The position numbers were made by a program, and so were the translations under genes. Of a stretch of DNA of 64,000 nucleotides, positions 1 to 64,000 are shown one piece after another. The notes under the pieces are model-generated. The model saw only the letters and a list, made by a program, of their open reading frames with translations, ran no database searches and was not told the DNA's origin. How positions within the stretch are numbered: position 1 is the first letter of the stretch; each line of letters opens with the position of its first letter. This DNA comes from Eledone cirrhosa (lineage: Eukaryota), in NCBI GenBank assembly GCA_964016885.1, contig CAXHJY010001043.1, forward strand, positions 1 through 64,000. The letters run 5' to 3'.

Positions 1-396
1 TATATTTATATATATATATATTTATATATATATATTTATATATATATATTTATATATATTTATATATATTTATTTATATATATATATATTTATATATATA
101 TATTTATATATATATATTTATATATATATTTATATATTATATATTTATATATATATATTTATATATATATTTATATATATATATTTATATATATATTTAT
201 ATATATATATTTATATATATATTTTATATATATATTTATATATATATATTTATATATATATATTTATATATATATTTTATATATATATTTTATATATATA
301 TTTATATATATATTTTATGTATATATTTATATATATATTTTATATATATATTTTATATATATATTTATATATATATTTTATATATATATTTATATA

Positions 397-444
<48 letters not shown>

Positions 445-505
445 ATTTATATATATATATATTTATATATATATATATTTATATATATATATATTTATAT
501 ATATT

Positions 506-559
<54 letters not shown>

Positions 560-592
560 TATATATATATATATATAAATTTATATATATAA

Positions 593-628
<36 letters not shown>

Positions 629-672
629 TTATATATATATATAAATTTATATATATATATATAAATTTATAT

Positions 673-703
<31 letters not shown>

Positions 704-751
704 AATTTATATATATATATATATAAATTTATATATATATATATATAAATT

Positions 752-789
<38 letters not shown>

Positions 790-821
790 TATATATATAT
801 ATTTATATATATATATATTTT

Positions 822-852
<31 letters not shown>

Positions 853-856
853 ATAT
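1..856. repeat. (TA)n/(TTTATA)n microsatellite tract
   Basis: Near-pure TA dinucleotide sequence. Confidence 0.98.
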
Positions 857-1729
857 TCATCATCATCATCATCATCATCAACGTTTAACGTCCGTGTTCC
901 ACGCTTGCATGGGTTTGGACGGGGGTAGTCCCACTTGAGGCAAGAGTGATTGTCTTGCTCGCATAGGACTGTCTGGCAGGTTTTCTACAGTTGGATGCCC
1001 TTCCTAACACCAACCACATTTACAGTGTGGGTCTGGGAGGTTTTTACCGTGTTGCCTACACGGCCACATTACAGCGTGGACTGTGTGTTTTTTGTCGTGA
1101 CACCTACACGATCTCATTTGTTTCGGCCTCGATGGCGCGGCACCAACATAACTTTACATAGAACGGGGTGGTGTGGATCGGGTGGGGGTGGTGGGACGGG
1201 GTGTATTTGTTAGAGATGCCTACTGGCTGGAGTAGGTTTTACTATATATTTAGGTAAGGCGGGTCTTCTCTGTTACTGAGTACCGCCAAAGGTCTCGGTC
1301 CAGTGACATTGTCTTGGAGAGGTGTAAGTGTGTGATGTCGGAGTTTATCAGCTCGTCCCAGGTTTTTCTAGGTCTGCCTATTCCGTGACTACCGTCTATC
1401 TTTATTGCCCTGCACTTTGTTATACAGCTATCGACTTTCATGCGCATCACGTGTCCATACCAACGTAGCCTTCTCTCGAGTAAACAACATCTGATCCCTC
1501 TTATCTCTAATTTATTCCTTAGTTCGTTTATGCTTTGCCGTTCACGTATATTACTGTTACACATCCAGCGGAGCATGCAAGCTTCGTTCCTCTCTAGTCT
1601 GCGTATATCCTCTGCACACAATGCCCAGGTCTCACTGCCATGCAGCATTGCTGTTCGTATGCAGGCATCGTACAACCTGCCTTTCATTTTTAGTGAGAAC
1701 CCTTTAGCAGCTAATAGTGGTATAAGCTC
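857..1729 (-). mobile_element. RTE-clade LINE, 5'-truncated copy (RT C-terminus, 3'UTR, (GAT)n tail)
   Basis: ORF 1250..1687 nearly identical to the C-terminus of ORFs 4161..4883 and 50267..51988; (CAT)n tail at the left end; flanked by (TA)n. Confidence 0.93.
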
Positions 1730-1742
1730 ATATATATATATT

Positions 1743-1774
<32 letters not shown>

Positions 1775-1832
1775 TATATATATATATATTTTTATATATA
1801 TATATTTATATTTATATATATATTTATATATA

Positions 1833-1919
<87 letters not shown>

Positions 1920-1924
1920 ATATA

Positions 1925-1971
<47 letters not shown>

Positions 1972-2120
1972 TTATATATATATATATATATATATCTATT
2001 TATATATATATCTATTTATATATATATATATTTATATATATATTTATATTTATATATATATATATATATATAAATATATATATATCTATTTATATATATA
2101 TATATATATAAATATATATA

Positions 2121-2161
<41 letters not shown>

Positions 2162-2260
2162 ATTTATATATATATATTTATATATATATTTATATTTATA
2201 TATATATATATAAATATATATATTTGTATATATATTTATATTTATATATATATATATATA
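1730..2260. repeat. (TA)n tract between head-to-head LINE copies
   Basis: TA dinucleotide sequence. Confidence 0.97.
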
Positions 2261-5250
2261 TAATTATTGCTGGCGACCTAAATGGTCACATTGGACAACA
2301 TTGTGACGGCTATGACGGAATCCATGGAGGCTATGGGTTTGGTACTAGAAATGAGGAAGGCTCCAGAATCCTGGAATTGTGACGCAAATAATCTAACTAT
2401 CTGTAACACTAACTTCAAAAAACGAGACAATCACTTGATCACCTACAAATCAGGGGAACACACCAGCCAGGTAGATTATATCCTTACCAGAAGACGTGAC
2501 AGAGTGTCGGTTGTAAACACTAGATACCTCCCCCATGAAGAATGCAGCTCCCAACATAGACTGATAATTAGCGACCTCATAGTCAGGACGAGACGTACTC
2601 GACAGCAGAAGAAGACTATTCTTAGGAGAAAAATATGGAAGCTAAAGGACCCCACAGCCAGAAATAAATTTAAATGCATATTACTTGATGCTTTCGACAG
2701 TAAGGAAGAGCATTTAGAGTCGTACAATATAGAGGAACAGTGGGAATTCCTGAAAGCAAACCTGCTGATGGCGACAGACGAAATCTGTGGCTGGAGCAGG
2801 CCTATAGGCAGGAGGAGAATAACATGGTGGTGGAACAGTAAGGTGGAGGACTCAATTAATGCCAAAAAGCAGGCTTGGAAAGTATGGCGGGATGGGGGAA
2901 GTAGAGAAGACTATCAAGTGGCCAGGAGGGAAGCTAGGAGACAAGTGTACTTCGCAAGAAGGGAAGCAGAGGAAAGAAAGTTCAAGCATGTTCTACAACG
3001 CGAGGACCAAAAACGTGAGGTGTTCAGGATTGCTAGGCAATGTGTCAAGGAAAACCGTGATATTGTCGGGGAGAAGTGTGTACTTAATGAAGATGGCGTA
3101 CTTGCCATCACTGACGCTGATAAGAAGGTAGCTTGGAAGTGTCACTACGAAAGGCTACTAAATGAGGAGAATAAATGGGGGAAAGACAGTCTCCCCCACA
3201 TCGACCCAATAGAGGGACCAGCAGTGTTAGTCGAAGGTAGTATAATAAGTAAGGCAATCAAAGATATGAAGACGGGTAAGGCGGCTGGGCCTTCGGAAAT
3301 AGTTGCTGAAATGCTGAAAGCTTCTGGAATGGTGAGACACACCATGGTCACCCGGATAGTAAACCAAGTCATACAGAATGGGGTTGTTCCAAAGGACTGG
3401 CGTAGCAGCAACATCATTAACTGCTACAAGGGTAAAGGAGACGCCCTAGATAGGAGTAACTATAGAGGCATTAAATTAATCGACCAGGTCATGAAGGTCA
3501 CAGAAAAAGTAATAGCGCAATTAATCAGAGAGAGAATTGATCTAGATGAAATGCAGTTCGGGTTTGTGACAGGTAAAAGTACCATAGATGCTCTTTTCAT
3601 TGTACGACAACTACAGGAGAAGTACCTAGCTTAATGTAAACCCCTATACTTAGCTTTTGTCGACTTGGAAAAGCCTTCGACAGAGTCCCCCCGTTCCATT
3701 ATCTGGTGGGCTCTTAGAAAACTAGGTGTTGATGAATGGCTTGTGAGAGCTATACAAGCCATGTATAAAGAAACAGTCAGCAAGGTTAGAATTAACAACG
3801 AATATAGTGAAGAGTTTAGCGTAAAAGTTGTTGTTCATCAGGGCTCCGTTCTTAGCCCCCTACTATTTATTATTGCCCTTCAGGCTATAACAGTGGAGTT
3901 CAAGACCGGCTGCCCATGGGAACTCCTATACGCAGATGATCTAACGCTCATAGCTGAATCAATGGCCGAACTAGAGAAGAAATTCCAAACATGAAAGCAT
4001 GGCCTAGAATCAAAAGGCCTTAAAATTAACCTGTCTAAGACTAAAGTTCTAGTTTGGAGGAAGGAAAATAGGGCGCCGGTCCCATCTGGGAAATGGCCAT
4101 GCTCAGTGTAGGAAAGGAGTAGGTAGAAACTCCATTTTATGTCCTAAATGCAAAGTATGGGTGCATAAAAGATGTAGTGGGATCACAGGTAAGCTAACTA
4201 AGAACATAGATTTTATATGTGGCCGGTGCTCTGGTGCAATAAGTAGCAGCAAGTGCCCACAGAATACGAGCTCATTGCATTGCACAGATGGTTCTATAGA
4301 AATAGTGGACAGCTTCCGTTACCTGGGTGACAAAATCAGCAGTGGGGGAGGGTGCTCTGAAAGTACAGTAGCTAGAGTCATAACGGGATGGAAAAAGTTC
4401 AGAGAACTTATACCACTATTGGCCGCTAAAGGGTTCTCTCTAAAAATGAAACGCGGGTTGTATGATGCCTGCATACGAACAGCAATGTTGCATGGCAGTG
4501 AGACCTGGGCATTGTGTGCGGAGGATATATGCAGACTGGAGAGGAACGAAGCTTGCATTCTCCACTGGATGTGTAATAGTAATATACGTGAACGGCAAAG
4601 CATAAACGAAGTAAGGGAAAAATTAGAAATAAGAGGGATCAGATGTTGTTTACTCGAGAGAAGACTACGTTGGTATGGTCACGTGATGCGCATGAAAGAC
4701 GACAGCTGTATAAAAATGTGCAGGGCAATAAAAATAGACGGTAGCCACGGAGTAGGCAGACCCAGAAAAACCTGGGACGACTTGATAAATTCCGACCTCA
4801 CACACTTACACCTCTCCAAGACAATGTCACTGGACCGAGACCTTTGGCGCTACACAGTAATAGAGAAGACCCGCCTTACCTAAGTACAAAGTGAAACCTA
4901 CTACAGTCAGTAGGCACCTCTAACAAAATACACCCCCGTCCCACTACCCCCACCCCATCCACACCACCCCTTTCAATGTAAAGTTATGTTGGTACCACAA
5001 CATCCAGCCCGAAACAAATGAGGTTGCGTAGGTTTCACGACAAAAAACACACAGTCCTGTAATGTGGCCGTGTAGGTAACACGGTAAAAACCTCCCAGTT
5101 CCACACTGTAAATGTGGTTGGCGTTAGGAAGGGCATCCAGCCATAGAAAACCCGCCAGACAGTCCTATGCGAGCAAGACAACCACTCTTGCCTCAAGCCG
5201 TCCAAACCCATGCAAGCGTGGAATATGGACGTTAAACGATGATGATGATG
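2261..5250 (+). mobile_element. RTE-clade LINE, 5'-truncated, disrupted (end of APE endonuclease, RT, PHD-like finger, 3'UTR, (GAT)n)
   Basis: GDLNGH, SQVDYIL, NYRGIKL, QFGF, LYADD and FRYLG motifs; stops at 3632 and 3992 and frameshifts near 2377, 3690 and 4107 relative to the 49-52 kb copy. Confidence 0.95.
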
Positions 5251-5625
5251 ATATATATATATAAATATATATATATAAATAAATATATAAATATATATAT
5301 AAATATATATATATAAATAAATATATAAATATATATATAAATATATATAAATAAATATATAAATATATAATATATATAAATATATATAAATAAATATATA
5401 TATAAATATAAATATATATATAACTATATATATAAACATAAATATATATATAACGATATATATAAACATAAATATATATATAACTATATATATAAACATA
5501 AATATATATATAAATAAATATATATATAAATAAATATATATATAAATAAATATATATATAAATAAATATATATATAAATATATATATAAATAAATATATA
5601 TATAAATAAATATATATATAAATAA

Positions 5626-5684
<59 letters not shown>

Positions 5685-5887
5685 AATATATATATAAATA
5701 TATATATAAATATAAATATATATATAAATATATATATAAATATATATATATATATAAATATATATATAAATATATATATATATATAAATATATATATAAA
5801 TATATATATATATATAAATATAAATATAAATATATATATAAATATATATATAAATATAAATATATATATAAATATATATATAAATAT

Positions 5888-5920
<33 letters not shown>

Positions 5921-5947
5921 AATATATATACATAAATATATATATAT

Positions 5948-5979
<32 letters not shown>

Positions 5980-5987
5980 ATATATAA

Positions 5988-6018
<31 letters not shown>

Positions 6019-6075
6019 AATATATATACGTTATTCCGGGTAGAATATAGATGAATCTCATCTATATATAAATAT

Positions 6076-6124
<49 letters not shown>

Positions 6125-6238
6125 AATAAATATATATATATATATAAATATATATAAATATATATGTATATATAAATAAATATATATATATATGAATAAA
6201 TATATATAAATATATATATATAAATAAATATATATAAA
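5251..6238. repeat. (TA)n/(TAAA)n tract
   Basis: Low-complexity TA sequence; source of spurious YI-rich ORFs. Confidence 0.97.
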
Positions 6239-6575
6239 TCATCGTTTCATTTTACGTCCGCTTTTTCCCTGCTTGCAAGGGTGGGACAGGAACTGATGCT
6301 GGCTTGATTTCTACAGCTGGATGCCCTTTCTAACACCAACCTCATTTACAGCGAGTGCTGGGTGCTTTTTTGCCGTGGCACCTCCACGACCACTTTGCAG
6401 TGGAATGATATAGACCCCAGTCCCTATCATCTCATTTCTACAGCTGAGTAAACTGGAGCAATGTGAAATAAAGTGTCTTGCTCAAGGAAACAACACATCA
6501 CCCGGTCTGAGAATTGAACTCACAACCTTTCGATTGCAAGGCCAATGCTCTAACCACTAAGCCATGTGCCTCCAT
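6239..6575 (-). mobile_element. tRNA-derived SINE with RTE-type 3' end
   Basis: Minus strand has TGGCTTAGTGG (A box) and GAGTTCAATTC (B box), ggtgttagaaagggcatccagctgtagaaa and a GAT tail; homologous to 54506..54937. Confidence 0.85.
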
Positions 6576-7456
<881 letters not shown>

Positions 7457-7547
7457 TGTAGGAGGTGAGTTTTATTGTAGTACAATAAAGCAATGCAGAT
7501 ATCTGATAAGAAGCACTCTACAATTTGTAGGACTGGAGTATACATAA

Positions 7548-7871
7548 TATATAAGAACAAAAGATGGTTAAAAGAGTTCCATGTATTTTATTATGCGCAT
7601 TTGAAAAACAAATATCATCATGCAATAATATTTGTGTTTTCATCAGATAAAACAGGAAGACATGATATGAAGGTTAAAAAATAGTGCATGTTTTAAATCA
7701 ACATATGTTGATTTAAAACTGCACTATCCACAAGTGTTTTTTTAACCTTCATATCATGTCTTCCTGTTTTATCTGATGAAAACACAAATATTATTGCATG
7801 ATGATATTTGTTTTTCAAATGCGCATAATAAAATACATGGAACTCTTTTAACCATCTTTTGTTCTTATATA
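7548..7871. mobile_element. Fold-back element: ~133-bp perfect inverted arms around a palindromic centre, each arm with a hammerhead-like motif (putative non-autonomous Penelope-type element)
   Basis: 7548-7681 is the reverse complement of 7738-7871; central gttttaaatcaacat|atgttgatttaaaac palindrome. Confidence 0.8.
7767..7833 (+). ncRNA. Type I minimal hammerhead ribozyme-like motif with a G12>C core change (mirror copy at 7586..7652, minus strand)
   Basis: ttttat-CTGATGA-16-bp stem II-CAAA-TGCGCAT-A-ataaaa; stem I ttttat/ataaaa; palindromic stem III. Confidence 0.7.
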
Positions 7872-8029
7872 AATATATATATATATAAATAAATATATAT
7901 ATATATATAAATAAATATATATATATATATAAATATATATATATATATGAATAAATATATATAAATAAATAAGTTGAAAAAAATGAAAACGAAATTTCAT
8001 TTCTCACTCTTAGTATGGCACTTACTTAA

Positions 8030-8087
8030 ATGTAAGTATGTATGTATACGTAGATACATATATGTATACAGACGTACAGTAGCATGC

Positions 8088-8120
<33 letters not shown>

Positions 8121-8393
8121 TACACATATGCATACAGGTACACATACATATATGCACACATCAGTTTAGCCGACGTTTATTATAACGCAGCTTTGTTCAC
8201 TTGTTTGTCAACAAACTGAACAGCCTGAATTTATGCCATACGGTGTTAAGGCAACCACGTCACCTTTTTGTTCAACACTGACACAGGAACGATGTACTAG
8301 TTTCAAGGTTGTTAGCTATCATCAGCACCGTTTACCCATGCTACTGTACCTCTGTATACATATATGTATGTACGTATACATACATACTTACAT
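8030..8393. mobile_element. Short element with ~57-bp inverted repeats enclosing a hammerhead motif
   Basis: 8030-8086 vs 8337-8393 reverse complementary (2 mismatches); embedded in (TA)n. Confidence 0.7.
8288..8332 (-). ncRNA. Type I minimal hammerhead ribozyme motif
   Basis: aacggtg-CTGATGA-tagctaacaacctt-GAAA-CTAG-TA-catcgtt: 7-bp stem I, intact core, palindromic ACTAGT stem III, GUA cleavage triplet; stem II weak. Confidence 0.75.
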
Positions 8394-8531
8394 ATAAATA
8401 AATAAATATATATAAATAAATATATATAAATAAATATATAAATAAATATATAAATAAATATATATAAATAAATATATATAAATATATATATATATAAAAA
8501 TAAATATATATAAATAAATATATATATATAT

Positions 8532-9050
8532 GGCAGACCTAGAAAAACCTGGGACAAGCTGATAAACTCCGACCTCACACACTTACATTTCTCCAAGACA
8601 ATGTCACTGGACCGAGACCTTTGGCGGTACTCAGTAACAGAGAAGACCTCCTGCCTTACCTAAATACATAGTAAAACCTACTACAGCCAGTAGGCATCTC
8701 TAACAAAATACACCCCCCCCCCCCCCCCCCCACACCCCATCCAAACCACCCCCTTCTATGTAAAGTTATGTTGGTGCCACGCCATCCAGGCTTAAACAAA
8801 TGAGATCGTGTAGGTGTCACGACAAAAAAACACAGAGTCCACGCTGTAATGTGGCCGTGTAGGCAACACGGTAAAAACCTCCCAGACCCACACTGTAAAT
8901 GTGGTTGGTGTTAGGAAGGGCATCCAATTGTAGAAAACCTGCCAGACAGTCCTATGCGAGCAAGACAATCACTCTTGCCTCAAGTGGGAATACCCCCGTC
9001 CAAACCCATGCAAGCGTGGAACACGGACGTTAAACGTTGATGATGATGAT
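8532..9050 (+). mobile_element. RTE-clade LINE 3' fragment
   Basis: GRPRKTWD...[13 protein letters not shown], 3'UTR and (GAT)n; very similar to the reverse complement of 857..1378. Confidence 0.92.
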
Positions 9051-9182
9051 ATATAGAAATAAATATATATAAATAAATATATATAAATATATATATATAA
9101 ATATATATATATAAATAAATAAATATATATATATATAAATAAATATATATAAATAAATATATATATATATATAAATAAATAT

Positions 9183-9213
<31 letters not shown>

Positions 9214-9322
9214 AATAAATATATATATATATATAAATAAATATATATATATAAATAAATAAATATATATATATATAAATAAATATATATAAATAAATAT
9301 ATATATATATATAAATAAATAT

Positions 9323-9353
<31 letters not shown>

Positions 9354-9712
9354 AATAAATATATATATATATATAAATAAATATATATATATATATAAAT
9401 AAATATATATATATATATAAATAAATATATATATATATATAAATAAATATATAAATAAATAAATATATATATAAATAAATATATATATAAATAAATATAT
9501 AAATAAATATATATATATATAAATAAATATATATATATAAATAAATATATAAATAAATATATATATAAATAAATATATATATAAATATATATATAAATAA
9601 ATATATATATAAATAAATATATAAATAAATATATATATAAATAAATATATATATATATAAATAAATATATATATAAATAAATATAAATATATATATATAT
9701 ATATAAATAAAT

Positions 9713-9745
<33 letters not shown>

Positions 9746-9752
9746 AATAAAT

Positions 9753-9803
<51 letters not shown>

Positions 9804-10092
9804 AATATATATATATATAAATAAATATATATATATAAATAAATATATATATATATAAATATATATATATAAATAAATATATATATATTTATTTATATAT
9901 ATAAATATATATATATATAAATATATATATAAATAAATATATATATATATATAAATATATATATAAATAAATATATATATATATAAATATATATATAAAT
10001 AAATATATATATATATATAAATATATATATATATAAATATATATATAAATAAATATATATATATATAAATATATATATAAATAAATATAAAT

Positions 10093-10137
<45 letters not shown>

Positions 10138-10142
10138 TAAAT

Positions 10143-10175
<33 letters not shown>

Positions 10176-10238
10176 TAAATAAATATATATATATATAAAT
10201 AAATATATATATATATAAATATATATATAAATATAAAT

Positions 10239-10269
<31 letters not shown>

Positions 10270-10272
10270 AAT

Positions 10273-10321
<49 letters not shown>

Positions 10322-10510
10322 AATATATATATAAATATAAATATATATCATCATATATATATATATATATATAAATATATATATAAATATATATATATAA
10401 ATATATATATATAAATATATATATATAAATATATATATAAATATATATATAAATATATATATAAATATAAATATAAATATATATATAAATATAAATATAT
10501 ATAAATATAT

Positions 10511-10555
<45 letters not shown>

Positions 10556-10570
10556 TATATTTATATATAG
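9051..10570. repeat. (TA)n/(TAAA)n tract
   Basis: Low-complexity TA sequence. Confidence 0.97.
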
Positions 10571-10571
10571 T

Positions 10572-10642
10572 TTCAGAAGATCCTGTTAAGGGTGAAAGCA
10601 GCGATTCTTTGCTTAAACTTTAATGTGTGATTTTAATAAATA
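10572..10642 (+). mobile_element. Fragment of a short TA-embedded repeat family (cagaagatcccgttaagggtgaaagcagcgattc...)
   Basis: Near-identical copies at 52010, 57628 and (reverse) 57713-57782. Confidence 0.75.
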
Positions 10643-10754
10643 TATATATATAAATATATATATAAATAGATATAAATATATATATATCATCATCATCATC
10701 ATCGTTTAACGTCCATATTGCACGCTTGCATGGGTTTATATATAAATATATATA

Positions 10755-10796
<42 letters not shown>

Positions 10797-11056
10797 TATA
10801 TATATATAACATTATTATATATTATTATTATATAATAATAACAATAATAATGACAATGGTGGTGATGATAATGATGATGGTGATATCAAAAATAATATGT
10901 CATGTTTCAGCAAATAATTGAAGGTATTTTTTTTAAACAAAAACTAAGTAAAAAAAATTGTTGATAAAAACTGAGAAGAAATGTGTGTTTGTATCAGGAA
11001 CAATTATATATATGTATGAATGTGTATGCATGTATACATATATGTGTGTATGTGTG

Positions 11057-11096
<40 letters not shown>

Positions 11097-11159
11097 ATAA
11101 TATATATGGTCCAACCTTTTCTAGCAAGGGAAACAGACATTAAATGATGATGATGAATG

Positions 11160-11269
11160 TGTAATATATATATATATATATGTGTATGTATACATACATA
11201 CATATACATACATATATATATATATGTATACATACATACATATACATACATATATATATATATGTATGT

Positions 11270-11309
<40 letters not shown>

Positions 11310-11330
11310 TTACATATATATATATATCTG

Positions 11331-11361
<31 letters not shown>

Positions 11362-11579
11362 GTAAACATACATATATATATATATAAACATACATATATA
11401 TATATATAAACATACATATATATATATATAAACATACATATATATATATATAAACATACATATATATATATATAAACATACATATATATATATATAAACA
11501 TACATATATATATATATAAACATACATACATATATATATAAACATACATACATATATATATAAACATACATACATATAT

Positions 11580-11614
<35 letters not shown>

Positions 11615-11625
11615 AATATATATAA
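11160..11625. repeat. (TA)n/(TACA)n microsatellite with a ~20-bp period section
   Basis: aaacatacatatatatatat units. Confidence 0.93.
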
Positions 11626-13309
11626 CTTTAATTGCTTATTTTCATGGAGCCAATTAACAATCTAGATGACATCTTCATCTTCTGTTTTCCCCTTTTCCTC
11701 TCATTCTGTTGCAGGCAATAAATAATAGAAACCCTGGCAGTAGTGTTTCCATCTTCTCTGCATATCGAACATATCAAAGTTATTACAGTAATATTATCTC
11801 ATGATGAATAATTTAGAACAAATATTTAATCACTAATCAATTGATACAATGGAGTGAAATACAGCAACAGTTTGTGTTGTTAAATAAACACCAGCTTGTC
11901 TGTTGCTGTCGTATGTAGAATGAGCAATGTTATATAGTAGAGATTTTTTAAACTTTTGTGATGAGTCACAAGGTGAAGGTCAACCACCATAAAAACAACA
12001 ACAACAATGATAATGATTATTATTACATATGCAATCCTTTGGTGTAGGTAGATGTGATGTAAGCAAGGTGACTTCCACAAGTTTCTGAAAATCACATTAA
12101 ACACCACAGCCAACTACTTCAACAGCAATAAAATGAAAATAAACAGTTTAAATTTATTTTTAAAAAAAGTTTTTTTAATATAAATACAATCTATATTTAA
12201 AAAGAAAAAGAGAAAAAAGTAGAAGAGATACACACTGGATGGTATACCACAACAAGAGGTGCTAGAGTTTCCCTCAAATAATTTTGAGGGAAACCAACAT
12301 ACTTGCAGGTGCTAACAAGACTAAGATGCTAGAATAACCATGCACCCTTGTGGATATCACCTGATATGTCAGTAAAGTGAACTGCCTGTCAACAATGACA
12401 AGGACCTCATTGTCAGTGTACCTGCTCTCCAAACATCTCAAACACCACTGGCTGAAAAAATGGTTCGGCAATAAATCTATTTTAATAATCTTTCATATTT
12501 TCTTCAATCTTTATCAAACATAATTTAATTATTTTAAAACATTTTCTTTTACTAATAAATCAAATTGTTGCTATTATGTGGAAAAGAGATTATTTAACCC
12601 TTTAGTTATCAATCCGGTCAAAACCAGCTCTGGTTCTATGAAATAAAATCACCTATTTTAAAGGTTTCCAATTTAAATTATAATCTTCCAACATAATTTT
12701 ATATGAGAACCTTATATTAAGTTAATATCTTAATAATTAAATAATTAATAATTTTCATAAACCCCTCAAAATTCTCATTAATTAATTGAAATAAAGTGTA
12801 TTTCATTAGAAAGATATGTTGTGATACTTCTTTTTCTTTTTACTAATCAATCATTCAGAATTTACATATACAGATCAATCAGATATCATTTTATTAATTT
12901 TATTACTGTTGAACTAATTGGCAGTGGGTATCGCCTTGTTTACACAGCGTCTGCCTACAACGATAGATCACTTTTATATATATTTGCAAACAGAAAAAAA
13001 ACCTATAGAAAGAAAAACAAATAAATAAAAAGAATGCAGAAGAGAAATGTAGAGAGGGTGGGGGAGAAAACTCCACATTAGGTGCATGGTATATCTCAGC
13101 TGCACCTCATGGACAAAATGGTGAAAATAATGTCATCAACCATTCCACAGAGTTCCTTCCTCAGGTGTGATGCCCTCTTTGAGATTTTATTGGAGGAAAA
13201 TGGTAGTCTAGGAACTGAGGAGACTGGAGGTCTTGATGGCCACTGGCAGAGAAAATGATCAGTCAATGATTGGTATTTAATTAAATATTTATTGAGACAC
13301 AAATATGTG

Positions 13310-14375
13310 AAATTTAGGGGCAGATGAGGAAAGGTGTAGTTGATTTAATAGATGCTCAGTATTACTTTTACAGGTTCTTCACTATTTTATTGACCCCTAG
13401 AGAGATAAAAAGCAAAAGAAAATCAAACTCAGCAGGATTTGAATTCAGAATAGAGTAGGACAAGATGAATACAGAGAATTTCATCTTGTACGCAACCAGT
13501 TCTGCCACTCCATGGCCATAATGATTTTTTCTAACATTGGAACATGGCCAATAAAATTTGGGGGAAGAGAAAAATCGAATATATCAACCCCAGGAAGATG
13601 ATTACATGGTCATAAAAATAAGAATAAGAATGGTTTCTAATTTAGGTACAAAGTCAGCAATTTGGGGTGGGGAGGGGAAATCAATCAGTACTTGACTGGT
13701 GCTTTATTTTATCAAACCCGGAAAAATGAAATCCTTGTTGGGATTTGAATTTAGAACTCAGAATGTAAAGACCTAGACAAATACCACAAAGCATTTTGTC
13801 TGTGCTCTAACAATTCTACCAGCCACTACCATTACAATAATAATTCTATATAAATTTGGCACAAGGCCAGCAATTTGGGGGAAAGGGAAAGTATATTATA
13901 TTGATCCCAATACATTACTTTTATTTCATTTTATCAACCTCAAAAAGGATGAAAGGCAAATTTGACCTTGGCAGGATTTGACCTTGGCAGGATTTGACCT
14001 GGGCAGAAGAAATATTGTGAAGTATTTATCCAACACTCTAATAACACTCACAATCCACCAACCTTAATCATTTAAAATTTAGATACAAGACCTGCAATTT
14101 GAGGAAGGGAAAAGTTGATTAAATCAACCCCAGTACTTTACTGATACTTTATTTTATTGACCCCAGAAAAATGAAAAGTGAAGTTGATTTGAATACAGAA
14201 TGTAAAGAGCCCGAACCAACACTGCAAAGCATTTTGTCTAACCCTCTAGCAATTCTGCCAATCCACTGCCATTAATGGTTTTTAATTTAGACACAAATCC
14301 AGCAATTTGGAAAGGAGGGAGAGGAGAAAGTCAATTATATTCACCTCAGTAATTAACTGGAACTATATTTTATTG
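13310..14375 (-). mobile_element. Cluster of ~5-6 decayed copies of a tRNA-derived SINE (Meta-SINE-like core)
   Basis: Repeated ggcacaaggccagcaattt...accccagtact...tttatcgacccc...gatgaaaggcaaag...ggatttgaa blocks; same family at 16046, 18895, 25108, 27210 and 33560. Confidence 0.75.
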
Positions 14376-14377
14376 AG

Positions 14378-14650
14378 TGGAGGTGCATGGCCTAGTGGTA
14401 AGGTGTTGGATTTATGGTCATAACATTATGGGTTCGATTCCTGGATTGAGTTGCGTGTTGTGTTCTTGAGTAAAACACTTCATTTTCCATTGCTCCAGTA
14501 TACTCAGGTGAAAATGAGTACCAGCAATAGCTGGTTAACCCTGTGATGGACTGGCATCCTGTCCAGGGGAAAATCTTGTACTCTCAGTCACTTCATGCCA
14601 CAGAAACCGAGATAAATACCAGCCTGATGAGTTTTCGGGCATGAGACAGA
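14378..14650 (+). mobile_element. tRNA-derived SINE inserted into a SINE of the preceding family
   Basis: TGGCCTAGTGG A box, GGTTCGATTCC B box; flanked by tattttattga on both sides (target-site-duplication-like). Confidence 0.75.
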
Positions 14651-15636
14651 GATATTTTATTGACCTCAATGGTATTTCCACCATCTTTGAAATTGTGGAA
14701 TTGACGGTTGACAGATATAGCATCAGCTTATATTTAGTTCCCAAAACATATTTTCATCACCGAAGTACGCATGCATGCACGTACACACATAGAAATACAC
14801 ACATACATTTAGCAATTTTCTCATATACGAGATAGAGGTCAATATTTTTACTTTCTATAAAAAAAAAAAATAACAAATAACCAAAACAAAAGTGAAATGT
14901 CTGTGGAGATGGTTTGACTTTATAAAAGATGTGTCGTAAATAAATGATGTCATGGATGTGGTATGGGAGCTGGATATAATATATAAACAGATTTAGGCAG
15001 TCCTATATTGTGTCATTGAGTTATTGATACTTTAACAGACGATATAGGGGAATGATTGAAAAATTACATTTTACCCCAACAACAACAAGAAAGTGAATAA
15101 ATGACTCCTTTAAAACCCCCCCCAAAAAAACCAGAAATGGTTGATAAATATATTTTTTTCATTAATGAAATTAGTAAATATTCTTAATTTCATTTTAAAG
15201 AAGTATTAATATTTGTTCGACTGATGATCCTGTGACTTTATATGACTGCAAACAATTAGGATGGTTATGGAAAGAGTTAAATGACAGAAGGAAAGAAATT
15301 GGCTAAAAAGGATTTTTATAAAGTCATTCTTAAATTAAATTATTGACACCTGTTATAATATAGGTGTTTTTTTCATTTTAAGTTAACAATATGTATCACT
15401 GGTTTTTGGCAATCTCTGACAATTTTGCATCATTTAATCAATTACAATAATTTTATACAAGATTTCATTTAATCGTTATTAAACGATGTAATTTTAAATA
15501 TTTTCTTTTAGTAATAAACAATTCTGAAAGTCTTCTTTTTCCCTTAGTTCCTTTTGCTCCCCATTGAGCGATGAGATCTCCATTCCACATTGATCAATGA
15601 GAGATGTCCATTCCATGTTGTTACAAGTCTTGTCAA

Positions 15637-15730
15637 GGACCTGCTCCTAAGCTAGGTACCTGCTCCTGAGCCAGGTACCTGCTCCTGAGTTAGGTACCTC
15701 CTTCTGAGCCAGGGACCTGGTCCTAAGCCA
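15637..15730. repeat. 20-bp minisatellite (aggtacctgctcctgagcc.), ~4.5 copies
   Basis: Visible tandem units. Confidence 0.8.
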
Positions 15731-16454
15731 TTTCAGCAGCAATTTTGATTAATGAATTAATGTAAGTAGAATTGCTAGCCTTGTGCTCCATCCGTCCTTC
15801 CTTCTTAACAGAGAAAACTAAGCTAATGTTTCAAAGTCAAGAGGAGGAGGATGTAACCTTGTATAGGGGCCCATACATAGAAAAGAGATAAAATGATATG
15901 ACATGTACTATTTCCATTTACATGTTGCAATATTTCCTTTCCTTTTATTAATAAATCATTCTGAATTTACATATACAGATCAATTAGGTACCATTTATTT
16001 TCATTTTATTGCCTTATTGCCATCATTCTATTCATTAATATTGGTTTCTGATTTAGGCACAAGGCCAACAATTTTGGGGAAGGGAAAGTCGATTAAATCG
16101 ACACCAGTGCATTACTGGTATTTTATTTTATCGACCCCATTAATATTATTACCTGATTAGGTATGGCAATTGCTGAAGATTGCCAAAATTCAGTGATATT
16201 TAATGTCTACTTAAAACAAAGGACTAGCTACGGTTTGTTTTCTTTTACTTAAAAGTTCAAATCTACTACAGAAGTTTCGTTGTGATTTCAGGCAAGAGAG
16301 TCTTTTAGTTATATGTGCCTTTGTTGTTTAAGTATAGTTGTCAGAATTAAAAGAAAAAAATTTTTTTAATCTTTTCCTGGTGGTGGAGAGATCAATGGTG
16401 GCAAAGTCAACTATTGATGAATACCACTGATTAAGTCAATTGTCTCACTTCTGT

Positions 16455-16515
<61 letters not shown>

Positions 16516-16793
16516 ATATATATATATTGTATATAATCCTCTGTGTATGTTTCCATGGGTGTGTGGGGGATAGGGAAACCGGTTATCTTGAGAGAGAGAG
16601 AGTGCGTGAAAGGAAGGGTAATGGTAGAGAGAAAAGGTGGGGAACACAATCTAATGGTGAGAAATGCTGTGGGAAGAATTAAATTATTTTGAACTGGAAG
16701 ATATAAACAAATACACAAAAGATAGGGATATTCTGTCAGACTTTGTGATGTTTTTTTTTCTGCTGGTTTCCTAATTTCCTGATTTATGGAGAA

Positions 16794-17010
16794 TCATCAT
16801 CATCATCATTTCATTTTACGTCCGCTTTTTCCCTGCTTGCAAGGGTGGGACGGGAACTGATTCTGGCTTGATTTCTACAGCTGGATGCCCTTCCTAACAC
16901 CAACCTCATTTACAGTGAGTGCTGGGTGCTTTTTTGCCGTGGCACCTCCACGACCACTTTGCAGTGGAATGATAGGGACCTCAGTCCCTATCATCTCATT
17001 TCTACAGCTG
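16794..17010 (-). mobile_element. 3' half of the RTE-partner SINE
   Basis: Nearly identical to 6239-6448. Confidence 0.85.
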
Positions 17011-17483
17011 AGAATAAATGTAACATTTTTGTTAACATATTTCTAATGGAAGTCACTACCTATAATTTTCAAATAATTTAAAAAGGAAATAAAGGAAATT
17101 TGATCAAAATATCCTTATATCTTTATTTCTAGTAATCCCCCTCCCCTACAAAAAAAATTGACATGTAATCCTTGATTATTTGAAAAACTGTATTTTATTA
17201 GAAATATGGTTGTAAAAGAGTTATCTCTTTTTAATTGGTAGTCTTGTATTTCTAAAGAAGTGGTTCCAAAACATTTTCTTTCACTCACAGTGCACTTTAG
17301 AACAAGTAAAAATATTTTGGTGCACTTTGTGACTAAATTTAAATATTTATTTAAATATATTAGTTGAGCTAAGAAATATAAATACTGAAAAACACAAAAA
17401 AATGAGATGTACTTCCTTATGAATTTCAGTTTGTATTTTTCACATTATGAAACAGAATCTTGCACCTTTGTGACACATCTAAT

Positions 17484-17774
17484 CTGGGCCAGATTTAATG
17501 GGGGCAATTGCCCTGGGCCCCTGCAGTGGGGAGCCCACAAGTGACAGCTGTAGCAATTTATTTGTGGCCTCAGCTGGGCTATTTAGTTTTAAGATGGCTA
17601 AAATTTTAAAATTTAATACCTGTATGTATAACTTCAATTCCAATTACTTGTGTCACACTAACTTTGATATGTAAAATTGGGGGTTTTGCTGTGTATTCTA
17701 ATTTTTTTTGTGCATGAGCGCCATTCCCAAACCTGAAGTGCCCCGAGCCCTTCCAAGGTCTAAATCCAACCCTG
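17484..17774. mobile_element. hAT-type MITE nested in an older MITE (~17258-17815)
   Basis: Ends ctgggccagattta / taaatccaaccctg; 8-bp TSD catctaat/cacctaat. Confidence 0.65.
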
Positions 17775-18880
17775 CACCTAATTACATCTCACAGTGCACT
17801 GTTTGAGAAACCCTGCTTTAATATTTGGAGTTTCTTTCTTGATTTAATGAAGTCTAGAGGAGTTTATGTAAAGCAGCAGAGTCTATTATTGTTGTTTGGA
17901 TAACAAAACCAATGGAAAATAAACATTGGATGAGTGACAAAAGGAATAGGACAGAAAAGTAAATAAAAACATGTCGACGATTGCTCTCCTTGTTCAATCA
18001 ATGGAGCAGCCTGATCATGAAATTAACATGTAAGTGACTGAGCATTCCACAGGCACGTTGTATCTTTAATATAATTCTCAAGGAGATTTAGCATGACACA
18101 GTGACAAAGCTGGTCCTTGAAATTACAAGCAGAGTCCATGAACAGTTTCCGTTTACCCAATTTCACTGAAAATAATTTGGATTAACCAAAGTCTATGGTA
18201 AAAGACACTTGCCCAAGATTCCATGTAGTGGGATTGAACCTGGGTTCTAAGGATTGCAAAGTGAACTTTATTATACAGCCATGCTGCATCGACTAAAGTA
18301 AACAGATATAGAAAGAAGTTTAATAGAGTGAGAGAGACTCACACACACCATGAGAAAAATCTGTAGACTATGAACATGCTAACAAAGAGAGAGGAGGGAG
18401 AAGAGAGAGAGAGGAAGAGGAGGGAGAAAGAAAGACATAATGAATGTAAAATGTAATTAACTAAACAGTCTTTTTTTGTTAATTTTTGGTAACCAGATTT
18501 GAATGTATGGTAATATCTTAACACCATGTCATTAAAACATTAAAAATTTAGGTCATATTATATGCTTCCTCCTTCATTTATTTATAAAATTTAAATTTTA
18601 TTTAAATTTTATTTAAATATGATTTCCAAGAAGAAATACGTGTATGGAGGGAGGAGAGAAGAAGAGTAATGAATAAAGATAGAGTTTTTTTTTTAATTTT
18701 TATAAAAGTTTTTTTTATTTTTTGATACCTGTGATGTGGAATATTTCCAATTTCTATAAAAATAAAATGATACATCTTCTCTATGTACATTTCAAAAATT
18801 TTTCTTTCATAATCATTATTATTAATAATGGTGGCTGCCCATAGTTCTGCTGGGAGAGAAAAATTATACCACGATGGGAC

Positions 18881-19190
18881 CATACTTTATATATAATTGT
18901 TTCTACTTTTGGCACAAGGCCAGCAATTATCTCAATGTATTACTGGTACTTTATTTTATCGACCCCGTAAGGATGAAAGGCAAAGTTAACCTCGGCGGGA
19001 TTTGAACTCTGACCATAAAGGGCCGTAACTCTTTGCTGCAAAGCATGGCGTCCGGCCCTCTACCGATACTGCCAATCCACTGTACTTTATATATAATTGT
19101 TTCTATTTTTAGGCACAAGGCCAGCAATTACCCAGTACATTACTGGTACTTTATTTTATCGACCCCGTAAGGATGAAAGGCAAAGTTAAC
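18881..19190 (-). mobile_element. Meta-like SINE, tandemly part-duplicated
   Basis: 18883-18990 repeated at 19083-19190; near-identical to 25105-25295. Confidence 0.8.
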
Positions 19191-19370
19191 AATAATGACA
19201 TATAGTCAGTCAGCAAAAACTACAAAATTATTTATAGAAAAAAAACAAAACAATTGAGACTGAAAAAGAAGTGTTTCAAAGAAAAGAGTAATGGTGAAAC
19301 TTTTCACTTCTTATTTTTTTAAAACCAGATTTTCATTGATTTTTGGTAATGGCGTATGTACTGTTTATGT

Positions 19371-19730
19371 AGGCAGACTGACCATACAGGCATTGGGGTA
19401 ATAACTGGTGGACCACCTGACATTGGGGTAATGACTGGTGGACCACCTGGTGGGTCAACTGACATTAGGGTAATGACTGATGAACCACCTGACATTGGGG
19501 TAATGACTGGTGGGTCACCTGGTGGATCAGTTGACATTGGGTAATGTCTGGTGGGTCACCTGATATTGGGGTAATGACCGATGGACCACCTGGTGGGTCA
19601 ACTGACATTGGGGTAATGACTGGTGGACTACCTGACATTGGAGTAATGACTGGTGGGTCAACTGACATTGTGTTAATGACTGGTGGACAACCTGATATTG
19701 GGATAATGACTTATGGGCCACCTGGCTGGT
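19371..19730. repeat. 30/42-bp minisatellite (gacattggggtaatgactggtggaccacct[ggtgggtcaact]) at a transposon end
   Basis: ~10 tandem units; downstream flank homologous to 61775-61900. Confidence 0.9.
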
Positions 19731-21954
19731 TAAAAAAAAACAAAAATAAAAACAACGTAAGGATGCCAAAGAAAACTGAAGTCATAGCTGCTGTGCAAAA
19801 ATTGAAACAAAAATGAAACATACCTTAGCTGAGCACTGAAAACATACCTCAGACCCTCAGCAGTTTGTTAGTCAATGTTGTCTGGGTCAGTTTTAAGACC
19901 AAGTCTAGTTTCTAGTTACAATATGATTGATATTTTTAATTTGCTTCTCCAGCCGTTAGCTACACCCTCCCCTTCCTGTTATGAAGCATACAATGCAACC
20001 TTTTCACTACATAGGACACCTTTTATTTAAATTTATTTTCCCTGTAGACTCCTGGCTATAAATACTTCCCTCTCAGATTGTTATATAGTGAGAATAAGAA
20101 CTGAGAGAAATATCTAAACATAGAGAAGAATGTATAGACAATATTATGCTTTCAACAAAGTACTTGGTTTTTTGAAACCCCTGATATAATGATAGGGTTC
20201 CTAACATTAAAACACCCTAGAAACCTTGAATGAGATGACACCTCATGGGAAGCCAGCTAAATCTGCACAAGTATTACCTGTAGCAACTTCATGCTATAAT
20301 GAAGTTAGACTCTAACAACCACTCTCTAGTTATATATATATCTATTGACTAGTTCAATGGTTACCAACCTTTTCTCTACAAAAGAGCCTTTTATCTATAA
20401 TATTTCTTTCTGTATAATACAAATTGAAGTGGCTTGTGTTAGGAAAGGCATTCAGCTGTAGAAACCATACCAAAAGGGAATATATGAGTAAGACACAGTC
20501 ATGTGGTCTGCTTGTCTTGCCACAGATCATAATAACCTGTCTAACCCATGCAAACATGGTGATGGTATCCACACATATTTCACTACAATGTTCATATTCT
20601 CATGAGAGTATAATTATATTGATGCTTTTTACAAATCTAATTTCTATTATATATTTATTTCAAATCATTATTGTGTGTAAAGAAACAAAGTAATATCTGT
20701 TTAGCAAATAACAACTTCACTGCATGAGAATTATTGTCTTATTATTCAAGAAGGAAAAAATATATATTTCAACAATAGTTTGGCTTCAGTTGAAACAATC
20801 TTATCAAAACATAACAGATCTTACGTAGTTCCTTTATAAATATATTTTATCAATTTCCTGTCTTTGAGACAAACAATGCTCAGTTACACTCATTTTAAAA
20901 TAAAAAATATTGTTAATATATCAAATACCAATTGTAAACAACTGTTAACATGTATTTACAACCTTGTCCTTAATTTTAGCTTAAAATTTCTTGTTTCTCA
21001 TCAACCCCACACCACTACAATTACCCCCTCCCAGACTGTTATAGAAGAGAAATGTTTATACATAGAGAAAAATGGACTGACAAGATCTGTAAAAACAAAA
21101 ATAATTGCTAACCATAGGCACTGCTCATGTTATTTTCAAAATTATCTTACAATTGTAGACAGTGTCTTTTATTAGAAATATGACATTGAAAGGGTTAAAG
21201 ACATAGGCAGTGTCTTTCATTTGAAAGGGTTAAAGACATAGGTAGTGTCTTTCATTTATAATAAGGATTTCTAGTATAGGCACAAGGCCAGTAATTTGGG
21301 ACAGGGGAGTCGATTAAATCTACCCCCAGTACGTTACTGGTGCTTAATGAAAGGGCTAAACCAGTAGTTATGACAGTCAATCAGTAGAGAGGGTGGAGGG
21401 CTTTATATTCTATCACTAGCAGTGCTATATTAAGTTACAGGCCTAACACTAATCTATGTATGGTGTGATTGTGTATGTAGGGACTTCAGTGTATTGCTTT
21501 GTTCAGGGCCCACTGGGTCCAGGGACCCACTACTAATCTATGTATGTTGTGATTGTGAAAGTGCAGTGCTGGGGCCTATAGTGTTATTAAGACTGCCCTG
21601 AGGGCTAAGGATAAACTGTTGACAACTTGAAAACAGGAGATAAGCATTGGCTAGCCTAGTAAAGCATGGCAGACCATGAGGGGTAATAATTTCTAACTTT
21701 AGCACAAGACCACCACAAATTGTGGTAGGAAGGTGTAGACAATTCATTTAACCCACCCTAATACTTATCTCTCTGTGTGCCAAAAATGTACTGGTATGTC
21801 ATACTTCCCATTTCTTGTGTGCCAAAAAGATACCAGTGTGTTTAGTTTAGTTTGTAAACCACAGGCCCAGACAAAATAAACAAAGAAAATTTGATTAAAA
21901 TATCTCTATTTTATTTTTAACAATTTAAAAAAAAATGCAGATGTTATCATGAAA

Positions 21955-22185
21955 TCCTGGCTTGGAGCAGTAAAATAGCCCCAAAATAACCCAACATAGG
22001 CCTTTAACTTCTCATGCAGTGGTAGGACTGTTGTAATCCTGACTAGGTGCAGTAAAATACCCCCAAAAATGACCTAACCTAGGCCTTTAACCTTTCATGC
22101 CATGCTAGGACTGCAATAATCCTGGCTAGGTGCAGTAAAATACCCCACCAAAAGCCTTTAACCTCTCATGCAGTGGAAGGACTGC
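21955..22185. repeat. Degenerate ~85-bp tandem repeat, ~3 copies
   Basis: Recurring gcagtaaaata..ccc and gcctttaac..ctcatgc. Confidence 0.7.
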
Positions 22186-22212
22186 TATTTAGGACATTCT
22201 TCTCCAGGTCTG

Positions 22213-22248
<36 letters not shown>

Positions 22249-22712
22249 CAACACCAGTATTGGAATGGTATTTTATAGACTTTGAAGTGACCTTGATGAG
22301 AATTGATTACAGAGAATTGATAACTGGAACGAATATCAGAAAGTATTCAACCAAATACAAAACTAGCACTCAAAGAGTTGATTATCTCTGATACAAAATA
22401 TTTTTTTAAATAAACTAAATCTCAAATATTTTGTCAGATATTTCTATTTCTGCCACTCAAACCATTTAAAAGTAATAATAATTAATAAGGAAGTAAAGAA
22501 ATAATGAAAAAAAAAGAAAAAGAAAGATGTGTAGGCCTAGAAAAAAATACTGCTAGCATCATTCCAAAAGAAAATTATTTTTACTGACTTTATATATAGG
22601 TTGGAAGGGGTACAATAATTCTAAGTGCTTACAACCTCAAAAGAACATAATCCAGCCCTGACTACCATGCACAAGAAAATGTTGTGTGAAACTCCCAGAA
22701 GGACCTGAAACA

Positions 22713-23140
22713 GCAGTGTAACCACAGTGTGCACTTATGTTTGGATTGAATGGAAAAGGTTCATCTACTAACTATAACAGTATAGACACAGTGTATACAT
22801 ATGTTTTGACTGGCTGGAGGTGTATTTCACTAACTGTAACAACAGTGTAACCACAGTGTATACTTATATTTCGACTGATTGGAGAAGGTATATTCCCTAA
22901 CTGTAACCACAGTGTAGCCACAGTATACACTTATGTTTTGACTGACTGGAGAAGGTAAATTTCACTAAGTGTTACAACAGTGTAACCAGTGTATACTTAT
23001 ATTTTGACTTACTGGAGAAGGTATATTTCACTAACTGTAACAACAGTGTACACTTATATGGAGAAGGTAAATTCATTAACTGTAACCACAGTCGAGTCAG
23101 TGTACACTTATGTTTTGACGGATTGTAGAAGGCCTATTTC
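22713..23140. repeat. Degenerate ~65-bp tandem repeat, ~7 copies
   Basis: Recurring cagtgtatacttat.ttttgactga.tggagaaggtatatttcactaactgtaac. Confidence 0.85.
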
Positions 23141-23801
23141 AGTGATTTTTAAACTTTTCACTACAAATGACCCATTTTATTTAAACAAATTTCCTCATGG
23201 ACCCTGCCTACAATGACTCCCCTCCCAGCTTGTTATACAGTGATAACAATAATCAAAAGAGAGAAATGTTTATTCTTAGAGAAGAATGACTCCTCAATAG
23301 TTTGTATGTATTATGTTGATAACAATGTACTTAGAATTGTTATGTAATGATGAGAACTGAAAGAGAGAAATGTAAATATTTAGAGAAGAATGGATAGCCA
23401 ATAGTGTATATTATGATAATTTTGAGGATACCAGGTTGAAAACTGCTGGTCTATTTACGAACTGTAACAGCATAACAAAGCCAAAGAACAATGAAGATCA
23501 TGTTTAAAAATATATATATACATATATATATCTCGAAAAAATATCGACAAATCTTATTATTTCAAGCAATAGCAACTGATGGAGAAAAAAAATTTTTTTA
23601 AAATAAAACTTTTTCAATATGATTTCTTTGCCTCTTTAAATTTTTTTCTTATTATTTATTATTATTATTTATTTTATTATTATTATTATTATTTATTTTA
23701 CTTAAAAAATTTTTTTTAGAAAATATGATGGAAAGATTTTTGTTCAGAAAATTTTATATAATAAACAATTTGTTTTGTTTTGTTTTATTTTTTGTATTAA
23801 T

Positions 23802-23894
23802 TACCGTATTTTTTAGAATCTAAGATGCACCCTTGTTTTCAAGAAAAAAAGGTTTTGGGAAAAAAAGTTAATATATAGTGACATATACATGGCT

Positions 23895-23930
<36 letters not shown>

Positions 23931-24030
23931 CATTTTATTATATTCATACCTTTAGTATATAAGACTCAAGCAGGTTTTGACGTCAAATTTAGGGGTAAAA
24001 ATATGCATCTTATACACAGAGAAATACGGA
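23802..24030. mobile_element. pogo/Tigger-type MITE
   Basis: Termini taccgtattt...taagatgca / tgcatcttata...aaatacgg. Confidence 0.65.
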
Positions 24031-24625
24031 ATACTATTTAGGCAATGTTAATGAAACTTTCTCTTTTAGTGTTAATATTTTTCATTGGTTGTTTTCTTCT
24101 TATTATTTATTTTCCTTTTCCTCAATTTTCTTTTTTTTTCAAATTCAAAAATGTTAAGGCAAAGAAAAAAAAACCATTTTATAGAAGAAACAGAATTGTA
24201 ATGTAATGTAATAGTTTTAAACCCCAAACCATTCAGCTATATAAATAGAAGATCTGATTTCTATCTAAATGATATTTATATGCACCAAATTAGCAGGAAA
24301 TAGAGCTCTGTAACTAAAACATACACACGTGATTCCAAATGTTGATCGCAAATAGGAATACAGATTACAATTTGAAATGCAGAGGTTAAATTAGAAAAAA
24401 AAAAATTTGAAGTCAATTACTTATATCCATATGTATACAAACATAAATACATACACGCGTGCACACATACATGTATATATATATATATATTATGTATAAA
24501 TGGAGTCTGCAGTACTGAGACTGAGGAGACCACTAATCATGTGAGTACTCAATAAATGGGGAGATGTAGAGTGAGTATAGAGATATGTAAAATCTGGACC
24601 ATGGTGCCGCGGTCAGGATTTTACA

Positions 24626-24678
<53 letters not shown>

Positions 24679-24800
24679 GCACACTCTCACACATATATAC
24701 ATGTATAGGCACACACACATATATGTATACACACACACATTTATATACATATATCTCCACATACGCATATATATACACACATATGTATAATATATATAGC

Positions 24801-24848
<48 letters not shown>

Positions 24849-25104
24849 CACACACACACAGATTGACATGTACTGACTTTCCCAAAATCCATTTTGACTG
24901 TGTTATATATTTGCATGGTTGCTTGTATGTATTTTTTATTTAGAAATGATGGCATTAGATACATATGAATTCATACTATGAGCTAAGGTAGACTTAGCAT
25001 TCTGATACCCATTCTTGATAAGTATAGAGTGCAGATACCACCCACCCATGTAGAGAGAGAGTAGCATGATATGAAATTGTAAAGATCTAGTCATATAGTA
25101 AGTA

Positions 25105-25295
25105 ATAATTGTTTCTACTTTTGGCACAAGGCCAGCAATTACCCAGTACATTACTGGTACTTTATTTTATCAACCCCGTAAGGATGAAAGGCAAAGTTAA
25201 CCTCGGCGGGATTTAAACTCAGAATGGTAAGGGCCATAACTCCAAGCGTGAAAGCATGGCATCCGACCCTCTACCGAAACTGCCAATCCACCGCA
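25105..25295 (-). mobile_element. Meta-like tRNA-derived SINE
   Basis: Minus strand gcggtggattggcag...gagtttaaatcccgccgaggttaactttgcctttcatccttacggggttgataaaataaagtaccag. Confidence 0.8.
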
Positions 25296-25513
25296 CACCA
25301 CCCTCTACACATTTCTCAGCAAGTACATATGTAAATTATATATATATATATACTACCCCTGGATTTTGTTGTGATGGTGTTCACAACTTTTTAAAAAATT
25401 CATAGCAGACGGCTGTAAAATGTTTTTCATAAACATCATATATACAACACCTACATATATGTGTATAATGCTATGTTGGAACACCAATACTAATTTTTTT
25501 CTAATATTTAATA

Positions 25514-25553
<40 letters not shown>

Positions 25554-25795
25554 AACCAAGGTCCATTGAGCTTTTTTTTTGAGAAAAATTATCATCATAC
25601 ATATTAAATATGTATTGATACCTTAACTATGTATATATATATATATATTTAAAGTTTTCACTCCGACATAACTGTATACATATAAGTATATGAATTTTGT
25701 ATATTTAATAATATATGCTATGTTTACAAATATACATTTGGAAAGCTTTTTAGCTAGCGCCAACTATCGGGTTCTAGCAGAAGCAGTGGGGTGCA

Positions 25796-25836
25796 ACTGC
25801 CAACGCATTTCTGGTTCAGGCTGTCATCAGGACAGT
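25796..25836 (-). ncRNA. Type I minimal hammerhead ribozyme motif (decayed)
   Basis: actgtc-CTGATGA-cagcctgaacca-GAAA-TGCG-TT-ggcagt: 6-bp stem I, intact core, near-palindromic ATGCGT; stem II degraded. Confidence 0.62.
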
Positions 25837-25895
25837 GCTTCCCCCATCCTGCTCTCTCTATATATATTTCTACATATATACACGTGTGTGTGTGC

Positions 25896-25928
<33 letters not shown>

Positions 25929-26230
25929 AATCTATATGCGCACATAAACACATCCATAATCACATATGAATATATATTATATATAGTTGTGAGATTGAGG
26001 ACTCAGCACCATAGTAAAGATTAAGTCTTGAGTCCTGTTACTCTGGATTTTAACCTGTGTACTCAGAAGGCCTTTGTTAATGACCCTATGAGTACACAAA
26101 AGAAACTCTAGGGTAACAAGACTCAAACTTGGCCTTATAAATATATATATACATGCACATCCACAAACACACACACATATATATATTAGACACTTTACAA
26201 TAAGTACAAGTCTACAAGACATAATTCATA

Positions 26231-26270
<40 letters not shown>

Positions 26271-26789
26271 CATTTTCAAATATGATATTAAAAATATTTT
26301 AGAAATAGCTGAAATTGTTCTAAGAAAAATTATTCAGTAAACTGCCTTTTATTCATAATTCTATAGAATTCCTACATAAAATTATTTTATAGAAATTTAA
26401 AATTTTACATAATTACATTACAGTGTTATTTTAATATTTCAAAATGTCCAAAAAATAAAATAAAATTTTAAGATAGAAAATACTTTTGAAAAAAAACAAA
26501 AAAACTATCGCCTTTGTGTGTTTTACAATACCATTTTGTATTACTGTAATAAAACAATGAAATTTCATTGATTTTTTTACAATTTTTTTGTTCATTTGTT
26601 CTCTGATGAAACAACTGAGTGATTCTTAGAAAAGGGAAGGACTACAGTGAGTAGAAACCTGAAGTTATTCATCTAAAAAGGGACCACAGACATTTTATAA
26701 TTTAATGAAAAAAAAAAGCATATATGTGCTGCTAACTATACAGCAACTGAAACAATTTTATCCCCAACATGGTCGTATTTCAATTGCAT

Positions 26790-26860
<71 letters not shown>

Positions 26861-26987
26861 TATATACACACATATATACACACACATATATATATACACA
26901 TATATACATACATATATATATACATATATATACATACATATATATATACACATATACACACACACATACATGCATATATATATACAC

Positions 26988-27023
<36 letters not shown>

Positions 27024-27030
27024 TACACAC
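26790..27030. repeat. (TA)n/(CA)n/(TG)n compound microsatellite
   Basis: Direct reading. Confidence 0.95.
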
Positions 27031-27209
27031 ACAATTTTTTAACATGATATTTTATAACAAGAAACTTCATAATATAATATATTTTAAACAAAAAGAGAAA
27101 GGGAGATAGAGAAAGAGAGAGAAAATTTCTTTGTTCAATATAACAATTAATAAAACAATGAGTCAAAATTAATAATAGTAATAATAATAATAAGAAATAA
27201 TAATGATAA

Positions 27210-27430
27210 TAGTTTCTAATTTAGGCACAAGACCAGCAATTTGTGGGGAGGGGAAAGTCGATTATATCAACCCCAGCACTTGACTGGTACTTTAATTTTA
27301 TCGACCTCGGAAGGATGAAAGGCAAAGTTGACCTCGTCCAGATTTGATCTCAGAATCTAAAGAGCTGTAACTAAATGCTGCATGGCATTTTGTCCAACGC
27401 TATAACAATTCTGCCAATCTACCGCCCTAA
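27210..27430 (-). mobile_element. Meta-like SINE just downstream of the TESK stop (probably in the 3'UTR)
   Basis: Full family consensus with (TAA)n flanks. Confidence 0.8.
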
Positions 27431-27677
27431 TAATAATACTAATAATAATGATAATAATAAATAATAATAATAATGATAATAATGATGATAGCAATAATAA
27501 CAACAACCACCATTATTATTATTTGAAATATTTCTTCAACTTTTAACTGTTATATTAAGTTATATATACTTTATCAAGAAAAAACAAGAAAAAATAGCCC
27601 CTGCTACCTTTGTGTTTTGTTAACAAAGACAAACAATAACAGAAACAACAACAACAACTAAAAATAAAACCCTGGTG

Positions 27678-28678
27678 CTATTTACCAGGGGTTGTAACAT
27701 TCATGGTTCTGTAGGAAGTGTTTTCTTTAAGTGTTATAACAGAACTTGTTGATTCTGTGCTGCTCTGACTAGTATTATACAAATACTCATGGCGGCAAAG
27801 AGGTGACGCATCACTTGTTTTTGATTCTGTCAAATTGGAAAAGGAATCTGAGGGAGAAATACACGTGTCAAAGGAATCTGAGGGAGAAATACACGTGTCA
27901 AAGGAATCTTGTGGAGAATACAATGGGCTTATGTCTTCAAAACTGTCAGGAGAATAAGCTGAGGATTTATGATCTGCTCTATCGAGCGATACAGTTGCTG
28001 GTGCTATTCTCTCATTACACAAACTAGTAAAAAGCAATGAACTTTCAACACTGTGTTGTTTTGATCGGAAAGCTTTTCTTCGTGATGCTACCCTGCTCTG
28101 TGGACTTTGTGTTTGGTTATTAGACTTGGCAGCATTGTTCTCTTTTGAAGAGTAATCTGGGGCTTGTGAGGCATCTTTGTTGGCAGTAAAACGGTTCATA
28201 TGCGTGTTACAAAAAAACTCACCCAGATTGGATAAAATGTCTAAAGAGAAATCAATGTTACGCTGTTGAGATGTACTTCCATGTATGGATTCTTGATGGA
28301 AACGTTCTGCAGCTTGACGAAGAAGCACTGGAGACCCAGGCAGTGACTGACACTTGCGTCTTGCTAATGGACGTTTGTTGCGAGGATAACAGTCAGGAGT
28401 TATTGGTGTGCAAGGTGGTGTGAACGGTGAAGATGGTGATGGCAAGTCAAATGACAGATTCATGTCTCTATGAACTCCTAAGACTTTCTTACCATCGCAG
28501 AATTTGTTTAACAAGGTGAATGGGTTTGAACGAGCTGGGATGTAAAATGGATCAGCTTCACTCATAGTTAGACCAATGACTTTAGCAGTCATTGTAGGAT
28601 CATCATCCATCGATGACCAGTTGCAGGAATCTAAAATATTGTCTTCTGACCGGGACCTCTTGCAAGATGTTTTAGAAC
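27678..28678 (-). CDS. TESK: TESK-like kinase terminal exon, Ser/Pro-rich C-terminal tail
   Basis: tttcag acceptor at 28679-80, phase-compatible with ORF 27678..28610; contains NPF and RRKCQSLPGSP (cf. TESK RRCRSLPSSP 14-3-3 site); TAG stop. Confidence 0.9.
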
Positions 28679-28877
28679 CTGAAATATAGATTTTATAAAA
28701 TAAACCAAATGCTTAATCTAAAAAAAAATTATTTCTTGCATTTGTTACATCTACTCCTCACATCTATATCTTGCATCCTCACATCTATATATCGCATCAT
28801 CACATCTATTTTTTATATCACCCACATGTCTTCACATCTATATATTGCATTCTCACAACTATTTTTTACATCACCCA

Positions 28878-29052
28878 CTACACACTGTAAATGTGGCTGG
28901 CATTAGGAAGGGCATCCAGCTATAGAAACCAAACCAGAAACAGTTCTGTCCGAGCAAGACAAAATCATTTGGCCTAACCTGACTCACAATGAGATAACTC
29001 ATCTAACCCATGCTAGCACGGAAAAATGGGCATTAAACAGTGATGATGATGA
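28878..29052 (+). mobile_element. RTE-partner SINE 3' part
   Basis: ttaggaagggcatccagctatagaaa...ctaacccatgctagcacgg...tgatgatg. Confidence 0.8.
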
Positions 29053-29698
29053 CGATATCACATTTCCTCACATCTATAGCAAGATGTGATTCTACAACCT
29101 CTCCTGTCTCAGACTGTGACGACCCATCCATCACATACCAGCAGGGAAATTGGATATATGATGTTAACAGTGATGATTGTTTCTCACCTCCATATTTCAA
29201 AGCTGTAATTTTACAATTGACATAATAGAACCAATCAGGATTGATGTTTTACAGATGGAAGATTTTCATAACACTGAGCCACTCAACCAAAAAACTGTAA
29301 TGGCGCAATATTCAGCTAAGAAGGCAGCAGCAACTAGAATGGTTTAATCTGGTAGGCAATGCTTTAATATTATCCAATATGAAGGCCATCTAACAAGTAT
29401 AAGAGTGAGTGTATGTGTTTGTTTGTTTGGATTTTTTAATTCCAGGTAAAATCCATCTGACTAGCTTCCATACAGCTTGGTTCAACCCTAGGCTATGATA
29501 AATACATTTGCCCAGCATGCTACACAGTGGAATTGAACCCACTGCTTCATGATAGCAAAGCAAACGTTTTTAATCATTCAGCCATCTCTGTGTCCACTAC
29601 AAACAAAAATATCAACAAAAGTAACCCCCCTTATATTATAATGTAAGACTACAATAAAGAAAAAAAAATGGTCTGTTTTATGCTTATTAAATCCTTAC

Positions 29699-29801
29699 TT
29701 TTGTTATCTTTTCCAGGATTTCCAGGATTATTTAGAAAATGACGCATCTGCAGCACACATTCTACATTGTTAGCAAACGTTGGTCGTTTCAGTGGATCAA
29801 T
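29699..29801 (-). CDS. TESK: TESK-like kinase exon (IDPLKRPTFANNVECVLQMRHFLNNPGNPGKDNK)
   Basis: 103 nt, ttttag/gtaagg boundaries; subdomain XI DP..RP.F; ends in phase 1 matching the last exon. Confidence 0.9.
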
Positions 29802-30221
29802 CTAAAATTGAAGATAAGATTGTATAGTCATGGTTTAACAATTTTTGTTTTAGTATTGTTTTTAGTTTACTTTAACTTTTAACATCCTTTGCCACAAGAC
29901 AGTCTTAAAGACTATAAAATACGACTGTGATCATATCACATGAAATATTAAAGCTTTTACACTAATACTGCAAATTTCACAAGGATCTGTTCACTACTAA
30001 AGATACTACACACATTTCAATTAACAAAACCTTTTTTTAGGTATTTTCTACTAAACCATAGGATGTTATGAGTTAAACAGAATAAAAACACAAGCTAAAA
30101 TATAACTAATGACTTGCTTCTATGGTTGTCATGTTATACCTGTAACATTACAGGCGGATTCCATTCATGTAAAGAATCATCTCCAGTACCATGCTTCTTT
30201 CTGCTTAACAATTCTTAAATA

Positions 30222-30850
30222 GATGTGTGTGATGTTGCGTGGCAGTGAGACATGGCTGGTAAATGTAGAGGATATATGGAGAGATGTGGGCATGCCCACA
30301 AAGTCAGAAAACAGCACAGCTCCCATGACTTTCAGAAACATTTTTTCACGTTCAGAGTTGCTGAAGCATGGAACAAACTCCCTGCATCAGTTATTAGCTG
30401 TCGAGACACTGCATCCTTTAAAACCTCCATGCTTCCTGAGATTCGCCAACACTACACCTAATATTTCCCCTCCATACACATGCACACATGTATATCATGA
30501 CTCATACACTATTCACTTCCCTGACATTTGTATATTATTCTATGTACTATACATGCATCTTTGATGAGTTGTAGTGCACCTGAGCACTGTACACAATAAT
30601 TTCATTATGATTATTAAATAAAGCAAGCATGCTCTGTTGGATGTGTAATATTTGTGTGTATGAACAAGAGGGGGTAGGTGAACTGAGAGAAAGGCTGGGT
30701 ATATAAGAGGAATCAGATGTAATGTGCAAGAGAGAAGGCTATGCTGGTATGGACATATGATGCATATAGATGATGAATGCTGGATGAAGAAGTGCCAGGA
30801 AGTATCAGTAGACGAAAGTTGCAGTAGAAGAAGACCAAGAAAAACTGGGC
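30222..30850 (+). mobile_element. Old RTE RT fragment interrupted by a CR1-type LINE 3' end (~30285-30615)
   Basis: MLRGSETWLVNVEDIW...NKASMLCWMC...LCWYGHM around an insert encoding GHAHK...KHFFTFRVAEAWNKLP, typical of a CR1 ORF2 C-terminus. Confidence 0.8.
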
Positions 30851-30859
30851 AGAGGTGGT

Positions 30860-31152
30860 TAGCGTGAACTGTAACAGCTTCAACTCCTACTCCCTGTGTT
30901 AACGTAGTTAACTGTAACTGCTTCAACCCCTATTCTGTGTGTTAAGGGAATTAACTGTTTCACATCTCCTATTCTGTGTTAAGGGAGTTAATTAAATGTT
31001 TAGTAACACCTATTCTGTGTGTTAAAGCAGTTAACTACTTCAACCACTGCTCTATGTTGAGGGAGTTAACTAAATGTTTAGCAACCCCTATTCTGCGTGT
31101 TAAGGTAAATTAACTGTAACTGCTTCAACCCTTATTCTTTGTATTAAGGGAG
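30860..31152. repeat. Degenerate ~45-bp tandem repeat
   Basis: Recurring ttaactg..cttcaacccctattctgtgtgttaaggg. Confidence 0.8.
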
Positions 31153-31718
31153 TTAACTGAATTGCTTCAACCCTTTCTCCCCTTGCCCTTACTCTTTACA
31201 CCTTAACCTTCCGTCATTTTCCTCCATGCCCCGTCATGCAGCTGCACCAACCAGTGCTCTTTTATAACACTTCTTCTTTAATACATACACAACTACATAG
31301 AAACTTATTTCTTCCTTAGTTGTTTCCCTAGTTTTGACCTCTTTTAAACATATGTTGCCCCTGGTAGCACACTCTGTATGTATCCAGTTTGCAACTTTGC
31401 ATGTTGTAAGAGGTTCCTGAATGGACTGGCTTGAGGAAGAGAATTCAACTGTTCAAAATTACCTCAAAAAGACTTAAAGTCTAACTCCAGCTTAACAGTA
31501 AAAAAAACCCTTAAAATACTTTTAATGTTGTTGTTCTTTTTACAATCTCCTTCAGTCTTCACTAATATTTTTTGGCAGAGCATTCCAGACATATGTGCAC
31601 CCTTATCATAGTTGTCATGGAGATTCATTATGACACAGTGTGACAATGTTGAATTACAGGTACAACTCAATTTTTTCCAGCTGAGTGGACTGAAGAAATA
31701 TGAAATAAAGTGTCTTGC

Positions 31719-31944
31719 TTAACCCATTAGCACTTAAACCAGCTGTAACCAGCCAGAATTCTCTCACCTCTTTCTTTTCAAACTGGCTGTAACTGGCTAC
31801 TCACATTGATATTAAGGTATTGTTCTCAAAATAAATAATATCAAAATCCATAGATTTGATATTATGTGAGATAATTATGTGATAAAGCCTTTACCATGAA
31901 AATACAATAGAAAATATAGTGTAAAGTAAATGCTAAAGGGTTAA
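31719..31944. mobile_element. piggyBac-type MITE (family A) inserted in a SINE
   Basis: TTAA|ccc(a/t)ttagca ... tgctaaaggg|TTAA. Confidence 0.85.
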
Positions 31945-32070
31945 GGACACAATACACTGCCAAGGGATCAAATACACAACCTTATTATCATAGGCCAAAC
32001 TACTAATTCACACATCTTCACATAAAGAAGTAAACATATGGAAAAGGAATTATTGTTCTTATACACTTAC

Positions 32071-32157
32071 CTGACAACATCTGAATGCCAAGTGTAAGAA
32101 ATCTAATGGACAATATTCAACCATTTCACTAAATGCAATATAATCAAGCCCAAAGTT
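32071..32157 (-). CDS. TESK: TESK-like kinase exon (NFGLDYIAFSEMVEYCPLDFLHLAFRCCQ)
   Basis: 87 nt, ttgtag/gtaagt boundaries; FGLD...CP..FL.LAF.CC motif of TESK. Confidence 0.95.
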
Positions 32158-32232
32158 CTACAAAAAAAATAATAAATTGATTATGGACAAACTTTTATTC
32201 AATATAATTCATACAAAAAATTATTGTTGTGT

Positions 32233-32482
32233 TTAACCCTTTCATTACTATATTTCTAATGAAAAGCACTACATCTGATTTTCAAAATAATTGGTAAATG
32301 ATGAAGAATTTAGAATTATAAATAACTTTTACATTATGTATCCTCTGTCTGGAACATAACTTAATAAAGTTTCTTTTTATAAAATTATGATAAAAGGTTT
32401 TTAGATAAACACTTTAAAACAAAGTTTTATATTATATAGAGCCAGAGGTAATTTCGTGTGATTTGGTATCAAAAGAGTTTAA
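32233..32482. mobile_element. piggyBac-type MITE (family B) in a TESK intron
   Basis: ttaaccctttc start; homologous to 62245-62797, 58520-58705 and 12595-12820. Confidence 0.7.
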
Positions 32483-32502
32483 AAGAATGAGAGCAATCTT
32501 AC

Positions 32503-32586
32503 CTCTGTCCTTGGTAAAATGTCAGGGTCTGCATCTATTCTGGCTGTGATTTCACAAAGGATTATACCAAATGAGAAAATATCAGC
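32503..32586 (-). CDS. TESK: TESK-like kinase exon (ADIFSFGIILCEITARIDADPDILPRTE)
   Basis: 84 nt, tcaaag/gtaaga boundaries; subdomain IX plus the ADPD-LPRT motif of LIMK/TESK. Confidence 0.96.
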
Positions 32587-33062
32587 CTTTGAAAAGAGAA
32601 ATAATAAAGAAATAAAGAAATATATAATACATAATATATAATATATATTTATAATATATAATACATAATATATACATATAATATATATATATAAGTTTAT
32701 CATTACTAGTCTGTCACAAACATGTTATCTCTTCTCTCCCCATTAATTTCAATGGCTTAAGTTTTTTAACACAATATCTTACTTTCTTCTTGCCTTTTTA
32801 TCTTCATTGTTTTCCTTCATTTTATTCACAAGACTTTCGTGCTATAAAATCACAACACTTTCTCTCTGACATCACATAAACTTCTGTATACTTGTTATAG
32901 TTTAATTGCTATAAGTTAGTGTTTTGTCTTTTCTCTTACTCCACTGGAGAGTACTTTGGCTTGTGTCAGACGCTGTGACGCAGAGTGGACCAGCAGTACA
33001 CATGTGAGCTCTTTAATTGCTCTGAGAGGTTAGTCATTTCTCCTAGATGTACCTCATGTATA

Positions 33063-33360
33063 TCAGAAGATGCTGTTTAGGACAGCTTCTTTGACTTCTT
33101 GATTGAACCAAGGGGTCCTGCTGTCATCTGGCGCCACACCAAGCCGCTTTCGCCCACAGTATTTAATAGTTGAAACAGATACTGCTGAACTGAACAATCT
33201 CCACTCCATTTCAACATCCTCAGTTTTCTCAGGGAGTTCTCTGAATTTGGATGCAATAGTATCTGCATACCTGGTCCTGACGTCTTTATCCACAAACGCT
33301 TCCCGCTTTATCCTGCAGGTCGACCTGGATCTACCAGTTTTGTGGGTTACTTTGGCTTTA
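33063..33360 (-). mobile_element. Fragment of a different RTE-clade LINE (EN-RT linker)
   Basis: EMEWRLF...CGRK...RTPWFNQEVKEAV linker motifs. Confidence 0.75.
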
Positions 33361-33982
33361 GGTAGTCTCCTGGTGTTTAGAGCATAAATTAACAAAATGT
33401 CTTACATAAAATCATGATAAGTTTTTAGATATATAGGATAAAGATCCCATAACTCCTTGTGGAGTCGTAGATGTACCATCATACGGCGTGTCTAGGCCAC
33501 TTTTAAACCTGGTGGAGCCCAACCCTCAACAGGTCTGGACACAGCTGATTTTTTCTATAGAGGAAGAATCAACCTCAGTACTGGACTGGTACTTTTTTTT
33601 ATCAATCTCGAAAGGATGAAAGGCAAAGTTGACCATGGCGGGATTTAAACTCAGAACACGCAAAAAGGTGGAACGAATACTGTAAAGCATTCTATCTGAT
33701 TCGCTGCCATATTTTAAATATATATAAACATTTTAAAACAAATAAGTTTATATCATAGAACTAGGGGTGGTGTCAGGTGGTTTGGTTTCAAAAGTGTTAA
33801 TATACACTGATTGAATTCAGCTCCTAAACCTGTAAACATATCAAGACAGAGCAAAACCCAAATCAGAGCACGTTCTAACTTCCACACTGAACTCTTTACA
33901 ACAAACATTACTGAAGTTTAGTGAGTTAAATAAGCACAAAAATGGATTAATTATTATTATTAAAAATATATGTTTAATTAAC

Positions 33983-34064
33983 CTTTTCATCATATTTTTT
34001 GCCTTTTAGAACTTCTGGAGCCATCCAATATGGAGAGCCAACAATAGACAGATGAATATCTTCT
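33983..34064 (-). CDS. TESK: TESK-like kinase exon (EDIHLSIVGSPYWMAPEVLKGKKYDEK)
   Basis: 82 nt, ttccag/gttaat boundaries; activation segment VGSPYWMAPE as in TESK. Confidence 0.95.
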
Positions 34065-34357
34065 CTGGAAAGGGAAAAAATAAAAAATAAAATTAAACAA
34101 CAACAACAATGTGTGTGTGTGAGAGTGTGTGTGTTGTGAACCTCTGTCAGTCCTCACAATGTGTGTGTGTTGTGAACTTCTGTCAATCCTAAAAATGTGT
34201 GAGTGCGTGTGTGTTGTGTAACATGTGCACCACTAACGTATTTTTCAGGGAGACTCAGCATGACACAATGTGTGATATGACTGACCCTTTGAATTACAGG
34301 TACAACTTATTTTTGACAGTTAAGTGAACTGGAGGAACATGGAATAAAGTATCTTGG

Positions 34358-34802
34358 TAAACTCTTTAGCATTTACATTACTCTGTATTTACTATTGAAT
34401 TTTCGCAGTAAAGGCTTTACCTCACATGAATATCTCACATAATATCAAATCTATGAGATTTTGATATTTATTTTGAGAATAATACCTTAACCCTTTAGCA
34501 TTTAAACCGGATGTATCTGGCCAAAATTCTTTCACCTCTTTCTGTTCAAACCGGCTGCAACTGGCCACTCATATTGATGTTTAGGTATTGTTCTCAAAAT
34601 AAATAATATCAAAATCTCCTAGATTCGATATTATGTGAGATAATTATGTAAGATAAAGCCTTTACCATAAAAATACAATAGTATATATAGAGTAATGTTA
34701 ACCAAAGGGTTAACATCAGTATGAGTGGCCAGTTACGACCGGTTTGGACAGAAAGAGGTGAGAGAATTCTGACCAGATACAGTTTAAATGCTAAAGGGTT
34801 AA
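34358..34802. mobile_element. piggyBac-type MITE A with a second MITE A copy (34487..34713) nested in opposite orientation
   Basis: Inner TTAA-ccctttagca...aaaggg-TTAA interrupts aatacc|TTAA|catcagtatg, which is contiguous at 59441-59460. Confidence 0.88.
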
Positions 34803-35178
34803 GGGTACAATGTGGTGCTGGAAATCGAACTCATAACCTCACGACTAAGCACATATCTTCAAAAAATTAATAATAATTAGTCACAGATGGTATTGAATTA
34901 AACCATCATTATGACATATCTGCTTTAATATATTTAATTCAGTAATATAGGAATAGTTATTTACAATTTTGTGATAAGCCATTGCTTATCACAGAAGGAA
35001 CCATAGAGTATCTGCCACATTAAATGTCACAAAACCAAACAAGTTACGTGTCAATGCCACAGGGACAGATCACAGCTAAATAAGACGATCCTCAAATTAC
35101 TAAATCATCTAAAAAAAACTCTCCCATTGAAGAAACAAAACAGTAATAAAATAAAAAAAGAGATAAAATATTACATAC

Positions 35179-35264
35179 AAAGGATCAGGAATTTTGGCAG
35201 CCAAGCCAAAATCAGCAACTATAGCAGTGTAGACATCATCATCAGAAATCTTGATGAGAATATT
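35179..35264 (-). CDS. TESK: TESK-like kinase exon (NILIKISDDDVYTAIVADFGLAAKIPDP)
   Basis: 86 nt, ttctag/gtatgt boundaries, contains DFG; ends in phase 2 matching next exon. Confidence 0.95.
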
Positions 35265-35386
35265 CTAGAAAATAAATACAAAATTGTTCTAAATTTATAT
35301 ATTATTTCAGAATATACTTTAAATGAGGAATTCATTTTTATGAAACCTGTTTGAATGAAACAAAAACTAATTATGAAAAAGTACTT

Positions 35387-38300
35387 ATCATCATCATCAT
35401 CAACGTTTGATGTTTATCTTCCATGCTTGGATGGGTTACACTGGTTGTCTCATGGTGAAGTAAGTCAAGTCTATATTCCCCACTAGCATGGGTTAGACAG
35501 GTTGTCATGTGAGGTAAGTCAGGTCTATATTACATGCTAGCATGGGTTAGACAGGTTGTCATGTGAGGTAAGTCAGGTCTATATTCCATGCTAGCATGGG
35601 TTAGACAAGTTGTCATGTGAGGTCAATCAGGTCTATATTACATGTTAGCATCGGTTAGACAGGTTGTCATGTGAGGTAAATCAGGTCTATATTACATGCT
35701 AGCATGGATTAGACAGGTTGTCATGTGAGGCAAGTCAGGTCTATATGACATGCTAGCATGGGTTAGACAGGTTGTCATGTGAGTTAAATCAGGTCTATAT
35801 TACATGCTAGCATGGGTTAGACAGGTTGTCATGTGAGGTAAGTCAGGTCTATATTCCATGCTAGCATGGGTTAGACAAGTTGTCATGTGAGGTAAGTCAG
35901 GTCTATATTCCATGCTAGCATGGGTTAGACAAGTTGTCATGTGAGGCAAGTCAGGTCTATATTCCATGCTAGCATGGGTTAGACAAGTTGTCATGTGAGG
36001 CAAGTCAGGTCTATATTACATGCTAGCATGGATTAGACAAGTTGTCATGTGAGGCAAGTCAGGTCTATATTACATGCTAGCATGGGTTAGACAGGTTGTC
36101 ATGTGAGGTAAGTCAGGTCTATATTCCATGCTAGCATGGATTAGACAGGTTGTCATGTGAGGCAAGTCAGGTCTATATTACATGCTAGCATGGGTTAGAC
36201 AGGTTGTCATGTGAGGTAAGTCAGGTCTATATTCCATGCTAGCATGGGTTAGACAAGTTGTCATGTGAGGCAAGTCAGGTCAATATTACATGCTAGCATG
36301 GGTTAGACAGGTTGTCATGTGAGGCAAGTCAGGTCTATATTACATGCTAGCATGGATTAGACAGGTTGTCATGTGAGGTAAGTCAGGTCTATATTACATG
36401 CTAGCATGGGTTAGACAAGTTGTCATGTAAGGCAAGTCAGGTCTATATTACATGCTAGCATGGGTTAGACAAGTTGTCATGTGAGGTAAGTCAGGTCTAT
36501 ATTCCGTGCTAGCATGGATTAGACAGGTTGTCATGTGAGGCAAGTCAGGTCTATATTACATGCTAGCATGGGTTAGACAAGTTGTCATGTGAGGCAAGTC
36601 AGGTCTATATTACATGCTAGCATGGGTTAGACAAGTTGTCATGTGAGGCAAGTCAGGTCTATATTACATGCTAGCATGGATTAGACAGGTTGTCATGTGA
36701 GGCAAGTCAGGTCTATATTCCATGCTAGCATGGGTTAGACAAGTTGTCATGTGAGGCAAGTCAGGTCTATATTACATGCTAGCATGGGTTAGACAGGTTG
36801 TCATGTGAGGTAAGTCAGGTCTATATTACATGCTGGCATGGGTTAGACAGGTTGTCATGTGAGGTAAGTCATGTCTATATTACATGCTAGCATGGGTTAG
36901 ACAAGTTGTCATGTGAGGCAAGTCAGGTCTATATTACATGCTAGCATGGGTTAGACAGGTTGTCATGTGAGGCAAGTCAGGTCTATATTACATGCTAGCA
37001 TGGATTAGACAGGTTGTCATGTGAGGTAAGTCAGGTCTATATTCCATGCTAGCATGGATTAGACAGGTTGTCATGTGAGGTAAGTCAGGTCTATATTACA
37101 TGCTAGCATGGATTAGACAGGTTGTCATGTGAGGTAAGTCAGGTCTATATTCCATGCTAGCATGGATTAGACAGGTTGTCATGTGAGGTAAGTCAGGTCT
37201 ATATTCCATGCTAGCATGGATTAGACAGGTTGTCATGTGAGGTAAGTCAGGTCTATATTCCATGCTAGCATGGATTAGACAGGTTGTCATGTGAGGTAAG
37301 TCAGGTCTATATTACATGCTAGCATGGATTAGACAGGTTGTCATGTGAGGTAAGTCAGGTCTATATTCCATGCTAGCATGGATTAGACAGGTTGTCATGT
37401 GAGGTAAGTCAGGTCTATATTCCATGCTAGCATGGATTAGACAGGTTGTCATGTGAGGTAAGTCAGGTCTATATTACATGCTAGCATGGGTTAGACAAGT
37501 TGTCATGTGAGGCAAGTCAGGTCTATATTACATGCTAGCATGGATTAGACAGGTTGTCATGTGAGGCAAGTCAGGTCTATATTCCATGCTAGCATGGGTT
37601 AGACAAGTTGTCATGTGAGGCAAGTCAGGTCTATATTCCACGCTAGCATGGATTAGACAGGTTGTCATGTGAGGCAAGTCAGGTCTATATTCCATGCTAG
37701 CATGGGTTAGACAAGTTGTCATGTGAGGCAAGTCAGGTCTATATTACATGCTAGCATGGGTTAGACAGGTTGTCATGTGAGGTAAGTCAGGTCTATATTA
37801 CATGCTGGCATGGGTTAGACAGGTTGTCATGTGAGGTAAGTCATGTCTATATTACATGCTAGCATGGGTTAGACGGGTTGTCATGTGAGGTAAATCAGGT
37901 CTATATTACATGCTAGCATGGGTTAGACAGGTTGTCATGTGAGGCAAGTCAGGTCTATATTACATGCTAGCATGGGTTAGAGAGGTTGTCATGTGAGGTA
38001 AGTCAGGTCTATATTACATGCTAGCATGGGTTAGACAGGTTGTCATGTGAGGCAAGTCAGGTCTATATTCCATGCTAGCATGGGTTAGACAGGTTGTCAT
38101 GTGAGGCAAGTCAGGTCTATATTCCATGCTAGCATGGGTTAGACAGGTTGTCATGTGAGGCAAGTCAGGTCTATATTACATGCTAGCATGGGTTAGACAG
38201 GTTGTCATGTGAGGTAAGTCAGGTCTATATTCCATGCTAGCATGGATTAGACAGGTTGTCATGTGAGGCAAGTCAGGTCTATATTACATGCTAGCATGGG

Positions 38301-41300
38301 TTAGACAGGTTGTCATGTGATGTAAGTCAGGTCTATATTCCATGCTAGCATGGGTTAGACAAGTTGTCATGTGAGGCAAGTCAGGTCTATATTACATGCT
38401 AGCATGGGTTAGACAGGTTGTCATGTGAGGCAAGTCAGGTCTATATTACATGCTAGCATGGGTTAGACAAGTTGTCATGTGAGGCAAGTCAGGTCTATAT
38501 TACATGCTAGCATGGGTTAGACAAGTTGTCATGTGAAGCAAGTCAGGTCTATATTACATGCTAGCATGGATTAGACAAGTTGTCATGTGAGGCAAGTCAG
38601 GTCTATATTCCATGCTAGCATGGGTTAGACAAGTTGTCATGTGAGGCAAGTCAGGTCTATATTACATGCTAGCATGGGTTAGACAGGTTGTCATGTGAGG
38701 TAAGTCAGGTCTATATTACATGCTAGCATGGGTTAGAGAGGTTGTCATGTGAGGTAAGTCAGGTCTATATTACATGCTAGCATGGGTTAGACAGGTTGTC
38801 ATGTGAGGCAAGTCAGGTCTATATTCCATGCTAGCATGGGTTAGACAGGTTGTCATGTGAGGCAAGTCAGGTCTATATTCCATGCTAGCATGGGTTAGAC
38901 AGGTTGTCATGTGAGGCAAGTCAGGTCTATATTACATGCTAGAATGGGTTAGACAGGTTGTCATGTGAGGTAAGTCAGGTCTATATTACGTGCTAGCATG
39001 GGTTAGACAGGTTTTCATGTGAGGTAAGTCAGGTCTATATTACGTGCTAGCATGGATTGGACAGGTTGTCATGTGAAGTAAGTCAGGTCTATATTACGTG
39101 CTAGCATGGGTCAGACAGGTTGTCATGTGAGGTAAATCAGGCCTATATTACATGCTAGCATGGATTAGACAGGTTGTCATGTGAGGCAAGTCAGGTCTAT
39201 ATTACGTGCTAGCATGGGTTAGACAGGTTGTCATGTGGGGCAAGTCAGGTCTATATTCCATGCTAGCATGGATTAGACAGGTTGTCATGTGAGGCAAGTC
39301 AGGTCTATATTACATGCTAGCATGGGTTAGGCAGGTTGTCATGTGAGGCAAGTCAGGTCTATATTCCATGCTAGCATGGATTAGACAGGTTGTCATGTGA
39401 GGTAAGTTAGGTCTATATTACATGCTAGCATGGGTTAGACAGGTTGTCATGTGAGATAAGTCAGGTCTATATTACATGCTAGCATGGGTTAGACAAGTTG
39501 TCATGTGAGGTAAGTCAGGTCTATATTACATGCTAGCATGGGTTAGGCAGGTTGTCATGTGAGGCAAGTCAGGTCTATATTACGTGCTAGCATGGGTCAG
39601 ACAGGTTGTCATGTGAGGTAAATCAGGTCTATATTACATGCTAGCATGGATTAGACAGGTTGTCATGGGAGGCAAGTCAGGTCTATATTACGTGTTAGCA
39701 TGGGTTAGACAGGTTTTGATGTGAGGTAAGTCAGGTCTATATTACATGCTAGCATGGGTTAGACAGGTTGTCATGTGAGGTAAGTCAGGTCTATATTACA
39801 TGCTAGCATGGATTAGACAGGTTGTCATGTGAGGTAAATCAGGTCTATATTACGTGCTAGCATGGGTTAGACAGGTTGTCATGTGAGGCAAGTCAGGTCT
39901 ATATTACATGCCAGCATGGATTAGACAGGTTGTCATGTGAGGTAAGTCAGGTCTATATTATGTGCTAGCATGGGTCAGACAGGTTGTCATGTGAGGTAAA
40001 TCAGGTCTATATTACATGCTAGCATGGAATAGACAGGTTGTCATGGGAGGCAAGTGAGGTCTATATTACGTGCTAGCAAGGGTTAGACAGGTTGTCATGT
40101 GAGGCAAGTCAGGTCTATATTCCATGCTAGCATGGATTAGACAGGTTCTCATGTGAGGTAAGTCAGGTCTATATTCCATGCTAGCATGGGTTAGACAGGT
40201 TGTCATGTGAGGTAAGTCAGGTCTATATTACATGCTAGCATGGATTAGACAGGTTGTCATGTGAGGCAAGTCAGGTCTATATTACGTGGTAGCATGGGTT
40301 AGACAGGTTGTCATGTGAGGCAAGTCAGGTCTATATTCCATGCTAGCATGGATTAGACAGGTTGTCATGTGAGGTAAGTCAGGTTTATATTCCATGCTAG
40401 CATGGGTTAGACAGGTTGTCATGTGAGGTAAGTCAGGTCTATATTACATGCTAGCATGGATTAGACAGGTTGTCATGTGAGGTAAGTCAGGTCTATATTA
40501 CATGCTAGCATGGATTAGACAGGTTGTCATGTGAGGTAAGTCAGGTCTATATTACATGCTAGCATGGATTAGACAGGTTGTCATGTGAGGTAAGTCAGGT
40601 CTATATTACATGCTAGCATGGATTAGACAGGTTGTCATGTGAGGCAAGTCAGGTCTATATTACATGCTAGCATGGGTTAGACAGGTTGTCATGTGAGGCA
40701 AGTCAGGTCTATATTACATGCTAGCATGGATTAGACAGGTTGTCATGTGAGGCAAGTCAGGTCTATATTACATGCTAGCATGGGTTAGACAGGTTGTCAT
40801 GTGAGGCAAGTCAGGTCTATATTCCATGCTAGCATGGGTTAGACAGGTTGTCATGTGAGGCAAGTCAGGTCTATATTCCATGCTAGCATGGATTAGACAG
40901 GTAGTCATGTGAGGTAAGTCAGGTTTATATTCCATGCTAGCATGGGTTAGACAGGTTTTCATGTGAGGTAAGTCAGGTCTATATTACATGCTAGCATGGA
41001 TTAGACAGGTTGTCATGTGAGGCAAGTCAGGTCTATATTACATGCTAGCATGGATTAGACAGGTTGTCATGTGAGGCAAGTCAGGTCTATATTACATGCT
41101 AGCATGGGTTAGACAGGTTGTCATGTGAAGCAAGTCAGGTCTATATTACATGCTAGCATGGATTAGACAGGTTGTCATGTGAGGCAAGTCAGGTCTATAT
41201 TCCATGCTAGCATGGGTTAGACAGGTTGTCATGTGAGGCAAGTCAGGTCTATATTCCATGCTAGCATGGGTTAGACAGGTTGTCATGTGAGGCAAGTCAG

Positions 41301-44300
41301 GTCTATATTACATGCTAGCATGGGTTAGACAGGTTGTCATGTGAGGTAAGTCAGGTCTATATTACATGCTAGCATCGATTAGACAGGTTGTCATTTGAGG
41401 TAAATCAGGTCTATATTACGTGCTAGCACGGGTTAGACAGGTTGTCATGTGAGGCAAGTCAGGTCTATATTACATGCCAGCATGGATTAGACAGGTTGTC
41501 ATGTGAGGTAAGTCAGGTCTATATTACGTGCTAGCATGAGTCAGACAGGTTGTCATGTGAGGTAAATCAGGTCTATATTACATGCTAGCATGGATTAGAC
41601 AGGTTGTCATGTGAGGCAAGTCAGGTCTATATTCCATGCTAGCATGGATTAGACAGGTTGTCATGTGAGGCAAGTCAGGTCTATATTACATGCTAGCATG
41701 GGTTAGGCAGGTTGTCATGTGAGGCAAGTCAGGTCTATATTCCATGCTAGCATGGGTTAGACAGGTTGTCATGTGAGGTAAGTCAGGTCTATATTACATG
41801 CTAGCATGGGTTAGACAGGTTGTCATGTGAGGTAAGTCAGGTCTATATTACATGCTAGCATGGATTAGACAGGTTGTCATGTGAGGCAAGTCAGGTCTAT
41901 ATTACATGCTAGCATGGATTAGACAGGTTGTCATGTGAGGCAAGTCAGGTCTATATTACATGCTAGCATGGGTTAGACAGGTTGTCATGTGAGGCAAGTC
42001 AGGTCTATATTACATGCTAGCATGGATTAGACAGGTTGTCATGTGAGGCAAGTCAGGTTTATATTACATGCTAACATGGATTAGACAGGTTGTCATGTGA
42101 GATAAGTCAGGTATATATTACATGCTAGCATGGGTTAGACAAGTTGTCATGTGAGGCAAGTCAGGTCTATATTACATGCTAGCATGGATTAGACAGGTTG
42201 TCATGTGAGGCAAGTCAGGTCTATATTCCATGCTAGCATGGATTAGACAGGTTGTCATGTGAGATAAGTCAGGTCTATATTACATGCTAGCATGGGTTAG
42301 ACAGGTTTTCATGTGAGATAAGTCAGGTCTATATTACATGCTAGCATGGGTTAGACAAGTTGTCATGTGAGGCAAGTCAGGTCTACATGCTAGCATGGAT
42401 TAGACAGGTTGTCATGTGAGGCAAGTCAGGTCTATATTACATGCTAGCATGGATTAGACAAGTTGTCATGTGAGGTAAGTCAGGTCTATATTCCATGCTA
42501 GCATGGATTAGAGAGGTTGTCATGTGAGGTAAGTCAGGTATATATTACATGCTAGCATGGATTAGACAGGTTGTCATGTGAGGTAAGTCAGGTCTATATT
42601 ACATGCTAGCATGGGTTAGACAGGTTGTCATGTGACGTAAGTCAGGTCTATATTACATGCTAGCATGGGTTAGACAGGTTGTCATGTGAGGCAAGTCAGG
42701 TCTATATTCCATGCTAGCATGGGTTAGACAGGTTGTCATGTGAGGCAAGTCAGGTCTATATTCCATGCTAGCATGGGTTAGACAGGTTGTCATGTGAGGC
42801 AAGTCAGGTCTATATTACATGCTAGCATGGGTTAGACAGGTTGTCATGTGAGGTAAGTCAGGTCTATATTACGTGCAAGCATGGGTCAGACAGGTTGTCA
42901 TGTGAGGTAAATCAGGTCTATATTACATGCTAGCATGGATTAGACAGGTTGTCATGTGAGGCAAGTCAGGTCTATATTACGTGCTAGCATGGGTTAGACA
43001 GGTTGTCATGTGAGGCAAGTGAGGTCTATATTCCATGCTAGCATGGATTAGACAGGTTGTCATGTGAGGTAAGGCAGGTCTATATTCCATGCTAGCATGG
43101 GTTAGACAGGTTGTCATGTGAGGTAAGTCAGGTCTATATTACATGCTAGCATGGATTAGACAGGTTGTCATGTGAGGCAAGTCAGGTCTATATTATGTGC
43201 TAGCATGGATTAGACAGGTTGTCATGTGAGGCAAGTCAGGTCTATAATACGTGCTAGCATGGATTAGACAGGTTGTCATGTGAGGCAAGTCAGGTCTATA
43301 TTACATGCTAGCATGGGTTAGACAGGTTTTCATGTGAGGTAAGTCAGGTCTATATTACGTGCTAGCATGGATTAGACAGGTTGTCATGTGAGGTAAGTCT
43401 GGTCTATATTACGTGCTAGCATGGGTCAGACATGTTGTCATGTGAGGTAAATCAGGTCTATATTACATGCTAGCATGGATTAGACAGGTTGTCATGTGAG
43501 GCAAGTCAGGTCTATATTACGTGCTAGCATGGGTTAGACAGGTTGTCATGTGAGGCAAGTCAGATCTATATTCCATGCTAGCATGGATTAGACAGGTTGT
43601 CATGTGAGGCAAGTCAGGTCTATATTACATGCTAGCATGGGTTAGACAGGTTGTCATGTGAGGCAAGTCAGGTCTATATTCCATGCTAGCATGGATTAGG
43701 CAGGTTGTCATGTGAGGTAAGTCAGGTCTATATTCAAAGCTAGCATGGGTTAGACAGGTTGTCATGTGAGGTAAGTCAGGTCGATATTACATGCTAGCAT
43801 GGATTAGACAGGTTGTCATGTGAGGCAAGTCAGGTCTATATTACATGCTAGCATGGATTAGACAGGTTGTCATGTGAGGCAAGTCAGGTCTATATTACAT
43901 GCTAGCATGGGTTAGACAGGTTGTCATGTGAAGCAAGTCAGGTCTATATTACATGCTAGCATGGATTAGACAGGTTGTCATGTGAGGCAAGTCAGGTCTA
44001 TATTCCATGCTAGCATGGGTTAGAGAAGTTGTCATGTGAGGCAAGTCAGGTCTACATTACATGCTAGCATGGATTAGACAGGTTGTCATGTGAGATAAGT
44101 CAAGTCTATATTACATGCTAGAATGGGTTAGACAAGTTGTCATGTGAGGAAAGTCAGGTCTATATTACATGCTAGCATGGATTAGACAGGTTGTCATGTG
44201 AGGTAAATCAGGTCTATATTACATGCTAGCATGGATTAGACAGGTTGTCATGTGAGGTAAGTCAGGTCTATATTACATGCTAGCATGAATTAGACAGGTT

Positions 44301-47300
44301 GTCATGTGAGGCAAGTCAGGTCTATATTACATGCTAGCATGGGTTAGACAAGTTGTCATGTGAGGCAAGTCAGGTCTATATTACATGCTAGCATGAATTA
44401 GACAGGTTGTCATGTGAGGCAAGTCAGGTCTATATTACATGCTAGCATGGATTAGACAGGTTGTCATGTGAGATAAGTCAGGTCTATATTACATGCTAGC
44501 ATGGATTAGACAAGTTGTCATGTGAGGCAAGTCAGGTCTATATTACATGCTAGCATGGGTTAGACAAGTTGTCATGTGAGGCAAGTCAGGTCTATATTAC
44601 ATGCTAGCATGGATTAGACAGGTTGTCACGTGAGGCAAGTCAGGTCTATATTACATGCTAGCATGGATTAGACAAGTTGTCATGTGAGGTAAGTCAGGTC
44701 TATATTCCATGCTAGCATGGGTTAGACAGGTTGTCATGTGAGGTAAGTCAGGTCTATATTCCATGCTAGCATGGGTTAGACAGGTTGTCATGTGAGGTAA
44801 GTCAGGTCTATATTACATGCTAGCATGGGTTAGACAGGTTGTCATGTGAGGTAAGTCAGGTCTATATTACATGCTAGCATGGATTAGACAGGTCGTCATG
44901 TGAGGCAAGTCAGGTCTATATTACATGCTAGCATGGATTAGACAGGTTGTCATGTGAGGTAAGTCAGGTCTATATTACATGCTAGCATGGATTAGACAGG
45001 TTGTCATGTGAGGCAAGTCAGGTCTATATTACGTGCTAGCATGGGTTAGACAGGTTGTCATGTGAGGTAAATCAGGTCTATATTACATGCTAGCATGGGT
45101 TAGACAGGTTATCATGTGAGGTAAATCAGGTCTATATTACATGCTAGCATGGGTTAGACAGGTTGTCATGTGAGGCAAGTCAGGTCTATATTACATGCTA
45201 GCATGGATTAGACAGGTTGTCATGTGAGGCAAGTCAGGTCTATATTACATGCTAGCATGGATTAGACAGGTTGTCATGTGAGGCAAGTCAGGTCTATATT
45301 ACATGCTAGCATGGGTTAGACAGGTTGTCATGTGAGGCAAGTCAGGTCTATATTACATGCTAGCATGGATTAGACAGGTTGTCATGTGAGGCAAGTCAGG
45401 TCTATATTACATGCTAGCATGGATTAGACAGGTTGTCATGTGAGGCAAGTCAGGTCTATATTACATGCTAGCATGGGTTAGAAAGGTTGTCATGTGAGGC
45501 AAGTCAGGTCTATATTACATGCTAGCATGGATTAGACAGGTTGTCATGTGAGGTAAGTCAGGTCTATATTACATGCTAGCATGGATTAGACAGGTTGTCA
45601 TGTGAGGTAAGTCAGGTCTATATTACATGCTAGCATGGGTTAGACAGGTTGTCATGTGAGGCAAGTCAGGTCTATATTACATGCTAGCATGGGTTAGACA
45701 AGTTGTCATGTGAGGTAAGTCAGGTCTATATTACATGCTAGCATGGGTTAGACAGGTTGTCATGTGAGATAAGTCAGGTCTATATTACATGCTAGCATGG
45801 ATTAGACAGGTTGTCATGTGAGGTAAATCAGGTCTATATTACATGCTAGCATGGATTAGACAGGTTGTCATGTGAGGTAAGTCAGGTCTATATTACATGC
45901 TAGCATGGATTAGACAGGTTGTCATGTGAGGTAAGTCAGGTCTATATTCCATGCTAGCATGGATTAGACAGGTTGTCATGTGAGGTAAGTCAGGTCTATA
46001 TTACATGCTAGCATGGATTAGACAGGTTGTCATGTGAGGTAAGTCAGGTCTATATTACATGCTAGCATGGATTAGACAGGTTGTCATGTGAGGTAAGTCA
46101 GGTCTATATTCCATGCTAGCATGGATTAGACAGGTTGTCATGTGAGGTAAGTCAGGTCTATATTCCATGCTAGCATGGATTAGACAGGTTGTCATGTGAG
46201 GTAAGTCAGGTCTATATTACATGCTAGCATGGATTAGACAGGTTGTCATGTGAGGTAAGTCAGGTCTATATTACATGCTAGCATGGATTAGACAGGTTGT
46301 CATGTGAGGTAAGTCAGGTCTATATTACATGCTAGCATGGATTAGACAGGTTGTCATGTGAGGTAAGTCAGGTCTATATTACATGCTAGCATGGATTAGA
46401 CAGGTTGTCATGTGAGGTAAATCAGGTCTATATTACATGCTAGCATGGATTAGACAGGTTGTCATGTGAGGTAAGTCAGGTCTATATTACATGCTAGCAT
46501 GGATTAGACAGATTGTCATGTGAGGTAAATCAGGTCTATATTACATGCTAGCATGGATTAGACAGGTTGTCATGTGAGGTAAGTCAGGTCTATATTACAT
46601 GCTAGCATGGATTAGACAGGTTGTCATGTGAGGTAAGTCAGGTCTATATTCCATGCTAGCATGGATTAGACAGGTTGTCATGTGAGGTAAGTCAGGTCTA
46701 TATTACATGCTAGCATGGATTAGACAAGTTGTCATGTGAGGTAAGTCAGGTCTATATTCCATGCTAGCATGGATTAGACAGGTTGTCATGTGAGGTAAGT
46801 CAGGTCTATATTCCATGCTAGCATGGATTAGACAGGTTGTCATGTGAGGTAAGTCAGGTCTATATTACATGCTAGCATGGATTAGACAGGTTGTCATGTG
46901 AGGTAAGTCAGGTCTATATTACATGCTAGCATGGATTAGACAGGTTGTCATGTGAGGTAAGTCAGGTCTATATTCCATGCTTGCATGGATTAGACAGGTT
47001 GTCATGTGAGGTAAGTCAGGTCTATATTACATGCTAGCACGGATTAGACAGGTTCTCATGTGAGGCAAGTCAGGTCTATATTATGTGCTAGCATGGATTA
47101 GACAGGTTGTCATGTGAGGCAAGTCAGGTCTATATTACATGCTAGCATGGATTAGACAGGTTCTCATGTGAGGCAAGTCAGGTCTATATTACATGCTAGC
47201 ATGGATTAGACAGGTTGTCATGTGAGGTAAGTCAGGTCTATATTACATGCTTGCATGGATTAGACAGGTTGTCATGTGAGGTAAGTCAGGTCTATATTAC

Positions 47301-47520
47301 ATGCTAGCATGGATTAGACAGGTTCTCATGTGAGGCAAGTCAGGTCTATATTACATGCTAGCATGGATTAGACAGGTTGTCATGTGAGGCAAGTCAGGTC
47401 AGGTGACCACGTCTTGCTCATACATATCTGAATATTGGCTTGATTCCTACAGCTGGATGCTCTTCCTAATGCCAACCACATTAGTGTAGACTGGGTGCTT
47501 TTTTATCGTGGCACCAAAAC
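35387..47520 (-). mobile_element. Single RTE-partner SINE copy split by the satellite (tail at 35387-35475, body at 47400-47520)
   Basis: Left flank (cat)n-caacgttt...ccatgc; right flank gtcttgctcat...ggcttgattcctacagctggatgctcttcctaatgccaacc, collinear with the reverse complement of 54770-54937. Confidence 0.85.
35475..47400. repeat. 54-bp-unit tandem satellite, ~220 copies, SINE-derived
   Basis: Unit catgctagcatgg(g/a)ttagaca(g/a)gttgtcatgtgagg(t/c)aagtcaggtctatatt(a/c); 18-aa periodicity in the ORF track. Confidence 0.99.
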
Positions 47521-48171
47521 AACCATCTAACAGGGTGGAATGGGTGCTTATATTATCACTGGAGTAGCTTATGAGGCTGTATACCCATATTTTATTAAAT
47601 GTATCATTTCAAGTTTTTCTTCCAATGTTTTTCCACAACTAAACACTAAAATGTTGCAGTTCCAAAATATTTATAATTATTTGTAAAATTTTGTTGAGCT
47701 AGCTGCTTTGGGAATTACACTCGAGTAAGATGTACTCTGTCAAGTTCCTGTGTGTATTATTGTCTGTGAAGACTCAAAGGTTTGTTTTCAATAATGATAA
47801 TTTTACAAAGTCATTCAGAAGCCTTGATAGATGCATTTTAGCCTAGAACAACAACAAACATTTTAGATCAATTTTCCTGCTACATTAAGGGTTAGACTAG
47901 TCGGACTCACAACATGTTTCATTGTGATCATGGGGTCCATTTTGGGATGAATGTTTAATAGCTGGATTTCCTTCCTAACCCAACTCAGGGATATTCTGAA
48001 CTAGATACATGTAACAAAGATGTATCTTACTCTAGGTGGATACAAAATTGTGTTTGTACAGTTCGGCTGATTTTTAATCTAAAACCTTGAGATCAACTGC
48101 CTTGTTCTTTGGCTATATCTCCCCAAATTCAGTATCTTATAATTAAGATAGAAATGAATATTATCACAAAC

Positions 48172-48321
48172 CTTTGATGTTAAATCCCGATGGAAAACTC
48201 CTCTTGTGTGAAAATAACGCATTCCATTAGAAATGTCGAGCGCTAGATTTATACGGGTTTTCCATGGCAGTTCTATTTCTTTGTCAGCCAACACTTGGTA
48301 TAGAGCTCCTCCATTTATGTA
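48172..48321 (-). CDS. TESK: TESK-like kinase exon (YINGGALYQVL...GVFHRDLTSK)
   Basis: 150 nt, ttgcag/gtttgt boundaries; HRDLTSK(N) catalytic loop is diagnostic of TESK (LIMK has DLNSHN). Confidence 0.96.
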
Positions 48322-48388
48322 CTGCAAATAAAAAATAATAACATATACTGTATATATCATCATCATCTTTTAATGATATATATATATA

Positions 48389-48920
48389 TTGTCAACTCTT
48401 ATTAAATGGTCAGTCGACTTCTACGAAAATGTAATGTATAATATAACATTTTCTTCTTGTCTCCTAAACCCTCGGTTCATTCATCCATATATCTACAACC
48501 GTTGCTATCCTATAATTCTGTCTCACTGTTCTAAATAATCTTCTCTTTGCTAAACTCTGTCTCACTCCACGCTTGTTCTAAATAATCTTCACTTTGCTAC
48601 CATTTTGGCCGAAAATTTTTTCCAGGATTCATAAAAATAGATTCTCTCGCTCCTCAAAATCGCTATTACCCCCCACTCTCTCTAACATATACGTCCCTCT
48701 CTCTCTCTCACTCCCTAATATAAATAAGAATGTTACGAAGGACAAAACTCAGAATTTGTCAACTCTTATTAAATGGTCAGTCGACTTCTACGAAAATGTA
48801 ATGTATAATATAACATTTTCTTCTTGTCTCCTAAACCCTCGGTTCATTCATCCATATATCTACAATCGTTGCTATCCTATAATTCTGTCTCACTGTTCTA
48901 AATAATCTCCTCTTTGCTAA
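48389..48920. repeat. 165-bp direct repeat pair (48389-48553, 48756-48920)
   Basis: Near-identical copies 367 bp apart, starting at a (TA)n edge. Confidence 0.9.
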
Positions 48921-48999
48921 CTAGTCCATCCCCCTCCCTCCCGCCCCCACTCTCCACATTATTTGGACCAATCACAAGTCAACGGCCTATGCTATCACT

Positions 49000-51999
49000 T
49001 CTGGCTGCTTTTCGATATGATGGATGGACTAAGGAATTTCTGGATAGTCTGAAGAATCTGGACACTCGACAATGCCAAAGATAACGACAAATTCACCTCA
49101 TGTTGCCGGACGAAAGGGCAAGGCCCCCTCTTCTTTGTTTCGGCCGCGGATGGCCAACATAAACCCCCCCCCCCCCCCCCTGCGCCCCATCCTCCAAACA
49201 CAATCCAAAACTTCAGAGTTGGTACCATGAATGTAGGCACCTTAAAAGGCCGCTCTAACGAGGTTGTAGAAATGCTTGAACGTAAGGAGGTTGATGTTTG
49301 CTGTATCCAACAGACCAGGTGGAGGGGCGGGTCTGCTAGATTCATTGTGGGTAAAAAACGTTGCTATAAGCTTTTCTGGGTGGGAAATGACAATGGGATA
49401 GGTGGGGTAGGAATCATGTTAGCAGAAAAATGGGTGGATAAGATAATAGATGTAAATAGAGTGAATGACAGAATAATTAAATTAAGACTTGTTCTAAACA
49501 GAACTACTGTGACAGTAATATCTGCATACGCGCCCCAATCCGGACTGCCTGGCGCTATAGAAGACAGATTCTATGAGACACTGATGCTCACTACCTCCCA
49601 AATAACCGACAGTGACTATATAATTATTGCTGGCGACCTAAATGGCCATGTTGGACAACATTGTGATGGTTATGATGGAATCCACGGAGGCTATGGGTTT
49701 GGTACTAGAAACGAGGAAGGCTCCAGAATCCTGGAATTCTGTGATGCAAATAACCTAACTATCTGTAACACTAACTTCAAAAAACGAGACAATCACTTGA
49801 TCACCTACAGATCAGGGGAACATACCAGCCAGGTAGATTATATCCTTACCAGAAGACGTGACAGAGTGTCTGTTGTAAACACTAAATCTCTGTGGCTGGA
49901 GCAGGCCTGTAGGCAGGAAGAGAGTAACATGGTGGTGGAACAGTAAGGTGGAGGAGTCAATTAAGGCCAAAAAGCAGGCTTGGAAAGTATGGTGGGATGG
50001 GGGAAGTAGAGAAGACTATCAAGTGGCCAGGAGGGAAGCTAGGAGACAAGTGTACTTCGCAAGAAGGGAAGCAGAGGAAAGAAAGTTCAAGCATGTTCTA
50101 CAACGCGAGGACCAAAAACGTGAGGTGTTCAGGATTGCTAGGCAATGTGTCAAGGAAAACCGTGATATTGTCGGGGAGAAGTGTGTACTTAATGATGATG
50201 GCGTACTTGCCATCACTGACGCTGATAAGAAAGTAGCTTGGAAGTGTCACTACGAAAGGCTACTAAATGAGGAGAGAGAATAAATGGGAGAAAGACAGTC
50301 TCCCCCACATTGACCCAATAGAGGGACCAGCAGTGTTAGTCGAAGGTAGTATAATAAGTAATGTAATCAAAGATATGAAGACGGGTAAGGCGGCTGGGCC
50401 TTCAGAAATAGTTGCTGAGATGCTGAAAGCCTCTGGAACGGTGGGACACACCATGGTCACCCGGATAATTAACCAAGTCATACAGAATGGGGTTGTTCCG
50501 AAGGACTGGCATAGCAGCATCATCGTTAACTGTTACAAGGGTAAAGGAGATGCCCTAGATAGGAGTAACTATAGAGGCATTAAATTAATCGACCAGGTCA
50601 TGAAGGTCACGGAAAAAGTAATAGCGCAACTAATCAGAGAGAGAATTGATCTAGATGAAATGCAGTTCGGGTTTGTGTCAGGTAAAAGTACCACAGACGC
50701 TTTTTTCATTGTACGACAACTACAGGAGAAGTACCTAGCTAAAAGTAAACCCCGATACTTAGCTTTTGTCAACTTGGAGAAAGCCTTCGACAGAGTCCCC
50801 CGTTCCATTATCTGGTGGGCTCTTAGAAAACTAGGTGTTGATGAATGGCTTGTGAGAGCTATACAAGCCATGTATAAAGAAACAGTCAGCAAGGTTAGAA
50901 TTAACAACGAATATAGTGAAGAGTTTAGCGTAAAAGTTGGAGTTCATCTGGGCTCTGTTCTTAGCCCCCTACTATTTATTATTGCCTTTCAGGCTATAAT
51001 AGTGGAGTTCAAGACTGTCTGCCCATGGGAACTCCTATACGCAGATGATCTAACGCTCATAGCTGAATCAATGGCTGAGCTAGAGAAGAAATCCCAAACA
51101 TGGAAGCACGGCCTAGAATCAAAAGGCCTTAAAATTAACCTGGCTAAGACTAAAGTTCTAGTTTGTAGGAAAGAAAATAAGGCGGCGGTCCCTTCTGGGA
51201 AATGGCCATGCTCAGTGTGTAGGAAAGGCGTAGGTAGAAACTCCATTTTATGTCCTAAATGCAAAGTATGGGTGCATAAAAGATGTAGTGGGATCACAGG
51301 TAAGCTAACTAAGAACATAGATTTTACATGTGGCCGGTGCTCTGGTGCAATTAGTAGCAGCAAGTGCCCACAAAATACTAGCTCTTTCAATTGCGCAGAG
51401 GGTTCTATAGAAATAGTGGACAGCTTCCGTTACCTGGGTGACAAAATCAGCAGTGGGGGAGGGTGCTCTGAAAGTACAGTAGCTAGAGTCAGAACTGGAT
51501 GGAAAAAGTTCAGAGAGCTTATACCACTATTAGCCGCTAAAGGGTTCTCCCTAAAAATGAAAGGCAGGCTGTATGATGCCTGCATACGAACAGCAATGTT
51601 GCATGGCAGTGAGACCTGGGCATTGTGTGCAGAGGATATATGCAGACTGGAGAGGAACGAAGCTTGCATGCTCCACTGGATGTGTAATAGTAATATACGT
51701 GAACGGCAAAGCATAAACGAAGTAAGGGAAAAATTAGAAATAAGAGGGATCAGATGTTGTTTACTCGAGAGAAGACTACGTTGGTATGGTCACGTGATGC
51801 GCATGAAAGACGACAGCTGTATAAAAAAGTGCAGGGCAATAAAGATAGACGGTAGCCACGGAGTAGGCAGACCCAGAAAAGACTGGGACGACCTGATAAA
51901 TTCCGACCTCACACACTTACACCTCTCCAAGACAATGTCACTGGACCGAGATCTTTGGCGGTACTCAGTAATAGAGAAGACCCGCTGATGATGATGATG
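49000..51999 (+). mobile_element. RTE-clade LINE, near full-length: APE endonuclease, RT and PHD-like finger; internal deletion; 3'UTR missing
   Basis: GTMNVGTL, SAYAPQ, GDLNGH, SQVDYIL (APE); ORF 50267..51988 RT with YADD; (TGA)n tail; 5' boundary uncertain. Confidence 0.96.
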
Positions 52000-52009
52000 A
52001 TATATATAT

Positions 52010-52161
52010 AGAAGATCCCGTTAAGGGTGAAAGCAGCGATTCTTTGCTTAAACTTTAATCTGTTATTTTAATAAATATTTGCTCTACGGTTCTTATATAT
52101 TTGATATATATTTATCCTTATCGAGCCCTCTTTGGATTTTAGTCTTCAAATTTATTATTAT

Positions 52162-52166
<5 letters not shown>
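52010..52166 (+). mobile_element. Short TA-embedded repeat (same family as 10572 and 57561)
   Basis: Shares both sub-blocks with 57547-57848. Confidence 0.8.
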
Positions 52167-52214
<48 letters not shown>

Positions 52215-52216
<2 letters not shown>

Positions 52217-54431
52217 GACTCCCACTCTTACCTCGACTTCACCTCTTCCCACCCCACCCACACTAAACTCTCCATTCCCTACTCCCAACTTCTCAGGATC
52301 CGCCGCCTCTGTAGCCGAGATGCTGACTTCGAGTCCCAGGCCCTTTCCCTAGTCAGCTATTTCATCCGCAGAGGTTACCTCCCCTCTCTCGTCCACACCG
52401 CTCTCACCCGCGCCCGTGCTATCCCCCGCTCCACCACCCTCACCCCACGCCACCGCACACCCACCCACCGTCTCCCCTTCCCCCGCACCATCCGCCGCCT
52501 CTTCCGACACCTCCAGTCCGACCCCTCCACCTCCCACATCTTCCCAACCCCACCACTCCCCTCCTTCAAACGCGCACGCAATCTCCGCACCCTCCTCGTC
52601 CACAGCTCCCTACCCCCCCCCCCGGTTCCTTCCCCTGTTCTAGGCCCGGCTGGAACACCTGTCCCCACATCACCAACACCACCACCTTCCAGGGTCCCAA
52701 CGGCCACCCTCTCTCGGTCCGGCATGCCTTCCGCTGCACCTCCTCCAACCTAGTCTACGGACTTCGTTGCACGAGGTGCAGCGCGACTTATGTCGGACAG
52801 ACGGGACGCCGCCTGGCGGACCGAGTCACGGAGCACCTCCGGGACATTCGTCTCGGGGGCAGTTCCCCCATCGCCCGCCACTTTGGTGGCCCTGGACACT
52901 CCGCACGCCATCTCACAGTCTGTGGCCTACTCCAGTGCCACGGAACACCCGCCCATCGCCTTACGGTCGAACAACGTACTATCTTCATCCTTCAGACCCA
53001 CACTCCCCCCGGCCTGAACTCCCCACCCTTATTCCTTTAGCGTTCGACCGCCCCCTCCCCCACACTTATCCCCCACTAACACACCCCTCCTTTTCACCGC
53101 CCACCCCACACTAACAATACTAACACCTCCACTCCACCCCTCATCTGACCACCCTTCCCCAACTAACATACTAACATCCCTTCCCTCCCCTCTTCTCCTC
53201 CTCCCCCCTCCTTATCACACGCACCCACTTACACCACCCACCCCACACGCAACTAACATCACTAACAACCTCCAACCCCACGCACACGTACCCACACACC
53301 CTCGTACACCACCAACTCTACACACCCTACCCCCACTCACACCTGCATTCCACCCCTCCCCACCTCCCGTATACTAACACCCACTAACACCTCTCCACCA
53401 AACTACACACACACCAGTACACCACACTCCCTCCATAGAACCACACACACTCTTCTCTCCCCACTCCACACTCACTCATCCCACTAACACCCCTACTAAT
53501 ACACACACACACACCCTCCTCACTCCAACTCTCACACCTACCCATCCTCGCCTCCCTACCATTCCGCCGACTGCTGCTATGCCCTTCCGACCACTGTCTC
53601 AGCACCAACTGACCACAGCACTTCCACTGCTGACCACTTCCTGTTGCGTGCGCACCCCACATCTCTCCTCTTCCGACCACCGCTTCTTGGATTACCCACA
53701 CGCGTTTTGACTTCTAACCAAAATCTCCATACATCCGTGTAACTTACCACTTTCAACCATCCTCTTACACCATCACCTATATAACTCACCCACACACACA
53801 CCCCAAAACAATTTTTTTTATCCACACGCCACCCACACCCACAACACGCTTAAACCACACACACGTGCTTCCACCACATATTTACACCCTCAGCCCCCTG
53901 ATTCCTCTCCCCCCACCCCCCTATCCACACACGCACAGACCCTCCAACCCACATAAACCCCCCCCACACACACCTTCCTGAACATGCAACCCCGTTCTTC
54001 CCCCAACCCTCACTTTCACATACACACACACACACGCACACCACCTTCAGCCCTCCCCGCTCGGACACCCCGTCTCCCTCTCCCCACTCCACCCGCCACC
54101 ACCTCTACTCACCACACACCCTTCCACCACCTGTTTACCCCCCTTTTAATTTCAGTTTATTTTGATCATGCCTTTATTTTTAAATTTTCTCATTCCTTGT
54201 ATTTTGATCATGCTTTATTTTTATTTATTATTTATTATATTTTTGTCTTTATTTGTTAATTTTTCATTCGCACTGTTTCCTTTCGCTATATGTCTCTCCA
54301 CCACTCCCCTACACACCTTTTGAACTCTCACCTGAAGAAGGGCTTATGCCCGAAACGTCGTCCCCCACCTACCCCCCACTCTCCTGAGCGTGAATTTAAT
54401 AAACATTTATCGTACTGCCTCTCTGTTCTGT
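52215..54431 (+). mobile_element. Penelope-like retroelement, 5'-truncated (RT C-terminus, Cys linker, GIY-YIG endonuclease, C-rich 3' region, terminal repeat with hammerhead)
   Basis: TDSHSYLDFTSSHP...IPYSQLLRIRRLCS; after a poly-C frameshift (~52620) FRCTSSNLVYGLRCTRCSATYVGQTGRRLADRVTEH...PGLN, stop at 53040; (TA)n on both sides. Confidence 0.92.
54328..54362 (+). ncRNA. Minimal hammerhead ribozyme core in the Penelope-like terminal region
   Basis: CTGAAGA-a-GGGC ttat GCCC-GAAA-CGTC; stem I only ~2 bp. Confidence 0.72.
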
Positions 54432-54447
54432 CCCTGTTCAATTTTTC

Positions 54448-54505
<58 letters not shown>

Positions 54506-54509
<4 letters not shown>

Positions 54510-54937
54510 TTAGTGGTTTGAGCATTGGGCTTGCAATCGAAAAGGTTGTGAGTTCAATTCTCAGACCGGGTGATGTGTTGTTTCCTTGCGCAAGACACTT
54601 TATTTCACATTGCTCCAGTTTACCCGGCTGTAGAAATGAGATGAGAGGACTGGGGTCCCTATCATTCCACTGCAAAGTGGTCGTGGAGGTGCCGCGGCAA
54701 AAAAGCACCCAGCCCACACTGTAAAGTGGACATGTAGGCGCCACGGAAGAACAAGCACCAGCACTCACTGTAAATGAGGTTGGTGTTAGGAAGGGCATCC
54801 AGCTGTAGAAATCAAGCCAGAATCAGTTACCACATGAGCAAGACAAGGTCAGCTGACTGGACACTGCTCACAACAGGACAACCCGTCTAACCCATGCTAG
54901 CGTGGAAGAACGGACGTATGATGATGATGATGATGAT
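54506..54937 (+). mobile_element. Near full-length tRNA-derived SINE with RTE-type 3' end
   Basis: A and B boxes at 54506-54562; 3' ccatgctagcgtggaagaacggacgtatgatgatg. Confidence 0.88.
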
Positions 54938-55037
54938 AATATATATATATTTGTTTGAACAAATTAATCTGTTAAAATAATAAATATTTGCTCTGCAGCT
55001 TTGTAAATTATTGCATATAAATACACACACATGTATG

Positions 55038-55727
55038 TGTTATAGCTCTGGTTCATCTGAATCATTGAGCACTTGCCGCACATCTCGGAGGTTGTTTTTC
55101 GTTATTTCGTGGGCCGAAATGCAAATCTCGATAATTTATGTTTGTATTATTCTCCAGACTCTAGCTATTGACCAGTTAATTTTCTTGATTTTTTAGTTGA
55201 TTCTATTGACTGATGAATAGCTTATGTTAATTCTAACTCTTCTGTTGAGAACTCTATTCGATTTGTGATGTTTTTGCATTCTTGCAAAAATATACACAAC
55301 TGAATTCATTCGCCTGATATAGGGGTTGCCTCCCTTGCCGATCCCCACGTGGGGTCAGCAATAGTCAGTCCTTGTATTAACATTGAACTAAAACCTGTTG
55401 AGAAAGTGGCTTCCTTGTTCAATCATCTTACCAGAAGCCTGACATTATTTATGTAAGCGGACGGTACTTGATTTAGGAGCCGCAGAAACCCATATACTGG
55501 ATTTTACCAACCTTCCAGGGGTTCGGGTAAATTTTCAATACCCGAATTACTTGATCGTTTTTTTTGGCTATGCGAGTGATTGTTTAACCATCGTCTCAGT
55601 GTGTTTGGCCTTTAATGTTTGTTATAGCTCTGGTTCATCTGAATCATTGAGCACTTGCCGCACATCTCGGAGGTTGTTTTTCGTTATTTCGTGGGTCAAA
55701 ATGCGAATCTCGATAATTTATGTTTGT
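55038..55727. mobile_element. Element bounded by 108-bp direct repeats (55038-55145, 55620-55727)
   Basis: Near-identical repeats 582 bp apart, ending in (TA)n; family not identified. Confidence 0.65.
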
Positions 55728-56219
55728 TTATATATATATATATATAGACAACCTCTTGTCTCCACTACTCTAATGCTACTACCCAAACTTCTACAAACTC
55801 AAACTCAGCTGATATTTAGTCTCATTTGATTAAATAAACAAAGCCAATATATGTAAAGAAGAAATACAATCAATTGGTTCGATCGCAGAATAATATTAAG
55901 TAACAACAGATATGATATTATTACTATTATTATTAATCACATGGTGATGATGACAACAGTCATTTCCATCAGAATTTGAACACATATGAGACAAAGACAA
56001 CAGCGCACTGCAAGATTGTTAAATTTAGCAGTCTTCTTTCTTTCTCTCATTTAGCTTTAACTACACAGCAGTGAGGAAGAAATTAATTAGCCTAATTATA
56101 CAAAATTGTCTCTTGGGGAGAGTGAAAAAAGATATTTAGTGATCAAACTGTATATATTTGATTGATTTGGTAACTGTGTGAATCCTACATGATGATGGTT
56201 ATGGCAGTGATAGTGATGA

Positions 56220-56575
56220 CATCATCATCATCATCAACAACATCACTATTTAATGTCCATTTTTCCACCTTAGCATAGTCTAGATGAGTTGTCCAGTTGT
56301 GAGACAAGCCAGACCATGTCTTGCTCATACTGGACTGATTTGGGCTTGTTTTCTACAGATGGATACCCTTCCTAACACCAACCACATTTTCAGAACGGAC
56401 TGGGTGCTTTTTATCATGACACCTACGCGACCATTTTACAGTGTGAGCTGGGTGCTTTTTGACATGACACCTACATGAATACTTTACAGTGTGGACTCAG
56501 TGCTTTTAGCCATGACACCTACATGACCACTTTACAGTGTGGACTCGGTGCTTTTTGTCATGACACCTACATGAT
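56220..56575 (-). mobile_element. RTE-partner SINE with an internal ~45-bp tandem expansion (4 copies)
   Basis: (cat)n tail; repeated acagtgtggact.ggtgctttt..catgacacctaca. Confidence 0.78.
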
Positions 56576-56789
56576 TTCATTTATTTTACTACAAACAATA
56601 TTTAGGTACAAAGCCAGCAATTTTATGTGAGAGAAAAACCAATGAAATCAACCTCAGTAATTGACAGGGACATTATTTTATCGATTTCAAAAGGACAATA
56701 GACAAAACTATGTTTGTGGTGTATGTGTGTGTGTGTATATATACATATATATATACATATATATATGCCCCCACACCCCCCACCCCCCA

Positions 56790-57056
56790 CCGCAAGGTGG
56801 TCGTGGAGGTGCCACGGCAAAAAAAGCACCCAGCCCACACTGTAATGTGGACGTGTAGGCGCCACGAAAAAGCACCCAGCACTCACTGTAAATGAGATTG
56901 GTGTTAGGAAAGGCATCCAGCTGTAGAAATCAAGCCAGATCAGTTCCTGTATGAGCAAGGCATGGTCAGCCGACCAGACACTGCACACAACAGGACAACC
57001 CGTCTAACCCATGCTAGCGTGGAAGAACGGACGGAAAACGATGATGATGATGATGA
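56790..57056 (+). mobile_element. RTE-partner SINE 3' two-thirds
   Basis: Homologous to 54670-54937. Confidence 0.85.
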
Positions 57057-57196
57057 TATATATATCATTTACCTATTATTTCTTCATAAGTATATTTTAA
57101 ACTTATAGCCTCGTTTAAATGATTTTTTGTGTGGTTGATTTATGCTGATTGGGAGAAGAAATACTGTATATATTTTATCTAATGATTCTATGGACT

Positions 57197-57245
<49 letters not shown>

Positions 57246-57355
57246 TACATACAGAAATTGAGAGCTTTTGACAGACTGTAGCATTCACGTGACAGATAGA
57301 CAAAAAGGCTGTACAGTTATAAAAATGTAGATTGTAAAAAGAAATGTTTAAATAC

Positions 57356-57404
57356 CTCTGTTAAAGCATGGAGCTGACCTTCATGAACACACACACCCAT
57401 AAAT
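57356..57404 (-). CDS. TESK: TESK1/2-like kinase, first coding exon visible in window ((R)FMGVCVHEGQLHALTE)
   Basis: 49-nt exon flanked by ttatag acceptor and gtattt donor; peptide matches kinase subdomain IV-V of TESK1/2 (FMGVCVHQGQLHALTE). Confidence 0.93.
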
Positions 57405-57560
57405 CTATAAGAAGAAACAAATGGAAATTTAAATCATTAAATGAGAAAGATCTCTCATAGATTTTCCTAGTTTTCAAAAAAATCTACTACTCCTCACATC
57501 TGTCACTTTCATCCTTCCTATCCACATGACCCAACCATCTCCCCCATAGTAATAATAATA

Positions 57561-57848
57561 AATTTGAAAACTAAAATCCAAAGAGGGCTCGATAAGGATA
57601 AATATATATCAAATATATAAGAACCCTCAGAAGATCCCGTTAAGGGTGAAAGCAGCGATTCTTTGCTTAAACTTTAATCTGTTATTTTAATAAATTAATA
57701 TATATATATATATATTTATTAAAATAACAGATTAAAGTTTAAGCAAAGAATCGCTGCTTTCACCCTTAATGGGATCTTCTGAGGGTTCTTATATATTTGA
57801 TATATATTTATCCTTATCGAGCCCTCTTTGGATTTTAGTCTTCAAATT
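57561..57848. repeat. ~135-bp inverted repeat with a (TA)n spacer
   Basis: 57561-57695 vs 57713-57848 reverse complementary, ~2 mismatches. Confidence 0.92.
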
Positions 57849-57861
57849 AATATATATATAT

Positions 57862-58089
57862 ATAATAACTAGAAATTGATTAACATATAAATAAACATGA
57901 ATAATCACAGGAGATAATTTTTACAAGTGTGTAACAATATGATCAATCATATTATAAGGTATCTATTTTTGAAGTTCTGGTCAACTTTATTTAGTTACCT
58001 ACCTAGCTATGTGTGGTTACACACTTGTAAAAATTATCTCCTGTGATTATTCATGTTTATTTATATGTTAATCAATTTCTAGTTATTAT
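57862..58089. repeat. ~73-bp perfect inverted repeat with an 80-bp spacer
   Basis: 57862-57934 vs 58016-58089. Confidence 0.9.
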
Positions 58090-58267
58090 AAAATGCTCGG
58101 ACCTACTCGTTAGAATCTTAGAGCTTATTTTCCGGGTGATATGGCGCATGTCTTTCTGGCATGACGCCCATAATTTTGATTTAGATTAAATTCATTTAAT
58201 TTATCTTAATTTTGGATATAGATATATATATATTAATTTCATTTCACAACGTTTATAGCTGATTCTA

Positions 58268-58460
58268 TTATCCTCTGCAATTCATTCTTTGTCTTTTTCT
58301 CAGCAATACTCCACTCATCCACCTGACCATTCTCATTTCCATTCTTTCCAGCCTTCTCTGCTGCTCCACATTCATCAACCATGTTTCACTCCCATAAATC
58401 ATGTTACTTCTTAACACACCATTCAGTTCCTGAAATTTCTTCCATGCACATCTTGCTCTA
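58268..58460 (-). mobile_element. Old RTE RT fragment
   Basis: AWKKFQEL...MIYGSETW...LERMEMRMVRWM. Confidence 0.8.
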
Positions 58461-59319
58461 TATAGAAATAAAGTGGTTTCTGAAAAGTGAAAACCATACA
58501 ATTAGGATACAAAATTAACCATTTTGTTACAATATTTATAATGAAAAACATTTTGAAAATAATCAAGAATTATCTGATGTAAACAAAACAAAAGTTCTAA
58601 CATAAAATTACGATGAAAAGGTTTTAGATAAATATCATTTCAAAAAATTGTTTTGTATCATAGAACCAGGGGCTGTTTCAAGCAGTTTGATATCAAAAGG
58701 GTTAAAACTCCATAATGCACAACAGCTGTAAGGTTTAGCTTCTTGAAGTACTGACCATCAGGTCATAAGATCAAACCTTACTATAGCCCTTTTGTTTTGG
58801 CCCTGAACAAATACATAACTCTACTTACTCCAGTTTGCCTGCCTGATAAAAACACAGGTTATATCATTTTTACATCCTGGTTAAATAGTTATAGATTTGG
58901 GGGAGAGAGGCAGTCAGTTTTCAAAGTAATTTCTACTAAGAAAACATTGTCCTACTTATAAAAGCATGGAAAAACATGTCAACAACAACAAGCATTTTAT
59001 GGTGAATTTCCCTTGTGAGCCCAATGAGAGGATTAATCATTACAAAATCTTTGTTGAGGCAATGTTTTACAGCTGGATGCCCTTCTTGACAGCAACTGTT
59101 TTAGTTACCTCTTGTGAGACACACAAAGATGATGCACCTATTCTAAATTCAATACACATAGCAATATAGAAAAACAAATGTTAAATAGTAATAAAAGAAA
59201 TTTAAAATTCAGATATATATATTTTTTTATTTTGCTGCTAGACCATTGCATTATATCAAGGGCAGTGGGTTGGCAATGGGGTCAATAAAATAAACTACCA
59301 GTAAAGCACTAGAGTTGAT

Positions 59320-59541
59320 TTAACATTAGCATTTACATTATATATACTATTGAATTTTCATAGTAAAGGCTTTATCTCTCATAATTATCTCACATAATAT
59401 CAAATCTATGAGATTTTAATATTATTTATTTTGAGAACAATACCTTAACATCAGTATGAGTGGCCAGTTATGGCCGGTTTGAACAGAAAGAGGTGAGAGA
59501 ATTCTGGCCGGATTCAGCCGGTTTAAATTCTAATGGGTTAA
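59320..59541. mobile_element. piggyBac-type MITE A inserted in a Meta-like SINE
   Basis: TTAA flanks; homologous to 34358-34802 without the nested copy. Confidence 0.82.
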
Positions 59542-59669
59542 TCAACTTTTGCCTTCTCTTCAAATTGCTGGCCTTGTGACAAAAATAGAAATTTATATCA
59601 CACTCATTTTCATTTCAATCTTATAGTGATGGATCCTTCATTGATTTCAACAATGAGCATTTAGTCATT

Positions 59670-59800
59670 TGATCAACTATTGAGCTGGATGTGTACTGTG
59701 AACAGCTGGATAAATTAAATGCAACAGTCTGCCAGAAACATTCAGAACTTGCTAATTAAAAGAGTATTGTCTTTCATCAAGACAATGTCAGACTACACAA
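59670..59800 (+). pseudogene. mariner transposase remnant
   Basis: DVYCEQLDKLNATVCQKHSELAN*KSIVFHQDNVRLH resembles the mariner ...HDNARPH region around the second catalytic Asp. Confidence 0.75.
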
Positions 59801-60872
59801 TGTACAGTAAATGGTGTTAGGAAGGACGTCCAACAGTAGAAAATTAACCAACAAAGGGTTGAGAGGACTCTTCAGTTGTGTCATGGGTTGAACAACATCC
59901 TTAGTGTTGGTGTCACAATTAAACACACCCAGTACACTCTGTAAAGTACTGGACAGTAAGTAAGCAACATGCCTTTCCTCCCACCCAACTGCCAGAGAGG
60001 TTCATGGCTTCAATTAAGTCCGAACTTGGTTTGTGATGGCCTGCCCAAACCTTGCCAGCATGGAAAAAAAGACATTAGATGATGATGGTGACAATGATGA
60101 TTGTTGGTTTTGTATAAGTGTGGTGTTTGTTGTCTTTGTATATAAGTGGTGTGTCTACATATGTATGTACATATCGACATATGTACTTACATTTAATTAT
60201 TTAGACCAAGCACACTTCACTAACAACCCAGCAGCACATTTAAACAAAAAACAAAACTCATGTACAGTTTCTCCTACCAACTACTTGCACAAACACCATC
60301 CCTGCATCAATACCATCCTTCCATTACCAACCCTGCACCACAGCTAGCAACATCCTTATCAGCCCTGCACTACCACCAACATCAACCTTGCACTACTACC
60401 AACATATGTCCTACACCGCCATCAGCTTTACACCACCACCAACCCTGCACTATCACCTACCCTACACCACCACCACCACTACCAATGCCAGCCTACACCA
60501 CTACCATTGGCACCACCATTTCAGTGACACAAATTAACTGAAGGTCATTAAAAAAAATAAAACAGTTTATAAAAACATGGTTGACAGTCAACAGTGAAAA
60601 CAAGAAAAGGGAAAAACAAACAAAACAACCTAGAATAATGTATTTACTAGAGTTTTGTTATTTACTAAAATATAAACAAAACTACTTATATAACAACAAC
60701 ATCAACTGCTCTATATAATATTCTGGTATTTTGGCAATGTTTCAACCTAGATTTTGTGCCTGTTGAACAGAACAAACCAACCAGAAATAGATTAGAATAT
60801 TAGAATAGGTTACAACCTTTGAACATAAATTAATAAACATCTACCTTGTTTTTACAAGTTGTATGATCAAAA

Positions 60873-61772
60873 GGCAGAGGTGGACTGGCCCATACAGGCA
60901 TTTGGGCTGTACCTAGTGGGCTGGCAGAAATGGACTGGCCCATACAGGCATTTGGGCTGTACCTAGTGGGCTGGCAGAGGTGGACTGGCCCATACAGGCA
61001 TTTGGGCTGTACCTAGTGGGCTGGCAGAGGTGGACTGGACCATACAGGCATTTAGGCTGTACCTAGTGGGCTGGCAGAGGTGGACTGGCCCATACAGGCA
61101 TTTAGGCTGTACCTAGTGGGCTGGCAGAGGTGGACTGGCCCATACAGGCATTTGGGCTGTACCTAGTGGGCTGGCAGAGGTGGACTGGCCCATACAGGCA
61201 TTTGGGCTGTACCTAGTGGGCTGGCAGAGGTGGACTGGCCCATACAGGCATTTGGGCTGTACCTAGTGGGCTGGCAGAGGTGGACTGGCCCATACAGGCA
61301 TTTGGGCTGTACCTAGTAGGCTGGTTGAGGTGGACTGGCCCATACAGGCATTTGGGCTGTACCTAGTAGGCTGGTTGAGGTGGACTGGCCCATACAGGCA
61401 TTTGGGCTGTACCTAGTGGGCTGGTTGAGGTGGACTGGCCCATACAGGCATTTGGGCTGTACCTAGTGGGCTGGCAGAGGCAGACTGGACCATACAGGCA
61501 TTTAGGCTGTACTTAGTGGGTTGGCTGAAGTGACTGGCCCATACAGGCATTTGGGCTGTACCTAGTAGGCTGGTTGAGGTGGACTGGCCCATACAGGCAT
61601 TTGGGCTGTACCTAGTGGGCTGGCAGAGGCAGACTGGACCATACAGGCATTTAGGCTGTACTTAGTGGGTTGGCTGAAGTGACTGGCCCATACAGGCATT
61701 TGGGCTGTACCTAGTAGGCTGGTTGAGGTGGCTGGCCTATACAGGCATTTGGGCTGTACCTAGTGGGCTGGG
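60873..61772. repeat. 50-bp minisatellite, ~18 copies, at a transposon end
   Basis: Unit ggcagaggtggactggcccatacaggcatttgggctgtacctagtgggct. Confidence 0.97.
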
Positions 61773-62244
61773 TGAAAAACCAGCTAAAAATATGCCCCCA
61801 AAACCCTGAAGTCATAGCTGCTGCACAAAAATTGAAATCAAAATGGAATGCACCATAGTCGAATAGTGAAAACATGCCTCTGGCCCTTGACAATCACAGT
61901 CACTTGACAAACACTGAGCAATGAAAACATGTAGCTGGGCTTTGACAGTCACTTAGTATCACCTTAGATGAACAGTGAAAACATGCTTCAGACTCTCAGT
62001 AGTTCCTTAGTTAGTGTCATATTAACTGAGTAATGGAAACATGCCTCTGGCTCTCAGTAGTCACTTCGTCAGGGTCTCCTTAACTGAGCAATGAAAACAT
62101 ACTGTGTTATGCTTATAATGCTCTTAGGAAACACATGCTCATATACATCAACAATATGCTGCGTTACCATGGCGTACATAGTAAAATCAATACCCTTACT
62201 TTGGGAACAAACCTTGTACACATCAGAACACTATTTTTCAATGT

Positions 62245-62797
62245 TTAACCCATTTGATGTCAAATAACCTAAAGCCACACATGGTTCTATCATACAAAAT
62301 GCTTATTTTTAAGTGTTTACATTTCTCTTAAAACCTTCCACCATAATTTTATGTAAGAAACTTTGTTAACCCTTTAGCATTTAAACCAGCTGTATCCAGC
62401 CAGAATTCTCTCACTTTCTGTTTAAAACAGCCCTAACTGGCCACTTATACTGTCATTAAGGTATTGTTCTCAAAATAAACAATATCAAAATCTCATAGAT
62501 TCGATATTATGTGAGATTGTTTACTGTGAAAATACAATAATAAATATAGAGTAATGTAAATGGTAAAGGGTTAAGTTATGCTCTAAACACCAGCTTCATG
62601 AGGGTTTCTGATTTAGGCACATGGCCAACAATTTGGGAAGAGGGGAAAGTCGATTAAATCGACCCCAGTGTGTTACAGCTTAATAATGAGAAAGTTTGTT
62701 ATATTACTAAATCCCTCTAAATTCTTGATTATTTTCAAAATTATTTGAAAACCACAGGCAGTGTCTTTCATTAGAAATATGACAATAAAATGGTTAA
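62245..62797. mobile_element. piggyBac-type MITE B with nested MITE A (62366..62574) and a SINE fragment (~62600-62680)
   Basis: TTAA-flanked inner element; empty site ctttgttaagttatg present in the adjacent partial duplicate at ~62846. Confidence 0.8.
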
Positions 62798-64000
62798 GAG
62801 CTTATATTTATCTAAAACATTCCACCATAATTTTCTGTAAGAACCTTTGTTAAGTTATGTTCCAAACACCAGTTTAACAATTAGGAAGTTTATCATAATC
62901 CCTCCAAATTCTTGGTTATTTTCAAAATTATTCAAAAATTATAAAGTGTTTTTATTAGAAATATGATAAAAATGTATTCTGGTAAACAGATACAGCAATG
63001 TGTAAGCACAGGAATACAAACTACCTATTTCTTTAGCTGCTTGTTTATAAGTCTATGACCCTAACTACTAAGTCATCCATGCTTTCTTAAAGGTGTTGGT
63101 AAAATACTTAATGCAAAAATTAGATTCCTCATGTATTCTATATAGTTTTTTTCTGCCAGCAACTTGGCATTTGTATTTTGAGAAGAAATGTAAAAGTCAT
63201 TGTGTTCTCTCACTATTCTTTATTTAGTTTTAGAAGGAATGGTGGGGGAATTACATTGGTGCTTCTCACCAACAATCGTCATTGATCTTTCTTATAAAAT
63301 GATGTTAACCATGATTTCACTGATATTAATCAGAACTTCCCATATATGCTTTTTTGTTACCTTATTTCTAATGACAATCACTGCCTATGATTTTCAAATC
63401 TTTTTGAAAATAATCAAGAATTTGGGTGGATTTAATAATATAAACTAACTTTCTTGTCATTAATCTAGGATTAGGAAAATATCTTAATAAAGCTGTTTAT
63501 ATAAAACTAGCAGAGGTACCCGGTAATGCCCAGGTATTTTATGAAAATAATATATTTTGGCACATATTATAAAATATTTGACTGATAAAATAGGATTACT
63601 GTATTTTCACTGAAGTATGAATTATAGCAGAATTTTCATTGACACTTGTTCAATGCAAATCATCTAAATAAAAATATTAGTTTTGTCCAGTGGTGTTTTT
63701 TTGAATACTACTCCCTTTTATAGTCAGCATATATAATGCTTCGCTCATAGATAAATCCTTAGGTATGTTGTCAATATGATCAACTAAATCCTTTTCAGGT
63801 GGTGCTCCAACATGGCCACAGTCTAATGACTAAAACTAGTAAAAAGAATAACAGAAATAAAATATATATAATTACAACTAATCTCTGAATTGGGATTGAA
63901 CCAGCTGGAGTTGTGCACAACACACAGTCAATCCATACAAGTTAGTCTATCTTTTACAATCTTCCCTGGGGTTTATTAAAGCAGTCTTTACAGATCTGAT

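Follow-up and report, generated by a model that had tools for sequence, protein, structure and literature searches.

Short sequences with the core of a type I hammerhead ribozyme lie near (TA)n tracts at several places in the 64,000-nucleotide stretch of octopus-like DNA from a TA-rich animal genome analysed here (the window), and the question is what kind of element carried them there. The original prediction held that they belong to diverse non-autonomous, ribozyme-processed retroelements mobilised by Penelope-like elements (PLEs) such as the one at 52.2-54.4 kb. The names E1 (7457-7870), E2 (about 7965-8393), E3 (about 25770-25860) and E4 (the motif 54329-54362) are used throughout.

Hammerhead motifs of the window

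The elements, their hammerheads and the coding PLE are laid out as follows.

7457..7704, minus strand: longer copy of E1; from its 5' start near 7704 it runs through the hammerhead to a main 3' end near 7549, and a tail extends it to 7457, where (AT)n follows
7457..7548, minus strand: optional 3' tail of E1, about 92 nt, with AATAAA 116 nt past the cut site; missing in the mirror arm
7584..7654, minus strand: hammerhead in the mirror arm of E1, with the core at 7646-7640, CAAA at 7603-7600 and a cut predicted after 7592
7690..7719, no strand assigned: palindrome of 30 bp without mismatch, centred on 7704/7705, where the two copies meet head to head; apparently the family starts here, at a fixed 5' position
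7705..7870, plus strand: inverted copy of E1 without the tail, ending in a TA-rich tract
7765..7835, plus strand: E1 hammerhead; helix I of 8 bp, CTGATGA 7773-7779, long helix II, CAAA 7816-7819 (GAAA in the family), palindromic helix III ATGCGCAT, predicted cut after 7827
7965..8337, minus strand: direct copy of E2, its 5' side cut off at 8337; hammerhead, internal simple repeat, main 3' end near 8030-8040
8288..8332, minus strand: E2 hammerhead; helix I of 6-7 bp, CTGATGA 8325-8319, GAAA 8304-8301, helix III ACTAGT, predicted cut after 8295
8338..8393, plus strand: inverted 3' piece of E2 (copy of 8087-8034; 57 matches, 3 mismatches), attached at the 5' break
25772..25860, minus strand: relic of a hammerhead in E3, with the core words intact, helix I long and bulged, helix II unpaired (0 bp) and helix III ATGCGT
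52214..54450, plus strand: PLE, 5'-truncated and frameshifted, flanked on either side by (TA)n; RT thumb, Cys linker, GIY-YIG endonuclease, long 3' region
54329..54362, plus strand: E4, minimal hammerhead in the terminal repeat of the PLE; CTGAAGA, bulged A, 4-bp helix II, GAAA, ACGT, cut after 54359

A check of the sequence found CUGANGA, a self-complementary helix III and NUH in four unrelated sequences at the places where four minimal type I hammerheads had been proposed. The complete core (CUGANGA, GAAA and NUH) is present in E2, E3, E4 and the E1 family but not in the window's own copy of E1, whose pair of motifs at 7773 and 7646 reads CAAA. Helices I and II pair in E1 and E4, but helix II has no base pairs in the window copy at 25830 (0 bp) and only 2 bp in that at 8325. 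E4 is a minimal hammerhead; in E2 and E3, helix I is of a long form with bulges, nearer to the canonical type.

To compare these motifs with chance expectation, we used two descriptors, both devised only after the motifs had been seen. The strict one (helix I of at least 2 bp, CTGANGA, GAAA, palindromic helix III and NUH) matched three times in the window, at 8325(-) in E2, 25830(-) in E3 and 54332(+) in E4, whereas 200 block-wise dinucleotide shuffles gave 0.225 matches on average and never more than 2; none of the 18 other CTGANGA words of the window passed it. The relaxed one (one change in GAAA, helix I of at least 4 bp) also matched three times, at 7773(+), its mirror 7646(-) and 8325(-), versus a shuffle mean of 0.055 and a maximum of 2. 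The motifs are real and occur above the shuffle expectation. No Rfam hammerhead model reached its gathering threshold, the best being HH9 at 8273-8343(-) with 13.1 bits versus a threshold of 52 (E 1.1).

A (TA)5+ tract lies 77-189 nt away from all five motif copies, whereas 26% of ordinary positions and 3/18 of the other CTGANGA words are within 200 nt of such a tract. When E1, E2, E3 and E4 were aligned with one another (14 pairs), no pair did better than shuffles, the best being equalled by 19/300, which bears out the statement that they share only the core; E2 and E3 seemed at first slightly alike, which is not significant (26/300 shuffles align as well). The helix I duplex was strong in E3 (1/1000 shuffles as good), moderate in E2 (24/1000) and indistinguishable from shuffles in E1 and E4 (77-123/1000 as good). 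The predicted self-duplex energies of the helices III were -10.5, -4.8, -3.9 and -1.7 kcal/mol.

The two arms of E1 agree at 155 positions with 0 mismatches and 12 gap columns, differing by an 11-nt deletion and a 1-nt insertion, and the G12C core change (CAAA), which is rare in the family, is present in both (7816-7819 and 7603-7600). Helix II spans 15 bp. Counted from the cut site, the element ends at 42 and 135 nt on the 3' side and at about 123 nt on the 5' side. For this copy, the predicted energy of the hammerhead fold is -6.0 versus -13.6 kcal/mol for a competing fold in the monomer, and -31.9 versus -40.9 kcal/mol in the dimer. In E2, AATAAA stands 114 nt past the cut site and the tail reaches about 7969; its helix II has 2 bp in the window copy and would have 4 bp, with a U.U at the base, if 8308 carried the family letter. 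E3, with ATTAAA 93 nt past its cut site and TA tracts on its flanks, is probably an older relic. A frame scan of the window elements found no long ORF in E1-E3. The ATG within CTGATGA of E1 and E2 was considered as the start of a PLE frame and rejected, the frames closing within 16-41 codons.

Other repeats and genes share the window. A fold-back insert at 57546-57851 has arms with 138 matches and 5 mismatches, (TA)n at its centre and, at about 57620-57665, a stretch that resembles a hammerhead but departs from it in the core (CAGAAGA ... GAAA); its halves recur in inverted order between TA tracts at 52010-52167, with 98-100% identity, and the two inserts look like a young family, to which 31 bases at 54964-54994, 90% like 52055-52085 and beside TA, are possibly related. 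Directly after the fold-back follows a MITE-like insert (57861-58090) with TIRs of about 73 bp and an 80-bp spacer, and a degenerate fold-back at 26023-26130 (73% between arms) has TA tracts on both sides. Two satellites were found, one of 54 bp at 35415-47400 (222 copies, 95% matches) and one of 50 bp at 60873-61771 (18 copies, 93% matches). LINE copies at 49053-51988(+), 2282-4883(-) and 1250-1741(-), presumably RTE-like, carry an endonuclease, an RT (Pfam RVT_1, E 1.3e-28) and a PHD-like Cys domain, and end in short ATG/GAT repeats and TA. A tRNA-like head at 6507-6564(-), just below the Rfam tRNA threshold with 28.1 bits, and a similar start at 54507-54640(+), after the PLE, are probably tRNA-derived SINEs inserted in TA tracts. 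A short frame with the protein-kinase DFG motif (35109-35264(-)) and a Ser-rich frame of 344 residues without a Pfam match (27678-28712(-)) are probably exons of a host kinase gene, which we take to be TESK/LIMK-like.

E1 and E2 as repeat families

Four of 23 public sequencing runs, X1, X4 and X21 from organism A and X5 from organism B, were aligned to 7457-8393 at 80% likeness. The shares found for the runs of organisms C-M and for the metagenomes on the list may be due to TA words and carry no weight as evidence. The 937 bases were matched by 9,519 contigs of X1, 458 of X4 and 197 of X5, and by 122,480 of the 12,467,656 reads of X21. Summed depth in X1, which is no copy number, was 0.2-2 million over E1 and E2 versus 12-23 at 7679-7689, a stretch peculiar to this locus. 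Allowing for contig overlap, we read this depth as thousands of copies or more. E1 and E2 are thus supported as two separate, multi-copy, non-coding families in two organisms, with an intact family core, and the possibility that they are single-copy, raised as a ground for rejecting the prediction, does not apply to them.

The families carry the letters that the window copies lack. Position 7816 is G, giving GAAA, in 596,740 of 597,838 X1 depth, in all X4 and X5 depth and in 429/434 X21 reads; the mirror position 7603 has the GAAA letter in 690,856 of 692,603 X1 depth, and position 8308 has the letter that pairs in helix II in 1,030,652 of 1,035,192. The family letters thus mend core and helix II at just the sites that are broken in the window copy, and this, together with the shuffle control, speaks against the motifs being chance matches. 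The linked idea, that the E1 hairpin arose only in sequencing or assembly, as a fold-back artefact, has in its favour the 0 mismatches between the arms, as chance has the lack of an Rfam hammerhead at threshold, but the arms differ by the 11-nt deletion and the 1-nt insertion, and independent runs hold other fold-back joints as well as contigs across 7679-7689. We regard an explanation by chance or artefact as scarcely credible.

Among the 40 of 107 variant rows listed, the fixed core positions are absent from the family polymorphisms (about 0.13 by chance), and the free core position N7 of E2 (8321) is variable (8,262/18,039 reads). All five listed E1 variants at paired sites (7766, 7784, 7792, 7795 and 7806, in the proximal part of helix I and in helix II) keep the pairing, one-sidedly; variant 7762 would break the distal extension of helix I. 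As to the covariation that had been proposed as a test, the rows listed show one-sided changes that keep pairing and no two-sided compensatory change. The variant pattern is weakly consistent with selection on the hammerhead.

The ends of the families recur. Over the E1 tail, X1 depth is 0.72-0.83 million versus 1.72 million at 7553-7584, about half; 54 X1 contigs pass into TA at 7539, by the main 3' end near 7549, and 42 mark the main 3' end of E2 near 8030-8040. On the 5' side, all six E1 joints among the 15 of 205 listed end at 7703 or 7705. Joint letters were listed for 12 of 36 rows; of the nine X1 rows for E1, six link inverted pieces to 7697-7705, and three join at 7817-7828, inside the hammerhead, one of them at the first base after the cut site. 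The inverted pieces joined to 7697-7705 have seven different break points (7487-7657) among the joints listed, which suggests that the inverted piece varies from insertion to insertion. No shared upstream continuation at 7703 appears among the 24 of 629 loose ends listed, where one is listed for E2. These data suggest that the 5' start of E1 is fixed near 7703, about 70 nt before the core; because alignments must stop near 7704 by construction, this reading rests on the joints and on the lack of a listed continuation.

E2 possibly has a fixed start as well. The family runs on past 8336, where three loose-end consensi (8336/8339) agree for about 22 letters and then diverge, and their agreement of 0.74-0.82 over 30 letters possibly fits a family start there. 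The letters beyond 8336 are predicted to pair with bases that follow the cut site, in a bulged helix I of the canonical type. The E2 family also splits into variants 3' of the hammerhead (8189-8267); many contigs and reads part from the window copy at 8267 and at 8188 and continue in letters common to them, which makes the window copy the less frequent form in this part. One E2 joint, from 8307 to 8045, is head-to-tail (81 reads from one start).

The X21 loose ends at 7992/7993 and 8231/8232, and the molecule ends at 7522, 7601 and 8228, were considered as element ends and dropped. All three AATT words of 7457-8393 stand at 7522, 7993 and 8228, and variant 7598 creates a fourth; since the X21 ends sit on these words, they are likely restriction-library artefacts, and the RAD depth was also dropped as a measure of abundance. 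In public metagenomes the E2 motif had 0 matches, and 34 matches to the 18-base E1 motif were attributed to chance, the upstream core being present in 0/34. No copy of the family motifs was found in public viral contigs (0 and 0) or prokaryote genomes (0).

How E1 and E2 may be copied

The window contains a GIY-YIG PLE with TA flanks. In its part 52214-53040, the RT thumb and GIY-YIG are encoded in two frames, with a frameshift near 52600-52624 and a stop at 53040. Its protein is 43-44% identical to P0003 and matches the C-terminal third of six RVT_1 + GIY-YIG proteins of 816-924 aa at 39-44% identity, the match beginning at residue 527-637 of the full-length relatives. The Pfam GIY-YIG match (E 0.0088) falls short of the cut-off, and the Cys linker CX2-5CxxC precedes the endonuclease with one Cys read as Trp; available text of Craig 2021 (PMC8557442) gives such a linker for Neptune and Nematis PLEs. 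Judged by its sequence, the element is of the endonuclease-positive type, with a C-terminal GIY-YIG after the RT thumb. E4, with AATAAA at +39 and TA at +89, is the ordinary terminal hammerhead of this coding element, and the view of 54332 as a mini-element has to be given up. The copy starts at the RT thumb and has no RT core, so it cannot be the helper; E1-E3 show no sequence likeness to it beyond the core. Mobilisation by this particular PLE is accordingly unsupported.

A PLE of some kind is nevertheless suggested by the layout of E1 and E2. In both, the 5' junction bears an inverted 3' piece whose length varies, the 3' end takes one of two positions and TA sequence stands on the flanks. 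These features correspond to the adjacent inverted copy, the optional tail and the microsatellite target of PLE-type insertions, and from this agreement with the published layout we infer copying in trans by PLE proteins. We therefore consider it just on the probable side that E1 and E2 are two unrelated, very abundant, short non-coding families, likely non-autonomous, copied in trans by PLE proteins into (TA)n. The claim of non-autonomous retroelements is partly supported for these two, which are multi-copy, non-coding and PLE-like in anatomy and for which a fixed 5' start is suggested in E1 and less clearly in E2, but not for 54332, which belongs to a coding element.

The copying would proceed in four steps. 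An RNA would begin 5' of the hammerhead, with about 70 nt ahead of the core in E1 and about 30 nt in E2, and extend beyond AATAAA. [quoted passage not shown] At the RNA 5' end, the cDNA may fold back or a second cDNA may join, producing the head-to-head inverted piece. For cleavage, two hammerheads would have to pair through the palindromic helix III as a dimer, and individual insertions can probably do without the hammerhead. The tails of E1 and E2 (65-92 nt) are longer than the published 30-40.

That the elements are ribozyme-processed, as originally proposed, found no support, since no element end lies at the cut site and a copy with a dead core has been duplicated into both arms of E1. This duplication fits PMC11167929, according to which in vitro insertion is unaffected by hammerhead mutants; it is accounted for equally by an RT error, or by conversion of one arm by the other at a later time.

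A different source for the same layout would be autonomous PLEs that shed E1 and E2 as solo pseudo-LTRs (pLTRs), reverse transcription beginning internally near the 5' end or stopping early, so that the stubs do not propagate themselves. Internal RT initiation has been shown for an anole PLE (PMC11167929, in part), solo pLTRs and fixed pLTR starts with palindromes are on record in the text at hand of Arkhipova 2013 (PMC3846280), and in that of Cervera and De la Pena 2014 (PMC4209133) minimal hammerheads are single for the most part and are interpreted as truncated PLEs. E4 shows the same module in a truncated coding PLE, and rare full-length parents would escape the few run rows listed. Against shedding, no reading frame begins in or after the hammerheads of E1-E3, unlike in the pLTRs of those papers, E2 contains a simple-repeat stretch, and the family depth is very high with no continuation among the loose ends listed. 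We rate this origin, the main rival of copying in trans, as possible but on the unlikely side. Somewhat more doubtful still is the notion that E1 and E2 are self-sustaining, SINE-like partners of PLEs, monomeric rather than tandem, each with its own fixed transcription start, ranking with the most abundant repeats of this genome and common to a second organism, and with a catalytically intact hammerhead that is under selection and defines neither end. If true, it would point to a role of the hammerhead in trans, by dimer cleavage between copies, and the function of the PLE hammerhead would become testable on thousands of natural insertions.

E1 and E2 could also be monomers of non-LTR retrozymes, in which transcripts of tandem arrays are cut from hammerhead to hammerhead and closed into circles, which a PLE then reverse-transcribes. 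Their size (250-400 nt) and low GC agree with this, as do the long bulged helices I of E2 and E3, which resemble the canonical type I, and the U.U at the base of the E2 helix II, which has a precedent in an axolotl retrozyme (PMC7229834, part of the text); the one head-to-tail joint (8307 to 8045) and one contig that joins at 7828 point the same way. However, the window has no tandem array of E1 or E2 units, the ends of E1 recur at fixed distances from the cut instead of being permuted, and the core-dead copy is present in both E1 arms. Because the ends recur away from the cut site and arrays are lacking in the window, we consider such processing improbable, and less likely than copying in trans or pLTR shedding. 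Finally, the inverted arms and TA flanks, and the presence of a TIR-bearing insert at 57861-58090, would suit MITE-like derivatives of a DNA transposon that insert at TA through TIRs and carry the hammerhead as a captured passenger. This is largely refuted by the inverted piece, whose length varies among copies; one arm has a tail, and the arms are copies of the element body rather than short constant ends; we regard it as very improbable.

Two very abundant families with an intact core, recurring ends away from the cut site and core-dead copies form a natural data set on the role of the hammerhead, which is stated to be unclear in PLEs in the text available of PMC8557442. The families would also bear on repeat annotation, in which units of this kind may end up among the unclassified SINEs or MITEs.

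Relation to known systems

The general idea is already in print, as PLE minimal hammerheads, retrozymes and non-autonomous PLEs have been described (PMC7229834; bioRxiv 10.64898/2026.07.22.740005; PMC8557442, each in part); the gain here is a good test system rather than a new class. A search of the literature on cephalopod hammerheads or retrozymes and non-autonomous PLE modules found no description of the E1 and E2 families. An octopus repeat annotation (PMC13282606) counts 190 Penelope-like families, 6.83% of that octopus genome; the word hammerhead is absent from the portion of its text at hand, and the E1 and E2 motifs from that of its supplement. It may be that existing catalogues, such as the repeat library of that annotation, Repbase or Dfam, list the families and leave the ribozyme unmentioned.

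The minimal hammerheads of metazoan PLE pLTRs form several unrelated families per genome, mostly single, and some pairs stand 100-700 bp apart on opposite strands (PMC4209133, in part). The hammerheads of the window resemble them in the type I core, the palindromic helix III and the occurrence of several unrelated families in one genome, and E4 fits them fully, including the bulged base after A9. They differ from them in the long bulged helices I of E2 and E3, in the 15-bp helix II of E1, and in that E1 and E2 are known without an attached ORF.

As far as the available text of Craig 2021 (PMC8557442) goes, PLE insertions have an adjacent inverted 5'-truncated copy, an optional tail and a (TA)n bias; palindromes at head-to-head junctions and mobilisation in trans by the pLTR sequence alone are described in parts of PMC3846280. 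E1 and E2 are like these insertion units in the head-to-head inverted copy, the junction palindrome, the optional tail and the (TA)n or AT-rich targets, and unlike them in having no ORF between the repeats and in the length of their tails.

Animal non-LTR retrozymes are non-coding hammerhead units for which movement by PLEs has been proposed (Cervera and de la Pena 2020, PMC7229834, partial text), and such movement has also been argued by Li, Clavereau and Pollet (2026, bioRxiv 10.64898/2026.07.22.740005, partial text). With these, E1 and E2 share the non-coding units of a few hundred bases, the type I hammerhead and the proposed derivation from PLE pLTRs, dispersed monomers being common there. 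Unlike retrozymes, which are defined by tandem repeats and circular RNA, E1 and E2 appear only as monomers with inverted pieces and with ends off the cut site. The putatively non-autonomous Chlamys PLEs such as MRC1 (PMC8557442, in the text at hand) offer a further parallel, as they too are short non-coding elements moved by PLE proteins into microsatellite targets.

Follow-up and report, generated by a model that had tools for sequence, protein, structure and literature searches.

SINE-derived satellites have been described in squamates: as presented in the excerpts of PMC10702118 used here, the unit of sSat1-3 is part of a tRNA-derived SINE, the terminal units extend into that SINE, and a variant with the tandem units between both SINE termini was shown and called uncommon. 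Minisatellites derived from Alu and B1 elements are known from human and mouse (Jurka and Gentles 2006; Bois 1998; as cited in the parts of PMC6947457 and PMC3389668 drawn on here). In the bivalve Scapharca broughtonii, 659 tandem SINE arrays were reported in introns (PMC11481361, in part). For octopuses, excerpts of the literature record the tRNA-derived SINEs OR1 and OR2 (Ohshima and Okada 1994, cited in PMC4758252 and PMC4824008) and RTE LINEs such as RTE-2_OV (PMC9115989). No cephalopod case of a SINE-derived satellite was found in print.

We analysed a window of 64,000 nucleotides of Eledone cirrhosa DNA, in which a minisatellite of 11,989 bp (35412–47400) occupied most of one intron of a TESK kinase gene (Table 1). 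Besides the 220 units of 54 bp, it contained one of 49 bp and a decayed edge unit of 57 bp. Tandem Repeats Finder reported a period of 54 with 222.0 copies, 95% matches and 0% indels at 35415–47400, and a 30-base motif spanning the unit junction had 218 matches across the window compared with 0 in 100 shuffles. The array made up 92.9% of the intron, which bore out the original prediction of about 220 units filling more than 90% of a 12.9-kb intron. The junction motif had 0 matches in metagenome contigs, and no second array was found in the 64-kb window. Six other minisatellites in the window (19–83 bp) matched dispersed repeats in their own neighbourhood only, or none.

Table 1. Positions in the window of the array, its host gene and copy, and the reference elements
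Feature	Position	Strand	Details
TESK exon after the array intron (NILIKISDDDVYTAIVADFGLAAKIPDPL)	35179..35264	-	tblastn with octopod TESK2, 96%; acceptor TTTTCTAG
Array-bearing intron	35265..48171	-	12,907 bp, GT..AG, between HRDLTSK and N
(GAT)n tail and 3′ end of host copy	35387..35411	-	122 bp from splice acceptor
Edge unit, decayed	35412..35468	-	57 bp; 44/54 aligned letters equal the array consensus; 3 additional letters bring it near the length seen in the family
Array proper	35469..47400	-	54-bp units (220) with a single 49-bp unit at 42381 and a GTC at the end
Remaining host-element body, LINE-shared 3′ region	47401..47549	-	5′-truncated inside the family's own 49-bp internal repeat; headless
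TESK exon ending HRDLTSK	48172..48321	-	96% identical to Argonauta hians and Octopus sinensis TESK2; Pfam PK_Tyr_Ser-Thr
Reference full-length family copy	54507..54938	+	tRNA-like head (54506–54564), internal 49-bp repeat, (GAT)n tail
Reference RTE-like LINE remnant	2265..5252	+	ORFs, Pfam; 3′ UTR has ~265 nt in common with the SINE, including the amplified segment

The gene was recognised as a TESK kinase by its kinase domain, its HRDLTSKN loop and best matches to TESK, and all eight stretches of TESK coding sequence detected in the window were open and well conserved. The intron separates HRDLTSK from NILIK. Among 121 proteins, 37 of the 47 short TESK homologues (≤220 aa) continued into V after HRDLTSK, which suggests that a GT donor at that position is read through and hence that the intron position is an ancient one. 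The array was considered as the cause of the split catalytic loop, and this was rejected because the intron has held this position since long ago and independently of the array.

The array falls among the SINE-derived satellites of squamates and the Alu/B1 minisatellites already described; the clear record of satellite birth announced in the original prediction was indeed clear, but the phenomenon itself is not new. As in the described parts of the sSats, the unit is a piece of a SINE family sequence and shorter than the SINE, and the terminal units extend into the SINE, the left one into its tail and the right one into 149 bp of its body. Against the minimum of at least four middle monomers for an sSat, 220 units were present here, with a mean pairwise difference of 5.4% within the array as against 21–33% between family copies and the locus. 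Uniformity was also alike, at 94% in a 320-unit cobra sSat locus and 94.6% here, and arrays at orthologous sites occur between congeners in squamates and in a second species here (PMC10702118, in the parts used). According to the same excerpts, the differences lie in unit length (about 67–290 bp in squamates, 54 bp here), in place (long squamate sSats tend to be subtelomeric, whereas this array sits in an intron of a conserved mollusc gene) and in the source of the unit, which here is the LINE-shared region beside the tail. Like the Alu/B1 minisatellites, which are single-locus, the array consists of an internal SINE segment, and the scheme given for them, a first duplication between short direct repeats followed by growth through slippage, conversion or unequal crossing-over, would be the same here (PMC6947457 and PMC3389668, in part). 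However, the human Alu-derived repeats average 2.3–2.4 units in the passages available, compared with about 222 here, and the Haber–Louis model as excerpted has flanking direct repeats of 5–10 bp (PMC6947457), whereas the repeat found here was the 3-bp GTC. The bivalve arrays are also molluscan, made of SINE-derived direct repeats and found in introns, but in the part of the paper considered they comprise 2–15 near-whole SINEs, often with target-site duplications between them, rather than 222 copies of a 54-bp internal piece (PMC11481361).

The amplified unit corresponded to the segment that adjoins the (GAT)n tail in a SINE family with a tRNA-like head. The unit consensus aligned to the 54.9-kb copy with a local score of 50 (maximum of 28 in 1000 shuffles) and to the 29.0-kb copy with a score of 39 (shuffle maximum of 31). 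Both alignments had been predicted, although the unit quoted for them lacked the last 7–8 bases of the 54-mer; the SINE tail and body were also found at the left and right edges as described, but the element ended at about 47549, not at 47520. When the array was collapsed in silico, the locus was collinear from end to end with the 57.0-kb copy (178 of 226 positions identical), with nothing missing or doubled. The last unit ran seamlessly into the body, and both element ends flanked the array in register. A 3-bp direct repeat, GTC, bounded the unit at the locus junctions, and GTC already stood at both ends of the segment in the copies at 54.9 and 57.0 kb, which are unexpanded; by calculation, a direct repeat of at least 3 bp is expected at ~5% of random junctions.

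The head of the reference family copy matched Rfam tRNA positions 8–63 with 22.4 bits (E 0.038), which is below the gathering score of 29, and the same head recurred at 6563 and near 14389. No tRNA gene was predicted by ARAGORN; Rfam matches other than tRNA within 54400–55000 were dismissed as AT-run noise. The SINE agreed with the 3′ UTR of the reference LINE at 69% over 267 columns (E 1.6e-28). Judged by its sequence, with a tRNA-related head, a LINE-shared 3′ region and a simple-repeat tail, the family can be classed as tRNA-derived. It shares the host group and the tRNA-like head with OR1 and OR2, a likeness drawn from their descriptions in the excerpts and not from consensus sequences. 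What is new is that the amplified segment, by this alignment, falls in the 3′ region common to the SINE and the RTE-like LINE. The label SINE is given to the host copy by similarity only, because the copy is headless, with all 231 nt (collapsed) inside the shared region. That the host is instead the 3′ end of an RTE-type LINE, in which case the array would have grown in the same way and which overlaps with the explanation preferred below, is rather unlikely: the locus was 74–79% identical to the SINE-type copies at 54.9, 57.0 and 29.0 kb and 67–71% identical to three certain LINE ends, and it carried a block present in those three copies and absent from the LINE ends. Of these SINE-type copies, however, only that at 54.9 kb has the head; a headless copy at 56.2 kb was 76% identical to the locus, and the tree did not resolve the locus with the headed SINEs (support 0.1–0.64). 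The subfamily closest to the host was the GAGGCAAGTCAGGTCAGGTGACC type.

The edge unit agreed with the last array unit in 44 of 57 columns, and the 54.9-kb copy agreed with it in 43 of 57. The edge unit was the closest to the array among all copies in the window, at 77% compared with 61–75% for unrelated copies. The AAGTCAGGTC stretch, common to edge unit and array, also occurred in the loose ends of many further copies from the genome, which makes it a trait of the subfamily and not private to the locus; characters once taken as joining the edge unit and the array privately were withdrawn for the same reason. No target-site duplication was found around the host copy (best exact matches of 5–6 bp in AT-rich flanks), which is weak evidence because the copy is old. 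Given this and the only slightly greater closeness of the edge unit to the array, a single insertion behind both flanks is likely rather than proven.

The 220 units comprised 87 distinct variants. Every allele pair was present at the four common variant sites, linkage was absent in 4 of 6 pairs (p > 0.2), and rare variants recurred at a distance, such as 26C in units 68, 77, 84, 113, 137 and 147. Adjacent units were barely more similar than shuffled ones (2.60 versus 2.91 differences; 0 of 2000 shuffles that low). Unit variants are thus shuffled as in recombining minisatellites. The longest identical run found at two places in the array was 4 units, and there was a single indel in 12 kb. A higher-order repeat was rejected, since no lag was prominent (2.6 differences at lags 1–2 and 2.65–3.0 beyond). 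A perfect palindrome of 12–16 bp occurred in 184 of the 220 units; a hairpin as the driver was unsupported, as the consensus unit folded like its shuffles (z 0.08) and the C10/A24 variant gave z −1.8.

Contigs were compared from four of 23 sequencing runs (X1, X4, X6 and X18), with three RAD-seq runs left out. In run X1, which may be the source sample, a 731-bp contig equalled 34810–35505 with 0 differences, through flank, tail, edge unit and first unit. Record 18 of run X4, from a second species (organism B), aligned to 35043–35391, with 29 differences and 34 gap letters, and after a further 21 letters to 35482–35559 over a unit–unit junction (41 + 37 letters; 9 differences, 3 gaps). In organism B, therefore, the flank is followed at this site by the tail and by tandem units, and the tandem is older than the split from organism B. 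In that species array-like units lay directly behind the tail, with no unit like the edge unit of the window species, which indicates that the edge turned over in one lineage. Two contigs of 83–84 bp from run X6 (organism C) matched 35515–35580 with 2 differences each; only 7–8 aligned letters lay left of the junction, under the 31-letter threshold. The orthologous intron of a relative, where the original prediction envisaged an unexpanded SINE, thus yielded tail and tandem units, while no unexpanded allele was seen in the four runs; the X6 flank contig stopped before the SINE site and X18 had no flank contig among the matches listed (32 of 4,284). Summed contig depth in the array-specific bin 35564–35580 was 11,400 (X1), 2,101 (X4), 10 (X6) and 47.5 (X18), and contig depth on the single-copy flank was about 10 (X1), 15 (X4) and 5.5 (X6); such sums are not copy numbers, SINE copies dominate the other bins, and no unit count was drawn.

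We consider it very probable that the array arose as ~222 head-to-tail copies of the tail-adjacent segment of a single old retroposon copy in the TESK intron, headless and likely a SINE. The array likely began with one duplication between two GTC triplets and likely expanded as a neutral passenger, by gene conversion and unequal exchange. Birth inside one retroposon copy, the core of the original prediction, is supported by the collinearity, the GTC repeat and the tandem in the second species, with the reservations on label and single insertion given above. A 5′-truncated copy of ~230 nt would have been inserted in sense orientation into the ancient intron; its position and orientation are as observed. 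The GTC-bounded segment of 54–57 bp would then have been duplicated, by replication slippage or by a slip of the reverse transcriptase at insertion, before the split from organism B, as the flank, tail and tandem units on its contig show. The inner unit, 3 bp shorter, appears to have been amplified and homogenised, leaving the left edge unit behind, and the whole array would leave with the intron at splicing. An unlikely alternative is that tail plus edge unit and array plus body came from two family RNAs or insertions that met at GTC, either because target-primed reverse transcription switched templates or because the insertion landed next to an older copy, so that a tandem pair existed from the start and the second copy alone was amplified. 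The right-hand part would then need to lack exactly the tail, the collinearity is exact, and organism B shows array-like units directly behind the tail. The edge unit is about as far from the array as unrelated copies and nevertheless nearest to it among all window copies; homogenisation commonly passes over the outermost units of old arrays. On the other side, the duplicated segment lies directly against the tail, where reverse transcription of LINEs starts, a target-site duplication is absent, and tandem repetition may be triggered in retrotransposition, as suggested in the part of PMC3389668 used.

A mobile satellite born elsewhere, present at multiple loci and recombined by homology into a resident SINE copy, is improbable. 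The two SINE ends border the array in register, the last unit passes seamlessly into the body, and the window holds no second array; the matching X6 contigs would fit such mobility but for their few letters left of the junction, and snake SINE-derived satellites can place one unit at up to thousands of loci (PMC10702118, excerpt). We see still less reason to regard the array as real and its length as an assembly artefact, over-expanded or collapsed: the variant pattern and the single indel are unlike duplicated or noisy sequence and the window is without any N, although contigs break inside the array and the excerpted PMC10702118 cautions that the reading of long loci hinges on the quality of the assembly. 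It is equally doubtful that the tail-adjacent segment is a recurrent satellite seed, duplicated by reverse transcriptase at insertion and founding long intragenic arrays at many octopod loci, and that the array here tunes TESK splicing. The latter was proposed because ACTTACCT, which is complementary to the consensus splice donor, occurs 85 times without mismatch in the intron RNA, first ~230 nt from the acceptor. No function of the array is evident, and it is likely a harmless, neutral passenger, neutrality being read from this absence of evidence.

With the origin inside one retroposon copy as the preferred reading, SINE-derived satellites of hundreds of units now reach cephalopods, with no new mechanism indicated. 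The record of birth is still readable in both parent ends, the duplication boundary, the relic edge unit and the orthologous tandem in a second species. The locus is a good one for testing how a piece of a retroposon becomes a satellite and a candidate highly variable marker, the putative VNTR of the original prediction, and it shows one route for the swelling of octopod introns.

Tandem Repeats Finder reported the array at 35415–47400 (period 54, 222.0 copies, 95% matches). Phased on GTC, it consisted of 220 units of 54 bp, one 49-bp unit at 42381 and the 57-bp edge unit, and its 11,989 bp made up 92.9% of the TESK intron, starting 147 bp from the splice acceptor. The original prediction of about 220 units filling more than 90% of a 12.9-kb intron thus agreed with the measured position and size.

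Coordinates of the array, its host copy and the surrounding TESK features
Feature	Position	Strand	Remark
Tail of host copy	35387–35411		left of array
Edge unit	35412–35468		decayed leftmost unit, 57 bp
Array	35412–47400		54-bp units
Resumed body of host copy	47401–47549		right of array; breaks off within the family's internal 49-bp repeat
TESK exon	48321–48172	minus	96% identity to the TESK2 proteins of both Argonauta hians and Octopus sinensis
Array-bearing intron	48171–35265	minus	GT..AG, 12,907 bp, between HRDLTSK and N

Eight coding stretches of octopod TESK2, each of them open, lay collinearly on the minus strand between 57406 and 27681; for the long last exon, identity was 91% with O. 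sinensis and 82% with Argonauta. These matches mark the host as an octopod. The intron does split the kinase catalytic loop as predicted. Among 47 short homologues, HRDLTSK was followed by V in 37, by N in 9 and by the sequence end in one (the query). We take this V to reflect read-through at a GT donor situated identically in many animals, which suggests an ancient intron position that did not arise through the array. The second-largest TESK intron in the window (∼9.0 kb) was itself full of retroelements. Also observed in the gene were a 30-bp tandem duplication in the last exon (∼27860–27930), adding 10 SPSDSFDTCI-like residues absent from O. sinensis and Argonauta; a direct duplication of ∼170 bp, seen by eye, in the intron preceding the HRDLTSK exon (48380–48570 and 48755–48925); and, in the TESK intron after the array-bearing one, a MITE-like element (34480–34805) bearing long terminal inverted repeats (taaccctttagcatttaaac ...).

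The array had been proposed to have been born inside a single SINE, and the expected tail on its left and resuming body on its right were both found. With the array reduced in silico to a single unit between tail and body, the locus was collinear with the family copies at 57.0 kb (178/226), 54.9 kb (170/230), 56.2 kb (169/221) and 29.0 kb (137/181); it resembled the three LINE ends less (151/219, 144/204 and 146/217). At the locus, as in two copies without expansion, GTC was present at each end of the amplified segment. Birth within one insertion was thereby supported. The host copy is headless and the placement of the locus in the tree was without support; judged by alignment, it is probably a SINE. 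No target-site duplication was found around it. Alternatively, the edge unit and the array might stem from two templates. The last array unit matched the edge unit in 44 of 57 columns, barely more than the 54.9-kb copy (43/57), and AAGTCAGGTC, a stretch common to edge and array, was not private to the locus but occurred in many other family copies (loose ends, sequencing runs X1 and X4). On these two grounds a two-template origin is kept as an unlikely alternative to amplification within a single insertion.

Of 23 listed runs, four (X1, X4, X6 and X18) were compared with 34810–35580. A contig of X1 (organism A, which may be the source sample) was identical to 34810–35505, which rules out an assembly seam at the left junction. 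In X4 (organism B) the flank was covered at ∼8–10% difference. Its record 18 ran from flank into tail, 21 letters further on aligned to 35482–35559 over a unit–unit junction, and then ended; two further X4 contigs crossed the same junction. These contigs indicate that the insertion and first duplication predate the split of organisms A and B. The first unit of organism B was unlike the edge unit of organism A, implying that the edge changed in one lineage. Two short contigs of X6 (organism C) resembled the unit at 97% but extended too little past the junction to count as bridging it, and may stem from another locus; X18 (organism F) yielded family copies only. No unexpanded allele at the array site was seen in the contigs of these four runs.

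Units differed on average by 2.9 of 54 bases (5.4%), with 87 variants. Four high-frequency sites segregated, and four of their six pairs were unlinked within the 54-bp unit. Rare variants reappeared tens of units apart, neighbours were barely more similar than chance, the longest identical run common to two places was four units, and no higher-order period was found in the array. Minor differences per unit were 0.39 at one end, 0.90 in the middle and 0.35 at the other end, so that both ends were cleaner than the middle; the last 40 units were the most uniform. This pattern is unlike that of sequence duplicated in assembly. It is consistent with repeated rounds of unequal exchange and gene conversion, and with recent growth of the array near its ends. 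The unit holds a palindrome, which folded no better than shuffles. A second clean minisatellite lay at 60873–61771 (50 bp × 18, 93% matches), without match elsewhere in the window.

No function of the array was evident, and the TESK reading frame and splice sites were intact. ACTTACCT, the complement of the donor consensus, presumably resembling the 5' end of U1 snRNA, occurred in 85 copies on the sense strand. These copies are weak evidence, as amplification multiplied what is a single short match within the unit of 54 bp, and a splicing role through them seems very improbable.

With the copy at 54507–54940 as BLAST query, 23 matching stretches were obtained in the window, the query included. 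At its start this copy carries a tRNA-like head, which scored 22.4 bits against Rfam tRNA (E 0.038; under the gathering score), and at its end (GAT)n. The final 265 nt of the copy are shared with the 3' UTR of the LINE remnant 2265–5252 (69%, 267 columns, E 1.6e-28), which places the amplified segment, directly adjoining the tail, inside the LINE-shared 3' region. This LINE and its longer relative at 49053–52002 carry endonuclease, reverse-transcriptase and PHD-like domains; RTE-like is our label, taken from domain architecture and tail, not from a tree. The LINE family was present in four pieces (865–1741, 2265–5252, 8535–9050 and 49053–52002), and three of the window copies (0.86, 5.2 and 9.0 kb) are LINE ends; in the longest piece (GAT)n directly followed the ORF, without the 370-nt 3' UTR of the other three. 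The SINE/LINE family has its own internal repeat of 48–50 bp in ∼1 to 3.7 copies (54668–54774, 56397–56574, 56779–56891 and 16909–16966), indicating that short tandem duplication is common in it. The amplified region was indel-prone across copies; the SINE copies at 6240–6563 and 16793–17025 belong to a subfamily without ∼50 nt overlapping the amplified segment. Younger LINE and SINE copies adjoin long (TA)n arrays on one or both sides (1–856, 1730–2262, 5251–7457, 9049–11624, 52165–52214 and 54450–54506), a pattern suggestive of insertion into TA microsatellites or of TA runs grown from element ends. Between two (TA)n runs, a C-rich element (52215–54450) had broken ORFs that resemble a Penelope-type GIY-YIG endonuclease; it had no Pfam match.

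In listings of the open-licence literature, no cephalopod case of a SINE-derived satellite was found. PMC10702118 describes such satellites (sSats) from the genomes of 56 squamates, single loci holding 320, nearly 950 or more than 1200 units; in an uncommon variant, both SINE termini flank the units; the layout closest to our array is that in its Supplementary Fig. 8B, and the array showed all testable sSat features described there. Alu- and B1-derived minisatellites and a short-repeat model are listed in PMC6947457, and bivalve intronic SINE arrays of 2–15 units in PMC11481361. As far as these texts describe them, the array works like all of these systems. The phenomenon is already of a known kind, and the Eledone cirrhosa array is a further example of it.
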